53,271 nucleotides of DNA from a virus (lineage: Duplodnaviria; Caudoviricetes). This document shows positions 1 to 53,271 of this stretch, in pieces. Position 1 is the first letter of the stretch. Every line of letters starts with the position of its first letter. Under the pieces are notes generated by a model. It ran no database searches. It had not been told where the DNA came from and worked only from the letters and a program-made list of their open reading frames with translations. The position numbers and the translations under genes are program-made. The stretch lies in the IMG/VR virus record IMGVR_UViG_3300036766_001847, positions 1-53,271 of that record. One strand, 5' to 3'.

Positions 1-152
1 CGCAAAAACGCGCAGATCCAAAACTCTAAGGGGGGGTACCGCCGCCAGGGTGACCCCAGGATCGACGAAGCCGAGGGGCCCCGACTCCAGCAAGGGCGCT
101 CGCGTCCTGTGCCCGCCGGCGCGACCGATCGGATTCTCGAGATGAGGGCCCG

Positions 153-662
153 ATGACGAAGTCTTTGCAGCTTGGGGGCGGCCGACCGCGCAAACCGACC
201 GCGCACAAGGCGCTCGCGGGCACCCTGCGTCCGTCCCGGGCGAACCCGGCGGAGCCGCAGCTGCGGGCGATGCCGATCCCGAGTCCGCCGAGGGACCTGA
301 CGAAGTTCGAGCGCCTCGCGTGGCGCGCGCTGAAGGAGATCGTCGACCCGATGAAGGTCGGCACCGCGGCGGACGTGTTCGCGTTCCGGTCGATGGTGGA
401 GGATGCGGGCATGCTCGCGAGCCTGCGCAAGTCGTTCATCGACTCGGGCGGGCAGCCCGTCTACGTCGAGGAGACGAACGCCGGGCCTCAACTGCGCATG
501 CGGCCCGAGGTGCAGGCGATCCCGACCTACCGAAAGCTCCTCCTGCTGCACATGGCGCGGTGGGGCATCGACCCGGCCGACCGACAGAAGGTGATGACCC
601 TCGGGGACGACGGGCCGAAGGTAGACCCGCTCGCCAAGTTCAGGCTCGGGGGTCCGAAGTGA
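153..662 (+). CDS. terS: Terminase small subunit (P27-like)
   Basis: N-terminal GGRPRKPT..K.L.GT.RP.R motif, C-terminal WGIDPADR; stop overlaps the terL start (GTGA). Confidence 0.88.
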   Translation: MTKSLQLGGGRPRKPTAHKALAGTLRPSRANPAEPQLRAMPIPSPPRDLTKFERLAWRALKEIVDPMKVGTAADVFAFRSMVEDAGMLASLRKSFIDSGGQPVYVEETNAGPQLRMRPEVQAIPTYRKLLLLHMARWGIDPADRQKVMTLGDDGPKVDPLAKFRLGGPK

Positions 663-2548
663 CGAAGGCCTCGGCGAAGAAAGCGGAGACCGGAAAGGCG
701 CGGCCGCGGCGGAAGGCAAAGCCGGCTCCACACGCATCGGGGTTCCGCAATGTCTACGTTGTGCGCGGAATCCAGTACGCCGAGCAGGTGGTTAGCGGGG
801 AGATCTCCGCCTGTAAGTGGGTGCGGCTCGCCTGCCAGCGTCAGCTCAAGGATCTCGAGCGCTGGCGCGCCGAGGAGGCCTACCCCTTTCGGTTCGACGA
901 GGAGGCCGGGGGCCGCGCGGCTGAGTTCTTCGAGCAGCTCCCGCATACCCAGGGCCCGCTCTCGTTCAAACGCGAGGACGGAAGCTGGAACACCTTGGTC
1001 CTCGAGCCGTGGCAGTGCTTCATCGTCACCACCGTGTACGGCTGGATTCGAAAAGACAGCCCCAAGGAGCGACCGACGCGCCGTTTCACGCGCGTATACG
1101 AGGAGATCCCCAGGTCGAACGGCAAGAGCCTGATGCTCTCGGCCGGCCTGCTCTACTCGTTCTCCGAACGAGAGCAGGGGGTCGAGGCCTACTCGGCGGC
1201 GGTCGATCGCGAGCAGGCGGCGAAGGTCTACGGCGAGGCCACTGCGATGCTGGTCAAGAGGCCGGAGCTCTCCAACGCCCTGGGCCTCGAGACGAGCGCG
1301 CACACCATCTTTCAGAAAGCGACCCATTCGAAGGCGCTTCCGCTCTCCCGCGAGGCGAAAAAGACCGGCGACGGGATGAACATCTACTTCGCTGCGGTGG
1401 ACGAGCTGCACGCGCACCCTACGCGCGAGGTTTGGGACGTGCTCGACACCGGCACCGGCAAGCGCGGGGGCAACGCGCTCATCTGGATCATCACCACCGC
1501 CGGGTTCGACACCGCGGGCGTCTGCTACGAGAAGCGCGGCTACGTGACGAAGGTGCTCGAGGGCATCATCAAGGACGAGACCTGGTTCGCGATCATCTAC
1601 ACGCTCGACGAGGGCGAGGAGTGGGAAGACGAGGAATGCCGCACGGCGTGCGCAGATCACTCGTTCAAGGGCTGTCTTTGGCGGAAGGCGAACCCGAACT
1701 GGGGCGTTTCGGTAGACCCGATCGACTTCGAGTCGAAGATGATGCGCGGCATCCAGGTCGCGTCGGAGCGGAACGGGATTCTCACGAAGCACCTGGGCAT
1801 CTGGTGCAACGCCGACGTGGCATGGATGGACATGCTCGCCTGGGACAAGTGCGCCGACCCGGAGCTGCGGGTGGAGGATTTCGCGCGGCAGCCGTGCGTG
1901 ATCGGGCTGGACCTCGCGAGCAAGATCGACCTGGTCGCCGACGCGAGGCTCTTCTACCGTGACCTCCCCGCGGGAGTGAACGCCAAGGGCGAACCCAAGG
2001 TCGACCGACACTTCTACCTCTTCCTCAAGACCCAGTTGCCCGAGGCGGCGGTCCGCGACAGCAATAACTCGCAGTATGAGGGCTGGGTGCGAGAGGGGTG
2101 GATCCAGGCGACGCCCGGGGACGTGACCGACTTCGATTTGGTCCGCGACGACGTCCTAGCCGCCGCCGATTCCTTCGACCTGCGCGAGATCGCCTTCGAC
2201 CCGTGGCAGGCCACTCAGCTCGCGAACGAGCTCGGGGCCCGTGGGCAGAAGATGGTCGAAGTCCGGCCGACGGTGCAGAACTTCTCCGAGCCGATGAAGG
2301 AACTGGAGGCGCTGGTGCGCGGCGGGCGGTTCCACCACAACGGCAACCCGGCGATGCGGTGGATGGTCTCGAACGTCGTCTGCCACCGCGACGCGAAGGA
2401 CAACATCTACCCGCGCAAGGCGCACAACGAGAACAAGATCGACGGGCCGGTGGCCACCATCATGGCGCTCAACCGCGCGCTGCTCGCGCCGGCCGACGCG
2501 CCCGGCGATTCCTACCTCTCTCGGCGCGACATCGTGGTCCTCGGCTGA
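659..2548 (+). CDS. terL: Terminase large subunit (629 aa from GTG 659)
   Basis: LEPWQ, Walker A-like IPRSNGKS, Walker B VDELHAH, IITTAG, KANPNWG, GLDLAS nuclease motif, KIDGPVA. Confidence 0.97.
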   Translation: MTKASAKKAETGKARPRRKAKPAPHASGFRNVYVVRGIQYAEQVVSGEISACKWVRLACQRQLKDLERWRAEEAYPFRFDEEAGGRAAEFFEQLPHTQGPLSFKREDGSWNTLVLEPWQCFIVTTVYGWIRKDSPKERPTRRFTRVYEEIPRSNGKSLMLSAGLLYSFSEREQGVEAYSAAVDREQAAKVYGEATAMLVKRPELSNALGLETSAHTIFQKATHSKALPLSREAKKTGDGMNIYFAAVDELHAHPTREVWDVLDTGTGKRGGNALIWIITTAGFDTAGVCYEKRGYVTKVLEGIIKDETWFAIIYTLDEGEEWEDEECRTACADHSFKGCLWRKANPNWGVSVDPIDFESKMMRGIQVASERNGILTKHLGIWCNADVAWMDMLAWDKCADPELRVEDFARQPCVIGLDLASKIDLVADARLFYRDLPAGVNAKGEPKVDRHFYLFLKTQLPEAAVRDSNNSQYEGWVREGWIQATPGDVTDFDLVRDDVLAAADSFDLREIAFDPWQATQLANELGARGQKMVEVRPTVQNFSEPMKELEALVRGGRFHHNGNPAMRWMVSNVVCHRDAKDNIYPRKAHNENKIDGPVATIMALNRALLAPADAPGDSYLSRRDIVVLG

Positions 2549-2567
2549 GCGGACAAGGAGCGAACCA

Positions 2568-2786
2568 ATGGCGGACAGAAACAGCGCGGCGATTTTTGGT
2601 GAGGTCTTCAAGGCATGCGCTGCCGAGGGTGAGGCCGGCAAGCGCATCGCGGCGAAGCTGTGGCCGATGTGCAATGAGTTCGACTTCACCGACGACCAAA
2701 TGGACGCGGACGAGGCGCTGCTCGCGCTCGGCCTTGCGCGTCCCGTAGCCGATCGCGACGAGGACGTGATCACGATGCTCCGATAG
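2568..2786 (+). CDS. Hypothetical protein (72 aa)
   Basis: AAGGAG SD upstream; acidic small ORF between terL and portal. Confidence 0.7.
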   Translation: MADRNSAAIFGEVFKACAAEGEAGKRIAAKLWPMCNEFDFTDDQMDADEALLALGLARPVADRDEDVITMLR

Positions 2787-2799
2787 AAAGGCGAAGACG

Positions 2800-3648
2800 A
2801 TGACCCTTTGCACCCCCGACCCGAAGCCCCTCACCATCGCCGAGCTCGACGTCATCGAGTCGAAGGCGCACGCGGCGATCTGCGATCCACAGAACGGCTG
2901 GTATGCGGAAGACGTGCCACGCGTCGTGGCCGAGGTGCGCCGTCTTCACCGCCACTCGGCCGCGGCGATGCTAGCGATGTTCGATCTGACCTACGACCTG
3001 GTCGACGGCCAGCGCGTCTGCCGCAACTGCGGCGCAGAGAAGAACGACTACCACGGCGGACATGTTCCGGGCTGCGAGGTCGGCGATGCGATGGAGGCCG
3101 CGCATGACTTCGTAGTGGGAACGCGCTGCCCATGCTGCGGCCGAAATGGAGAGCCGCGCACGGACGAAGAGGTGAAGACCTCCTCGTGCACCGACTGCGG
3201 CAGGCCTCTTCCCATGAAGTACGCCCCCGGCTGCCGAATGGCAGCGCTGACCCGGCCCCGGCCGCGCATTCGCGATCTGCGCGAAGAGCAACGGCTCCGC
3301 GCCGCTCTCGAAGCCGTCGAGTGGTCCGAAGGTCCCGAGGGCGAGGTATGCGCAGCATGCGAGCGGTACAAGGACGAGGGGGCGCACCGACCCGACTGCA
3401 AGGTCGCCGCGGCGCTCGGCCGGCCGACGCGGAGCGACGCCGAACAGCATGCGCTGAACAAAGCGAAGTGCGACGCCGAGCATGAGCGGATCGACGCAGA
3501 GCTAGCGATCCATGGGAAGCGGCTGAACTGCAACCACCGCTGCGTCACCCCGCGCTTCACTCCGGGCGACCCACCGACGGCTACGGTGGTCTGCACCGAA
3601 TGCGGCGCGGACGTCGGCATTCGGGTCGACGTCGTCGTCGACCCATAG
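2800..3648 (+). CDS. Cys-rich hypothetical protein with several CxxC pairs and an Ead/Ea22-like N-terminus
   Basis: ELDVIE..A...EDVPRVVAEVRRL; CRNC, CPCC, CTDC, CAAC, CTEC. Confidence 0.7.
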   Translation: MTLCTPDPKPLTIAELDVIESKAHAAICDPQNGWYAEDVPRVVAEVRRLHRHSAAAMLAMFDLTYDLVDGQRVCRNCGAEKNDYHGGHVPGCEVGDAMEAAHDFVVGTRCPCCGRNGEPRTDEEVKTSSCTDCGRPLPMKYAPGCRMAALTRPRPRIRDLREEQRLRAALEAVEWSEGPEGEVCAACERYKDEGAHRPDCKVAAALGRPTRSDAEQHALNKAKCDAEHERIDAELAIHGKRLNCNHRCVTPRFTPGDPPTATVVCTECGADVGIRVDVVVDP

Positions 3649-3652
3649 CCCA

Positions 3653-3674
3653 GTCCACGACCGAGGGCAGGATG
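3653..3674 (+). promoter_or_regulatory. Late-module motif, copy 1 (GTCCACG-accgagggc-AGGATG)
   Basis: One of 7 aligned copies; lies upstream of the portal module. Confidence 0.75.
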
Positions 3675-3684
3675 TCGGTCGAGC

Positions 3685-3876
3685 ATGAGCCCGACCACCG
3701 ACGCCAGGAAGCCGCCGCGCGCGGCCGCGCTCGTTCGTAGCTTCGTCATCGACGGCTCGATCTTGGCCGGCGCCGGGCTCCTGGGCTACGGGGCCTGGCT
3801 CGCCTACCGCCCGGCTGGGTTTCTCGTCGCCGGCGCGCTCTTCCTCGCTGCAGGGCTGAAGGCAACCCGCAAATGA
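3685..3876 (+). CDS. Small two-TM membrane protein preceding the portal
   Basis: Two hydrophobic segments (ILAGAGLLGYGAWLAY; AGFLVAGALFLAAG); this position is typical in HK97-like phages. Confidence 0.75.
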   Translation: MSPTTDARKPPRAAALVRSFVIDGSILAGAGLLGYGAWLAYRPAGFLVAGALFLAAGLKATRK

Positions 3877-6269
3877 GCCTCTTCGAAACGCTCTTCGGCG
3901 GCCGTCAGGAAGAAAAGGTGGCCGACGCATCGGCCCTCACCTGGACCGAGCTGCTCGGCTTCCCGTCGTCGAAGACCGGCGTCTCGGTGACCTGGCAGAC
4001 CGCCCTGCGGGTCTCGGTCGTCTGGGCCTGCTGCAGGGTGCTCTGCGAGGACGTCGGCAAGGTGCCGCTCAAGCTGATGCGGTCGAACCCCGACGGCTCG
4101 ACGGAGATCTGCCGCACCCATCCGCTGCACCGGGTGCTCTCGAGGAACCCGAACGAGTGGCAGACCTCGATGGAATGGAGGATGACCCAGCTCCTCCACG
4201 CCCTCCTCGCGCGCGGCGGCTACTCCTGGATCAACCGGAGCTCCGAAGGCGAGGTGCTCGAGCTGATTCCGCTGATGCCACAGTTCGTAATCCCGAAGAG
4301 GGACCGGAACTGGAACATCACCTACGAGGTCCGCGACATCGACGGTACGATCGCCATCCTCCCGCGCGAATCCGTGCACGTTCTCCACGGCCTTTCCTGG
4401 GACGGGCTGAACGGGCTCGACGTGACGTACCAGGGCGGCGAGGCCATCGGGCTGTCGATCGCCACCGAGGAGACGCAGGCCCGCCTGCACGGGCAGGGGA
4501 CGCGGCCCGGCGGGGTCATCACGACGACCTCGAAGCTCGACGACAAGCAGATCGACCGCCTCAAGCTGCAGTTCGCGAATAACTACTCGGGCGTGGCCAA
4601 CGCCTTCAAGACGCTGCTGCTCGACAACGGCCTGGAGTTCAAGCCATGGGCGATGAGCGGCGTCGACGCGCAGCACCTCGAGTGCGTTGTGCCCGGCACG
4701 CTGGTCTCGATGGCTGACGGGACGAGACTGCCCGTTGAGGCTCTTCGGGTCGGGGATCGGGTAGTTGGGTGGGCCGATGGCCCGGTTGCGGCTCGCGTTG
4801 CCGCGATCGGCCGGCCGCCCACGAAAGACCTCGTCCGCGTGACGACCGCGCGCGGCCGCACGATCACCTGCTCTTCGGACCACCCCTTCCTTTCGATGAA
4901 GTCGCTGCGCACGCCCGGCTCCCGTCCGGTGAAGAGTCCGCCCGAATGGGTGAAGGCCGGCGAGATCGGCCCGGGCCAGTATGTGCGCGTGGGACTTGGT
5001 CACGTTGCTGCCGACTGCGCCACCCTCGATTCCGACGTCGCCTGGTTTCTTGGGGCGATGGTGGGGAACGGTTACATCCGGGGCGGCGGGTGCTCCTTGT
5101 CCACCATCGATCCGGGCGTCATCGCGAAGGCGGAGGCGGTCGTCCGGAGCCAGGGCGGGTGGCTGAAGCAAAGCAACTCGCGGCCACAGGACTTCTTCAT
5201 CGCCACCGGCGGGAAGGGAACGAGTCGTCGCGGCGGGGCGCTCCGACAGCTTTTCAACCGCGCAGGCCTCGTCGGCTCCCATTCGCACACGAAGCGCGTG
5301 CCGGACATGGTCATGGCGGCCGGACCGACCGCGTGGCGCGCGTTCCTCTCCGGCTACCTCGACACCGATGGCACGATCGGAAAGGTCAAAGGCAAGGCGC
5401 CGCTGGTCTCGTGGGGCAGCACGAGCCGCGCGCTTCTCGACGACAGCCAGCACCTTCTCGCCTCTCTCGGAGTGCAATCGGCGATCTACAAGGTCGGCGC
5501 CGGCGGTCGCCGGATGGTGTGCGGTCAGGAATGCGACACGCAGCCCTCCTGGCAACTCGTCGTCTACGGAGCCTCACAGCTCGCGCAGCTCGCGCGACTT
5601 CTGTCCCCCGCGCATTCCGAGAAGGCGTCGCGACTGGTGGAGGTTGGTTCACACCCGCCAAGCCGGTATGGGCAGAACAACGTCCTCTTCGACCGGGTCC
5701 TCTCGGTCGAGCGACTCGGTCGAGGCGAAACGATCGGCGTCGAGATCGAGGGCATCCACACGCACGTGACGAACGGCCTCGTCACGCACAACACCCGCCG
5801 CCACCAGGTCGAGGAGGTATGCCGCTTCTTCCGCGTGTTCCCGGCGATGGTCGGCTTCAGCGACAAGGCGACCACGTACGCGAGCGCCGACGCCTTCCTC
5901 AACGCCCACGTCACGCACTCGCTGATGCCATGGATCACTCTCTGGGAACAGGCGATCGACCGCGACCTGCTCACCTCGGACGAGATCGAGAACGGTTTTC
6001 ACTCCAAGTTCGTGATGCAGGGCCTTCTGCGCGGCGACGCGAAGAGCCGGGCCCTCTTCTACGAGTCGGCCATCACGAAGGGTTGCTGGATGACCCGGAA
6101 CGAGGCGCGCCGGCTCGAGGACCTCGACCCCATCGACGGCCTCGACGACATGCTGCGGCCGCTCAACATGCAGGCGGAGGCTGACGGTCCGCCTGCGCCG
6201 GGAGACCCCGCGGACCCGGCCGATCCCACGGCGGACGACCCGACCGTTCCCGACCCCGGCGCCGAGTAG
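3873..6269 (+). CDS. HK97-family portal protein containing an intein (predicted spliced product 428 aa)
   Basis: Portal motifs ALRVSVVWACC, PNEWQT, LDNGLEF, DAQHLE...TRRHQVEEVCRFFRV, LLRGD, MTRNEAR. Confidence 0.95.
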   Translation: MSLFETLFGGRQEEKVADASALTWTELLGFPSSKTGVSVTWQTALRVSVVWACCRVLCEDVGKVPLKLMRSNPDGSTEICRTHPLHRVLSRNPNEWQTSMEWRMTQLLHALLARGGYSWINRSSEGEVLELIPLMPQFVIPKRDRNWNITYEVRDIDGTIAILPRESVHVLHGLSWDGLNGLDVTYQGGEAIGLSIATEETQARLHGQGTRPGGVITTTSKLDDKQIDRLKLQFANNYSGVANAFKTLLLDNGLEFKPWAMSGVDAQHLECVVPGTLVSMADGTRLPVEALRVGDRVVGWADGPVAARVAAIGRPPTKDLVRVTTARGRTITCSSDHPFLSMKSLRTPGSRPVKSPPEWVKAGEIGPGQYVRVGLGHVAADCATLDSDVAWFLGAMVGNGYIRGGGCSLSTIDPGVIAKAEAVVRSQGGWLKQSNSRPQDFFIATGGKGTSRRGGALRQLFNRAGLVGSHSHTKRVPDMVMAAGPTAWRAFLSGYLDTDGTIGKVKGKAPLVSWGSTSRALLDDSQHLLASLGVQSAIYKVGAGGRRMVCGQECDTQPSWQLVVYGASQLAQLARLLSPAHSEKASRLVEVGSHPPSRYGQNNVLFDRVLSVERLGRGETIGVEIEGIHTHVTNGLVTHNTRRHQVEEVCRFFRVFPAMVGFSDKATTYASADAFLNAHVTHSLMPWITLWEQAIDRDLLTSDEIENGFHSKFVMQGLLRGDAKSRALFYESAITKGCWMTRNEARRLEDLDPIDGLDDMLRPLNMQAEADGPPAPGDPADPADPTADDPTVPDPGAE
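4683..5792 (+). mobile_element. Intein with LAGLIDADG homing endonuclease (370 aa, residues 271-640 of the portal ORF)
   Basis: Starts C-VVPGTLVSMADG; block B TCSSDHPF; LAGLIDADG helices WFLGAMVGNG and AFLSGYLDTDG; ends GLVTHN followed by Thr(+1). Confidence 0.95.
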
Positions 6270-6278
6270 CGGCACCCG

Positions 6279-6593
6279 ATGGCAACGCTCTTCGAGCCCT
6301 TCGAGGTCCGTTTCCCGCAGGACCCGATCGTCGAGGTGAACGAGCCGCGACCTGGGTTGCTGAAGAGGATCGCGCGGTGGTGGGGCGCGATGGCGGATCG
6401 CACCTGCCCGCGCTGCGGCGGCGTCTTCCGGCCGCTCAGCCCCGGTGCGCGCGGTGGCTACTCTCCGAAGCCGCTGTGCCAGGAATGCGACACGCTGGCG
6501 CGAGCGCATCCGCCGCAGGGCGGAAGCGGGCTCGTGCTACCGCGGCCGCTCCCGACATCGCTACCCGGGCCCGGGCGGCGCACGAGCTACTGA
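6279..6593 (+). CDS. Hypothetical protein with CxxC pairs
   Basis: Fills the gap between portal and protease; CPRC, CQEC. Confidence 0.5.
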   Translation: MATLFEPFEVRFPQDPIVEVNEPRPGLLKRIARWWGAMADRTCPRCGGVFRPLSPGARGGYSPKPLCQECDTLARAHPPQGGSGLVLPRPLPTSLPGPGRRTSY

Positions 6594-6628
6594 CTCTCCC
6601 CTCCTCAGTCGCCGGGCGCGAAAGAGCT

Positions 6629-6650
6629 GTCCACGGCCCGGGAGAGGATG
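6629..6650 (+). promoter_or_regulatory. Late-module motif, copy 2 (GTCCACG-gcccgggag-AGGATG)
   Basis: Upstream of protease and capsid; preceded by GAAAGAGCT as in copy 3. Confidence 0.8.
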
Positions 6651-7406
6651 CCTCTCGTCATGGACCTCGCAACTCCTCCCGGGTTCGAAGAGCGGCTCGT
6701 CGCCAAGCCATACACGGTCAAGACGACCGACGATCTCGGTTCGTTCGAGGGCCTCGGCGCGGTCTTCAACGACGTCCACCCGACCAGCTCCTGGGCGCTC
6801 CCAGGCGACTGGAAGGACCGCATCATGCCGGGCGCGTTCATGAAGACGCTCGACGCCCAGAAGCGCATGGGCGTGATGCCCGCGATGCTTTTTATGCACG
6901 AGCGGGGCAACGTCGTCGGGGCCTGGCGCGAGATGGGCGAGACCGGCGCGGGCCTCCACGCCTCGGGCCAGTGCTCGCTGAGCGCGAAGACCTCGTCCGG
7001 CGCCGGCATCCACGAGCTGATGAAGATGGGCGCTCTCAACGCCCTGTCGATCGGCTTCCGGGTCCGCAAGGCCGAGGCCGACAACGACAAGAAGATTCGC
7101 TCCATCCTCGACGTCGAGCTCAACGAGCTCTCGATCGTCGACATCCCGGGTATCCCCCGGGCGCGCATCACCGACGTGAAGTCGGGCGGCGCGAAGAGCA
7201 TCAGGTTTCTCGAGATGGTCCTGCGCGACGCCGGCCTATCCCGAGAAGAAGCCAAGGCCGTGTTGGCCCAAGGCTTCGGCGCCCTGCGCGACGTTGCGGC
7301 GCCAGACGACGGCTCGAGCCTGCGCGAAGCAGGTGGGGACGGCGAAACCATCGACGACGCCTTCGTGGCGGGCCTGAAAGAGTTCGCCGCGGCAGTTCAC
7401 CCGTAG
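6648..7406 (+). CDS. HK97-family prohead protease (true start may be ATG 6660)
   Basis: FEGLGAVFN, DRIMPGAF, MLFMH, LSIGF, ELSIV. Confidence 0.93.
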   Translation: MPLVMDLATPPGFEERLVAKPYTVKTTDDLGSFEGLGAVFNDVHPTSSWALPGDWKDRIMPGAFMKTLDAQKRMGVMPAMLFMHERGNVVGAWREMGETGAGLHASGQCSLSAKTSSGAGIHELMKMGALNALSIGFRVRKAEADNDKKIRSILDVELNELSIVDIPGIPRARITDVKSGGAKSIRFLEMVLRDAGLSREEAKAVLAQGFGALRDVAAPDDGSSLREAGGDGETIDDAFVAGLKEFAAAVHP

Positions 7407-7424
7407 GTTTCGGAGCACCCCACC

Positions 7425-8744
7425 ATGGCGGACCAGGACGAAGCGAAGAAGGCCCTCGAAGAGCTGAGCAAGAACTTCAAGGAGTTCCGCGAGGTCAACG
7501 ACAAGCGGCTCGAGGCGCTGAAGGCCGAGCGCGCGACGTCGGACTTCGACGAGAAGCTCGACCGCATCAACGAGTCGATGGCCAAGCAGGAGCGCGTGCA
7601 GCGCGACTTCCTCCGCACCCAGGAAGCGGCCGCCGCCAAGCACGAGGCCGCGGAGGCCGAGTTCAAGGCGCGCCAGCAGGAATCGGAGCGCAAGCTCGAG
7701 GCGCGCGTCAACCGCCTGGTGCTCGGCATCCCGGGCGCCAACGACGGCGAGTCGACCTCCGACGAGAGGTTGAAGCGTCGGGCATACGTGAACTACCTCC
7801 GCAAGGACACCAAGGGCCTGAGCGGCGAGGAGATGAAGGTCCTCGTCGAGGCTGGCGACCCGACCGGCGGCTATCTCGCGCCGCCCACGTTCGTCACCGA
7901 GATCATCAAGGCGGTGGTCCTGTTCTCGCCGATGCGCCCGCTCGTGACCGTGCGCCAGAGCAGCTCGGCCGAACTCCAGCTGCCCAAGAGGACGCAGACC
8001 GCCGCGGCGACCCGCGTCGGCGAGGCGTCGACCCGGACCGAGTCGCAGAACCCCGGATGGGGCCTGCTGAAGATCACATCGCCCGAGATGTACGCCGAGG
8101 CGCGCGTGAGCCAGGCCAACCTCGAGGACTCGGCCTTCAACCTCGAGCAGCTGCTCACCGACGAGTTCTCCGAGCAGTTCGGCGTCAAGGAGGGGGCCGA
8201 GGTCATCAGCGGCACCGGCGTGAATCAGTGCCTGGGCTTCCTCGACGCCAACGCGGCCGGGCCGGGCGTGCCGATCGCCTACACCCCGTCGACCCAGGCG
8301 GCGACCATCGCCAGCGCCGCGGCCGGTAACGCGGGCCAGGGCGACGGGCTCATCGACCTGTTCCACACGGTGAAGACGGCGTATGCCGCCCGCGGCACCT
8401 GGTGCCTGAATCGCAACTCGCTGGGCAAGGTGCGCAGCCTGAAGGACACCCAGGGGCACTACCTCTGGCAGCCGGGCATCGCGACCTCCTCGCCCCCGAC
8501 CATCCTGGGAGCGCCGTACGTCGAATGCCCGGACATGCCGAACGAGGGCGCCAACACCTTCCCGATCGCCTTCGGAGACTGGAAGCGGGCGTACACCCTG
8601 GTCGACCGCATCGAGATGGCCATCGTCCGCGACCCGTACACCGTGGCTTCGTCCGGCCAGGTCAAGTTCTTCGCGCGCCGCCGGGTCGGCGGCCAGGTGG
8701 TCTTGGGAGAGGCCATCAGGTTGTACAAGTGTGCCTCCACGTAG
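7425..8744 (+). CDS. HK97-family major capsid protein
   Basis: Coiled-coil delta domain, GGYLAP, VGE, LKDTQGHYLWQP, ILGAP, FGDW, RRVGG. Confidence 0.97.
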   Translation: MADQDEAKKALEELSKNFKEFREVNDKRLEALKAERATSDFDEKLDRINESMAKQERVQRDFLRTQEAAAAKHEAAEAEFKARQQESERKLEARVNRLVLGIPGANDGESTSDERLKRRAYVNYLRKDTKGLSGEEMKVLVEAGDPTGGYLAPPTFVTEIIKAVVLFSPMRPLVTVRQSSSAELQLPKRTQTAAATRVGEASTRTESQNPGWGLLKITSPEMYAEARVSQANLEDSAFNLEQLLTDEFSEQFGVKEGAEVISGTGVNQCLGFLDANAAGPGVPIAYTPSTQAATIASAAAGNAGQGDGLIDLFHTVKTAYAARGTWCLNRNSLGKVRSLKDTQGHYLWQPGIATSSPPTILGAPYVECPDMPNEGANTFPIAFGDWKRAYTLVDRIEMAIVRDPYTVASSGQVKFFARRRVGGQVVLGEAIRLYKCAST

Positions 8745-8754
8745 TCGACGCCCT

Positions 8755-8788
8755 GATGGGGCGGCCCAGCTGAACCGGCCGCCCCATC
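8755..8788 (+). terminator. 12-bp GC hairpin after the capsid gene (stabiliser or partial terminator)
   Basis: GATGGGGCGGCC-10 nt-GGCCGCCCCATC; no adjacent U-tract. Confidence 0.5.
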
Positions 8789-8855
8789 GCCCAGCCCGGA
8801 CCCCCTTTCCCCCAACCCTTTCCAGAACCGCGCAGCACCCCGCGAGGAACCAAAA

Positions 8856-9287
8856 ATGAACATCAAGGACCTGCACAACAATATCAAGATTTCCCCCGCC
8901 ATCGACCCGGCGGCGGTCGTCGCCAGCAACGGCACGAAGACGAGCAACACCATCGACCGCCAGGGCTTCGAGTCGCTCGAGTTCGCCATCATCTCCGGCG
9001 TCCTCACCGACGGCACGTACACGCCGACTCTGTACGAGAGCGACACCGTCGACGGCAACGGCGTCATGACCAGCGAGGCCGCGGTGTCGGCCGCCGGCGA
9101 CATGCTCGGGACCGCGGACGGGGCGACGCTCGTCTACACCACCGATGCCTCGGCGGTGAAGAAGATCGGCTACATCGGGAACAAGCGGTACGTGCGCCTC
9201 AAGGTCGTCCAGAGCGGCTACACCAGCGGCGGATTCGTCTGCGCGGTGGCCATCCAGGGCGGCGCGCGCAACGCCCCCGTCGCGTAG
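8856..9287 (+). CDS. Probable head-associated (decoration-type) structural protein
   Basis: Directly after the capsid gene; IDRQGFES and IGYIGNKRYVRL pattern of post-capsid proteins. Confidence 0.7.
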   Translation: MNIKDLHNNIKISPAIDPAAVVASNGTKTSNTIDRQGFESLEFAIISGVLTDGTYTPTLYESDTVDGNGVMTSEAAVSAAGDMLGTADGATLVYTTDASAVKKIGYIGNKRYVRLKVVQSGYTSGGFVCAVAIQGGARNAPVA

Positions 9288-9380
9288 GCCGGCGGAGTTC
9301 CACCCGGGCGGTGAAAGCCGCCCCCAGCCCGCCTGGCGCGACGTGCGCCGGGCGGCAGGCTCACCAAGGGACGGCGCGCG

Positions 9381-9833
9381 ATGAGAGTCCGGATGCTCAG
9401 CACGAGGCGGGGCGCCGACGACGGCGTGACGCTCCGCACCTACCACGAGGGGACGGAGCACGACCTCTCGGCCACGCCGCGCGCTCTCGACCTCGCCCAG
9501 GTCTTCATCCGGGAGGGGTGGGCCAAGGAAGTGAAGCCGCCCGCGCCGGTGCCGGTGCCGGTCGAGCGCCTGCCCTTGCTCGCGGAGTATGTCGCGGCCG
9601 GCTACCAGGCCGCCACCTACGAGGCCTTCATCGCCGAGCACACCGCCGCGGCGAAGGCCGCCGGCCGCCGCGTCGAGGTGCGCGAGCTCACCGCCGCCGA
9701 GAAGGCGGAGGACGAGGCGCAGAAGGCGAAGGCCCTCGCGGGCGAGGACGCCCTCGGCAAGGTCGACGAGAAGAAGGCGCCCGACGCCCCGCCCCCGGCC
9801 AAGCCCGACCAGCGCCCGAATCGGCGGAAGTAA
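9381..9833 (+). CDS. Hypothetical head-module protein
   Basis: MRVRML...GADDG..Y..G...LAQVFIREGWA N-terminus; low-complexity C-terminus. Confidence 0.65.
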   Translation: MRVRMLSTRRGADDGVTLRTYHEGTEHDLSATPRALDLAQVFIREGWAKEVKPPAPVPVPVERLPLLAEYVAAGYQAATYEAFIAEHTAAAKAAGRRVEVRELTAAEKAEDEAQKAKALAGEDALGKVDEKKAPDAPPPAKPDQRPNRRK

Positions 9834-9836
9834 CCA

Positions 9837-10541
9837 GTGCCCGCCCGGCTCGTCACCGCGCCGGAGACCGAGCCCGTCTCCGTGGCGGAGGCGAAGGCCC
9901 ATCTCCGGCTCGATGCCGACGACGACGACGCGACCGTAGCGGCGCTCATTCAGGCGGCGCGCCAGCATGTCGAGAAGACCTGCCGCCGCGGGCTGGTGAC
10001 CCAGACATGGGAGTTGGTGCTCGAGCGCTTCCCGCTCCGGGTCCTCGACTTCACCCGCTACCACCTCTTCCCTGGGGGCGTCGTCGGCCAGCCTCCCGGG
10101 CTGCTGAGCCACCACTCGCACCCGCGGGACCCCTACGGCTCGTTCGAGCTGCCCGAGGGCGCCCTAGCGAAGCTCGTCGACGGCTCAGGTAACCCCCTGA
10201 GCCCGGTCCTGTCGGTGAAGTACATCGACGGCGCCGGCGTCGAGCAGACCCTCGCCGAGGGCACCGACTACGTGGTGGACAGCGTCGACGAGCCCGGCCG
10301 CGTCCTGCTCGCCTACGGGAAGAGCTGGCCCGCCACCCGCGCGCAGTGGGACGCGGTCAAGGTCCGGTACACCGTGGGGTGGTCGGTGGAGGACGTGCCG
10401 CAGCCGATCAAGTCGGCGATGCTCTTGCTCGTTTCGCAGCTGTACGAGCACCGGACCCCCGAGGTCATCGGCGCCGTCATCTCCAAGGTGCAGTTCGCGG
10501 TGGACAACCTGCTCGCGGGCTACCTTCTGGTGAGGGTGTAG
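9837..10541 (+). CDS. Head-tail connector (gp6-like)
   Basis: EPVSVAEAKAHLRLD, LIQAAR, TQTW, VPQPIKSAMLLLVSQLYEHR. Confidence 0.92.
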   Translation: MPARLVTAPETEPVSVAEAKAHLRLDADDDDATVAALIQAARQHVEKTCRRGLVTQTWELVLERFPLRVLDFTRYHLFPGGVVGQPPGLLSHHSHPRDPYGSFELPEGALAKLVDGSGNPLSPVLSVKYIDGAGVEQTLAEGTDYVVDSVDEPGRVLLAYGKSWPATRAQWDAVKVRYTVGWSVEDVPQPIKSAMLLLVSQLYEHRTPEVIGAVISKVQFAVDNLLAGYLLVRV

Positions 10542-10888
10542 TGATTCGCGCGGGCCAGATGCGCCAGACCGTGCGGATCGAGCAGCGCTCGAAGTCCCAG
10601 GACGCCGCGGGCGAGCCGCTCGACAGCTGGACCCTCTTCGCCGAGCGCCGGGCGGCCATCCAGCGCGCGCCAGGCAAGGAACTCTGGGCGAGCGGTGAGC
10701 GGCAGGGGCGCGTGCCGACCGTCTTCCGGCTCCGCTACCTCGATGGCGTGCTCCCGGAGATGCGGCTGTTGCTCAAGAAGCCCAAGGGCGAGTGGGCGCT
10801 CTACGACATCGTCTCCGCGACGGACCCTGACGGGCGGCGTGAAGAGCTCATCGTGACCTGCACCGAGTGGGTGGGGGCGAAGCCTTGA
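10541..10888 (+). CDS. Head closure / head-tail adaptor
   Basis: RAGQMRQTVRIEQ...DAAGE...W, LRY..GV...MR, YDI; GTG start at 10541. Confidence 0.88.
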   Translation: MIRAGQMRQTVRIEQRSKSQDAAGEPLDSWTLFAERRAAIQRAPGKELWASGERQGRVPTVFRLRYLDGVLPEMRLLLKKPKGEWALYDIVSATDPDGRREELIVTCTEWVGAKP

Positions 10889-10890
10889 GG

Positions 10891-11148
10891 ATGCCGTGGG
10901 CCAGCTGGGCGCGCATTCCGATGCGGGTCTCCGTCAATGGGGGCCGCCATCTCGCGGTGCCCCTTCTGCCGTTTCGCATGCGCTTCAGCTCCGCGAACAA
11001 CGGGACCACGGTCGTGGTTCTCACCGGATGGACCCGGTGGCTCGCCTTCCTCTTTGCCAGGGTGGTTGTGTGGGCGATCGCCTTGCTCGCCCTGGTCTTC
11101 GATTGGAAGGTGGACGTCGAGATTGGGCAGAGCGAGGCCGTCCCGTGA
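10891..11148 (+). CDS. Small membrane protein inserted in the neck module
   Basis: Hydrophobic C-terminal segment; stop overlaps the next GTG. Confidence 0.45.
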   Translation: MPWASWARIPMRVSVNGGRHLAVPLLPFRMRFSSANNGTTVVVLTGWTRWLAFLFARVVVWAIALLALVFDWKVDVEIGQSEAVP

Positions 11149-11645
11149 TCATCGCCAACATCACCGGCGCCAAGGAGCTCGAAGCCCAGCTGCTCGAGCT
11201 GAACAACGTCGCGCTCGCGGTGAAGGTCATCGCCGCGGCGGCGCGGAAGGCCTTCCTGCCGGTCATCGAAGACGCCAGGGGCATGGTGCCCACGGACAGC
11301 ACGGCGCTCAGGGACTCGATCAAGATCACGACCAAGAAGTCTAAGGACGGCGACGCGGTCGTCATCGTTGGGTTGAAGATCGCCGGCCCTAGGCGGAACT
11401 CGAGGAAGTGGTTCGAGCGGCGCAACGCTGGCGAGGAGAAGCTCATCGCGCCGAAATCCCGCTGGCATTTCGTCGAGTTCGGAGCGGCCCACAACGCCGC
11501 GCACCCTTTCATCCGCCCGGCCCTCGACCGGAACGCCACCAAGATCGTCATGCTCCTCAAGGAAGAGCTGGTGAAGGGAATCGCCCGGGCGGTGAAGAAG
11601 CAGGCGCGGGCTGATGCCGGCTGGAAGGTCCGGGTGCTCGAGTGA
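11145..11645 (+). CDS. HK97 gp10-family tail component
   Basis: ITGAKEL, P.DS.ALRDSI, WHFVEFG, AHPFIRPALD. Confidence 0.9.
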   Translation: MIIANITGAKELEAQLLELNNVALAVKVIAAAARKAFLPVIEDARGMVPTDSTALRDSIKITTKKSKDGDAVVIVGLKIAGPRRNSRKWFERRNAGEEKLIAPKSRWHFVEFGAAHNAAHPFIRPALDRNATKIVMLLKEELVKGIARAVKKQARADAGWKVRVLE

Positions 11646-12016
11646 TGGTCATCGAGGCAGTGCTCGCCGAGCTCGCGAAGGACGCCACCGTGACCGCGCT
11701 GGTGGGGACGAGCGTCTTCCCCCAGGCGGCGCCCGAGGGCGAGCAGCCCCCGCACGTGGTGCTCTCGGTCGTCTCCGACGTCCCTGAGAATTCGTTCACC
11801 GGCACCGAGGCTGACCGGACCCGGAGCATCCGCCTGCAGGTCGACTGCTACGCCAAGGGCTACATCAAGGTCCACCAGGTGGCCGACGCCGTCGCCGCGG
11901 TGCTCGGCGCGCTCGCGCGGCCGGACCTCTCCGCGGTGCGCGAGATAAGCCGGGACCTCTACGACGACCCGACACAGCTGCACCGCGTCTCCTCGGATTT
12001 CTCCGTCACGATGTAG
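11642..12016 (+). CDS. Tail terminator / completion protein (DUF3168-like)
   Basis: VTALVG..VFP..AP, RLQVDCYA, LHRVSSDF. Confidence 0.85.
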   Translation: MMVIEAVLAELAKDATVTALVGTSVFPQAAPEGEQPPHVVLSVVSDVPENSFTGTEADRTRSIRLQVDCYAKGYIKVHQVADAVAAVLGALARPDLSAVREISRDLYDDPTQLHRVSSDFSVTM

Positions 12017-12029
12017 CGGCGAAAGAGCT

Positions 12030-12051
12030 GTCCACGGCCCGGGCGAGGATG
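12030..12051 (+). promoter_or_regulatory. Late-module motif, copy 3 (GTCCACG-gcccgggcg-AGGATG)
   Basis: Upstream of the tail tube gene; nearly identical to copy 2 over about 32 bp. Confidence 0.8.
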
Positions 12052-12090
12052 TTGCCCGCTCGCTCGAAACCGTTCTGGAGGTAGCCCGAG

Positions 12091-12528
12091 ATGACCACGA
12101 AGGCGAAAGCAACGCGGGGGACAAAGCTCCAGCGCGGAGACGGCGCGACCCCGGAGACTTTTACCACCATCGCCGAGGTGAGGTCGTCCAAGGGGCCCAG
12201 CACCAAGGTCGGAACCATCGACGCGACCACGTATGACTCGACGGCCAAGGAGTTCGTCGCCGACATCCCGGACGCGGGCGAGGTCACCTTCGAGCTCAAC
12301 GAAGTTGCCTCCGATGTCCAGCAACAGGGCCTGCAGGCGGACAGGGACGCGGGAACGCTGCGCAACTTCAGGCTGGTCAAGAATGACCATCCGATCGCCC
12401 CGTCCACGACCACGTTCGCGTCCCTCACCATTGGCTATGACCCGGAGGCGCCTGCGGGAGCGCTCTACAAGGCGAGCGTGACCCTGAAGGTCTCGGGACT
12501 GCCGGTCCGCACCTACGCCCCGAGTTAG
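12091..12528 (+). CDS. Major tail tube protein
   Basis: GTKLQRGDG..PETFT.IAEV, IDATT.DS.AKEF...PDAGEV, SVTLKVSG. Confidence 0.88.
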   Translation: MTTKAKATRGTKLQRGDGATPETFTTIAEVRSSKGPSTKVGTIDATTYDSTAKEFVADIPDAGEVTFELNEVASDVQQQGLQADRDAGTLRNFRLVKNDHPIAPSTTTFASLTIGYDPEAPAGALYKASVTLKVSGLPVRTYAPS

Positions 12529-12585
12529 TCGGATACCCGAGCAAACCTCCCGGGTTCGCCCGGCACGCAGACGGAGAACACGACC

Positions 12586-12924
12586 ATGACGCTCCTCCCC
12601 CCAGCCGTTACCGACCGCGTCGGCGTGGACATCGCCGGCGCTGCGGCCACCTCGACCACCGGCGACACCTTCGCCAACAGCGGGTCCGAACTGCTCTTTG
12701 TCAAGAACGGCGCCGGCGCGCCCATCACGCTCACGCTGGACATCCAGTCGAAGCTCGACGGCCAGGCGCTGACCGACCCGGCGCCGAGCCTGACGAACGG
12801 GCACACCTACGTCCTCGGGCCGTTCCCGCCCGCGTACTACAACGACGCCAACGGGCGCGTGAAGGTCACATGCAGCGACGCGACCAGCATCACCCTCAAG
12901 GTCATCAAGCCGGCGACCACCTAG
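12586..12924 (+). CDS. Small beta-rich tail-module protein, paralog A
   Basis: GDTFANSG.ELL.VKN...GPFPP..YND; aligns end to end with 12953..13297. Confidence 0.75.
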   Translation: MTLLPPAVTDRVGVDIAGAAATSTTGDTFANSGSELLFVKNGAGAPITLTLDIQSKLDGQALTDPAPSLTNGHTYVLGPFPPAYYNDANGRVKVTCSDATSITLKVIKPATT

Positions 12925-12952
12925 CCGCCACCGCCTCACCCGGAGAACCGCA

Positions 12953-13297
12953 ATGGCCCTTCTCGACATCGCCGTGGCCGCCCGCGCAGGGGCCGACATC
13001 ACCGGAGTGGTCCCGACGGCTTCGACCGGCGACACCTTCGCCAGCACCGGCGCCGAACTGGTGGTGGTGAACAACGCCAGCGCAAGCCCCATCAACGTCA
13101 CCGCCCACATCCCGACCACGATCGACGGCGCGGCGCCGACCGCGGACCCCGTGCACTCGGTGGGCGCGCACAGCACCTCCATCTTCGGGCCCTACCCCCC
13201 GGGCATCTACAACGACCCGACGACCGGGCTGACGAAGCTCACCTGCTCGGCCGTGACCAACGTCACCGTCGCGGTCGCGAAGGCCGGCTCCGCGTAA
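12953..13297 (+). CDS. Small beta-rich tail-module protein, paralog B
   Basis: GDTFASTG.ELV.VNN...GPYPP..YND. Confidence 0.75.
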   Translation: MALLDIAVAARAGADITGVVPTASTGDTFASTGAELVVVNNASASPINVTAHIPTTIDGAAPTADPVHSVGAHSTSIFGPYPPGIYNDPTTGLTKLTCSAVTNVTVAVAKAGSA

Positions 13298-13309
13298 CCC
13301 GAGGTACTC

Positions 13310-13705
13310 ATGGACATCCTCACGCAGGAGAAGCTGCTTGCGGTGCAGAACCGCAAGTTCGAGCTCGTCGACGTCCCCGAGCTGGGCGGCAGCGTGCGCC
13401 TCGGCAGTCCGACCGCCGCAACCGTCATCGAGATTCGGCAGCTCGAGCGCCGTCGCGCGAAGGGGGAGGACGTCGAGAAGGACCTGACGTTGCTCCTCAT
13501 CTCGTCCACGGTAGTCGATGGCGTGGGCCGGGCCGTCTTCGACAAGGAGACCGCGGCGGCCTTCCTGGACCGCATCTCGCCGGACACGATGGCGAAGCTC
13601 GTCGAGGAGTCGACGCGCATGATGAAGGGCGCGACCCAGGGCCAGGCCCCGGCGTCCCCCTCCGTGGCCAGCCCGAGCGCGTCCTCGCCCACAGGCTCTG
13701 TCTAA
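13310..13705 (+). CDS. Tail assembly chaperone (G)
   Basis: VDVPELGGSVRL motif; located between tail tube and tape measure. Confidence 0.8.
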   Translation: MDILTQEKLLAVQNRKFELVDVPELGGSVRLGSPTAATVIEIRQLERRRAKGEDVEKDLTLLLISSTVVDGVGRAVFDKETAAAFLDRISPDTMAKLVEESTRMMKGATQGQAPASPSVASPSASSPTGSV

Positions 13706-13983
13706 AGCTCGGCTACTGGCCGCACCCGGACTACCTGCTCTCCCTGCTCTCGCCCCGCCAATGGGACGACTGGCGCGAGTACTGGGAGCTCGAGCCCTGG
13801 GGTTTCCCCGCCGAGGACCTCCGGTTGGGCGTGACCTGCGAGACGATCGCACGGTCGGTCGGGTCCGACCTCTCGCGGACGGCCTTCATGGTGCGGCCGC
13901 CCGAGGAGGAAGAGGCCGATCCAGATGAGGACCCCTTCGACGCCTTCTGTGACCTGTTTGACCCGAAGAAGAAGCAAGGGTGA
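13654..13983 (+). CDS. Tail assembly chaperone T segment (-1 frame of G; probable G-T frameshift product)
   Basis: The -1 frame reads PLRGQPERVLAHRLCLKLGYWPHPDYLLSLLSPRQWDDWREYWELEPWG...KKQG* and has no start codon of its own for this part. Confidence 0.75.
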   Translation, partial: VPLRGQPERVLAHRLCLKLGYWPHPDYLLSLLSPRQWDDWREYWELEPWGFPAEDLRLGVTCETIARSVGSDLSRTAFMVRPPEEEEADPDEDPFDAFCDLFDPKKKQG

Positions 13984-13996
13984 GCCGGGCGGACCC

Positions 13997-14018
13997 GTCC
14001 ACGCCCGGGGAGAAGATG
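13997..14018 (+). promoter_or_regulatory. Late-module motif, copy 4 (GTCCACG-cccggggag-AAGATG)
   Basis: Ends 7 nt before the tape measure ATG. Confidence 0.75.
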
Positions 14019-14025
14019 AATTCCG

Positions 14026-16563
14026 ATGTCTAAGACCCTCGCCTCTCTTGTCGTGAGCCTCCAGGTCGAGTCCGCGCAGCTGCGCGCCGGGCTCGACAGG
14101 GCGAACGCGGACATCAAGAAGTTCTCTGACGAGGCAGAGGGCGGCTTCACCATCCTCAAGGGGGCGATGGCGGATCTCGCCGCGGAGGGCGTCGAGAAGC
14201 TGCTCGGCTTCGCGGAAGAAGGCGTCAAGTCCTTCATCCGGTTCGACCAGGCGCAGAGGCAGCTCGCGGCCGCCACCGGAGAGAACGCGGAGGCCTTCAC
14301 CGCGCAGGCCGAGGCGCTGCGCGACAACCTCGGGGTGAGCGTCACCTCGGTGATGCACCTCGACATGCTCGCGGCGCGCTACGGCACCAACCACGGGCAG
14401 ATCAGCCAACTCACCAAGGACGTCCTCGACTACTCGGCTGCGACCGGGCACGACGCCAGCCAGGCAATGGAGACGCTCCTCAAGGGCGTCGAGAACGGCG
14501 GGTCCGGCCTGAAGCGGATGGGAATCGCCTACCAGTCGACGGGCGACTCGGCGAAGGACCTCGACCAGGCGATGGCCATTCTCGAGGGCCGCTTCGGGGG
14601 AGCGGCGCAGGTGAACGCCGAGTCTCTCGGCGGCCAGCTCGAGGTGATGAAGGGCCAGATGGAGGCCCTCGGCGAGGCGTTCGGAAAGTTCATTGCCGAC
14701 GTCAACACGAAGCTCGGCGTCCTGAAAGCGTTGACGGAGACCTTCAGGGATCTCCGGACTCTGATGGACTCGAAGTTCACTGGCTTCACCATCGACTCCA
14801 GGGGCATCGGCGCGGACTTCGAGACGCCCGAGCAGCAGAGGCACAACGCGCAGAGCGATGAGGAGGACGTCCTCAAGAAGCAGCAGGCGAAGCTGCAGGA
14901 GGCCCAGGCAAGCGCTGCGCGCGGGATGGGGGCCTCGACCTCCGAGGAGATCGCCGCGCTGAAGAAGTCGGTCGAGGTTCACCAGACGCGACTCGCCGTG
15001 ATGAAGGCCGAAGCGGCGATCTCAGAGGCGCAAGGCAAGGTCGACCCGGACAAGGGGCCGACAAGCCACCACGTAGGAGCGGAGGCCCGCGACCCGACCG
15101 CCCGCATCAAGCGCGCGCTCGAGGCGCAGATGGAGAACGCGCACAAGCTGGCCGTCGAGGCCATCAAGGACCAGGAGGATCAGGAGAAGCGCCAGTTCCG
15201 GATCGACAAGGACCTATTCCAGGCCCAGCTCGAGATGAAGAAGATCCTCGGCGACGCCGACCTCCGGGATGCCCACATCCTCGGCGTCGCAATGCGCAAG
15301 GAGTTCATGGAGTCGCTCGACGTCGCCGGGAAGCTGTGGGGCGGAATGCAAACGACCGTCGGAGGGGCGCCCGGGCACCACAATGCTGCGGTCCTCACGG
15401 TGACCGCGCCGGCCGCTCCGGACGATGTGAGTGGTCCCAGCCCGATCACGAGGGTACAGGCGGCTTTCCTGACCCTGGGCGACATGCTCGGGGGCAAGCT
15501 GGCCGAGCTCGGAGGGACGGTCGGGATGGTCCTCGACCGGGCCGCGCTGTCCCTCAGCCGCGGCGCCGAAGCCGGTGTCGGCTACCTGGTCGACTCCATC
15601 AAGAGCGCGGCAAGCGCGGTCCTGGACGGCGTGATGGGGAGCATGGGCGAGCTCGGAACGCTGATGAGCGGCGTGATGAAGGGCTTCCAGTCGGGCGGCA
15701 TCTGGGGCGCGCTGGCGGCGGCAATCTCCCAAATCATGCAGCACGCACCTTCCTTCGCCACCACGCTCAAGATCGTCTCCGGCATCTTCCAGCAGCTCGG
15801 TTCGAAGCTAGACCGCCTGGCAACGTCGATGCAGCCGTTGATTGCGGCCATCGGGACCGTGATCGGCCAGGTCCTGGACGCGATCGCGCCGGTGCTCAAC
15901 TCCCTGGGCGGTCTTTTCCGGGCACTCATTCCCTGGCTGGCGATGCTGGGGCCGGCCCTCCAGTCGCTGGCTCCGCTCTTCCATGCCATCGCGTGGATTT
16001 TCACCGCGCTCGCGCCGGTGTTGGACAAGCTATTCCAGGCCAGCAAGTGGATGGCGATCGCCACCCTGAACGTCGTCAAGGCGATGGGAGACGCCTGGGA
16101 TTTCATGGTCGTCGAGCTGGCCCAGTTCGCCTGGGGGCTCGGGCTCAATGACCTCGGGAACACGATCCAGGGCCTCTACATCCATATGAACGGGCTCGAC
16201 AAGGCGATCACCGACATGAACGCGGTGACCATCGCCGGTTCCCAGGCGGCAGCCGACAACGCGGCGGCCCAGGATGCGGCCGCCGGCGCGGCGGCGAAGG
16301 CCGCCGGGGGCATGAAGTCGTTCTCGGAGCAGATCGCCAACGGTCCCAGCGGCTGGAACGCCGCCGGCGCGCGCTATGGCGCCGAGGGAACGGGAGGGGG
16401 ATCGCGCTTTGGGATGCCACCCCCTGGCGGAACCGCAGCGCCAGGCGGCGGCCCGGCCGTGCAGGTTATCGTGCACGGCAACGTCTACGCCGACGACCTC
16501 CAGCAGAAGGTGAGCGACGCAGTCCAGAAGCAGTTCTTCTACCTGCACGGGGTGCCCGCGTGA
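14026..16563 (+). CDS. Tape measure protein
   Basis: LASLVVSL N-terminus; long Ala/Gly-rich helical protein with 11-residue amphipathic periodicity; follows the chaperones. Confidence 0.92.
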   Translation: MSKTLASLVVSLQVESAQLRAGLDRANADIKKFSDEAEGGFTILKGAMADLAAEGVEKLLGFAEEGVKSFIRFDQAQRQLAAATGENAEAFTAQAEALRDNLGVSVTSVMHLDMLAARYGTNHGQISQLTKDVLDYSAATGHDASQAMETLLKGVENGGSGLKRMGIAYQSTGDSAKDLDQAMAILEGRFGGAAQVNAESLGGQLEVMKGQMEALGEAFGKFIADVNTKLGVLKALTETFRDLRTLMDSKFTGFTIDSRGIGADFETPEQQRHNAQSDEEDVLKKQQAKLQEAQASAARGMGASTSEEIAALKKSVEVHQTRLAVMKAEAAISEAQGKVDPDKGPTSHHVGAEARDPTARIKRALEAQMENAHKLAVEAIKDQEDQEKRQFRIDKDLFQAQLEMKKILGDADLRDAHILGVAMRKEFMESLDVAGKLWGGMQTTVGGAPGHHNAAVLTVTAPAAPDDVSGPSPITRVQAAFLTLGDMLGGKLAELGGTVGMVLDRAALSLSRGAEAGVGYLVDSIKSAASAVLDGVMGSMGELGTLMSGVMKGFQSGGIWGALAAAISQIMQHAPSFATTLKIVSGIFQQLGSKLDRLATSMQPLIAAIGTVIGQVLDAIAPVLNSLGGLFRALIPWLAMLGPALQSLAPLFHAIAWIFTALAPVLDKLFQASKWMAIATLNVVKAMGDAWDFMVVELAQFAWGLGLNDLGNTIQGLYIHMNGLDKAITDMNAVTIAGSQAAADNAAAQDAAAGAAAKAAGGMKSFSEQIANGPSGWNAAGARYGAEGTGGGSRFGMPPPGGTAAPGGGPAVQVIVHGNVYADDLQQKVSDAVQKQFFYLHGVPA

Positions 16564-17321
16564 GCCTCCTCACGATCGCCGGCATCCCCTTCCCAGTCCT
16601 GGGCTCGACGAAGCCCGCGGACGTCAGTCGAGAAATCGGCTCCACATCGGAGGCCCAGAGCGGCGCGATGCGGAAATCCCGCCGGGCAATGAAAGGCGAC
16701 TTCCCGTCCATCGAGTCCCCTGCGATGGCCACGGCGACCGCCTATGCATGGGAGGCGCTCGTTCACGGGATTGGCGAGGCCTGGAGCTTCGACGGCTCGC
16801 TCTACGGGAGCGCGGGGACTGGGCCGAGCAGTTCGACGGGCTGCACCTGCGACACGACGCACGTAAAGTTCGGCGCGAAGGCACTGAAGGTCGCAAGCGG
16901 CGGCGCGTTCGTCGTTCCATGCCCGAGCGTCTGGACCGTTATCTTCTGGTACTGGAATGGCAGCGCGTTTGTCTACGATGTGGGCTCCTCGAATGGCCAT
17001 GGTTGGTACAACGGCGCCCGCAACGACTCGATCGCGGTGTACTTCGCGACGCTCATTTCGGCCGGAAGCCTGACCGTCCCCGATGGCGGCGGGGTCAATA
17101 GCTGGTACGACGACCTGGTCGTACTGCCATACGTCGCGCCCGATGCATGGCCCCCGCTCTGGTACGCGAGCGGGGTAGCCTTCTCGCCCCTGCCGAAGCT
17201 GCTCGTCACGGGTGACCTGGTTCCCGAGGGAACCCGGACGATGTACGGCGACTGCACCCCGTCCGCGCTGAAGGCTGCCACCGTGAGGCGGACGCTCTCG
17301 GTCTCGCTCAAGGAAGCCTGA
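16560..17321 (+). CDS. Distal-tail-like protein
   Basis: First gene after the tape measure, coupled by GTGA; beta-rich. Confidence 0.6.
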   Translation: MSLLTIAGIPFPVLGSTKPADVSREIGSTSEAQSGAMRKSRRAMKGDFPSIESPAMATATAYAWEALVHGIGEAWSFDGSLYGSAGTGPSSSTGCTCDTTHVKFGAKALKVASGGAFVVPCPSVWTVIFWYWNGSAFVYDVGSSNGHGWYNGARNDSIAVYFATLISAGSLTVPDGGGVNSWYDDLVVLPYVAPDAWPPLWYASGVAFSPLPKLLVTGDLVPEGTRTMYGDCTPSALKAATVRRTLSVSLKEA

Positions 17322-17322
17322 C

Positions 17323-20055
17323 GTGAGAGCCATCACCGACGCCCATGCCGCGGTCCTCGCGCTTCCCCATCGCACCGAGTTCATTCGCGTGCGCGTCCAG
17401 GACGCCGGCGGGGCGTGGCAGGACCTGACCGTCTCCGGCGGAGTCGACTGGCTCGACGAGGTGAGCTGGTCGGGCAATGCGGACAAGCCCTGCCCGTCCG
17501 CCACGGTCATTCTCAAGCGGGAGGTGGGCAAGGCGCTTTCCATGGCCCCGCTGATGGTCGACTCCGCGCTCAACCACGGGTTCGACCCGGCGGCGGCCTA
17601 TTCCCCGCTCATCGCGGACAACCGCGGGGTGAAAATCGAAGCGGCGCTGATGCCCTTCGGCACGAAGCCCGAGAACGTCACCTCGGGTGATTGGGCCCCC
17701 TTCTTCACGGGAGTCATCGACTCGCACGACGCCGGCGCCGGCGACCAGATGAAGGTGGAGATCCGCGGGCTCGCCCGCAGGATGGCGCTCCCGCACGGGT
17801 TCATCCGGAAGGAGCGGGTCTACGCGTACGCCGCGGTGAGCGGCTCGCCGGTCTCGCTCCGAATCTGGGAGCCGAGCACGGCCTACGTGGTCGGCGAGTA
17901 CCTCATTCCGAGCTCGGCGAACCTGACCGGCTACTTCTACAAGTGCACCACCGCCGGGACGTCGGGCACCACCGAGCCGGCCTGGACGGTGCTCGGACCC
18001 TGGAGCGACGGCGGCGCGGTGTGGACCTACCAGGACGCCACGTCGACCGCCGGCTTCGCCATCGAGGCCGTCATCCAGAACATGCTGGACGACAACCTCG
18101 GCGCCGGCGCGGTGGTGCTCTACTGCCCGACCTCGCCCAGCTTCCCCATGTCGCCCTGGAAGCAGGGGCGCGAGGAGTTGCTCGGCGCCATCAGCAAGGC
18201 CGCCATCCAGGCCGCGGGCAGCATCTGCCGGTACCAGTGGCGCGCGGCGACGTCGCAAGAGGAGTTCACCTTCATCACGCCGAACCGCGCCGCCGGCCTC
18301 GGCGACGTGGTTCGCACCTTCACCGCCGACGACTACGAGAAGGTGACGAAGCTACAGGTCGACGGGACGCTCGTCCGCAACAACGTCGACTGCATCTTCT
18401 CCGACGCCTCGGACCTCGACCCCGAGCGCAATCCCGTTAGGAAGCCGGTCAACGCTCAGGACCCGACGAGCATCGCGGCGCATGGCGACCTCTTCATGGA
18501 GCTCACCGAGTCGAGCGCGAGCCACATCGACAGCTCGGCCAAGGCCAGCGCGTTCGCTGCTGCCGCGGTGGCCGACCTGAAGGAGCCGGGCGCAGACCAG
18601 AGCATCGACTTCACGGACAGCTTCCTCTTCGCCGAGCTCGGGGACTACTACACGTTCGCGGCCGACAACCTGCACTACTCGACCGACCAGCAGCGCGCGG
18701 TCTACGGATTCACCCACACCGCACGCGGCGGGACCATCCGCACCAGCATCGATACCCGCGGGAAGCCGAGCATCGGGGTGCTGACCTGGATTCGGTGCCA
18801 GGCGGTGCCGAGCCTCGCCGGTCGGGACGTCCACCAAATGCAGCTCTTCGGGACGCTGCTGCCGCCGGTCATCACCGCATCGCCGATGGTGGGCGGGGCG
18901 CACCTCGAAATCAGCATCACGCCCGACAAGTTGGCGCTGCCCATCGAACATGAGTTCCACCTCTCGAAGACGGCGGGCTTCGAGCCTGACTCGACGACGC
19001 TTGTGGCCGTCGGGAGCCAGCGCACCATTGACATCGGCAACCTGATTCCAGGCGAGGACTACAAGCTGCGGACCATCCAGCGCGGGCGCAACGATTCGAA
19101 GATCGTCCGCGGGCTGCCCGGGCCGGAGCTGAGTTTCACGGCGGGCCGGGCGAGCGCGGGGCACATCATCAGCCGTCTGGACACGAGCAGGAAGCCGCTC
19201 AACGGCTCGTTTGAGACGAGGATCGACCCGACGGGGCTGCCCGACTACTGGCAGTGGACCGGCGGCGGGACGTCGTCGGCCGCGCTGATGATCGACGGCA
19301 ATGCCGCTGCCGGCACCAACTACATGCGGCTGATCAACGATGCCGGCCATGAGGTCGTGCTCTACTCGGCTCTGTACGAGGTGCGGGGCGGAGCGAACTA
19401 CCGCATCGACGTGTGGCACAAAGCCGCGACCGCTCCGAGCACGTTCTTCTTCTACGCGGTCTGGTACGACCAGACGGCGACCGAAGATGATCACAGCACC
19501 GGCGTCCTCTCGACCGATCGCCAGGACTTCGACGCGGCTACCGCGTGGGCTTGCCAGTCGTTCTTCGTGCCCGTGCCATCGGGCGCGCGCTTCGGGCGGA
19601 TCGCGGTTCACATGACCGACGCCGCCTCGCGGACGGTCTACATCGACAACGTGCGAAGCGAGGAACAGCTCGACGTGTTCGATCTGCCGGCGCATGCGAG
19701 CAGCCACCAGTACGGCGGAAGCGACCCGCTCACTCCCGAGGCGTGGATCGGCGTCTCTGGAGGAATTGGCTTCGCGAACTCGTGGGTAAATTACGGCCCC
19801 GGCTATCCGAGTGCCGCATACTGCAAGGACGCAGGGGGATTCGTCCATCTGACCGGACTGGTGAAGTCGGGGACCGTCGGCGCGACGATTTTCACGCTGC
19901 CCGCTGGCTACAGACCATCCAATCAACTGTCATTTGCTTGTGTCTCCAATAGCGCGTTCGGACAGCTCGTCATCAACAGTTCCGGGACGGTATTCGTGTA
20001 CATTGGCAACAACACGAGCGTCTCGCTAGATGGCGTCACCTTCGACACGCGCTGA
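17323..20055 (+). CDS. Tail tip / hub protein with carbohydrate-binding-like and C-terminal receptor-binding-type domains
   Basis: 910 aa; YKCTTAGTSGTTEPAW module, LNGSFE CBM-like start, C-terminal VHLTGLVKSG...IFTLPAGYRP. Confidence 0.75.
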   Translation: MRAITDAHAAVLALPHRTEFIRVRVQDAGGAWQDLTVSGGVDWLDEVSWSGNADKPCPSATVILKREVGKALSMAPLMVDSALNHGFDPAAAYSPLIADNRGVKIEAALMPFGTKPENVTSGDWAPFFTGVIDSHDAGAGDQMKVEIRGLARRMALPHGFIRKERVYAYAAVSGSPVSLRIWEPSTAYVVGEYLIPSSANLTGYFYKCTTAGTSGTTEPAWTVLGPWSDGGAVWTYQDATSTAGFAIEAVIQNMLDDNLGAGAVVLYCPTSPSFPMSPWKQGREELLGAISKAAIQAAGSICRYQWRAATSQEEFTFITPNRAAGLGDVVRTFTADDYEKVTKLQVDGTLVRNNVDCIFSDASDLDPERNPVRKPVNAQDPTSIAAHGDLFMELTESSASHIDSSAKASAFAAAAVADLKEPGADQSIDFTDSFLFAELGDYYTFAADNLHYSTDQQRAVYGFTHTARGGTIRTSIDTRGKPSIGVLTWIRCQAVPSLAGRDVHQMQLFGTLLPPVITASPMVGGAHLEISITPDKLALPIEHEFHLSKTAGFEPDSTTLVAVGSQRTIDIGNLIPGEDYKLRTIQRGRNDSKIVRGLPGPELSFTAGRASAGHIISRLDTSRKPLNGSFETRIDPTGLPDYWQWTGGGTSSAALMIDGNAAAGTNYMRLINDAGHEVVLYSALYEVRGGANYRIDVWHKAATAPSTFFFYAVWYDQTATEDDHSTGVLSTDRQDFDAATAWACQSFFVPVPSGARFGRIAVHMTDAASRTVYIDNVRSEEQLDVFDLPAHASSHQYGGSDPLTPEAWIGVSGGIGFANSWVNYGPGYPSAAYCKDAGGFVHLTGLVKSGTVGATIFTLPAGYRPSNQLSFACVSNSAFGQLVINSSGTVFVYIGNNTSVSLDGVTFDTR

Positions 20056-20069
20056 TCCGCCACCGACCC

Positions 20070-20471
20070 CTATTGAGCTGGTGCGGCGCTGGCGAGGGCA
20101 GCCTTGCAGTCGGTCCGGCCGGCTGCCGTCGTGCAGACGTATGGCTTGCCGCAAGCGGTGAACCGGTACGCGCGCTCGTCTCCACGCGTCCATGCAGCGG
20201 TTTCGACCAGGTGAATGCTGGCCGACGGGCAGCTCGTCTCCAGCGCCAGGCGGTCTGCGGAGATCTTCTGCGCGGTGCGCTCCGTGGATTCCGGCGTCTC
20301 GGAGCACGCGTCAGGGAAGGCCGCCTGCGAACTCGAGCGGCAGAGGAACTGCCGGTCACAGAGGTTCACGGACCAAATGCGAGAGCCGGTGTCGACCTCG
20401 GCGCCGTCCTTTGCGCACTTGGTCTGCTGGGCCACGATGTCGATCGCGGTTTCTTCTGCGACCCCCGCCAT
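20070..20471 (-). CDS. Antisense moron: Cys-containing protein with two internal repeats
   Basis: Repeats DIVAQQTKC...SVNLCDRQFLC and DRLALETSC...RFTACGKPYVC; the only minus-strand gene in the late region. Confidence 0.6.
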   Translation of the reverse strand: MAGVAEETAIDIVAQQTKCAKDGAEVDTGSRIWSVNLCDRQFLCRSSSQAAFPDACSETPESTERTAQKISADRLALETSCPSASIHLVETAAWTRGDERAYRFTACGKPYVCTTAAGRTDCKAALASAAPAQ

Positions 20472-20587
20472 CTCCCGGGCTCGCGCCTTTTCCTTCTCGG
20501 CCCGCCCCTGCGGGAATCCGGAGGGTCATGCGGGAGCAATCTGCCCCCGCCACAGGACCAGCGCAAGCGCCCACCCCACGAAGAGCT

Positions 20588-20609
20588 GTCCACGCCAGAG
20601 GTGAGGATG
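20588..20609 (+). promoter_or_regulatory. Late-module motif, copy 5 (GTCCACG-ccagaggtg-AGGATG)
   Basis: Preceded by AAGAGCT; heads the exported-protein/ECF cassette. Confidence 0.8.
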
Positions 20610-20632
20610 CGAGCCACTCGGAGGTTGTCCGC

Positions 20633-21484
20633 ATGCGCCGCCTCGCCCCCTTCCTCGCCCTCGCCCTGGTGCTCGCCGCCGATCTGGCCTGGGCGGCCAG
20701 CTCGTTCTCTCGATACGAAACCGGGGTGGCGACAACTCGAGCTGCGCCGACGGACGCTGGCGAGGGCGTGCCGGTGCAAAGCCCCGGCGGCCTCTACGCC
20801 GTCACCACCGCCTGTTCGGCGATGGTCTGCGCAGAGCCGGGGGTCACCATCCAGGGCGGCCCGCTGGCGTTCTGGCAGTATGGCCCAGCGAACACCTGGT
20901 CGCCCTCGCCGTCACTCGACGTGGTGCTACCCGACGCAGGCACCAGGTGCGCCACCGCCGAGCCGGTGCCCATCACGTACACGCACGGCCTGATGCTCTG
21001 GCAGCCGAAGGGCCTCAGCCTCGGCGGAGCCACCGATGGCGGCAACACGGTCAGCATCTACTACCAGTGCCTCACTGACGGCCCAGGAGCGCAGCCGCCG
21101 CGACCGCAGAGCACCGCGGTGACCGTGGGCAACCTCGCCGAGGACTCCGCGAATCGGCCGTACGTGTTGCCCATCCAGGCGCTCTGCAGCGCCTACGCCC
21201 AGACCGTGCAGGCTGTGAGCGATGCCGGAGTCTCCGTCCCGAACTCGGCCCAGCCCGGGCGCCGCGGTGTCACGATCTGCAACTCGACCGAGAATACCGG
21301 TGCGCCGAAGTTGAAGTGCTTGGTCAATCCAGACGCGGGTCAGCCCGCAATGGGTCTCACCCAGCCGGGCGACGTTCTCGCTGTCGGCGACTGTGCCACC
21401 TATCCGGTGGATTCGACCGTCCCGGTGAAGTGCGTGAGCGACACCGCCAATACCGCGGCGGCAGCGACGGAGTGCATGCCGTGA
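20633..21484 (+). CDS. Exported Cys-rich protein (283 aa)
   Basis: GGAGG SD; signal peptide MRRLAPFLALALVLAADLAWA; several DAG/DGG motifs. Confidence 0.8.
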   Translation: MRRLAPFLALALVLAADLAWAASSFSRYETGVATTRAAPTDAGEGVPVQSPGGLYAVTTACSAMVCAEPGVTIQGGPLAFWQYGPANTWSPSPSLDVVLPDAGTRCATAEPVPITYTHGLMLWQPKGLSLGGATDGGNTVSIYYQCLTDGPGAQPPRPQSTAVTVGNLAEDSANRPYVLPIQALCSAYAQTVQAVSDAGVSVPNSAQPGRRGVTICNSTENTGAPKLKCLVNPDAGQPAMGLTQPGDVLAVGDCATYPVDSTVPVKCVSDTANTAAAATECMP

Positions 21485-23043
21485 GGAAGTGGCTACTCGG
21501 CATCTCCATCGGCCTCGCGCTCGCCAGCGCTGCGGCGGTGGGCGGCGATCTCCTGATGAGCGCCCCCGGTATGGTGCGCCATTCCGCGAACGCAGCGGCG
21601 CGGGGCTGCGACGTCACCATCACGTCGCCGGCGCTCGACGTCGGGCGCAAGGCCTTCGTGCGCAGCACCGATTCTCTCGGGCTGGCCTTCTCTGGGCTGG
21701 CGCAACACTGCCCGAGCTCCACCATCAGCTACTACCAGCAGGTCGGCGACGGGGGCGAGACGCTGGTCGACGCGGGCACCACCTCCGCCACCGGCGGCTG
21801 GACCTTCAGCCTTGCGGCGACGGACCAGACGTCGACCGTCTTTTCGGCGCGGATGACGTCCGGCGCGCTCACCACCCAAGCCCAGGCCGTCATCGACGCC
21901 GACACCCGGCTCCCGAAGGTGGTCATCGCCTCCCCGGCGCCCGATAGCGCGAGCGTGCTGCGCGTGGTGGCGCCCCTGTGGGACGCGGGCTGTGGAGGGG
22001 GTAACCAGCACGTCATCGACGGAGAGCCCGGGTGGGTCGCGGACACCAGCTGCGCCGATGGCGGCCAGGTGGCGCCCGACATCACGGTCACCGGGGCTTC
22101 GGGGGGCTGGCTGTCGGTCAGCTACGCCGGGACGCCGGTGATCGACGCGGGCATCAACGCCACGCCTAAGCACTTCACCTCGGCCGATCTCGGCGTCTGG
22201 ACCCTGCCCGACCTCACCCGCGGAGACTTGGTCATCACCGCGACCAACGACGCCGGGTCGACGTCGCGCACGCTGCTCACCCGGGTGCTCGCCACCAGCC
22301 CGGCGCCGGTGCTCGGGCCCGACGGCGGGCAGCCATCGGCCGAGCTGCTCGAAGCGCGCGCGGCGAAGGTGAGGCTCTCGTACGTCCTGCCGACCGTGCC
22401 CGCGGGTCTCGACTCGACCACCGAAGTGGCCTGGACCATCAGCGCTCGCCTGGGGGCCTCGCCGACCTACCTCTCGCGCACGAACGTCCTCGTCACCACC
22501 AGCCCGACGGCGATCGCCGACCCGGCGACCGCAGGCCGATCGGCGGTCGCCATTCACAATTGCGCGACGACCGCAGATGGTGGTGGCACCCTCTGGTGCT
22601 CTACCAGCCCGAGCGTCGCTGTCGATGCCGGGGTCCGTATTCCCTTCACCGTGAGCGCCACCTGCAGCTCGACCGACGGAAGCTCCGTGCCCTACCTGTT
22701 CGACACAACGGCGGGGGGTGATGGCGGGCTCGGATGGAACGGGCTCAACTGCGGCGGATTCTCTGGGCCGAATGCAACGCTTTACTGTGTGTCCGAGACG
22801 GGCACCTCTCGCGCGTGGCCGCAGGATCACGGCATCTGCCAAGCGCTCACCGCCACCAACTACATCGGCGGCAACCCACCGATGTGGCAGCGCAGTATCG
22901 ACTGCGCGCTCGATGACGCCGCAGCCTCGCCGCAGGTCTGGGACTGCCAGGGGACGAAGCTCAACGCCGGCCAGACCCGCAGCGTCACGCTCACGCTGCC
23001 GCCGCTGAACACCTACTTCTTCTTGGTGCGCGCGGTCTACTGA
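21481..23043 (+). CDS. Exported Cys-rich, Ig-like beta protein (520 aa)
   Basis: Signal peptide MRKWLLGISIGLALASAAA; VTITSP and VVIASP Ig-like starts; about 10 DAG/DGG motifs. Confidence 0.8.
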   Translation: MRKWLLGISIGLALASAAAVGGDLLMSAPGMVRHSANAAARGCDVTITSPALDVGRKAFVRSTDSLGLAFSGLAQHCPSSTISYYQQVGDGGETLVDAGTTSATGGWTFSLAATDQTSTVFSARMTSGALTTQAQAVIDADTRLPKVVIASPAPDSASVLRVVAPLWDAGCGGGNQHVIDGEPGWVADTSCADGGQVAPDITVTGASGGWLSVSYAGTPVIDAGINATPKHFTSADLGVWTLPDLTRGDLVITATNDAGSTSRTLLTRVLATSPAPVLGPDGGQPSAELLEARAAKVRLSYVLPTVPAGLDSTTEVAWTISARLGASPTYLSRTNVLVTTSPTAIADPATAGRSAVAIHNCATTADGGGTLWCSTSPSVAVDAGVRIPFTVSATCSSTDGSSVPYLFDTTAGGDGGLGWNGLNCGGFSGPNATLYCVSETGTSRAWPQDHGICQALTATNYIGGNPPMWQRSIDCALDDAAASPQVWDCQGTKLNAGQTRSVTLTLPPLNTYFFLVRAVY

Positions 23044-23729
23044 TGCTCTCTCTTCTCGCCCTCCTTCTCGCCGCGGCCCCCGGGGGCGCCCGCCTCGACT
23101 TCGACCCGCAGACGCCGGACGTGGCGGCTGTGAGCGTGGAGCGCGCAGCCGGCGATGGGCGCTGGCACCAGGTGGCGCTCCTGCGCGTGGCGGCCGGCCG
23201 GAGGCTGGTCTACGAGGACCCGGCGGCACCTCCAGGGGCTCGCTACAGGGTGGCGGCACTGGACGCGGTCGGGAACGTGTCGGCACCTCGCGAGCTGCCC
23301 GCCGCGGCCCCTGGCTGCAGCTGGCGGGGCGCCGGGCCCGAGGTCCCCATCTCCTGCGAGCGCGCGTGCGACTGCGCCGCGGCCGGCGCCCGCCTCACCG
23401 CCGCGCGGGTCGAGCTTCTGCGCTACGGCCTGGTCGACGCCCTGGGCCTGGCGGCCGCGCTGGCGGGCCTCGAGGTGCACGTGGTCTCCGCGCCGTCGAT
23501 GCGCGCGCCTGGCGGCGAGGACGCCAGGGGCATCTACCTGCCGGCCGATCACCAGGTGGTCCTCGCCAGGGATATGAGCGCCGCGCTTCACGAGCTGCTC
23601 CACGCCTACTTCCACTTCCGCGGCCACGTCACCGCGCCCAGCGAGCACCCCGAGTGGGCCTCGGACGGGGCGCTGCGCGAGGTGGACCTGCGCTTCCAGG
23701 CCCGGTTCCGGACCCATCCCCTGCCATGA
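23043..23729 (+). CDS. Exported protein with FN3-like domain and HExxH zincin motif
   Basis: Signal-like N-terminus; YRVAALDAVGNVS; ALHELLHAY. Confidence 0.7.
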   Translation: MLSLLALLLAAAPGGARLDFDPQTPDVAAVSVERAAGDGRWHQVALLRVAAGRRLVYEDPAAPPGARYRVAALDAVGNVSAPRELPAAAPGCSWRGAGPEVPISCERACDCAAAGARLTAARVELLRYGLVDALGLAAALAGLEVHVVSAPSMRAPGGEDARGIYLPADHQVVLARDMSAALHELLHAYFHFRGHVTAPSEHPEWASDGALREVDLRFQARFRTHPLP

Positions 23730-24499
23730 CCGACGCCGAGCTGGCCCTCGCAATCCGCAGCGGGTCGCGCTCAGCCCTGGGCGAGGCCTACGTCAGCTGG
23801 CTGCCCTTCGTGCGCAAGCTGCTCTCGGAGCGCCGCGAGACGGTCGACGTGGATGACCTGGTACAGGAGACATTCCTTGGTCTCCCGGGAGAGCTGCGTC
23901 GCCGGTACGATGGCCGGCGGCGCCTAGGGCATCACGTGAAGCGGGCGGTCATGCGCGCGCGCACAATCCACCGCGCCCGGACGGCCACGGGGGGGCCCGT
24001 GATCGCTTGTCGCGCTCCCCTCGAAGACGCGCTCGATGTGCCGGACCGCGGCCGAGAGCCCGAGGGCGAGCTACTGCTTCGCGAGCGCGCGCGGGCCCTC
24101 GCCGAGCTCGTCGACCAGCTCCGTGAACCATACCGCTCTGCCTTCGTGGGTCGGGTCGTCGATCACCAGCGCGCCGCCGACGTGGCCGATGCGGAGGGGA
24201 TCTCGACCAACCTCGCTAACCTCCGCGTGAGCAGGGCGTTCGGGCAGCTCGAGCGGATGGCGCGCGGCACAGTGCTAGGGCCGGCCTTCCGCCGACTCCG
24301 CCGGCCCGCGCAGAAGAATCGCGACGTCGACTGGTCTGCCGTCCGCTCGCTCCTGGCCGATGGGGCGTGGCACTCGCACCATGAGCTCAAGACGGCAGGG
24401 AACTGCGATCGCCTGCCATGGCCGGCGATCGGCGTGGTTGTCGACCGGACCGGGTTCGGCTGCGCCGGCGGCAGCTATCGCCTTCGAAGGCTCCAGTGA
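23726..24499 (+). CDS. ECF-type sigma-70 factor with C-terminal extension (257 aa)
   Basis: TDAELALAIRSGSRSAL, region 2 DDLVQETFL, region 4 LREPYRSAF...AADVADAEGISTNLANLRVSRA. Confidence 0.85.
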   Translation: MTDAELALAIRSGSRSALGEAYVSWLPFVRKLLSERRETVDVDDLVQETFLGLPGELRRRYDGRRRLGHHVKRAVMRARTIHRARTATGGPVIACRAPLEDALDVPDRGREPEGELLLRERARALAELVDQLREPYRSAFVGRVVDHQRAADVADAEGISTNLANLRVSRAFGQLERMARGTVLGPAFRRLRRPAQKNRDVDWSAVRSLLADGAWHSHHELKTAGNCDRLPWPAIGVVVDRTGFGCAGGSYRLRRLQ

Positions 24500-24987
24500 C
24501 GAAGACCCTGATCACCGCCGGCCACCTCGTCGTCGGGCTCCAGGTAGCTTCGCTTTCGGCGTGTGCACCGCTGCCCTGCTTCTTCTGCCCGAATCTCCCG
24601 AAGCCGACATGCACGACGCCGTGCGGCCTTGGCCTCTTCGACTCGGCCGATTGCGCGTCGCTCAACCGCCGCGAGCTCGCCGCCGCCCAGGCGCTGAAGC
24701 CCGTTCTCCACATCGACACCTGCGCCGCGCTATCAGGCTGGAAGGTCCAGACGATGCCGACCGAGAGCTGGGACGCCGCGTACGTCAGCCGCGACAAGTA
24801 TGTCACCGGGCACGTCGCGGGGCAGACGCTGTGCGAGCTGCGCGTCATGCGTCTCGGGCCGAGCTTTGCCGCGCTGGCGCACGAGGCCGTGCACGCATCA
24901 GAGTGCCCGGTGGTGTCGGACTGCTCGACGTGGTCGCTCGAGCGCCTCCAGGCCGTCGAAGCAGCGAATGCGGCGGTGACGCCGTGA
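24496..24987 (+). CDS. Cys-rich lipoprotein with HExxH motif
   Basis: Lipobox LSAC; LAHEAVH; coupled to the sigma gene by GTGA. Confidence 0.7.
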   Translation: MTKTLITAGHLVVGLQVASLSACAPLPCFFCPNLPKPTCTTPCGLGLFDSADCASLNRRELAAAQALKPVLHIDTCAALSGWKVQTMPTESWDAAYVSRDKYVTGHVAGQTLCELRVMRLGPSFAALAHEAVHASECPVVSDCSTWSLERLQAVEAANAAVTP

Positions 24988-25014
24988 CCCAGGGTCCCCA
25001 GAGGAGGTAGCTCG

Positions 25015-26529
25015 ATGCTCGCGACAACTCGCACCACGAAGGGGCTCGGCAACGCGGTGGTCTACGCGCGCTTCCGTGATGTCCTCTGCGGCTACTGGGA
25101 CCAACTCGCCGGGACCTTCGTCCCCGTCGAGAACAGCAACTGCGCGTTCGCCATGGTCGAGTCTGGCGACACGGACCCGGGGACATCTCGTTACCAGTCG
25201 AACATCGTTACGCCGACGGGTTCCTGCCTCGTCGAGTACGTCCGCTCCACGGACTCAGTGGTGCTCGGCGACGAGCGTGTTCCGGTGCTGACGGACGTCT
25301 ATGCGGTCGTCCAGGCGACGGCGTCCAACCTGGTGGCCGCCCGCGACGATCTGCACACTGCGCTCGCGGCGATCGTGCTCTGTGAAGGGGCGCTGAACTT
25401 CGACGTCGGCTACGACGCTGGCGTTGCACTCTCGCGCCTGAGCCCAGCGAGCCTGAACAGCAACCTCTACTGGAAGAACGCCCGAGGCGAGACCGTTCTC
25501 GGAAGCGTCGCCGTCGATGGCGCGTTCGTCGGGTGCGCGCTCTATATCGCGAGCGGCACGGGGGCCGGGCAGTTGCGGACGGTCCTCGGCTACGCCTCCA
25601 CGGACGAGGTCTTCTTTCACGCTCCGTGGGACGTGATGCCGGACGAGAATTCCGAGGTGCAGTTGCTGACGGGGAACTCGCCGTTGCGCGCCAGCCGCAT
25701 CGAGTCGGGGCTCGTCGTGGCGGTCAACGCCAACGCTCCTTGGAAGGACGTCACGCTCGACAAGGACGGCTCGTTCGCGAACAAGCTCCTGAGGCTCACC
25801 GGCGGCGCCGCGGCCGGGCAGATGCGGCTCATCCTCGGCTGGAACAACGACACGAGGGTCGCGCACATCTCGGGGAGCGGGCTCGACGTCCAGCCCGAGA
25901 CGAGCACGACCTATGAAGTCCTGGACATCGACACGCCTGCCGTGGCGATTCCGCCGGCGCTCGGATCCGGGCCCGAGCTGCTCACGGTCACCGTGCTCGG
26001 ACCTGGCGCCGCACCGGTCGCAGCGGTCAAGGTGAGCGCCTACGCGGCCGTCGGAGGGGCGTTGCTGGGCCAGGGCATCACCGACGGGAACGGCGTGGCC
26101 GTCCTCGCGCCTGGCGCCGGCGAGCTGCAGGTGGCGGCCAGCGCACCCGGGCTCATGTTCTCGGTCGCACCGGTGACTGTGACCCCAGGCGTCAACGGAG
26201 CGGCGACCCTGATCGGCTCGGCGGCCAGCCTCCCCGCGGCGACGGACCCTGCCCTCTGCACGCTCTACATGGACCTGCGCGCCTTCGGCTCCGCCGCCGC
26301 CGGAGTGGTGGGCACGCTCGAGCTGGCCAAGATTCCGCAGGTGTTCTCCGCGACGTACCAGTCGGGAGAGGTGCACTCCGCCACGTCGGACGGAACCGGC
26401 CGGCTGACCTGGGCGGACGTCCCGCGCGGCGCGCGCGTCATCGTCCGGGTGCCCGCCTATCTCATCCAAAAGCAGGGGCTGGTGCCCGCCACCGAGACCG
26501 CCGAGGTGAGCGCCCTGGCCTCAATCTGA
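25015..26529 (+). CDS. Probable virion/tail-associated protein with duplicated G.GAGQ.R motif
   Basis: GAGGAGG SD; repeats SGTGAGQLRTVLGY and TGGAAAGQMRLILGW; C-terminal TDGNG/SDGTG beta-sandwich-type segments. Confidence 0.65.
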   Translation: MLATTRTTKGLGNAVVYARFRDVLCGYWDQLAGTFVPVENSNCAFAMVESGDTDPGTSRYQSNIVTPTGSCLVEYVRSTDSVVLGDERVPVLTDVYAVVQATASNLVAARDDLHTALAAIVLCEGALNFDVGYDAGVALSRLSPASLNSNLYWKNARGETVLGSVAVDGAFVGCALYIASGTGAGQLRTVLGYASTDEVFFHAPWDVMPDENSEVQLLTGNSPLRASRIESGLVVAVNANAPWKDVTLDKDGSFANKLLRLTGGAAAGQMRLILGWNNDTRVAHISGSGLDVQPETSTTYEVLDIDTPAVAIPPALGSGPELLTVTVLGPGAAPVAAVKVSAYAAVGGALLGQGITDGNGVAVLAPGAGELQVAASAPGLMFSVAPVTVTPGVNGAATLIGSAASLPAATDPALCTLYMDLRAFGSAAAGVVGTLELAKIPQVFSATYQSGEVHSATSDGTGRLTWADVPRGARVIVRVPAYLIQKQGLVPATETAEVSALASI

Positions 26530-26540
26530 CCGGCTGACCT

Positions 26541-26562
26541 GTCCACGTCCGGGGCGACTATC
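26541..26562 (+). promoter_or_regulatory. Late-module motif, copy 6 (GTCCACG-tccggggcg-ACTATC)
   Basis: Heads the lysis module; ends 6 nt before a GTG at 26569. Confidence 0.65.
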
Positions 26563-26840
26563 GCTCCAGTGATTGCCCAGCTCGTCAACGCGGCGTGGCA
26601 GGTCAAGCTCGCGCTGGGCCTCGGCGCCGCCCTGGGACGCCAGACCGCATCGAGTACGCGAACGGCAAGCCCCCGGGGAGCAGGCCGTGACCGAAGACCG
26701 CCGCCTGCGCTGCTACCTCTGCGGTCGCCGTGGCGCCGTCGTCACTGGCGAGGGCAGAGAGCAGCGCATCGTCTGTCCGATTTCAGAGCGCGAGGCCTGC
26801 CTCCACCTGGTGGCGGAGCGGGCACGAAAGGAGCGCGGTC

Positions 26841-27113
26841 ATGACTGACGCCTTCGACCCCGAGCGCTGCCCCGGCTGCCCAGCTTCGCGCGAGAACGCC
26901 CGCCGTGGCCGTCAGATGGAGGAACGCCAGGAGCGGCAAGACGGCTTCCTTCTCGAGGTGCGCCATGCACTGGCGGAGGTGCAAAAGGCGCAGGTAGAGG
27001 GGCGGAGGGAGTCGCGCGACGCGCTCGAGCGCCTTGAGGGCATCATGCGCGAGGTGCTCGGCGCGGTGCGGCCGGCGGTCGAGGCGACTAAGGTTCAGCA
27101 GGTGCCCGCGTGA
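26841..27113 (+). CDS. Small coiled-coil protein
   Basis: AAGGAG SD, ATG 26841; coupled to the next gene. Confidence 0.6.
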   Translation: MTDAFDPERCPGCPASRENARRGRQMEERQERQDGFLLEVRHALAEVQKAQVEGRRESRDALERLEGIMREVLGAVRPAVEATKVQQVPA

Positions 27114-27556
27114 GCGACGCTGAGCACGACGGCGCCCCCTACCGGCCGATCCCGCCGGCCAAGGAGCCGATCACCAACCCCGGCGTAGCAATCGCGACGC
27201 TGAAGGCCCAAGCGAAATCGGCCGAGCAGGCGCTGAAGAAGACCGTGCGCGGAAATCGGATCAACCTCGGGCTGGTGCTCGCGGTGCTGACCGTCACGGG
27301 CGGGGCCTTCATCTGGATTCTCGGGGAGGCTCGGGCGCGGGCCGAGACGGTGATGGTGCCGGTCGTCAAAGACGTCGCGGACCTCAAAGCCTGGGCCAAA
27401 ACGCACGAGGCGGCGCAGGCTGAGACGCAGAAGCAGAACGTGCACGAGCTCGAGCGCGCGAACGACAAGATCGACGCGCTGCTGATTCACTTCGGCGTGC
27501 CCCAGCCACCGCCCAGAGAGGTGGTCGACTCGGGCCGCCAGGACGGTGGGCCGTGA
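27110..27556 (+). CDS. Single-TM coiled-coil protein (holin or antiholin candidate)
   Basis: TM LGLVLAVLTVTGGAFIWIL; upstream of the endolysin. Confidence 0.55.
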   Translation: MSDAEHDGAPYRPIPPAKEPITNPGVAIATLKAQAKSAEQALKKTVRGNRINLGLVLAVLTVTGGAFIWILGEARARAETVMVPVVKDVADLKAWAKTHEAAQAETQKQNVHELERANDKIDALLIHFGVPQPPPREVVDSGRQDGGP

Positions 27557-27702
27557 CCGACCCCGCCCCAAGGCCCGCGTTGACGCGCGAGAAGCTCGCC
27601 GAACTGCTCCACGAAGGCGTGGCGCTGGCGCTCATTCTGCGCAAGCGGATTGAGCCGATGAAGAGGCTGACCGCCGAGGACTTCGCGAGGGTCTGCCGGT
27701 GA
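27553..27702 (+). CDS. Small hypothetical protein (49 aa)
   Basis: GTGA overlaps at both ends; MTDPAPRPALTREKLAELLHEG... Confidence 0.5.
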   Translation: MTDPAPRPALTREKLAELLHEGVALALILRKRIEPMKRLTAEDFARVCR

Positions 27703-28238
27703 GCGGCCCCATCATCCCGGCCGAGGCATGGAAGCCGGCGACGCCCACCCTTACCTGCACCGAGGCGTGCCGCTCGTGGGCCCACTACATCGGCGCGGCG
27801 ATGCAGTTCCGCGTCATGTCCGAGCCCCGCTACCAGCCGAACCAGCCCGCCATCGGCCAGACGCATTGCAACAGCTACGCTTGGGACGTCACCTCGGCGA
27901 TGGGCTGCGAGGTGCCGCATTGGGTCGACGACTCAGGGGCCCCGTGTGCGGTAGGCCAGGGCCGCGAGCTCTCGGCTAACGCCATGCTCGACTGGCTCCG
28001 CACGTCGGGAGCCGAGCGGGGCTGGCGCGAGGTGTCCGACGTCGAGGCCGAGTTGCAGGCGGCTCAGGGGCACCCGACGCTGGCGCTGCTTCATGAGGTT
28101 CCGCACGGCCATGTCGCCGTAGTCCTGCCCGCCCGCGTAGGGCTCCGGATTGCCCAGGCCGGCGCCAGGTGCCTCTGGGATGAGCCGATCGCCTCTGGAT
28201 TCGGAAGCAAGAAGCCAACGTTTTTCTCTCACGCATAG
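27699..28238 (+). CDS. Endolysin, CHAP/NlpC-P60-like amidase
   Basis: THCNSY (catalytic Cys), SANAM..WL, GHVAVV (catalytic His), IAQAG. Confidence 0.8.
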   Translation: MSGPIIPAEAWKPATPTLTCTEACRSWAHYIGAAMQFRVMSEPRYQPNQPAIGQTHCNSYAWDVTSAMGCEVPHWVDDSGAPCAVGQGRELSANAMLDWLRTSGAERGWREVSDVEAELQAAQGHPTLALLHEVPHGHVAVVLPARVGLRIAQAGARCLWDEPIASGFGSKKPTFFSHA

Positions 28239-28249
28239 GAGCCGCACCC

Positions 28250-28516
28250 ATGCACTACCGCAACGGCAGAGAAGCGAAGAACGGTGACCTCGTGGTCCTC
28301 ATCTAGCCGACCTACGGGCATCCGGTCGTCGGCATCCTCTACGACGCCGTGGCCGGCAACGACTACTGCAACGGGAAGATCGCGCCGGTCGCCCCGAACG
28401 ACCCGTGCCCGAACCTGAAGGAGTGCCTGCACCTCGACGACGCGCTCGCCGTGCTCAATGGCGACGTGCCGTCGGTCGTGATGCCCGACGCGCCACCGGC
28501 CGCCGCCGCGAAGTAG
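28250..28516 (+). pseudogene. MHYRNGREAKNGD-type small protein with an in-frame TAG at codon 19
   Basis: Strong SD; GC3-rich reading frame continues past TAG 28304-28306 (..GILYDAVAGNDYCNGKIAP..CLHLDD..) to TAG 28514-28516. Confidence 0.75.
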
Positions 28517-28543
28517 CCACCCTCAACCCAAGGAGCCGCAACC

Positions 28544-28762
28544 ATGACGCCAGAAACCCCGGGCCGAGAGCCCACCGAGCCGATCATGCAGTTCTTCAGC
28601 TACGCGCACCTTCCCGCGCACCTGCAGCCGGTATCGGCCCCCTTCGGCCTGCTCGCCAACGAACTCGTCGAGAAGCTGCCGCGGAATCCGGAGCGCTCGA
28701 CCGCCCTGCGCAAGCTGCTCGAGGCCAAGGACGCCGCGGTTCGGGCGCTGCTGTTCAAGTAG
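28544..28762 (+). CDS. Small helical-hairpin protein, resembles Acb2/Tad1-type nucleotide sponges
   Basis: QFFSYAHLP.HLQ.VS.PF..LA and LP.NPERSTALRKLLEAKDAAVRA. The gene is clear; the function is inferred. Confidence 0.6.
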   Translation: MTPETPGREPTEPIMQFFSYAHLPAHLQPVSAPFGLLANELVEKLPRNPERSTALRKLLEAKDAAVRALLFK

Positions 28763-28792
28763 TCCACCCAAGCCCGACTCCCAAGGAGACCC

Positions 28793-29437
28793 ATGCTTCT
28801 GACCCTGCTCTGCCTCATGCTGTTCGCCCCGATCGCCTTCCGCATCCTCGCCAGCGGCCGTCCGCGGCTGCTCGTGTCGTCGATCGCGATGGCGCTGCTC
28901 TTCCTCTTCGCCCCCGCGGTCACGCTCGCCCAGGACGTCGCCGCGACGGCGCCGGCGGGCCTCGGGGCCATCTGGGTCTCGGCACTGGCTTGGCTCCTGA
29001 CGCCGGCGGGGCTCTCCACCGCGATCGCCGTCCTCGGGGGCGGAGCCACCCTCATCTTCGGGGGCAAGGCGATCGTCTGGGAGCTGCGGTTCGCGAAGTT
29101 CGTCAAGAACGCGTTCAACGTCGTCGAGGACCTCAACACCGACCCGGCCCTGGTGGGCAAGCTCGACAAGGAGGCGGCCGGCCTGAAGGCGCTGAACGAC
29201 CTGATGGTGGCGAAGGGCTGGCGCCCGCCTACCGCCGACGAGCAGGCCCAGGCCAAGCTCGCCTTCAGGGTGATGAACGGCGAAGCCGAGGCGGCCACCG
29301 CCGTCCAGGCCAACGCCCTGATCGCCGCGGCCCAGGCCTCGGGCCAGAAGGCCGCCGACAAGGTGGTGACCCCCGGGGACGCCCTGAAGGCCCTCACCGA
29401 CCTGGTCGCCCAGAAGACTCCGGCGCAGGCGCCGTGA
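28793..29437 (+). CDS. Multi-TM membrane protein, holin candidate
   Basis: Three to four hydrophobic segments followed by a helical soluble domain; AAGGAG SD; in the lysis module. Confidence 0.6.
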   Translation: MLLTLLCLMLFAPIAFRILASGRPRLLVSSIAMALLFLFAPAVTLAQDVAATAPAGLGAIWVSALAWLLTPAGLSTAIAVLGGGATLIFGGKAIVWELRFAKFVKNAFNVVEDLNTDPALVGKLDKEAAGLKALNDLMVAKGWRPPTADEQAQAKLAFRVMNGEAEAATAVQANALIAAAQASGQKAADKVVTPGDALKALTDLVAQKTPAQAP

Positions 29438-29796
29438 GGCTGCTCGCCCTGGCGCTGGCGCTCAGCTGCTCGAGCGCGCTCGCCGAGGTCCCCGACGGGG
29501 GGGCGGATATCCCTCCCCCGCCGCCCGTCCTGCTCGTCTCCGGTCGGGTGGTCGCGGTCGATGGCGGGGTGATCGACGTGGAGCCAATGAGCGCCTACCT
29601 CCCGCCGGCGACGCTGATGGCCGAGGGGAAGGCGGTGGCCGACCTGCAGGCCCGAAACGATTCGCTCACATCAGGACTGCGCGCCCTCCCGATGCCCGTA
29701 GTCGTTGGAGGGGTGAGCACCATCTCCACGGCGATCACCGTCGGCGTGGCGCTGCTCCTGCACTTCTTGCCACCGAAGGCGCCCCCAAAGCAGTAA
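29434..29796 (+). CDS. Signal-peptide protein with C-terminal TM (unimolecular-spanin-like topology)
   Basis: MRLLALALALSC N-terminus, Pro-rich linker, short coiled coil, C-terminal hydrophobic helix and basic tail. Confidence 0.5.
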   Translation: MRLLALALALSCSSALAEVPDGGADIPPPPPVLLVSGRVVAVDGGVIDVEPMSAYLPPATLMAEGKAVADLQARNDSLTSGLRALPMPVVVGGVSTISTAITVGVALLLHFLPPKAPPKQ

Positions 29797-29805
29797 GCTG
29801 CTTGC

Positions 29806-29902
29806 CACGCGGTGGGGGAGCCTGGACGTCCCCGCCGGGCTCTCCTGGGACGAAGTTGAGCCCAGGGCCTGGAGATCGCAGGTTCAAATCCTGCCCGCGC
29901 GA
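29806..29902 (+). ncRNA. tRNA-like RNA (Met/fMet-type scaffold) with a 28-nt insert in place of the anticodon loop
   Basis: Acceptor CACGCGG/CCGCGCG (1 mismatch), D-arm GGGG/CCCC, anticodon stem CCGGG/CCTGG, variable loop AGATC, T-arm GCAGG-TTCAAAT-CCTGC; no encoded CCA. Confidence 0.75.
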
Positions 29903-29930
29903 TTGGGCCCAAACCAGCGCAGCACCCGTG

Positions 29931-29960
29931 CCCCCGGGGCGACCTCGGGGGTTTCGTTTT
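29931..29960 (+). terminator. Rho-independent terminator ending the late operon
   Basis: CCCCCGGGG-CGA-CCTCGGGGG followed by TTTCGTTTT. Confidence 0.85.
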
Positions 29961-30037
29961 GCGGGCTGACGCACAACGGCCCCGGTTACCCGAGGCCGCC
30001 ACCGCTCTTAACGGTGTCTACGCTGTCTTGCCGGGCG

Positions 30038-30220
30038 TTACCCGGCGCGGTGCATGGCGCCCTCCGGCGCGGCGAAGCGCGGCCGCTCTGGTTCCTTGGC
30101 CACCACCCAACGCTCCTCGAGCACTTCGTGCCCGAGAGCGCGAAGTTTCCGGATCACCGCTTCGCGCAGGGGCGTGGTGCGGGTCGAGAAAAAGAGGAGT
30201 TTCTTTGGGCGATCGTCCAT
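30038..30220 (-). CDS. Hypothetical protein (60 aa)
   Basis: Last ORF of the leftward operon. Confidence 0.45.
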   Translation of the reverse strand: MDDRPKKLLFFSTRTTPLREAVIRKLRALGHEVLEERWVVAKEPERPRFAAPEGAMHRAG

Positions 30221-30263
30221 GTCCAGATCCTATCTCGCGGGCCGCGACGAACGGGCCGGGCGG

Positions 30264-30560
30264 CTACGACTCGTGTTCAGTGACGGTCGGCTTCGCGCCC
30301 TTCGACTCCATGAACGGAACGAGGACCCTGACGAAACAGTCCGGGCAGACGTCGAAGCCGATCTCCCTGATGCTGCCTCCGCCGTCCGGGTAACTCGTCC
30401 CGGCCTCGTGCCTGACCTCGACGACCGTCCCGTCGGTCTCGTAATAACCAGCGCCCCACTTGCTTCCGGGCACCTTCGCCTCTTTGCCGCAGAGATCGCA
30501 GATCTGAAGCGTTGTTTCCGTCCATTCGTGCGTCTTCGTGACCTTGTGCTCTTTTCGCAT
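30264..30560 (-). CDS. Hypothetical Zn-finger-like protein
   Basis: CDLC...DVCPDCF. Confidence 0.7.
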   Translation of the reverse strand: MRKEHKVTKTHEWTETTLQICDLCGKEAKVPGSKWGAGYYETDGTVVEVRHEAGTSYPDGGGSIREIGFDVCPDCFVRVLVPFMESKGAKPTVTEHES

Positions 30561-30586
30561 CGTCTCTCTCTGCCCGCGTTGACGGG

Positions 30587-31024
30587 CTACCGTCGCCCAG
30601 CAGGTCCCATGCCGGTGGCGATGGCGTCGTCGCTATGCTCGCCGCAGTAGTACCATCGCAGATCTCCCTGACCCGCCTTGAGCCATTCGGTCAGGAGTTC
30701 GGGCGACCCGGCAAAGGCGCTCGCGCTGCACCCCGGGTGGTCGCAATGGTAGACGGTTAGCGACCGGACGGACGTCGCCGCGGCGCGCGTTGCGGCGGCG
30801 ATGATCTTCGCTTCCCGCTCGGGCGTCACCACGGCAAGCGTCTCGTCGGCGCGGGCAGAAAGGAAAGCGACGATCTCTTCGCGCGCCGCCCGAACTGCAG
30901 AGGCCCCGACGGCGCGAAGTCTCCTCACCTCCGCCACCAGTTGTAGCGCGGGCTCGCACATCTCCTCCGAGCCGAGGAGGTGCTGTGCCCGCGCCTCGAT
31001 CTTGTCCAGTTCCTTGTCGGTCAT
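30587..31024 (-). CDS. Ead/Ea22-like hypothetical protein
   Basis: MTDKELDKIEARA...LVAEVRRLR; CDHPGC...YCGEH. Confidence 0.65.
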   Translation of the reverse strand: MTDKELDKIEARAQHLLGSEEMCEPALQLVAEVRRLRAVGASAVRAAREEIVAFLSARADETLAVVTPEREAKIIAAATRAAATSVRSLTVYHCDHPGCSASAFAGSPELLTEWLKAGQGDLRWYYCGEHSDDAIATGMGPAGRR

Positions 31025-31254
31025 GACCGCGCCAGTACCTTCAACGCCTCGCGAGCCTTGCGCAACTTCTCGTCCGCACCACAGTCGCACGGCGGAACCC
31101 TCTCGCCATGGCGGGTGTAGGACCCCGGGTCGTACCTCGCGCACATACATCCCCGAGCCGCGCCGGTCGGTATGCGGTCGTGCCGGCTCGAGCCTTGCGC
31201 GGCAACTCGATTGACCGCCCATTTCGCCCAGCGCAGCGCTTCGGCTTTCGTCAC
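31021..31254 (-). CDS. Hypothetical protein (77 aa)
   Basis: Coupled by ATGA; CxC motifs. Confidence 0.5.
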   Translation of the reverse strand: MTKAEALRWAKWAVNRVAAQGSSRHDRIPTGAARGCMCARYDPGSYTRHGERVPPCDCGADEKLRKAREALKVLARS

Positions 31255-31573
31255 GCCCCTACCCTACCTCTCCCGGACCTCTTCGGAAGCGCCGCGTGCT
31301 ACCCACGCGCCGAGACCACCGCGATCGGATGCGAACGGCCCATTCGTCTTGGCGCTCAGGCTTCAACAGCTCGACCAGCGCCCGCTGCGTCGAGCCGGCC
31401 CCAGGAGCGCTCGGCGTAGCCCCGCGCCGGGTCCCGTCCCTTCCCGGCGCCCGCCGCGACCAGGCACCGCTCCGCAATCTCGTTGACGTTGTGGGTGATG
31501 TTCTCGTCCACCACGTCAGCGCCGGAGCGGTGGCACGTCGGGCACTCCGGCTCGCTCATCGACATCTCGAAGC

Positions 31574-31765
31574 TCACCTTGGCCTCCGGGCCTTCGGAAG
31601 CGAGCTTGGCCCGCGCTCGATCCGGAGCTCGATACCGCGGCCGCAGAAGTGGCACACCCGCCCGTGGATCTCGAAGTCGGTGCGGCTTTGGATGCGCCGA
31701 AGGGCCACCACGTTCCCGCACCCACAGAAGACCACCTGCGGCGAAAGCCCGCTCTTCGTCCCCAT
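31574..31765 (-). CDS. Small Zn-ribbon protein
   Basis: FCGCG...CHFC; AAGGTG upstream. Confidence 0.5.
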   Translation of the reverse strand: MGTKSGLSPQVVFCGCGNVVALRRIQSRTDFEIHGRVCHFCGRGIELRIERGPSSLPKARRPR

Positions 31766-31974
31766 CACCGCACCTTCCTTCCGTCGCCGACCCGCGCGCC
31801 GGCCGCGCGGAGCCACTCGCCCACCGCGGTATTGTGGACGCCGAGTCGCTGAGCGCTCGCCGAGCGGGTCAGCTCCGGGTCGGCCGCGAGCTCGACGGCC
31901 CGCTTCCTCTTCGCCTCGAGCTGCTCGAGCCGGAAGCTGCGCTGCGCCAGGATGTCTGGGTTGTCGCGGGCCAT
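31765..31974 (-). CDS. Small HTH DNA-binding protein
   Basis: LTRSASAQRLGVHNTAVGEWLR. Confidence 0.7.
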   Translation of the reverse strand: MARDNPDILAQRSFRLEQLEAKRKRAVELAADPELTRSASAQRLGVHNTAVGEWLRAAGARVGDGRKVR

Positions 31975-33704
31975 CAGGGCCTCCCATCGAAGAGAAGATC
32001 GGAGGCACCCAGCCTTCCGGCGCCGGCGTCAGCGACCAGCTGCCGGGCGCGGAGCCGCTGCAGGTAGGTGTCCCTGCTCGACCGCTGGTAGTTGGTGACC
32101 GTCGAGATGTGCTCCCGCTCAACCGACCCCGGCCAGGCCGCCACCAGGACCTCGAGCACCGCGCGCTCGCCCGTGGGCAGCCGCCCGCGCCAGTGCTCGA
32201 GCAGGGCCCCGCCGGTGGGGAGTGGAGCGAAGTCGGGCCCCAACGCCTCGATCCCGGCCGCGGTGACGACGATCCGCTCCCCCGCCTCAACGAGTCCCTG
32301 CTCGCGGAGGCGCTGCAGGTAGGTGTCGCGGCTGCTGCGCTTGTAGCCAGTGAGCACCCCGAGCTGCTCGCGCGTCACGCCGCCGTCATGCTGGGCCACC
32401 GCGGTGAGCACCGCGCGCTCCCCCTTCGGAAGCGACCCCGGGCCCGGCGCGCCGGCGGCGTGGGCGGGGCGAGGCGCCGCCGTTCTGGCGGGAAGAGCTC
32501 GGGCGGCCGGTCGGGAGGCTGGCGGGACTGGACTCGGCCGGCTCATCGCCTGCGCGACGCAGCTTGCCAGCCGCTTCGTGGTGGTCTCGAGTACCAGCGC
32601 GGCCTCTGCCGCCTCCTGCGATGCCCGTTCAGCCGCGCCGGCGGCGAGCTTCAGCTCGGCGAGCTGAGCCGCCTCGATCACCGGCACCCTCACCTCGAGG
32701 GGCGCCGTCGGGGCCGCGGGGCGCGCGGCAACCTGCCGCTCGAGCTCGGCGATGCGCTTCCGCAAGAGCGCCGGGTCGCTCGCCTTCGCGCGCTCGAGTG
32801 TCGCCGCCATCTGCCGCCGTAGCGCCTCAAGGTCGACGTCGGCGCGCTGCTTCGGCTCGATGCGTGTCTCGCCCGGCTCCGGGGTCGCGCCGGAGTCGAA
32901 CGTCTCGATGCGGTCGATGTGGACGCGCTTGAAGATTCCCTCGTCCGAAGGCCAGCCCGGCGACCACACCCAGGCGTCGCCCCGCGGAAGCGACGGCAAC
33001 GACTGCATCAGCGTGGTCCGCTGCTCCGGCGACCCGTGCACTTCTATCCACGCGTCCATGGCGGCGAGGTCCTGCGGCGCGATCGTCCTCATCGCGATCA
33101 TCACCTGGGCCTGCGTCAGCACGTTCTTGTTCAGCACGGCCGACCGCTGTGTGACGAGCGTGCAGCCGATGCCGCGCTGCCGGCCGCGGCGCACGATGTC
33201 CTCGATCGCTCCGAGCATCCGCTCCGTGCCCTTCGGCGGCTTTTGTGGCGCGATAGCGTCGGCCTCGTCGACGAAGAGCATGACCGGCGTGCGGAACTGC
33301 TCGCGGGCCTTGAGCCGGTAGAACGTCTCGAGAAAAGCCGTCATGAACGTGGCGACCTCGTGCTTCCGGAGGAGCGAGAGGTCGATGACGACGCTCACGC
33401 GCTCCTCAACGACGAGCTTCGCGACGAGCTCGCCAGAGCCGGTGTCGAGCGGCAGGTCGCCGTGCTCGCCGCCGAGAATGAGGCAGCCGATCCCCGACCC
33501 CTTTCCGTCCGCCGAGGACCTCACCCCCCAATGGTCGCCCTTGGGGTCCACGTCGACGACCTGCATCCCCGCCTTGAAGAGGCGCTCAAGGAGGAGGCGA
33601 AGCGTGAACGTCTTGCCTGAGCCTTTGCGCGCGAGGATCGCAAAGGTCTGCGTCACAGCGTCGAGCGGGAGCGCCAGGTCGGCCGAGAGATGCAGTTGCT
33701 TCAT
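31974..33704 (-). CDS. HerA/FtsK-like (DUF87-type) ATPase with two C-terminal winged-helix repeats
   Basis: ARKGSGKT, VDPKGDHWG, FVDEAD, RRGRQRGIG, TQR; repeat LP.GERAVL...T.Y.RSSRDTYLQRLR occurs twice. Confidence 0.88.
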   Translation of the reverse strand: MKQLHLSADLALPLDAVTQTFAILARKGSGKTFTLRLLLERLFKAGMQVVDVDPKGDHWGVRSSADGKGSGIGCLILGGEHGDLPLDTGSGELVAKLVVEERVSVVIDLSLLRKHEVATFMTAFLETFYRLKAREQFRTPVMLFVDEADAIAPQKPPKGTERMLGAIEDIVRRGRQRGIGCTLVTQRSAVLNKNVLTQAQVMIAMRTIAPQDLAAMDAWIEVHGSPEQRTTLMQSLPSLPRGDAWVWSPGWPSDEGIFKRVHIDRIETFDSGATPEPGETRIEPKQRADVDLEALRRQMAATLERAKASDPALLRKRIAELERQVAARPAAPTAPLEVRVPVIEAAQLAELKLAAGAAERASQEAAEAALVLETTTKRLASCVAQAMSRPSPVPPASRPAARALPARTAAPRPAHAAGAPGPGSLPKGERAVLTAVAQHDGGVTREQLGVLTGYKRSSRDTYLQRLREQGLVEAGERIVVTAAGIEALGPDFAPLPTGGALLEHWRGRLPTGERAVLEVLVAAWPGSVEREHISTVTNYQRSSRDTYLQRLRARQLVADAGAGRLGASDLLFDGRP

Positions 33705-33878
33705 CGGGTTCTCCTCAAAAGTGCGGCGCCGGCGACGGCTGACCAGAGACCCGTCGCCCGGGTGATCCGACCCCTGTATGTATCGGCGGTGCCCGGTGTG
33801 CCGCTGGAAGTCAAAGGACGTTCACCGTGACCGGACCGTCGCCCCAGACGTCACGGCGGTGGAGCACGAGCGCGGCGA

Positions 33879-35774
33879 TTATCTCGTCGAGCCTCTCCGG
33901 CCCCTTGAACCGAAGAATGCGAACCTGGCCGTTGGGGTCGGCCCATCCACCGCGGTGCGCGCCAGGGCGCCGCGCAACCCCGGTTTCTTCTTCGGCCGCT
34001 TCGGAGGCTTGCCCCCGATGCGCGACCGGCCGGCACTCCTCGAGCCCAGCGCGGCCTTCCATTTTTCGAAGTCCTCCGGCGTGATGACGTAGCTCGGAGC
34101 GACTCCGGCCCGATTGCAGTCGAAGCAGAGAGGAAGGGCGACCGTGCCCTCCCGGCTGCCGGCGTGAACCCACCCGCAACCGCCCTTCTCTGGGTTGTTG
34201 CGGGCCCGGGTGATGCCGCAGTGCGAGCAGACGTCCTCTCCGCGCCTGTAAGCCTCGAGCGAGGCGGTCACCTGCTCGGCCGACCCGGCCTCGAACCCAG
34301 CTGTCGGGTTGGCGGCGTTCGTGCGCTCGTATTCTCGCTGCGCCAGCGTGGCGAGGCCCTGGTGCTGGTCGCATAGCGCGCTGGCCGTCTCGGTCTTGCA
34401 GCCCTTCACCGAGCACCGCTTGTGGAGGGGCGGCTTCTTCGCCCTGGGCGGCACCGGAAGGCCCGCGAGCAACTTCTCCCTCGCCTCATGGACCGCGTCG
34501 GCGGCGGCATCGCCGGGGGCGATCGAGGACGGCCGCGCCTGCTTTGGCGCCTCGGGTCCCGAGGTGACCCATCCGTCCCGCGCCGCCCGGGCGTACATCT
34601 CGAGGCGGCTGCGGCCCGGGCAGAGCTTCTCCACCATCTCGTAGAACTCCGCCGGTTTCTCGCTGTGCATCCGGCGCACGGCCGCGATGAAGGTGGTCTC
34701 GTTCGTGAGGTTCAGGAGGGGGTTGCCCCTGATCGCCAGCACGCAGTGCTCGGTGATGTTCCGCAGGTAGCGGCCGACCCCCATCCGGTCTTTCTTCCAG
34801 GTCAGCAGCGTCTTCGGGGTGAACCCCCAGCCCTTCAAAACCTGCTGCACGGGGGCGCGGAGGTCGACCAGGTGGCTGTTCGTAGTCCAGAGCCACAGCA
34901 CGCAGTCCTTGTCGGCCGGGGGCTTCACAGCGGCGATCTGGTCGATCGTCATCGCCGGGTACGGCAGGCCGCCGCGCGCATCGTCGCTGCCGTCGAGCTG
35001 GTCCTCGAAGGGCCAGGGAGGGTCGGCGGAGATCACCTCGAAGGCTCCCTCGGGCGGACGGTAGGCGGCGATCTGCGTCAGCTGGCGCGACTTCTTCACC
35101 GTCTTGCTGGCGCGGTTCAGCGTCAGCTCCCCGGACTTCACCTTCTCGGCCAGCGCCGGCGAGTCCCTCCTGAGTTGCTTCGCCAGCTCGACCTGGCGCG
35201 CGCCGACGCCCGTTGCCGCCGCGGCATGCCGAGCGGCCTTCCCCGACTCGACCGGTGAGGGCGCCTTGTTCTTCCAGGTCCGGAGCCCGTTCGAATGCGC
35301 CCCGGAGTGCCCAGCGTCGTGGATGCAGGGCGCGCCGCCGTCCTTCATGCCGCAGGCGCCCGGCATCGCTTGGCGCGACTTCGCGCTGACTGATTTCCGA
35401 TCGCCGCCGGCCGCGCGCTGCCGGTCCTTGGCCTCGGCCTCGAAGAGGGGAAGAGCCTCGGCGGCGATCATCGCCAGCTGGCTGGGGGCGAGGTGTCGCC
35501 GGCGGACGTTAAGGCTCATCACGTGGGCCGTGGGGCTGATCTCCCCGTTGGCGCCCGGAGCCCAGGAGGTGATCCTCGGCTTGACGCCGAGCCGCTCGCA
35601 GACGAGCAGGCGGTTCCGGCCGTCGAGCACCTTGCCCCCGAAGAGCTCGATCGCCTGAAGCTGGCCATTGGCCCGAATGTCGGCGCCGAGCTGCTCGAGC
35701 TCGGGCTCGGTCATCAGGGGGAAGAGACTCGCCGCGGGGTGGACGTCGTAGCTGCCGATCTTCTCGAGCTTCAT
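33879..35774 (-). CDS. ParB-like domain fused to an MT-A70-family N6-adenine methyltransferase
   Basis: HPAASLFP...DIRANGQ...LDGRNR...NVRRRHL; ADPPW, LWLWTT, HSEKP, LEMYAR. Confidence 0.9.
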   Translation of the reverse strand: MKLEKIGSYDVHPAASLFPLMTEPELEQLGADIRANGQLQAIELFGGKVLDGRNRLLVCERLGVKPRITSWAPGANGEISPTAHVMSLNVRRRHLAPSQLAMIAAEALPLFEAEAKDRQRAAGGDRKSVSAKSRQAMPGACGMKDGGAPCIHDAGHSGAHSNGLRTWKNKAPSPVESGKAARHAAAATGVGARQVELAKQLRRDSPALAEKVKSGELTLNRASKTVKKSRQLTQIAAYRPPEGAFEVISADPPWPFEDQLDGSDDARGGLPYPAMTIDQIAAVKPPADKDCVLWLWTTNSHLVDLRAPVQQVLKGWGFTPKTLLTWKKDRMGVGRYLRNITEHCVLAIRGNPLLNLTNETTFIAAVRRMHSEKPAEFYEMVEKLCPGRSRLEMYARAARDGWVTSGPEAPKQARPSSIAPGDAAADAVHEAREKLLAGLPVPPRAKKPPLHKRCSVKGCKTETASALCDQHQGLATLAQREYERTNAANPTAGFEAGSAEQVTASLEAYRRGEDVCSHCGITRARNNPEKGGCGWVHAGSREGTVALPLCFDCNRAGVAPSYVITPEDFEKWKAALGSRSAGRSRIGGKPPKRPKKKPGLRGALARTAVDGPTPTARFAFFGSRGRRGSTR

Positions 35775-35810
35775 GGTGGTGGTCTCCGAAAGTGCGCGCC
35801 CAACCGGAGA

Positions 35811-35823
35811 GGGGGGGGGGGGG
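35811..35823. repeat. G13 homopolymer in the loop of an inverted repeat, upstream of the ParB/MT-A70 gene
   Basis: CCGGAGA-G13-A-TCTCCGG, with outer GCGCGC/GCGCGC. Confidence 0.85.
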
Positions 35824-35867
35824 ATCTCCGGCCGAGCGCGCGTGGCACGCGGAAAGCTGGCGCGCCG

Positions 35868-36122
35868 TCAGCGGTGAACGTGGGTAATGCGAGGGGTCGC
35901 CTCCCCGGCGGCCTCAAGGACGTGAAGGATCGCCAGCTCGAGCGCGTTCTCGGACGAGCGAACGAGGGCGGCCCAGGCGCTATCGGCCTCGCCGCGGGCG
36001 CACGCGATCTGGAATTCTTCGCGCACATCGTCGCGGTGCCGACGCGCGGTGGCGAGCTCGGCGATGGCTCGGAGGAGAAGATCGCCGACCAGCTTCACCT
36101 CGATGGTCCCGAGATCAGCCAC
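35868..36122 (-). CDS. Hypothetical helical protein
   Basis: Part of the contiguous leftward operon. Confidence 0.6.
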   Translation of the reverse strand: MADLGTIEVKLVGDLLLRAIAELATARRHRDDVREEFQIACARGEADSAWAALVRSSENALELAILHVLEAAGEATPRITHVHR

Positions 36123-36426
36123 GGTACGTGCTCTCTTGCGGTGAGGCGGTGGGGGCGCTGACGGTGGCCGCGGCGAGCCGAGCCTCGAAGAGCGGGCCAG
36201 AGAGGCTGTCGAGGTCGAGCTTCCTCTTCGCGGCCCCGTCCCTGACTCGGTACCAGCTGGCGTGCACGCGGTCGTAGAGCTTGCCGATCAGGCTCCCGAG
36301 CGTCGCCGCGCCGGCGATGCTGGACAGCTCGGACTGGGCCCGCCCGAGTTCTTCTTGGGCGCGCTGGATGTGCTGCAGCGCCCGCTGGACCCTGGCCCGG
36401 GCCTCGGTCTCGGTCGCGGCGCTCAC
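36115..36426 (-). CDS. Hypothetical helical protein
   Basis: GTG 36426, overlapping neighbours; ARVQRALQHIQRAQEEL. Confidence 0.6.
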   Translation of the reverse strand: MSAATETEARARVQRALQHIQRAQEELGRAQSELSSIAGAATLGSLIGKLYDRVHASWYRVRDGAAKRKLDLDSLSGPLFEARLAAATVSAPTASPQESTYRG

Positions 36427-36550
36427 CGGGTCACCGCCTGCAGCTCGGCCCAGAGGCGCTGCTCGCGCCAGTGAAGGTAGAGGCTGCTGGGCTGCTGGAG
36501 GTAATCCCAGGCCGCCCGGTTCCACGCATCGAGGGCAAGAGCGAAGCGGC

Positions 36551-36727
36551 TCAAGGGTGCGCCTCCACAAGGAGGCAGGACCCGGTCCGCACGTCGTAGA
36601 GCTCGAGGCTGTCCCAGCTCGGGCCCGCCCCGGCAAGCGCCTCGAAGTACGCCTCGAGCCGGTTCGACGCCTTGACGAGACTGGTCCGGGCAGAGCCATG
36701 CCCGGTGACAACGATGAAGAAGCGCAC
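36551..36727 (-). CDS. First gene of the leftward early operon (58 aa)
   Basis: AGGGAGG SD before GTG 36727. Confidence 0.55.
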   Translation of the reverse strand: MRFFIVVTGHGSARTSLVKASNRLEAYFEALAGAGPSWDSLELYDVRTGSCLLVEAHP

Positions 36728-36857
36728 GAGAGCCTCCCTTGACTGAATCGCCTGCCCCTGCTCGCTGCTCGGCGTTGCGACTCCGCCTCCGAAGAGGCTG
36801 GCTCCCCACCACCAACACACCCGGCCGCCGCTGCTGCGCCACCGACCAACAAGAAAG

Positions 36858-36926
36858 GTTCTAGCACCGCTTTCCGGTGCGGTCAACCGCACCGAGGTTG
36901 ACACCGCAATGCGACTCGCGTACTAG
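36858..36926. promoter_or_regulatory. Divergent promoters with a 20-bp palindromic operator
   Basis: Minus strand TTGACC-N17-TAGAAC (36886-36858); plus strand TTGACA-N17-TACTAG (36898-36926); palindrome CGGTGCGGT-CA-ACCGCACCG at 36875-36894. Confidence 0.7.
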
Positions 36927-36975
36927 TGCTATCCGGTCGTGCAGTTGTGAACCGCGGAAAGAGGTGCGACGTTCG

Positions 36976-37281
36976 ATGGAAGCCTCCGTCGCCATGCCCC
37001 CGTACTACTCCCCGAAAGAGCGGACTCAGCCGCTCACCATTCGGATTCCCGAGAGCCTCAAGCGTGAGCTTGAGGAGATCTCGGAGATCTGGACGGCAGT
37101 CGAAGAGCGGGCCGGGAGCGGCGAGAAGGTCTCCGTCAACAACGTCATCGTCAGACTTCTGCGCGTCGGGGTCGATGGTGTCTGGGGAGAGTTCGGAACC
37201 AAGCCTCATCCGCACGACGAGAAGGAGAAGAAGGCTCTCGTCGAGAGGATGGTCCGAGCGGTCGCCGAGTCGAAGCAGTAG
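36976..37281 (+). CDS. Ribbon-helix-helix (Arc-like) regulator
   Basis: QPLTIRIPESLKRELEEI...SVNNVIVRLL; start at 36976 or 36994. Confidence 0.75.
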   Translation: MEASVAMPPYYSPKERTQPLTIRIPESLKRELEEISEIWTAVEERAGSGEKVSVNNVIVRLLRVGVDGVWGEFGTKPHPHDEKEKKALVERMVRAVAESKQ

Positions 37282-37410
37282 GCGAAGGCGGAGGGGTTTC
37301 CTTGAGTTCCTGTTTGCTGGCGCATCTGCGTCAGATCGGCTTGCTACAAGCTAGGTCTGAACGCGGGTTCAGCATGAACGGTCGCACCCGCTCGGGCGAG
37401 GAGTCTTTCG

Positions 37411-37722
37411 ATGAGCATCAAGCTGGAGCGGGCGATGGAGAGGATGCGGGCGGAGTTCGAGCGCCTGCGCGAGCAAATTGCGGCTCCGGATGTTCGCCTG
37501 TTCTCTCTGAAAGACGCAGCGCGCGTGCTCGACGTGAGCCTCTCGACCCTCGTCCAGATGATCCGAGCGCAGAAGATCCTTCCGGTGAAGTTGGGCGGAA
37601 GGCGAATGGTCCCGGCCTCGGAGATTCGTCGCCTGTCCATCGAGGGGGACCGTGGCCCGAGCCGCAGGTCCAAGGCCACGGTGCGGCCACGGCGAAGGGC
37701 GCGCGCGGTGCGCAAGCAGTAG
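37411..37722 (+). CDS. Excisionase-like HTH protein 1
   Basis: LFSLKDAARVLDVSLSTLVQMIR...VKLGGRRMVP.SEI. Confidence 0.8.
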   Translation: MSIKLERAMERMRAEFERLREQIAAPDVRLFSLKDAARVLDVSLSTLVQMIRAQKILPVKLGGRRMVPASEIRRLSIEGDRGPSRRSKATVRPRRRARAVRKQ

Positions 37723-37762
37723 TCCGAAGCGCCGGTTCGGCTGCGCCTGGTCGGGGTGCTCC

Positions 37763-38113
37763 ATGACCCTCGACGAGGTGATCAGGCAGGTGGTGCGGGA
37801 AGAGGTCCGCACAGTTGTGCGCGAGGAACTCGGCGCGCTCCGCGAGGCCGCCCCGGCCGAGCCGGGTCCCGAGCGGGCGACCGAGCTGCTCGACGTCGCC
37901 GGCGTGGCCAAGCTGTGCCACGCGACGGCGGGCACGGTGAGGACGTGGATTCAGTCTGGTCGGCTGGCTGCCCGGAAGGCGGGCCACCGCTACCTGGTGC
38001 GGCCGGTGGACGTGGAGCGGTTCCTCTCGGCGCGCCTCGCCGGCGAGCCGGACGTCGAGGGGCAGGTGTCGAGCATTCTGGATCGGCTCGGGGACAGGAG
38101 CACCCATGGGTAG
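37763..38113 (+). CDS. Excisionase-like HTH protein 2 (overlaps the int start)
   Basis: LLDVAGVAKLC..TAGTVRTWIQSGRL.A.K.G.RYLV...DVERFL. Confidence 0.82.
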   Translation: MTLDEVIRQVVREEVRTVVREELGALREAAPAEPGPERATELLDVAGVAKLCHATAGTVRTWIQSGRLAARKAGHRYLVRPVDVERFLSARLAGEPDVEGQVSSILDRLGDRSTHG

Positions 38114-39713
38114 CGTCTACCGGAGGGGCAGGAAGCTGTGGCTGCGCTTCAAGGGGCCCGATGGGAAGTGGACCCAGGTCGGCACCGACTTCCTCGTCGG
38201 CCAGGAGCGCCAGGCTCGCGTCGCGCTCGAGAAGCTCGAGAAGCGCATCACCGCGGGGCTGGGCCAGGGGAACATCGGCGGGCCGCTCACCGTCGCGCGC
38301 TTCGTGCCGACCTGGCTCGCCGAGAGGAAGCTGCAGGTCGAGGACTGGAAAGGCGACGAGGCCAAGCTGCAGCAGCACGTGCTCCCCGCCATCGGCCGCT
38401 TCCGCCTGGACCAGGTGCGCCCGCGCCACCTCGTCGAGCTGATGCTGAAGCTCCGCGGCGAGCTCGCGCCCAAGACCGTCTACAACGTCTATTCAGTGGT
38501 CTGCGCCCTCTTCCGGGACGCGCTGCTCGCGGACCTCGTCCCGGCCTCGCCGTGCGTGCTCACGCGGCGCCAGCTCGGGGCGAAGGTCGACTCCGATCCG
38601 GAGTGGCGCTCGACCGCCATCTACAGCCGGGACGAGATCGAGCAGCTCATCTCCGACCCGCGCGTCCCGGCCGACCGGCGGGTGCTCTACGGGCTCGAGG
38701 GGCTGGCGGCGCTTCGCCACGGCGAGGCCGCGGGGCTGCGCTGGCGGCACTACGACGCCTCGGCCACGCCGCTCGGCATGCTGACCGTGGCGACCTCGTA
38801 CGACAAGGGCCGCACCAAGACCAAGATGCCGCGCTTCATGCCGGTGCACCCCGCCCTCGCCGCGCTGCTCGCCGAGTGGAAGCTGACCGGCTGGGAAAAG
38901 ATGTTCGGCCGCGCGCCCGGGCCCGACGACCTGGTGGTGCCCCTCGAGCCGGAGGCCAAGCGCCCGGGCGGCATCCGCCTCAAGAACAACTCCCGCGACC
39001 GCCTCATCATCGACCTGGCGGCCCTGGGCCTTCGCCACCGGCGTGGGCACGACCTGCGGCGCACGCTGATCTCCCTCGCCCGCTCCGACGGCGCCCTTCG
39101 GGACATCCTCCGGCGCGGCACGCACCAGGCCTCGAAGGAGGTCATCGAGGGCTACACCACCTTCGAGTGGGAGGTCCTCTGCCGGGAGGTCTCGAAGCTG
39201 CGGATCCAGCGCCGCGGGCTTGCCCGGGTGGTGGCGCTGACCCGCGCCGTGGGGGCCCCGGAGGGCCTTGCTACAGTCCTTGCTACAGCCTCCAGCCAAC
39301 CGGCCGAGATCACGGCCGAAGAAGAGTGCACGAGCCGGGAATCGAACGCGGGTGGCACACCTCGGACGACCAGCGGATCAGCGGAGTCCACGTCATCACC
39401 GCCAGACGTTCCGGGCGGTTGCGCGGGCGGCTCCGAGCCCGGAACCTCGGATGATGATGGAGAACCCCCGAGTAGACGTAGCAACGTAGCAAGCCAAGAG
39501 GTGCGCCTCGAAGCGCCGGGCGGTTGGAAGGCGGCGGCGAAGCACTTCTCCGAGCAGATCCTCGGCATCGACGACGGGCTGCAGAGCGGTGAGCCGGACG
39601 CCGAGGTGACGGTCCAGGGCGACGACTGGCAGGAGCTCGTCGCGCTGGCGATCCGCGTCGCGCGCGCGAACGGCGATCCGCGCTTCGGCGGCCCGAAGGG
39701 CGGTGGCAGGTGA
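38106..39713 (+). CDS. int: Tyrosine integrase with long C-terminal extension containing the putative attP
   Basis: MGSVYRR arm domain; LRHGEAAGLRW, RTKT, HDLRRT, TH...IEGY catalytic residues. Confidence 0.93.
   Translation: MGSVYRRGRKLWLRFKGPDGKWTQVGTDFLVGQERQARVALEKLEKRITAGLGQGNIGGPLTVARFVPTWLAERKLQVEDWKGDEAKLQQHVLPAIGRFRLDQVRPRHLVELMLKLRGELAPKTVYNVYSVVCALFRDALLADLVPASPCVLTRRQLGAKVDSDPEWRSTAIYSRDEIEQLISDPRVPADRRVLYGLEGLAALRHGEAAGLRWRHYDASATPLGMLTVATSYDKGRTKTKMPRFMPVHPALAALLAEWKLTGWEKMFGRAPGPDDLVVPLEPEAKRPGGIRLKNNSRDRLIIDLAALGLRHRRGHDLRRTLISLARSDGALRDILRRGTHQASKEVIEGYTTFEWEVLCREVSKLRIQRRGLARVVALTRAVGAPEGLATVLATASSQPAEITAEEECTSRESNAGGTPRTTSGSAESTSSPPDVPGGCAGGSEPGTSDDDGEPPSRRSNVASQEVRLEAPGGWKAAAKHFSEQILGIDDGLQSGEPDAEVTVQGDDWQELVALAIRVARANGDPRFGGPKGGGR
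39266..39492. other. attP: Putative attP inside int
   Basis: Core 39327-39347, reverse complement GTTCGATTCCCGGCTCGTGCA (tRNA T-loop plus acceptor-like). Flanked by CCTTGCTACAG x2 (39266-39288) and the inverted CGTAGCAA x2 (39477-39492). Confidence 0.75.
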
Positions 39714-40297
39714 GCGACCCGATCTCGGCGGTTGAGCCGTACGAGCAGCCGAAGACCCAGTGCCCGCGGTGCCTCGCGTGGGTCGAGGACTTCGACGGCT
39801 TCGGCGTGCTGGCCCACACCAAGGACGCGTACCCCGACGGCTGCGGCTACTGCTCGCACCCTTCGCTGACGGGCGGGGTGTGCGGCATCTGCGGCGCCCG
39901 CCCGGAGACCGCGGCCACCGGCGACGTCGCCACGGCTGCCATGGCGACGGTGAAGGGGAGCGTCGCCGAGAAGAAGAGCGTCGTGCGCCTCCGGCTCGGG
40001 CGCACCGCCCGGGACTTCAAGCTCGAGGTCGATGGGCAAGAGGTCCGGCGCGTCCGGTCGATCACCATCCGCGCGGCGGTCCACGAGGTCGCCTCGGTTG
40101 AGGTCGTCACCCTTCCGGAGGGCGTCGAGGTGGAGGCCTCGGGCGTCGTGGTTCGGAGGCTCGAGCCGGGCGGCGGCGACTTCACCGCGGAGGAGATCTC
40201 CAAGCATCAGCAGGAGCGCTCGGGCGTGTGCGACGCAGCCTGCCGCCTCTGCCGCGGCTTCGCCCTTCTCGCGCTCGCTCGGGAGCGTGGCCAGTGA
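39710..40297 (+). CDS. Hypothetical protein with Cys motifs
   Basis: Coupled to int; CPRC, CGYCSHP, CGIC. Confidence 0.65.
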   Translation: MSDPISAVEPYEQPKTQCPRCLAWVEDFDGFGVLAHTKDAYPDGCGYCSHPSLTGGVCGICGARPETAATGDVATAAMATVKGSVAEKKSVVRLRLGRTARDFKLEVDGQEVRRVRSITIRAAVHEVASVEVVTLPEGVEVEASGVVVRRLEPGGGDFTAEEISKHQQERSGVCDAACRLCRGFALLALARERGQ

Positions 40298-40557
40298 AGA
40301 TCTCCCGCGCCGCATACGAGCGGCTGATGCAGAAGATCGGGCCGCTCACCGATCGGGACGTGCTGCTGGTCACCGTGCCGAAGAACGTCGGCGAGACGTG
40401 GGTCCGCACCATGGCTGTTCGCCTCCGCGAGACCTTCGGAGCCGCGGGTCTGAAGACCCCCGTCTTTCTCGTCGCCAGCGACTTCAAGGTCGAGCTGATG
40501 AGTCCCGAGCGTCGGAGGCTGATGGCGGCCGAGCTTCTGCGAGGGCTGACCCCATGA
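40294..40557 (+). CDS. Hypothetical protein
   Basis: GTGA/ATGA coupling. Confidence 0.6.
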   Translation: MKISRAAYERLMQKIGPLTDRDVLLVTVPKNVGETWVRTMAVRLRETFGAAGLKTPVFLVASDFKVELMSPERRRLMAAELLRGLTP

Positions 40558-40928
40558 AGGGTTCCGAGCACCTCGAGAGCGCCCTCCGCCAGGTACGCGG
40601 CGCGTTCGGTTCGATCGTCGAGGCCAAGGACGGCCACCCGATGAGCGACTCCCTGCGCGAGCTGCTGCTTTCGCGCACCTCGGTGCTCTGCGAGCTCGAG
40701 AGCGACCTGCTCAACGACATCGCCGCCCAGCAGCGGCACGAAGCGACCTTCCCGGAACCACGACGGGAAGCAGGGCCACTGCGCGTGCCCAGCAGTGCGG
40801 CGATGACCTCTCCCGCCGAGAACGCGCAGACCGCGAATCCGAGCGCATCGGACCTGTTGCCGGGCGGAGCACGCACCGAGGGCGCGGCCGGCACCGCGGA
40901 CCCTCACTCACCGGCGGGTGCCGCGTGA
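40554..40928 (+). CDS. Hypothetical protein
   Basis: ATGA/GTGA coupling. Confidence 0.55.
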   Translation: MKGSEHLESALRQVRGAFGSIVEAKDGHPMSDSLRELLLSRTSVLCELESDLLNDIAAQQRHEATFPEPRREAGPLRVPSSAAMTSPAENAQTANPSASDLLPGGARTEGAAGTADPHSPAGAA

Positions 40929-41218
40929 TCGTCCTCGACGCTCCGGCGCAGCGCGGCTGGTACCACGGCCCGTCCTCGCACCTGATCTCCGACCTGGCCG
41001 GCGGGCCCGGGTCGGCCGAGCTCGCCGCCTTCGCCGCGCGCCTCGGTCTCAACCCCAAGTGGCTCCAGGAGGCAGGGAGCCCGAAGGAACACTACGACTT
41101 GACCAAGCGCCGCGCGGCGCTGGCCGTCGAGTTCGGGGCCCGAATGCTGGAGCGGGTCGACTTTGTCGCGGTCCTCCTGGCGAAGCGCACCGCGATGGCC
41201 GCGACGGAGGCCGCCTGA
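40925..41218 (+). CDS. DUF4031-like protein
   Basis: SHLISD...EL.AFAARLGL...WLQ...HYDLT..R.ALA...GA. Confidence 0.8.
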   Translation: MIVLDAPAQRGWYHGPSSHLISDLAGGPGSAELAAFAARLGLNPKWLQEAGSPKEHYDLTKRRAALAVEFGARMLERVDFVAVLLAKRTAMAATEAA

Positions 41219-41373
41219 TGTCGCGCGCGCTCGAGTGGCTCGTCTACCAGGCGTTCCTCTCGAGCGTCTTCATCGACGACCTGCGCACCGCCTGGCGAGT
41301 GCACCACTGCAAGGTGAAGGGCTGCATCGAGTGCGCCGCGTGGCGCGCCGAACACGAGCGGAGGGACGCCTGA
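41218..41373 (+). CDS. Small hypothetical protein
   Basis: TGATG coupling on both sides. Confidence 0.5.
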   Translation: MSRALEWLVYQAFLSSVFIDDLRTAWRVHHCKVKGCIECAAWRAEHERRDA

Positions 41374-41540
41374 TGGACGCCACCAACATCATCCTCGGCC
41401 TGCTCGCCGTGACGGCGATCATCGTCGGGATTCGCGCGGGCCTGAAGGTGAAGGGGCCGGTGTACGTGCACCGGAGGTGCTTCGACCGGAGCTGCTCGCT
41501 GTGCTCGAAGTGGGCGCAGGGCCAGGGGCGGGGCGCATGA
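41373..41540 (+). CDS. Small single-TM protein
   Basis: IILGLLAVTAIIVGI; coupled to the MTase gene. Confidence 0.5.
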   Translation: MDATNIILGLLAVTAIIVGIRAGLKVKGPVYVHRRCFDRSCSLCSKWAQGQGRGA

Positions 41541-43351
41541 GCGGCCTGATCGTCGACCTGTTCGCCGGCGGTGGTGGCGCCTCCGCCGGGATCGAGGCCG
41601 CCACCGGCGCGACGGTGGACATCGCCATCAACCACAGCGCGACGGCCCTGGCGGTCCACAAGGCGAACCACCCCGGCACCCGCCACCTCGAAGCCGACAT
41701 CTGGGAGGTGCACCCGCTGAAGGCCACCAGCGGCCGGCCGGTTCGCTTGCTCTGGGCTTCGCCCGACTGCACCCAGTTCTCGGTGGCGAAGGGCGGCAAG
41801 CCGCGGAAACAGAACATCCGCTCGCTCGCCTGGGCCGTGGTGCGCTGGGCGAAGGACGTCCGCCCGTCGGTGATCTGCCTGGAGAACGTCGCCGAGTTCC
41901 GCGGCTGGGGCCCGCTCGACCCCGAGGGGAAGCCGATCAAGGCCCGGATGGGGGAGACCTTCCGCCGCTGGAAGGCCCAGCTCGAGCGCCTCGGCTACGT
42001 GGTGGACTACCGGGTGCTCGACGCGAGTCTCTACGGCGCGCCAACCCGCCGGCGGCGGCTCTTCCTGGTGGCGCGGTGCGACGGCCAGCCGATCTGCTGG
42101 CCCGATCCGACGCACGGCCCGGGGCTCTTGCCGGTGCACACCGCGGCGGAGTGCATCGACTGGTCCCTTCCCTGCCCGAGCATCTTCGAGCGCAAGCGGC
42201 CGCTCGCCGAGAAGACGCTCTGGCGCATCGCCCAGGGCATCCGGCGGTTCGTGCTCGAGAGCACCCGGCCGTTCATCATCCGGACCGATCACCACCAGAG
42301 CCACGCGACCAACGCGTTCGATCCCGCCCAGCCCCTTGGCACGATCACCTCGGCGAACGGCCACGCGGTGGTCGCGCCCCACCTGGTGAAGGTGAACCAC
42401 GGGAAGCGCGAAGCGAGGGGCGAGCAGCTCGACCTTCCGCTCTCGACCGTCACGGCGACCCAGCGCGGGCATGCCCTCGTCACGCCGCTGATGGTCCAGG
42501 TCGACCACGGCGACGACGCCAGGACGGGCGAGCGCTTCCACTCGGCTTGCCAGCCGCTCGGCGTGGTCACCGCGACCGGTAACAGCCACGCCGTGATCGC
42601 CCCGGTGCTGGCGACCATCGACCAGCAGGGCACGGGCGACCGGAGCTCGACGTCGGCCGATGCTCCCCTTCCCACCACGGTGACCAAGAACCGGCACGTG
42701 CTGATCGCCCCCACGATGGTGCAGACCTCGTACGGCGAGAGGAAGGGTCAGCGCCCGCGCTACCTTGACCTGCACCAGCCGCTCGGGACGGTAGTCGCCC
42801 AGGGGCAGAAGCACGCGTTGGTATCGGCTTTCCTGGCGAAGCACTTCGGTGGCGTCGTGGGAGTGCCCTTCGACGGCCGGCCGCTCGACACCATCACCAG
42901 CCAGGATCACCACGCCCTCGCCGCGGTGAACCTGGTGAAGCTCCGCGGGCAGTGCAACGGCGCCGGCGTCGACGAGCCGATGCCGACCGTCACCGCCTCG
43001 GGGATGCACGTCGCCCAGGTCCGGGCCTTCCTGACCGCCTACTACGGCGAGGACGGCACCTCGGGCCAGGAGGTCCTCGAGCCGATGCGGACCATTACGG
43101 CCAAGCACCGTCTCGGGCTGGTGACGGTCGAGGGCACCGAGTACCAGATCGTCGACATCGGCATGCGCATGCTCGAGCCCCACGAGCTGCTGCGCGCGCA
43201 GTTCGGCCGGTTCGCCGCCTCGTACGACCTCTCGGCGGCGACGACCAAGTCCGCCCAGGTGCGGCTCATCGGGAACAGCGTCTGTCCCGAGGTCGCCGAG
43301 GCCGTGGTGGGCGCGAACCTCCCACGCGGGAAGGCGAGGGCCGCCGCGTGA
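41537..43351 (+). CDS. C5-cytosine DNA methyltransferase with internal repeats
   Basis: DLFAGGGG, SPDC, ENV, RRRLF, IGNSVCP; about eight PL.T+T...H.++ repeats. Confidence 0.95.
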   Translation: MSGLIVDLFAGGGGASAGIEAATGATVDIAINHSATALAVHKANHPGTRHLEADIWEVHPLKATSGRPVRLLWASPDCTQFSVAKGGKPRKQNIRSLAWAVVRWAKDVRPSVICLENVAEFRGWGPLDPEGKPIKARMGETFRRWKAQLERLGYVVDYRVLDASLYGAPTRRRRLFLVARCDGQPICWPDPTHGPGLLPVHTAAECIDWSLPCPSIFERKRPLAEKTLWRIAQGIRRFVLESTRPFIIRTDHHQSHATNAFDPAQPLGTITSANGHAVVAPHLVKVNHGKREARGEQLDLPLSTVTATQRGHALVTPLMVQVDHGDDARTGERFHSACQPLGVVTATGNSHAVIAPVLATIDQQGTGDRSSTSADAPLPTTVTKNRHVLIAPTMVQTSYGERKGQRPRYLDLHQPLGTVVAQGQKHALVSAFLAKHFGGVVGVPFDGRPLDTITSQDHHALAAVNLVKLRGQCNGAGVDEPMPTVTASGMHVAQVRAFLTAYYGEDGTSGQEVLEPMRTITAKHRLGLVTVEGTEYQIVDIGMRMLEPHELLRAQFGRFAASYDLSAATTKSAQVRLIGNSVCPEVAEAVVGANLPRGKARAAA

Positions 43352-44130
43352 ACCAGCGCTGGAACACCGGCCGGGACAGCTACCGCCCCGCGGGCGAGCC
43401 GATCCGCACCACCGACTACGAGGTGTCGGAGATCGCCGGCGACACCGCGGCGAAGGCCTTCGTCCTCGCGCACCACTACTCGGGCAGCCTCCCCGCGACC
43501 CGGTGGCGCTTCGGCCTCTACCGCGCGGGCGACCTGGTGGGTGTCGCGGTCTTCTCGGTCCCGACGAACCCGAAGGCATTGCGGCCGCTCCCGGGCGACG
43601 CGGACTCGTCGACGGAGCTCGGCCGCTTCGTCCTGCTCGACGACGTCCCGGGCAACGGAGAGACCTGGTTCTTGGGCCGCTGCTTCGAGGCGCTCCGCCA
43701 CAAGGGGCTGACCGGGGTCGTGTCGTTCAGCGACCCGGTGGAGCGCACCAGCGCGTCCGGCGCGCGGGTGTTCCCGGGCCACGTCGGGACCATCTACCAG
43801 GCGCACAACGCGGTGTACCTCGGCCGGGCCACGGCCCGGACCCTGCACCTGCTGCCCAACGGAACGGTTCTTTCGCCGAGGAGCCTCCAGAAGATTCGCG
43901 CCCAGGAGCGCGGCTGGCGGTACGCGATCGAGCAGCTCGTCACCGCGGGCGCGCCGGCCCCGGTTCTGAGCGACGACCTCCGCCCCTGGCTTGGCCGCGC
44001 GCTCGCCGCGGTGACCCGCACCATCCGCCACGGCGGCAATCACAAGTACGTCTGGGCGCTCGACCGGCGCGCGCGCCGCGGCCTGCCCGCCTCCCTGCCC
44101 TACCCGAAGTTCGCGAGGCCCGCCGCCTAA
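43348..44130 (+). CDS. mom: Mom-family (GNAT-fold) adenine modification enzyme
   Basis: FVLAHHYS, LVGVAVF, ELGRFVLLD...NGETWFL, VVSFSDP, GHVGTIYQAHN. Confidence 0.85.
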   Translation: MNQRWNTGRDSYRPAGEPIRTTDYEVSEIAGDTAAKAFVLAHHYSGSLPATRWRFGLYRAGDLVGVAVFSVPTNPKALRPLPGDADSSTELGRFVLLDDVPGNGETWFLGRCFEALRHKGLTGVVSFSDPVERTSASGARVFPGHVGTIYQAHNAVYLGRATARTLHLLPNGTVLSPRSLQKIRAQERGWRYAIEQLVTAGAPAPVLSDDLRPWLGRALAAVTRTIRHGGNHKYVWALDRRARRGLPASLPYPKFARPAA

Positions 44131-44159
44131 CCCCCTTCCCCGCAGCCCCAGGAGCAACC

Positions 44160-44555
44160 GTGACCACGAAGCAGACCCAAGCCCCCGAACCCGCCGAGAC
44201 GGAAGAACAGGCCGAGCAGGACACCTTCGCCAAGGTGGTCGAGGCGATCGACTCGCTCGAATCGGAGCCGAGCCGGCACCTGTCGATCCAGATCGACGAG
44301 TGCGTCCGCGACGCCGTGCGGGCGGCGCAGACCAGCAACCAGAAGGCGAGCGTCACCGTCGTCCTGAAGATCAGCCCCGGCCCCGAGCGCCGGGTCTCCT
44401 TCGCGGCGAACGTCAAGGCGCAGATCCCGCGCCCTCCCGTCTCCGCCGCGACCCTCTACGCCGACGCCGAGGGGAACGTGCACGCCTCGGACCCCAAGCA
44501 GCACCACCTCGAGTTCTACGACGCCACCTCGCAGCACCCCAAGAAAGAGAGCTGA
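44160..44555 (+). CDS. Hypothetical protein, usual upstream partner of DUF2303
   Basis: AGGAG SD; KASVTVVLKI...VKAQIP...LYADAEGNV...DPKQ. Confidence 0.7.
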   Translation: MTTKQTQAPEPAETEEQAEQDTFAKVVEAIDSLESEPSRHLSIQIDECVRDAVRAAQTSNQKASVTVVLKISPGPERRVSFAANVKAQIPRPPVSAATLYADAEGNVHASDPKQHHLEFYDATSQHPKKES

Positions 44556-44558
44556 GCT

Positions 44559-45485
44559 ATGGAAACACCCAACTCCGCAGGACTGGCCGAAGCGCTAAAG
44601 CAGCTGATCTCGACCGTGCAGGCCGCCGCGCACGTGAATGTCGAGACCCTCACCGTCGATGACGGGCGCGGCGGGAAGCTGGGGGTGCCGGTAGCGATGC
44701 TCCCGACCACGGACGGGGGGATGACGGCGCAGTCGCTCCTTGGCGCTGTCGAGGCCGGGCAGTTGGTGGCAACGAGACTGCGTCTGGCCACCGCCGATGG
44801 CCCCGACCGGCGCACCGGCGTGGCGAAGCTCCAGTCGCTCGAGTCGTTCATCGCCCACGCGAACCGCTTCAAGGCCGAGTGCTCGGCTGTGTGGGCCGAC
44901 AGCAAGGCGCGGCTGCTCGTCTCGGTGCTCGACTACCACCCGGCCGGCCCGCTCACGAAGCCGAAGTGGGGGACGCACCGCGGGCAGTACCCGTGCCCGC
45001 TCTCCGAGGCGTGGCTGGCCTGGGGCGGCGTCGACGGCCGGGTGCTCAGCCAGGAGGCCTTCTCGGACCTTCTCGACAGCCGCGACCAGGAACTCGCCGG
45101 CGGGAAGCTGCCGAACGGGACCGAGGCCCCAACCCCGGCGTTCCTCATCACCCTGGCCAACAACCTCGAGGTGTACTCGACGGCGAACGCCAAGCGGGAG
45201 CGCGACGTTAACACCGGGAAGGTGCGCGTCTCCTTCTCCGAGGAAAAGGGCATCGTCGGGAGTGTGCAGCCGCCGCCGGCCTTCCTCGTGAACATCCCAA
45301 TCTTCCAGGACGGAGGGCCGCTGCCGCTCGAGGTGCGTCTGCGGGTCGTCATCGACGGGGGGCACGCGAAGTTCGCCGTTCAGATCCACGCGGCCGGCGA
45401 CATCCTGCGCACGGCCTTCGAGGGCCTCTGCGACAAGGTCGCGAGCGAGACCGCCCTGCCTGTCTTCGTGGGCGTTCCGGAATAG
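44559..45485 (+). CDS. DUF2303 (YfdQ-like) protein
   Basis: LESFIAHANRF, VLDYH, W..HR..Y..PLS.AW.AW, SQ.AF, IPIF. Confidence 0.85.
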   Translation: METPNSAGLAEALKQLISTVQAAAHVNVETLTVDDGRGGKLGVPVAMLPTTDGGMTAQSLLGAVEAGQLVATRLRLATADGPDRRTGVAKLQSLESFIAHANRFKAECSAVWADSKARLLVSVLDYHPAGPLTKPKWGTHRGQYPCPLSEAWLAWGGVDGRVLSQEAFSDLLDSRDQELAGGKLPNGTEAPTPAFLITLANNLEVYSTANAKRERDVNTGKVRVSFSEEKGIVGSVQPPPAFLVNIPIFQDGGPLPLEVRLRVVIDGGHAKFAVQIHAAGDILRTAFEGLCDKVASETALPVFVGVPE

Positions 45486-45492
45486 GGCCCGC

Positions 45493-45819
45493 ATGACCTG
45501 CCTCGGCCCCGTCACAGACTCCCACGCGGAGATGGCCTGCTCGACCTGCGGCGCGAAGGTTTGGCACTTCGCGTATCAGGTGGGCGGGGCCTTTCTGTGG
45601 CGGGCCGTCGAGCACCAGGCGACCTGCGGCCGCACCTGCTCGAACGGCTACACCGAGGGGCACGGCCACCAGCAGCTCGCCCACGCCGACCTTCACTGGC
45701 CCGGGTGCGGCCAGTGCGATCGGCTCGAGGTCGACCGGCTCAAGGGGATGATCGACAAGGAGCGCCGCCCCATCGTCCCCGAGAGCCGCTGGCCCTGGCC
45801 GTTCGGGGGCCGGCGGTGA
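45493..45819 (+). CDS. Cys/His-rich hypothetical protein
   Basis: CSTC, CGRTC, CGQC. Confidence 0.55.
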   Translation: MTCLGPVTDSHAEMACSTCGAKVWHFAYQVGGAFLWRAVEHQATCGRTCSNGYTEGHGHQQLAHADLHWPGCGQCDRLEVDRLKGMIDKERRPIVPESRWPWPFGGRR

Positions 45820-46013
45820 GCGCGAGGACCGTCGATAAGAATCTCGTGCGGGCGGCGTTTCGAGAGGCCGGCGCGCTTCTCTCTTCCGACTGCGACAGCG
45901 CTGACCTTCAATGCGAATCCGATCTTCCCCCGGAGGAAGCCGACACGGTGCGCGAGTTGATCCGCGCAATCGCCGAGGACCTGATGCGCAAGGGCGAAGG
46001 CGGCGGCCGGTGA
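45816..46013 (+). CDS. Hypothetical protein
   Basis: GTGA coupling on both sides. Confidence 0.5.
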   Translation: MSARTVDKNLVRAAFREAGALLSSDCDSADLQCESDLPPEEADTVRELIRAIAEDLMRKGEGGGR

Positions 46014-46324
46014 GCGCCGCCCTCAAGAGAATCCGGGCGTCCTGTGTCGCCCGGGCGAAGAACCGCTGCGAGTGCGGTTGCAACAGGTGGATTACCGCCG
46101 AGACCTGCCACCTGGACCACAAGTTCGGGAGAGCCCGCGAGGAGTCGGTCGAGAGCTGCTGGGCGCTGAGCATCGAATGCGACGACGAGCGCACCCGCAA
46201 CTACCCGTCCGCCGCAATCTGGTGGGCTCGGTACGCGCTGCACTGTCTGAAGCATCGGTACTGGAGCCACCTCGAGCGGGCCCTCACCGCGGTGCAGACC
46301 CAGGAAGCGAAGGGGTTCGCGTGA
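46010..46324 (+). CDS. Degenerate HNH-like protein
   Basis: RAKNRCECGC...HLDH...CWALSIECD; the canonical N and final H are not conserved. Confidence 0.6.
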   Translation: MSAALKRIRASCVARAKNRCECGCNRWITAETCHLDHKFGRAREESVESCWALSIECDDERTRNYPSAAIWWARYALHCLKHRYWSHLERALTAVQTQEAKGFA

Positions 46325-47424
46325 AGCTGGCGGAACTCAAGGCGCCCTTCCCGTGGTTCGGCGGCAAGTCGCGCGCCGCGGCCCTGGTCTGGGCGGCGTT
46401 CGGCGACGTGCCGAACTACGTCGAGCCGTTCGCGGGAAGCCTCGCGGTGCTGCTCGGCCGACCGACGCCGGCGCGCATCGAGACCGTCAACGACCTCGAC
46501 TGCTACCTCTCGAACTTCTGGCGAGCGCTGAGCGGGGGGGGGGCTGACGTGGTGGCCTCTTACGCCGACTGGCCCGTCAACGAGGCCGACCTACACGCCC
46601 GGCACCGGTGGCTGGTCGACCAGGTCGCCTTCCGGGAGCGGATGCACTCGGACCCCGACTATTACGACGCCAGGGTGGCAGGCTGGTGGGTGTGGGGCCT
46701 GTGCCAGTGGATAGGCGGCGGGTGGTGCGCCGGCTCGAACTGGGACGACCTCGAGGAGCGACCTCGAGGCCGGAACACCGCCGGCGAAGCCCGTCGGCCG
46801 AACCTCTACGCGAGCAACGGGGTGCTGGGCCAGCGGCTGCGCAAGCGCGACCTCGAGGGCGCTTCGACATGGCGAAAGCGGCCCCAACTTGGCACCGGCC
46901 GCGGGGTGGCCCGCCAGCTGCCGATGCTGCGCGGGGACTCGGGTGCGGCCGGCGCCGGCGTCCACGCGACGGGCCGCGCCGGTGCCGTGCAGGAGTGGCT
47001 GCGGTCCCTTTCCGACCGTCTCCGGTACGTGCGCGTCTGCTGCGGCGACTGGCTCCGGGTGCTCGGGCGCACCCCCACCGAGCGCATCGGGACCACCGGC
47101 GTGATGCTCGACCCGCCGTACGGCCGCGCCGCCGGTCGCGACCCGAGCCTTTACTCGCGGGAGAGCCTCGACGTGGCCGCCCGGGTGCGTGAATGGGCCC
47201 TCGAGCACGCCGCCAACCCGCGCCTTCGCATCGCCCTCTGTGGGTACGAGGGCGAGCACGAGATGCCCGAGAGCTGGCAATGCGTCTCGTGGAAGGCCGC
47301 CGGCGGCTTCGCCGCGGCCGCGGGCAACACCGAGAACAGCAAGCGCGAGCGGATTTGGTTCTCGCCGGCGTGTAACCGGCTCGGTTCGCACGGGCCGCTC
47401 TTCGACCAGGTCGTCACCGGATGA
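46321..47424 (+). CDS. Dam/D12-class N6-adenine DNA methyltransferase
   Basis: PFPWFGGKS, YVEPFAGS, ETVND, DPPY, RERIWFSP. Confidence 0.92.
   Translation: MKLAELKAPFPWFGGKSRAAALVWAAFGDVPNYVEPFAGSLAVLLGRPTPARIETVNDLDCYLSNFWRALSGGGADVVASYADWPVNEADLHARHRWLVDQVAFRERMHSDPDYYDARVAGWWVWGLCQWIGGGWCAGSNWDDLEERPRGRNTAGEARRPNLYASNGVLGQRLRKRDLEGASTWRKRPQLGTGRGVARQLPMLRGDSGAAGAGVHATGRAGAVQEWLRSLSDRLRYVRVCCGDWLRVLGRTPTERIGTTGVMLDPPYGRAAGRDPSLYSRESLDVAARVREWALEHAANPRLRIALCGYEGEHEMPESWQCVSWKAAGGFAAAAGNTENSKRERIWFSPACNRLGSHGPLFDQVVTG
46534..46543. repeat. G10 homopolymer within the Dam-like CDS
   Basis: AGC-GGGGGGGGGG-CT, currently in frame (SGGGA). Confidence 0.85.
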
Positions 47425-47858
47425 ACGAAGTCCCGGAGGGGAACATGCCGCAGCTCGAACCACCGAAGTGCGACCACAAGGGAGGAGACCGCTACTGGTG
47501 CGCCACCTGCAGGCCCTCGAGGCAGCTCTACGACGGGACCACGGGCATCGGTTGCGCCACGGTGCCGACCGAAGGGTTCCGGGACCCAGAGACCGGACTG
47601 CCGATCATCGGACGGCCGACCGGCCCAAGCATGGTTCGGCTCGACATCCCCGGCGGGAAGCCGTGCGAGAAGTGCGGCGGGGCGGCCTACGCCGAGCTGA
47701 AGGTGAGTCGTGGCGGCTGGCAGGCCGGGAGTGGCTACTGGCACGCCGCGGACTGCGCGACCCACTTCTGCCCGCACGGGGTCCGCTGGGCCACCGAGGA
47801 GTGCGCGAGGTGCGAGGCCGAGCGCATGGCCGAATGCGAGGGGGACGACGGTGGGTGA
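47421..47858 (+). CDS. Cys-rich hypothetical protein
   Basis: CATC, CEKC, CPHG...CARC. Confidence 0.6.
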   Translation: MNEVPEGNMPQLEPPKCDHKGGDRYWCATCRPSRQLYDGTTGIGCATVPTEGFRDPETGLPIIGRPTGPSMVRLDIPGGKPCEKCGGAAYAELKVSRGGWQAGSGYWHAADCATHFCPHGVRWATEECARCEAERMAECEGDDGG

Positions 47859-48840
47859 GACGACGAAGATCTCCTGGTGCGACTCCACCTTCAACCCCTG
47901 GGTGGGCTGCACCAAGGTGAGCCCCGGGTGCACCAACTGCTACGCCGAGGTGCAGGACCATCGCTGGGGGCATGACCGATGGGGCCCGGGCAAGGCGCGC
48001 GAGCTCACCAGCAAGGCGAACTGGGCGCTGCCCATCCGGTGGAACGCCGCCGCGGCGAAGGCCGGAGTCCGCCGGCGGGTGTTCTGCGGGAGCCTCTGCG
48101 ACGTCTTCGACCCGGAGGCCCCGGTCGGAGGGCGCGCGCGGCTCTGGGATCTGATTCACGCCACCGATCACCTGGACTGGCTGCTCCTCACGAAGCGCCC
48201 GGAGCGCTTCGGGCCGGAGTTGCCGCTCGGGTGGCACGAACTTGGGTGGCCGCGCAACGTGTGGCTTGGCGTCACCGTCGAGAACCAGGAGCAGGCCGAG
48301 AAACGCATTCCCCTTCTTCTGGAGCAAGACGCGGTGGTGCGGTTCCTGTCTTGTGAGCCGATGCTTGAAGACGTTGGGTTAAATCGCCACCTCGGCATCT
48401 ACACGCACAGCGGCACCCCGTGCTGCATCGATCGGCCCGGTTACCACGCGCTCGCCGCGACCGACCGGGGCGGGCCGGGAAGGACCGGAATCGACTGGGT
48501 CATCGTCGGCGGCGAGAGCGGCTCGCGGGCGCGATCGTTCAGGCCGGCGTGGGCGCGAGGCATCCGCGACCAGTGCAAGGCGGCCGGGGTGCGCTTCTTC
48601 ATGAAGCAACTCGGCGCGCACGTCATCGACCGCAACGACGCCGGGTTCGACGGCGAACCGGGCGATTCGTGGAACCTCAAGGGCGAGTTCGGGCGCGTCG
48701 AGGAGGACCTCGACGGCACGCGCGACGGGTACCAGGGAGCTCCGGTCCGCGTTCACCTGAAGGACGCGCGCCACGGCGGCGACATCGAGGAATTCCCGCC
48801 GGACCTCCGCGTGCGGCAGTTCCCGGAGGTGCGCCGGTGA
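47851..48840 (+). CDS. DUF5131 (phage Gp37/Gp68, radical-SAM-like) protein
   Basis: TKISWCDSTFNPWVGCTKVSPGCTNCYA, LLTKRPE, FLSCEP, WVIVGGESG, FFMKQLG. Confidence 0.92.
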   Translation: MGETTKISWCDSTFNPWVGCTKVSPGCTNCYAEVQDHRWGHDRWGPGKARELTSKANWALPIRWNAAAAKAGVRRRVFCGSLCDVFDPEAPVGGRARLWDLIHATDHLDWLLLTKRPERFGPELPLGWHELGWPRNVWLGVTVENQEQAEKRIPLLLEQDAVVRFLSCEPMLEDVGLNRHLGIYTHSGTPCCIDRPGYHALAATDRGGPGRTGIDWVIVGGESGSRARSFRPAWARGIRDQCKAAGVRFFMKQLGAHVIDRNDAGFDGEPGDSWNLKGEFGRVEEDLDGTRDGYQGAPVRVHLKDARHGGDIEEFPPDLRVRQFPEVRR

Positions 48841-49034
48841 TCTGCCCACACTGCCGTCTGCATTTCGGCCCCGGCGGCCACGAAAACCAGATCTACTGCT
48901 CCGAGCGGTGCGAGCGCGCTGCAGCGGAGGCACGTCGCCAGCGGAAGAGGCAGCCATCGCCGCGGTTCGGGAAGAAGGGCGGCCTCACGCCCGAGCAGAT
49001 CGCCTGTCGTCGAGCAGTGGGGCTTCCGGTATGA
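48837..49034 (+). CDS. Small Zn-finger protein
   Basis: CPHC...YCSERC. Confidence 0.6.
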   Translation: MICPHCRLHFGPGGHENQIYCSERCERAAAEARRQRKRQPSPRFGKKGGLTPEQIACRRAVGLPV

Positions 49035-49411
49035 GCTGGTCAGAGATCGACGCGCTCAAGGAGGTCTACCGGGTGGTGCGCAAGCCCACCGCGTGGCTGA
49101 GTCTGCACAACCGCGGCATCAAGCACCAGAAGCCCTTCGCCTCGGTGGTCCTCGAGTACCCAGGCAGCCGGGCCGGCTACACCTGCCGGGTCCGCTGGGA
49201 CGCCGAGCGCCGCGAGCTGGTCTTCACGCTGATGCTGAGGAAGCCGATCCTCTGCCGGGCGATACCACTGCGGAGCATCCCCAACGCGACCGAGCCTCTC
49301 GAGGTCGCCAACCGCTCGCGCCGGGACTCGTGGGGCCGCCTCTCGCTCGACCAGCTTGCGACCCTGCTGATCGCGTTCACCACCGCCTACCCCCTGGTGG
49401 ACCTTGGCTGA
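49031..49411 (+). CDS. Hypothetical protein
   Basis: ATGA coupling. Confidence 0.55.
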   Translation: MSWSEIDALKEVYRVVRKPTAWLSLHNRGIKHQKPFASVVLEYPGSRAGYTCRVRWDAERRELVFTLMLRKPILCRAIPLRSIPNATEPLEVANRSRRDSWGRLSLDQLATLLIAFTTAYPLVDLG

Positions 49412-49961
49412 CCGCCCCCTCGCCCCGCACGACGTCGAGCGGCACCTCATCCTGGGCCTCACGGTGCGCAACCCTTGGGCATGGGGCCTGGCGAAGGCGA
49501 TCAAGCCCCTCGAGAACCGCACCTGGGCGCCCCCGAAGGTCTGCCTGGGCAGGTACATCGCCATCCACGCCGGAAAGACGCTCGACGCCGAGGACGGCAT
49601 CGCCGCCTTTCGAGACTGCCTCAACCACCCGCTGGTGAAGCCGAAGGTGCTCGAGCGCCTGGGCGACGACGGGCACGTGAGCCTGGCGATGATGCCCATG
49701 GCGAGCGTGTTGGGGGTCGGCCGGCTCGCCAAGGTAGTCGAGGACCCGGACGAGCTCACCCCCGAGCAACGCGTGTGGTGGGCGGGCCCGAGGGTTCGAA
49801 CCCCGGGGCAGCCCCACTTCGGCTGGCTCTTCGACGACGTCGTGGAATTCCCCCCGGTGCCCTGCAGGGGCTTTCAGAAACTCTGGGCCCTCCCACGGGA
49901 TGTGCTGGACCTGGTTCGTCCGAGGTACTTGGCCGCGCGAGCGGCGAGGAAGGTCGCCTGA
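49404..49961 (+). CDS. ASCH-domain protein
   Basis: LTVRNPWAW...KPLENRTW...IAIHAG, P.PCRG.Q.LW. Confidence 0.88.
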   Translation: MADRPLAPHDVERHLILGLTVRNPWAWGLAKAIKPLENRTWAPPKVCLGRYIAIHAGKTLDAEDGIAAFRDCLNHPLVKPKVLERLGDDGHVSLAMMPMASVLGVGRLAKVVEDPDELTPEQRVWWAGPRVRTPGQPHFGWLFDDVVEFPPVPCRGFQKLWALPRDVLDLVRPRYLAARAARKVA

Positions 49962-50713
49962 TGCACCTCCCGTTCACACAGATCGCTTCGGAAGTCGTCG
50001 ACCAGTCGGCGGCCGAACTCGCCGCGTTCCTGGCCATCGAGGAGACCACGGCCCTGGGGCAGCTCGTGTTCCTTTTCCAGGGCGCGCTGTCGCGGGTGCC
50101 TGAAGGCGAAATGCCCTCCGACCATGACCTGGTGGCCGGCCGTGCCGCGACGCGCCTGGTGGCCGCCTGGGCCCACCACCGGGGAGATCCGGAGGTGTTC
50201 GCCGACGCCTGCGAGCAGCTGAGCCACCCGGTGCTCGAACGCACCAAGGACGGCCTCCGCCTTCGAGGCCTGGACCGCTACGACCGGGTCATCAAGGAGC
50301 AACGCGCGCGTTCACAGAAGGCAAGGACTGCGGCAGCAGCCCGCTGGCAGACCCCGAGCAATGCCGGGAGCAGTGCTCAAGCATCGCCCGAGCAAAGCGC
50401 AAGCAGTGCTCCGCGATGCCTAGAGCGAGATGAAGATGAAGACGGAGAAGAAGACGTAGATCACGATCGCAGTAGTAGTTCCGGTACGAGGGGCTGTGGA
50501 AAACCTGTGGACGACGGTGGAAAACCGCCCGACCCGCCCGTCGGCTCTGGACAGGACGACCGCCCGGCGCGCCCGCCGCCGCGCTGGCTGAAGGCGATCG
50601 AGGTCCTCGACGGCGAAACCGAGGACGAGGCGCAGGCCCGCGTCGACGGCGTAGACCCGCCGATCGCTCCGCGCCAACTGGCGCCAACCGATCCGCCAGG
50701 GGGCTCGCCGTGA
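49961..50713 (+). CDS. Probable replication initiator containing the origin
   Basis: Helical N-domain, RSQKARTAAAARW, then a low-complexity linker encoded by 11-bp repeats; located upstream of RusA. Confidence 0.7.
   Translation: MHLPFTQIASEVVDQSAAELAAFLAIEETTALGQLVFLFQGALSRVPEGEMPSDHDLVAGRAATRLVAAWAHHRGDPEVFADACEQLSHPVLERTKDGLRLRGLDRYDRVIKEQRARSQKARTAAAARWQTPSNAGSSAQASPEQSASSAPRCLERDEDEDGEEDVDHDRSSSSGTRGCGKPVDDGGKPPDPPVGSGQDDRPARPPPRWLKAIEVLDGETEDEAQARVDGVDPPIAPRQLAPTDPPGGSP
50356..50524. repeat. Putative replication origin: five 11-bp iterons, purine tract, three DnaA-box-like sites
   Basis: RAGCANNGCNS at 50356, 50368, 50379, 50390, 50401; GA-rich 50423-50460; TGTGGAAAA 50495, TGTGGACGA 50506, GGTGGAAAA 50516. 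Confidence 0.65.
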
Positions 50714-51206
50714 CCTGGGGCCCCTGCTTCGTGCACCTGACCGCGCCATGGCCGCCCACCGGGGACAAGTACTGGCGGGTCGCGCGAAACCGGATGTACG
50801 TCTCTCCGGAGGGGAAGGCCTACCGGGCCCTGCTCGCCCGGCTCTTCCCGAAGCAACTGCCGCTACTCGGCGACCTGGTGATGAGCGCCACCCTGTACCG
50901 TCCGGCCGCCTCCGGCGACCTAGGGAATCGGCTGAAGGTCCTCGAAGATGCGCTCGAGGGCATCGCCTACCTGGGCGTCGCGCGCTCGCCCGCGACCGCG
51001 ATGTCTGGCGTTCCGACGAAGATCCGCGGCACCCGCGGGTCGAGCTCCATTTCGCCGGCGCGGCCTTTGGCACGCGCGAGCAGGTCTGTGCGGCCGCCCA
51101 GGCCAAGCACGTGGCGATCGTGAAGCGCCGTGCCACCTTGCGACGGAAGCGGTTCGCGCGCGCGCTCGCGGGCCACGCGCGGCTTCGCTCGGGGGTCTAC
51201 CGGTGA
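50710..51206 (+). pseudogene. rusA: RusA-like Holliday junction resolvase, frameshifted near 50975-51000
   Basis: PWPPT.DKYWR...YVSPEGKAYR, DLGNRLKVLEDALEGIAY; the C-terminal ...DPRHPRVEL is in a different frame. Confidence 0.7.
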
Positions 51207-51517
51207 GCCGGATCGACGGGGTCGACGACGAGCTCGAGCAGCGCTCTTGGCCGACCTGCCCAGGGTGCGGCGCGCGGGTCTACGACGAGTTCGCGCGGTC
51301 CCAGGGTTGCGTCGAGGAACACCAGGTCGGCTGCGGCCGAGGCATCGAGCGGTTGCTCGAGGTGCGCTTCGGTGCATTCGAGAACCGGCGCATGCTTCTG
51401 AACGACCCGTCGGGTCAGGACCTGCTCGTCGAGCTCCGCCAGCTCCACGTCGACCTCGTCGAGCAGCTCCGCGCGAAGGAACCCGTGGCAGAGGAGGAGA
51501 GCGCCGATGGCGCCTGA
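51203..51517 (+). CDS. Hypothetical protein
   Basis: GTGA coupling; CPGC. Confidence 0.55.
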   Translation: MSRIDGVDDELEQRSWPTCPGCGARVYDEFARSQGCVEEHQVGCGRGIERLLEVRFGAFENRRMLLNDPSGQDLLVELRQLHVDLVEQLRAKEPVAEEESADGA

Positions 51518-51764
51518 GCTCGTGATGGCCTTCCTGCTCGGGATGTACTTCGCCTGGTGGCTGCGATGGGCGTGGCGGGTGACGCGCGCGCGCTGGCACG
51601 GTGGTGGTGAACCGCCCGGAACGTCGAATTGCCGGGCGCGGCGCCTGGCGGCGCAGTGTGCTCGCCTCCGCCGACATGGGGATCGAGCTCGCCGAAGCAA
51701 ACACCCTCTTCTTCGAGGCGTTCTCGGGCGGGAAGCGGCCGTGGTGCGCATGGAGGCAATAGCG

Positions 51765-52349
51765 ATGAGGCCAGGGACGGAAGAACCGATGATCTCCGCA
51801 GCGCTCCGCGACCTGCCTCTTGCTGCCGAGGCGGCCGACTACGAGGACGGCGTCGCTTACTGCTCAGGTCCCGAGTGCGATCGGCCGGTGTTTCGTCTAG
51901 GACTGTGCGAGGGGCATTGCAAGCAGCGGCAACGCCAGAAGCCTCTCGCGCCGCTGGCTGAGAAGCTCACCCCGCGCCAGCGGTTCTACGAGGCGATCAC
52001 CGCGTGGGCCGAGTGCGACTCGGGCGACGATGAGGCCTATGCCGAGGCCGAGCGCTCGGTCGAGTACGCGGCCCGCCAGGCGTTCGGGAAGAAGAACGCC
52101 GGCGAGGCGATCCGGAAGGGCATGGCGGCGGCGCGCGCGCGCGGTGTTCGCGTCGGTCGCCCGCCCAAGCTCGCCCAGAAGGAAGCCCAAGCGCTGGTGC
52201 TGAAGACGGGAAGCTTCCGCGCCGCGGCCAAGAAGTTGGGCGTGCACTGGATCACCGTCTGGCGCGCCATTCGCCGCGCCGCGGTTGCGCAAAGCGACCT
52301 TTTGCAATCGCCGCCGAGTGGTCCACGACCGCGGCGAGGATCTCGGTGA
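51765..52349 (+). CDS. Zn-finger plus Hin-like HTH protein, candidate late-gene activator
   Basis: GGAGG SD; CSGPECDRP...GLCEGHC; GMAAARARG..VGRPPKL...SFRAAAKKLGVHWITVWR; last early gene before the late operon. Confidence 0.65.
   Translation: MRPGTEEPMISAALRDLPLAAEAADYEDGVAYCSGPECDRPVFRLGLCEGHCKQRQRQKPLAPLAEKLTPRQRFYEAITAWAECDSGDDEAYAEAERSVEYAARQAFGKKNAGEAIRKGMAAARARGVRVGRPPKLAQKEAQALVLKTGSFRAAAKKLGVHWITVWRAIRRAAVAQSDLLQSPPSGPRPRRGSR
52321..52342 (+). promoter_or_regulatory. Late-module motif, copy 7 (GTCCACG-accgcggcg-AGGATC)
   Basis: Ends 6 nt before ATG 52349 of the HNH gene, the head of the packaging operon. Confidence 0.8.
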
Positions 52350-53218
52350 TGCCGACCGCACCTCCTCACCCATGCGCCCAACCGGGGTGCCCGACGCTGG
52401 TGCCCCGCGGGCATGCGCGGTGCGAGCCGTGCGCCCGCCAGCGGTTCGCTGAAGACCGTGACCGACGCGGGACATCGGCAGGGCGCGGATACGGCGGGCG
52501 CTGGCGCAAGGCACGGTTGCTCTACCTCCTTTCGAACCCGCTCTGCATTCAGTGCGAGGGGTACGGGCGCGTCGTACCCGCAGTTGCCGTCGACCACATC
52601 ACCCCGCACCGCGGCGATCAGGATCTCTTCTGGGATGAGGGCAACTGGCAGCCGCTGTGCCTGAAGTGCCACAACGTCAAGACCGCCACCGAGGACGGCG
52701 GGTTCGGTTCGGCGGCCGTGTTGCCCCCAGGCATGCGGCCTTCCCTCGTTCCGCTCACGGTGGTGGCAGGCGCGCCCGCGAGCGGCAAGAGCACGCTGGT
52801 CCAGGGCGTGGCGGTCGACGGCGACCTGGTCCTCGACCTCGACGCCATCCGGGCACGCCTGTCCGGTCGCCCCATCTACGAGGCGGGAGAGGAGACCTAC
52901 CGGCCCGCAATGGCGGAGCGCAACGCCCAGCTCAAGCAGCTCGGCCACCCTCAGGCCCGCTGGTCCAGGGCGTGGCTCATCGCCTCGGCGCCCTCGCCTG
53001 CCGCCCGGCGCTGGTGGCGCCGGAAGGCGGGCGCGCGCATGGTGGTGATCACCACCCCCCTCGAGACCTGCCTGCAGCGCATCGCCGCCGACCCCCGCCG
53101 GCGGGACAAGGAGCGGCACCTGCGCGCCGCGCGCGAGTGGTGGAGCGCCTACCGGCCAGCACCAGAGGACGAGAGCGACGGCGAGTGGAGGGCACTCCCT
53201 GAGGCCAAGTATGGGTAA
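52346..53218 (+). CDS. Packaging-type HNH endonuclease fused to a P-loop kinase-like domain
   Basis: CAQPGC, RGYGGRW, PLCIQC, VDHITPH, NWQPLC..CHNVKT; then GAPASGKST and DLDAI. Confidence 0.9.
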   Translation: MMPTAPPHPCAQPGCPTLVPRGHARCEPCARQRFAEDRDRRGTSAGRGYGGRWRKARLLYLLSNPLCIQCEGYGRVVPAVAVDHITPHRGDQDLFWDEGNWQPLCLKCHNVKTATEDGGFGSAAVLPPGMRPSLVPLTVVAGAPASGKSTLVQGVAVDGDLVLDLDAIRARLSGRPIYEAGEETYRPAMAERNAQLKQLGHPQARWSRAWLIASAPSPAARRWWRRKAGARMVVITTPLETCLQRIAADPRRRDKERHLRAAREWWSAYRPAPEDESDGEWRALPEAKYG

Positions 53219-53271
53219 GCAGGGATGTGGGTGGGGGGAGTCCACTTCTCAAGGCCCCTCTGGACGAAGAC

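Follow-up and report, generated by a model that had tools for sequence, protein, structure and literature searches.

The stretch of DNA analysed here, referred to as the window, is a linear phage record of IMG/VR with 53,271 bp, which was taken in its entire length (GC content, 69%; CheckV completeness, 78%). The nearest cultured relatives, as judged by the terminase, are 40-45% identical. According to Pfam and PHROG family searches, the plus strand from position 153 to 29796 is occupied by a siphophage late block encoding a small and a large terminase, a portal protein that is split by an intein with a LAGLIDADG domain, a prohead protease, the major capsid protein, the tape measure protein, tail proteins, and several small membrane proteins. 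The last ORF of this block (29434..29796, plus strand; 120 amino acids; stop codon TAA at 29794-96) was delineated by a codon-position GC plot and its translation, in which the N-terminus is signal/lipobox-like and a membrane segment occupies the C-terminal part; no Pfam or PHROG family matches the product. The ORF preceding it encodes several membrane segments, again without a family match. By their resemblance to the architecture of spanins and holins, the last two late ORFs look like lysis proteins, the product of 29434..29796 probably being a spanin-like one.

A tRNA-shaped element of 97 nt (29806..29902, plus strand) starts 10 nt past the stop codon of the late block's final ORF and lies 28 nt ahead of the intrinsic terminator of the late unit. 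This terminator, located by a terminator scan (29930..29961, plus strand), has a stem of 10 pairs with a T-run behind it. A scan of 29300-30700 revealed no promoter-like site. From the location between the last ORF and the terminator, and from this result of the promoter scan, it is reasonable to infer that the element is coexpressed with the late genes; an initial annotation, made from the letters alone, had placed the element in the late unit, and this is borne out by the gene layout. On the 3' side of element and terminator follows a block of minus-strand genes, including those for a HerA-like ATPase and an MT-A70 methyltransferase, and beyond that block lie two genes for excisionase-like HTH proteins, the integrase gene, and the early genes.

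The extent of the element is given both by a covariance model of phage tRNA-Met genes, R1, and by ARAGORN with introns allowed, and its parts, all on the plus strand, can be read directly from the sequence. The 5' strand of the acceptor stem, CACGCGG (29806..29812), pairs with 29895-29901 at six of seven positions; the 3' strand, CCGCGCG, is followed by the discriminator base A29902 and no CCA is encoded (29895..29902). The D-arm, GGGG / AGCCTGGACGT / CCCC (29815..29833), has four pairs, all of them GC, and an 11-nt loop containing GG. The variable loop, AGATC (29873..29877), is the same as that of the phage tRNA-Met family discussed below, and the T-arm, GCAGG / TTCAAAT / CCTGC (29878..29894), which was also recovered in a motif search, provides the only perfect match of the window to the T-loop motif GGTTCRANTCC. 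The anticodon arm (29835..29872), on which the reading of the sequence and ARAGORN agree, has a 5-bp stem formed by CCGGG (29835-39) and CCTGG (29868-72) with one G.T (G.U) pair. This stem closes a loop of 28 nt (29840-67) instead of the usual 7 nt. In total, 20 of the 21 stem pairs are standard or G.U; the sole mismatch, A2.C71, is uncompensated and stands where the family has a G-C pair. The conserved tertiary nucleotides U8, A14, G15:C48, G18G19, G53:C61, and T54-A58 are all present. Thus, the acceptor, D and T arms and the tertiary nucleotides are those of a decoding tRNA, and the 7-nt loop with CAU is missing, since no CAU is contained in the 28 nt. The structure described in the initial annotation, with its arms, the 28-nt loop, the variable loop, the missing CCA, and two mutually exclusive stems in the loop region, was thereby confirmed in every detail. 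One of these stems belongs to the hairpin CCTGGG / ACGAAGTTGAG / CCCAGG (29844..29866; identified by folding), the other is GGGCTC/GAGCCC, pairing 29837-42 with 29858-63.

The covariance model R1 was built from six canonical tRNA-Met genes, the window being left out. In a search of the 53-kb window, it matched 29806-29902 over its full length (model positions 1-77) with 62.3 bits (E-value, 6.6e-13), the second-best match in the 53 kb scoring 12.7 bits. The loop opens with the C32 U33 C34 of the family, after which 25 nt of the element (29843..29867) are aligned to four model positions, the A35 U36 A37 A38 of the family. This alignment implies a replacement of 4 nt by 25 nt rather than a clean insertion. 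Of the 32 nucleotides at the 3' end, 31 are shared with the canonical tRNA-Met(CAU) that the unrelated viral contig L002 carries. The origin from a Met/initiator-type tRNA, as proposed in the initial annotation, is well supported by this identity together with the R1 score, which, along with the unique T-loop motif, also place the scaffold well beyond chance.

Further members of the family were retrieved by searching IMG/VR with a pattern that combined the 5' part of the D-arm with the T-loop, spaced as in a tRNA. Seven loci were obtained, namely, three tRNA-Met(CAT) genes, three tRNA-Asp genes, and one spurious span across two tRNAs. The three tRNA-Met(CAT) genes, which are located in the records G009, G010, and G011 (loci L066 no. 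8, L065 no. 5, and L067, respectively), share with the element the unusual D-arm and the variable loop AGATC, that is, the family signature GGGG-AGCCUGG(A/U)CGU-CCCC and AGAUC, as well as the T-loop and the CUC at the start of the anticodon loop, and the differences in the stems are compensated. A stretch of 27 nt (29812-29838) is identical to the tRNA-Met of G010. The genes of the three records differ from the element in having 7-nt loops with CAU (CTCATAA in two cases, TTCATAC in one) and in being detected by ARAGORN in its default mode, whereas the element has 28 nt, no CAU, and the A2.C71 mismatch. Their carrier phages are unrelated to the phage of the window. G011 is a complete phage of 40.7 kb, in which the tRNA-Met gene is the only match to the element and the only tRNA found within the 3 kb fetched around it. 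Normal CTCATAA loops in close relatives had been named in the initial annotation as an observation that would refute its interpretation and point to a one-off insertion or an assembly artefact; for a one-off insertion this is partly the case, as normal loops, either CTCATAA or TTCATAC, do occur in the family, in three phages that are unrelated. From the homology detected by R1 and the shared family features, the element is, on sequence grounds, an aberrant member of this phage tRNA-Met family.

With a wider spacing in the same pattern search, one further locus was found (L068). It is located in G012, a record of 43.8 kb with 93% completeness, and comprises another tRNA-like member of the family, in which a structured loop of 37 nt lies between CTGAG and CTCAG. 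R1 scored it with 43.8-45.9 bits, and ARAGORN reported nothing at this locus. The element starts at the stop codon of a 212-amino acid ORF; on its 3' side comes a hairpin, beyond which a small hydrophobic ORF begins with its ribosome-binding site and start codon. The neighbouring proteins had no informative family matches and no similarity to the proteins encoded upstream in the window, and no relative of the locus was present among GenBank phages.

The insert of the window was traced in several collections. The 23-mer of the hairpin had no match in viral_contigs and recurred nowhere else in the window at up to three mismatches, and a pattern of both flanks with any 20-50 nt between them retrieved nothing from genome_contigs or metagenome_contigs. 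The 21-mer used as a 3' anchor in metagenomes led to a single, unrelated MAG contig. No word of the insert of at least 11 nt occurs a second time in the window, so that no donor sequence is present there. A mobile palindromic repeat is an unlikely source, given that the hairpin is unique in the window and absent from viral_contigs. L002, L003, and L004, which carry a 24-mer of the window, offer unrelated contexts.

A close relative of the window phage was not encountered in the collections searched. Neither the element nor its neighbouring genes were present at the six loci of capsid relatives and the 20 loci of HerA-like relatives, which together contained one tRNA, a tRNA-Tyr, and the element had no homologue in the whole related records G003 (100% complete) and G007. 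The 214-amino acid protein encoded upstream had no relative in viral_contigs, the 1-kb region around the element had no match among GenBank phages, and the capsid search had none among 401 genomes of the phylum of G002, a centre that was chosen arbitrarily. Run X2, with nothing more than short stretches of weak similarity, does not represent a relative, and no RNA sequencing run containing the element was listed. Homologs in related phages had been suggested as a source of covariation in the insert stem; no copy of the insert was recovered from them, and neither conservation nor covariation could be obtained.

In the predicted fold, the insert forms a helix of 6 bp, or of 7 bp if a U.G pair is included, with a loop of 8-11 nt, and this helix, set off by a 3-nt bulge, is stacked on the anticodon stem. 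The constrained fold lengthens the anticodon stem by the pair C29840-G29867. The free energy of the hairpin, -12.0 kcal/mol, was reached by 2.4% of shuffled loops and by 5.6% of random 28-mers of the window. The cloverleaf with the hairpin has -42.8 kcal/mol as drawn and -49.1 kcal/mol when constrained, compared to an unconstrained minimum of -48.7 kcal/mol, and the folding z-score of the whole element is -1.9. The hairpin is only marginally unusual with regard to chance, which is suggestive at best.

ARAGORN, scanning for tRNA and tmRNA genes with default settings, returned no gene, and the search of Rfam at gathering thresholds returned no family. In the E-value mode of Rfam, tRNA-Sec was the lone match nearby (17.7 bits; E-value, 0.56; gathering score, 47). 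A mimic of the tmRNA, tRNA-Sec, or Y-RNA-like type was rejected, based on the absence of ARAGORN genes, the tRNA-Sec score below the gathering score, and the lack of any other Rfam match.

The reading to which we would assign a probability of roughly 0.55 is that of a recently disabled, non-decoding phage tRNA-Met gene that is carried in the late 3' UTR. In a phage-borne copy of tRNA-Met(CAU), the last four nucleotides of the anticodon loop, AUAA, have been swapped, in this one phage, for 25 unrelated nucleotides, which can fold as a hairpin of 6-7 bp on the anticodon stem. The element would be passively transcribed within the late/lysis operon as its 3' UTR. Having lost the CAU anticodon, the RNA cannot decode. 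MetRS needs CAU, and with its loss the RNA is predicted not to be charged by this enzyme. Cleavage by RNase P, followed by trimming, may persist, since the acceptor, D, and T arms are intact. The change would be recent, and the RNA would have no function of its own.

The disabled-gene reading is favoured by the homology to phage tRNA-Met, by the normal loops of the relatives, by the recovery of the insert from a single phage, in collections that contain no close relative of it, by the A2.C71 defect, by the weak signal of the hairpin, by the failure to recover an anticodon, by the odd tRNA-like sequences of cultured phages described below, and by the low likelihood of an assembly artefact. There are findings on the other side as well. 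The scaffold is as good as in the working relatives, and decay, if there is any, has barely begun; a clean swap of 25 nt for 4 nt without a donor sequence is not typical of a slip or a duplication; the cloverleaf with the hairpin is near the global minimum free energy; and L068 is a second family member with an enlarged loop, which hints at a recurrent theme. In the initial annotation, a mimic or a tRNA with a small intron was considered to be more likely than decay. This ranking is not supported, in view of the relatives with normal loops, the singleton insert, the marginal hairpin, and, as detailed below, the lack of a bulge-helix-bulge motif, of a CAU anticodon after excision, and of an RNA ligase or splicing enzyme among the ORFs scanned, as well as the C32-G38 pairing in five of the six excision loops. 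If the element is a broken tRNA gene, it would be an ordinary by-product of the gain and loss of tRNAs in phages, and it would serve as a warning that tRNA finders tolerating introns report such relics as "intron-bearing tRNAs". The finding is real and, on present evidence, ordinary in kind.

Among the alternatives, a tRNA mimic that does not decode but is functional, and is produced late in infection, survives best, and even so is regarded as rather unlikely. RNase P and 3' trimming would free a tRNA-shaped RNA with an anticodon loop closed into a hairpin, which could sequester, as decoy or sponge, a host factor binding tRNA, for example a defence nuclease that cleaves tRNA or an enzyme that modifies or senses it; or else the element could, as a processing signal, define the 3' end of the late mRNA. 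The features required for the L-shape, as well as those for recognition by RNase P and the CCA enzyme, are intact, the hairpin is stacked on the anticodon stem in a cloverleaf of nearly minimum energy, and the element lies inside the late unit immediately 5' of the terminator. Furthermore, the family member at L068, in an unrelated phage, is comparably placed and likewise has a structured loop of enlarged size. What weighs against a mimic is that the insert is a singleton, for which conservation or covariation is not demonstrable, that its hairpin is only marginally non-random, and that it is unrelated to the insert of L068, the two enlarged loops sharing no obvious sequence. The D-arm and the T-loop are conserved in L068 by construction, because both were required by the search pattern, and these arms are therefore weightless as evidence. 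L068 is a lead towards a recurrent phenomenon and not evidence of function.

With the same low probability, one may consider that unrelated phages have converted one tRNA-Met family into non-decoding RNAs by structured inserts (28 nt here, 37 nt at L068 in G012), that the converted copies, each directly behind an ORF and followed by a hairpin or terminator, would be made together with late or lysis messages, and that these RNAs serve as decoys, released by RNase P, against host defences that target tRNA, or as 3'-end processing signals. Among the titles and abstracts returned by literature searches, none dealt with a phage tRNA that has a hairpin-filled anticodon loop and acts as a decoy, which also weighs against a mimic. 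A true mimic would be a compact natural case of a phage making a tRNA into a non-decoding mimic, and would bear on the means by which phages withstand defences that cleave or sense tRNAs. A structural comparison is offered by the Y-RNA-like YrlA RNAs of bacteria and phages, which have a closed acceptor and carry their RNA ends on the anticodon side. The element resembles them in combining a tRNA-like module of D, T, and acceptor arms with another structure in place of the anticodon arm; it differs in its reversed topology and in the lack of an Rfam match apart from the weak one to tRNA-Sec.

It is very unlikely that the 3' half of the element and the terminator constitute the attP site of the phage, or a former or secondary one, that would restore a host tRNA-fMet upon integration and leave the 5' half as a relic. 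Fragments from the 3' end of tRNA-fMet are common phage attachment sites. Unannotated fragments of this kind, followed by a terminator, sit centrally in temperate phages, an example being Arthrobacter phage Galaxy (NC_041876), in which the fragment is located about 2 kb from the integrase gene. As in the window, a T-arm of the tRNA-fMet type and the 3' strand of the acceptor, followed by a terminator, are situated with the lysis genes on one side and the integrase region on the other. Moreover, the exact 24-mer of the element is found in the genomes of only two species in a collection of 185,579, in both cases as a 3' fragment without a whole tRNA, and the window does encode an integrase and the two excisionase-like HTH proteins. 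Galaxy has the 3' fragment only, however, whereas the window has the whole scaffold including the 5' half, for which an attP site has no need, and the element is 8 kb away from the integrase gene, without convincing arm-type repeats around it; a host tRNA with a matching 3' end was not found. A better candidate for attP is located on the minus strand at about 39290-39365, just past the conserved part of the integrase, and is composed of a T-loop-like piece and two direct repeats, CTGTAGCAAGG. A similar layout is seen at the end of contig L057, which encodes an integrase of 56% identity and stops inside a 3' fragment of a tRNA.

It is hardly probable that the element is a tRNA from which proteins splice a hairpin mini-intron of 21 nt by cutting and rejoining, to give a decoding tRNA of 76 nt with the anticodon CUC, CUG, or CAG. 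The run of ARAGORN with introns allowed that had been proposed in the initial annotation did call the element, as a 76-nt tRNA-Glu(CUC) with a 21-nt intron. This call speaks for an intron, but the body is that of the tRNA-Met family and no excision restores CAU. Removal of 21 nt yields six possible loops (CCCAGGG, CUCAGGG, CUCUGGG, CUCUCGG, CUCUCCG, and CUCUCCU), none of them containing CAU. A canonical 7-nt loop has U33, a purine at position 37, and no Watson-Crick pair between positions 32 and 38. Five of the six loops place C32 opposite G38, which would form a sixth pair and reduce the loop to 5 nt, and the remaining one has a pyrimidine (C) at position 37; by these rules, none of the six excision loops is normal.

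A bulge-helix-bulge motif, defined as two 3-nt bulges 4 bp apart, was searched for by a script in 29826-29882, in both handednesses, with flanking helices of at least 2 bp and G.U pairs allowed, and was not detected. No RNA ligase or splicing endonuclease was present among the ORFs scanned against Pfam and PHROGs in this record of 78% completeness. A group I intron was dismissed, the insert having 21-25 nt compared to a few hundred for the catalytic core (P1-P9), and no intron family of Rfam being matched. Introns of unknown mechanism in tRNAs have been reported for Lak megaphages (Devoto et al. 2019, PMC6784885) and provide a precedent, as they are likewise inserts in the anticodon region without a known splicing mechanism. 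The Lak inserts are reported to be conserved across cohorts, and their excision points are defined by alignment with intron-less copies. The insert of the window differs from those described there in being unique and in yielding no normal loop upon removal.

The remaining explanation, an artefact of assembly or sequencing, is barely credible: the record is a single metagenome-derived sequence, but a Logan contig (46,435 nt; depth, 24.3), which was assembled separately but from the same reads of the probable source run, so that it is not independent, and which belongs to a type of contig that drops rare variants, spans 28300-31300 with no difference and no indel reported, an agreement that makes an assembly error unlikely.

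tRNA-like sequences that are odd or degenerate are also known from cultured phages. Streptomyces phage Ibantik (NC_073462) possesses, beside a normal tRNA-Met gene, an unannotated piece with the same T-arm, GCAGGTTCAAATCCTGC. This piece has lost most of the cloverleaf, whereas in the element of the window, with its single discrete replacement, 20 of 21 pairs are still in place. The normal tRNA-Met gene of Ibantik is also adjoined by a 93-nt "tRNA-Gly" with an oversized arm.

The tRNA-Met family of the window's element has a second tRNA-like member, located on the minus strand at positions 1744-1848 of locus L068/L069, which belongs to an unrelated phage (record G012). Its anticodon "loop" comprises 37 nt and is structured, and ARAGORN did not call it as a tRNA. 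Its 5' end coincides with the stop codon of a 212-amino acid ORF; on its 3' side, it is followed by a hairpin and then by a gene for a small membrane protein.

Other odd tRNA-like pieces are found in phages. In L002 (2960-3074, minus strand), an unrelated viral contig, a tRNA-Met sharing the 3' half of the window's element is mismatched at A1.G72, carries C at position 33, and is directly followed by a second, isolated T-arm fragment, GCCGGTTCGAATCCGGC. Streptomyces phage Ibantik (NC_073462) carries, in the region 25554-25783, an unannotated, degenerate tRNA-like piece with the T-arm GCAGGTTCAAATCCTGC, which is flanked by an annotated tRNA-Met and a 93-nt "tRNA-Gly", the latter having an oversized extra arm with poor pairing.

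In the window, the element is preceded by two plus-strand ORFs (28793-29437 and 29434-29796) that look like lysis genes; neither product has a family match in Pfam or PHROG. The product of 29434-29796 contains a lipobox-like signal and a C-terminal membrane anchor and looks like a unimolecular spanin, an architecture that would point to a Gram-negative host. That of 28793-29437 contains several membrane segments and looks holin-like. The late operon is separated from the excisionase and integrase genes by an oppositely oriented gene block (30264-36867, minus strand), encoding, among others, a 631-amino acid MT-A70 methyltransferase and a HerA-like ATPase that ends in a C-terminal MarR-like HTH. 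This block may be an accessory or defence island expressed from the prophage.

The stretch 39290-39365 (minus strand) is a probable attP, composed of a T-loop-like piece, CGTTCGATTCC, and, after it, two direct repeats, CTGTAGCAAGG. A like arrangement is present at the end of contig L057, whose record terminates within a tRNA 3' fragment and whose integrase is 56% identical to that of the window. Since the candidate site lies within the 3' extension of ORF 38106-39713, the last ~150 codons of this 535-amino acid "integrase" ORF may be read-through rather than protein.

The portal gene (3873-6269, plus strand) is interrupted by an intein, with Phage_portal matches at residues 48-270 and in a second stretch, and Hint/Intein_splicing and LAGLIDADG matches at residues ~271-640. 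The record's right end, which adjoins the terminase genes on the circular map, carries a plus-strand ORF (52346-53218) that encodes both an HNH endonuclease domain and a P-loop kinase-like AAA_33 domain.
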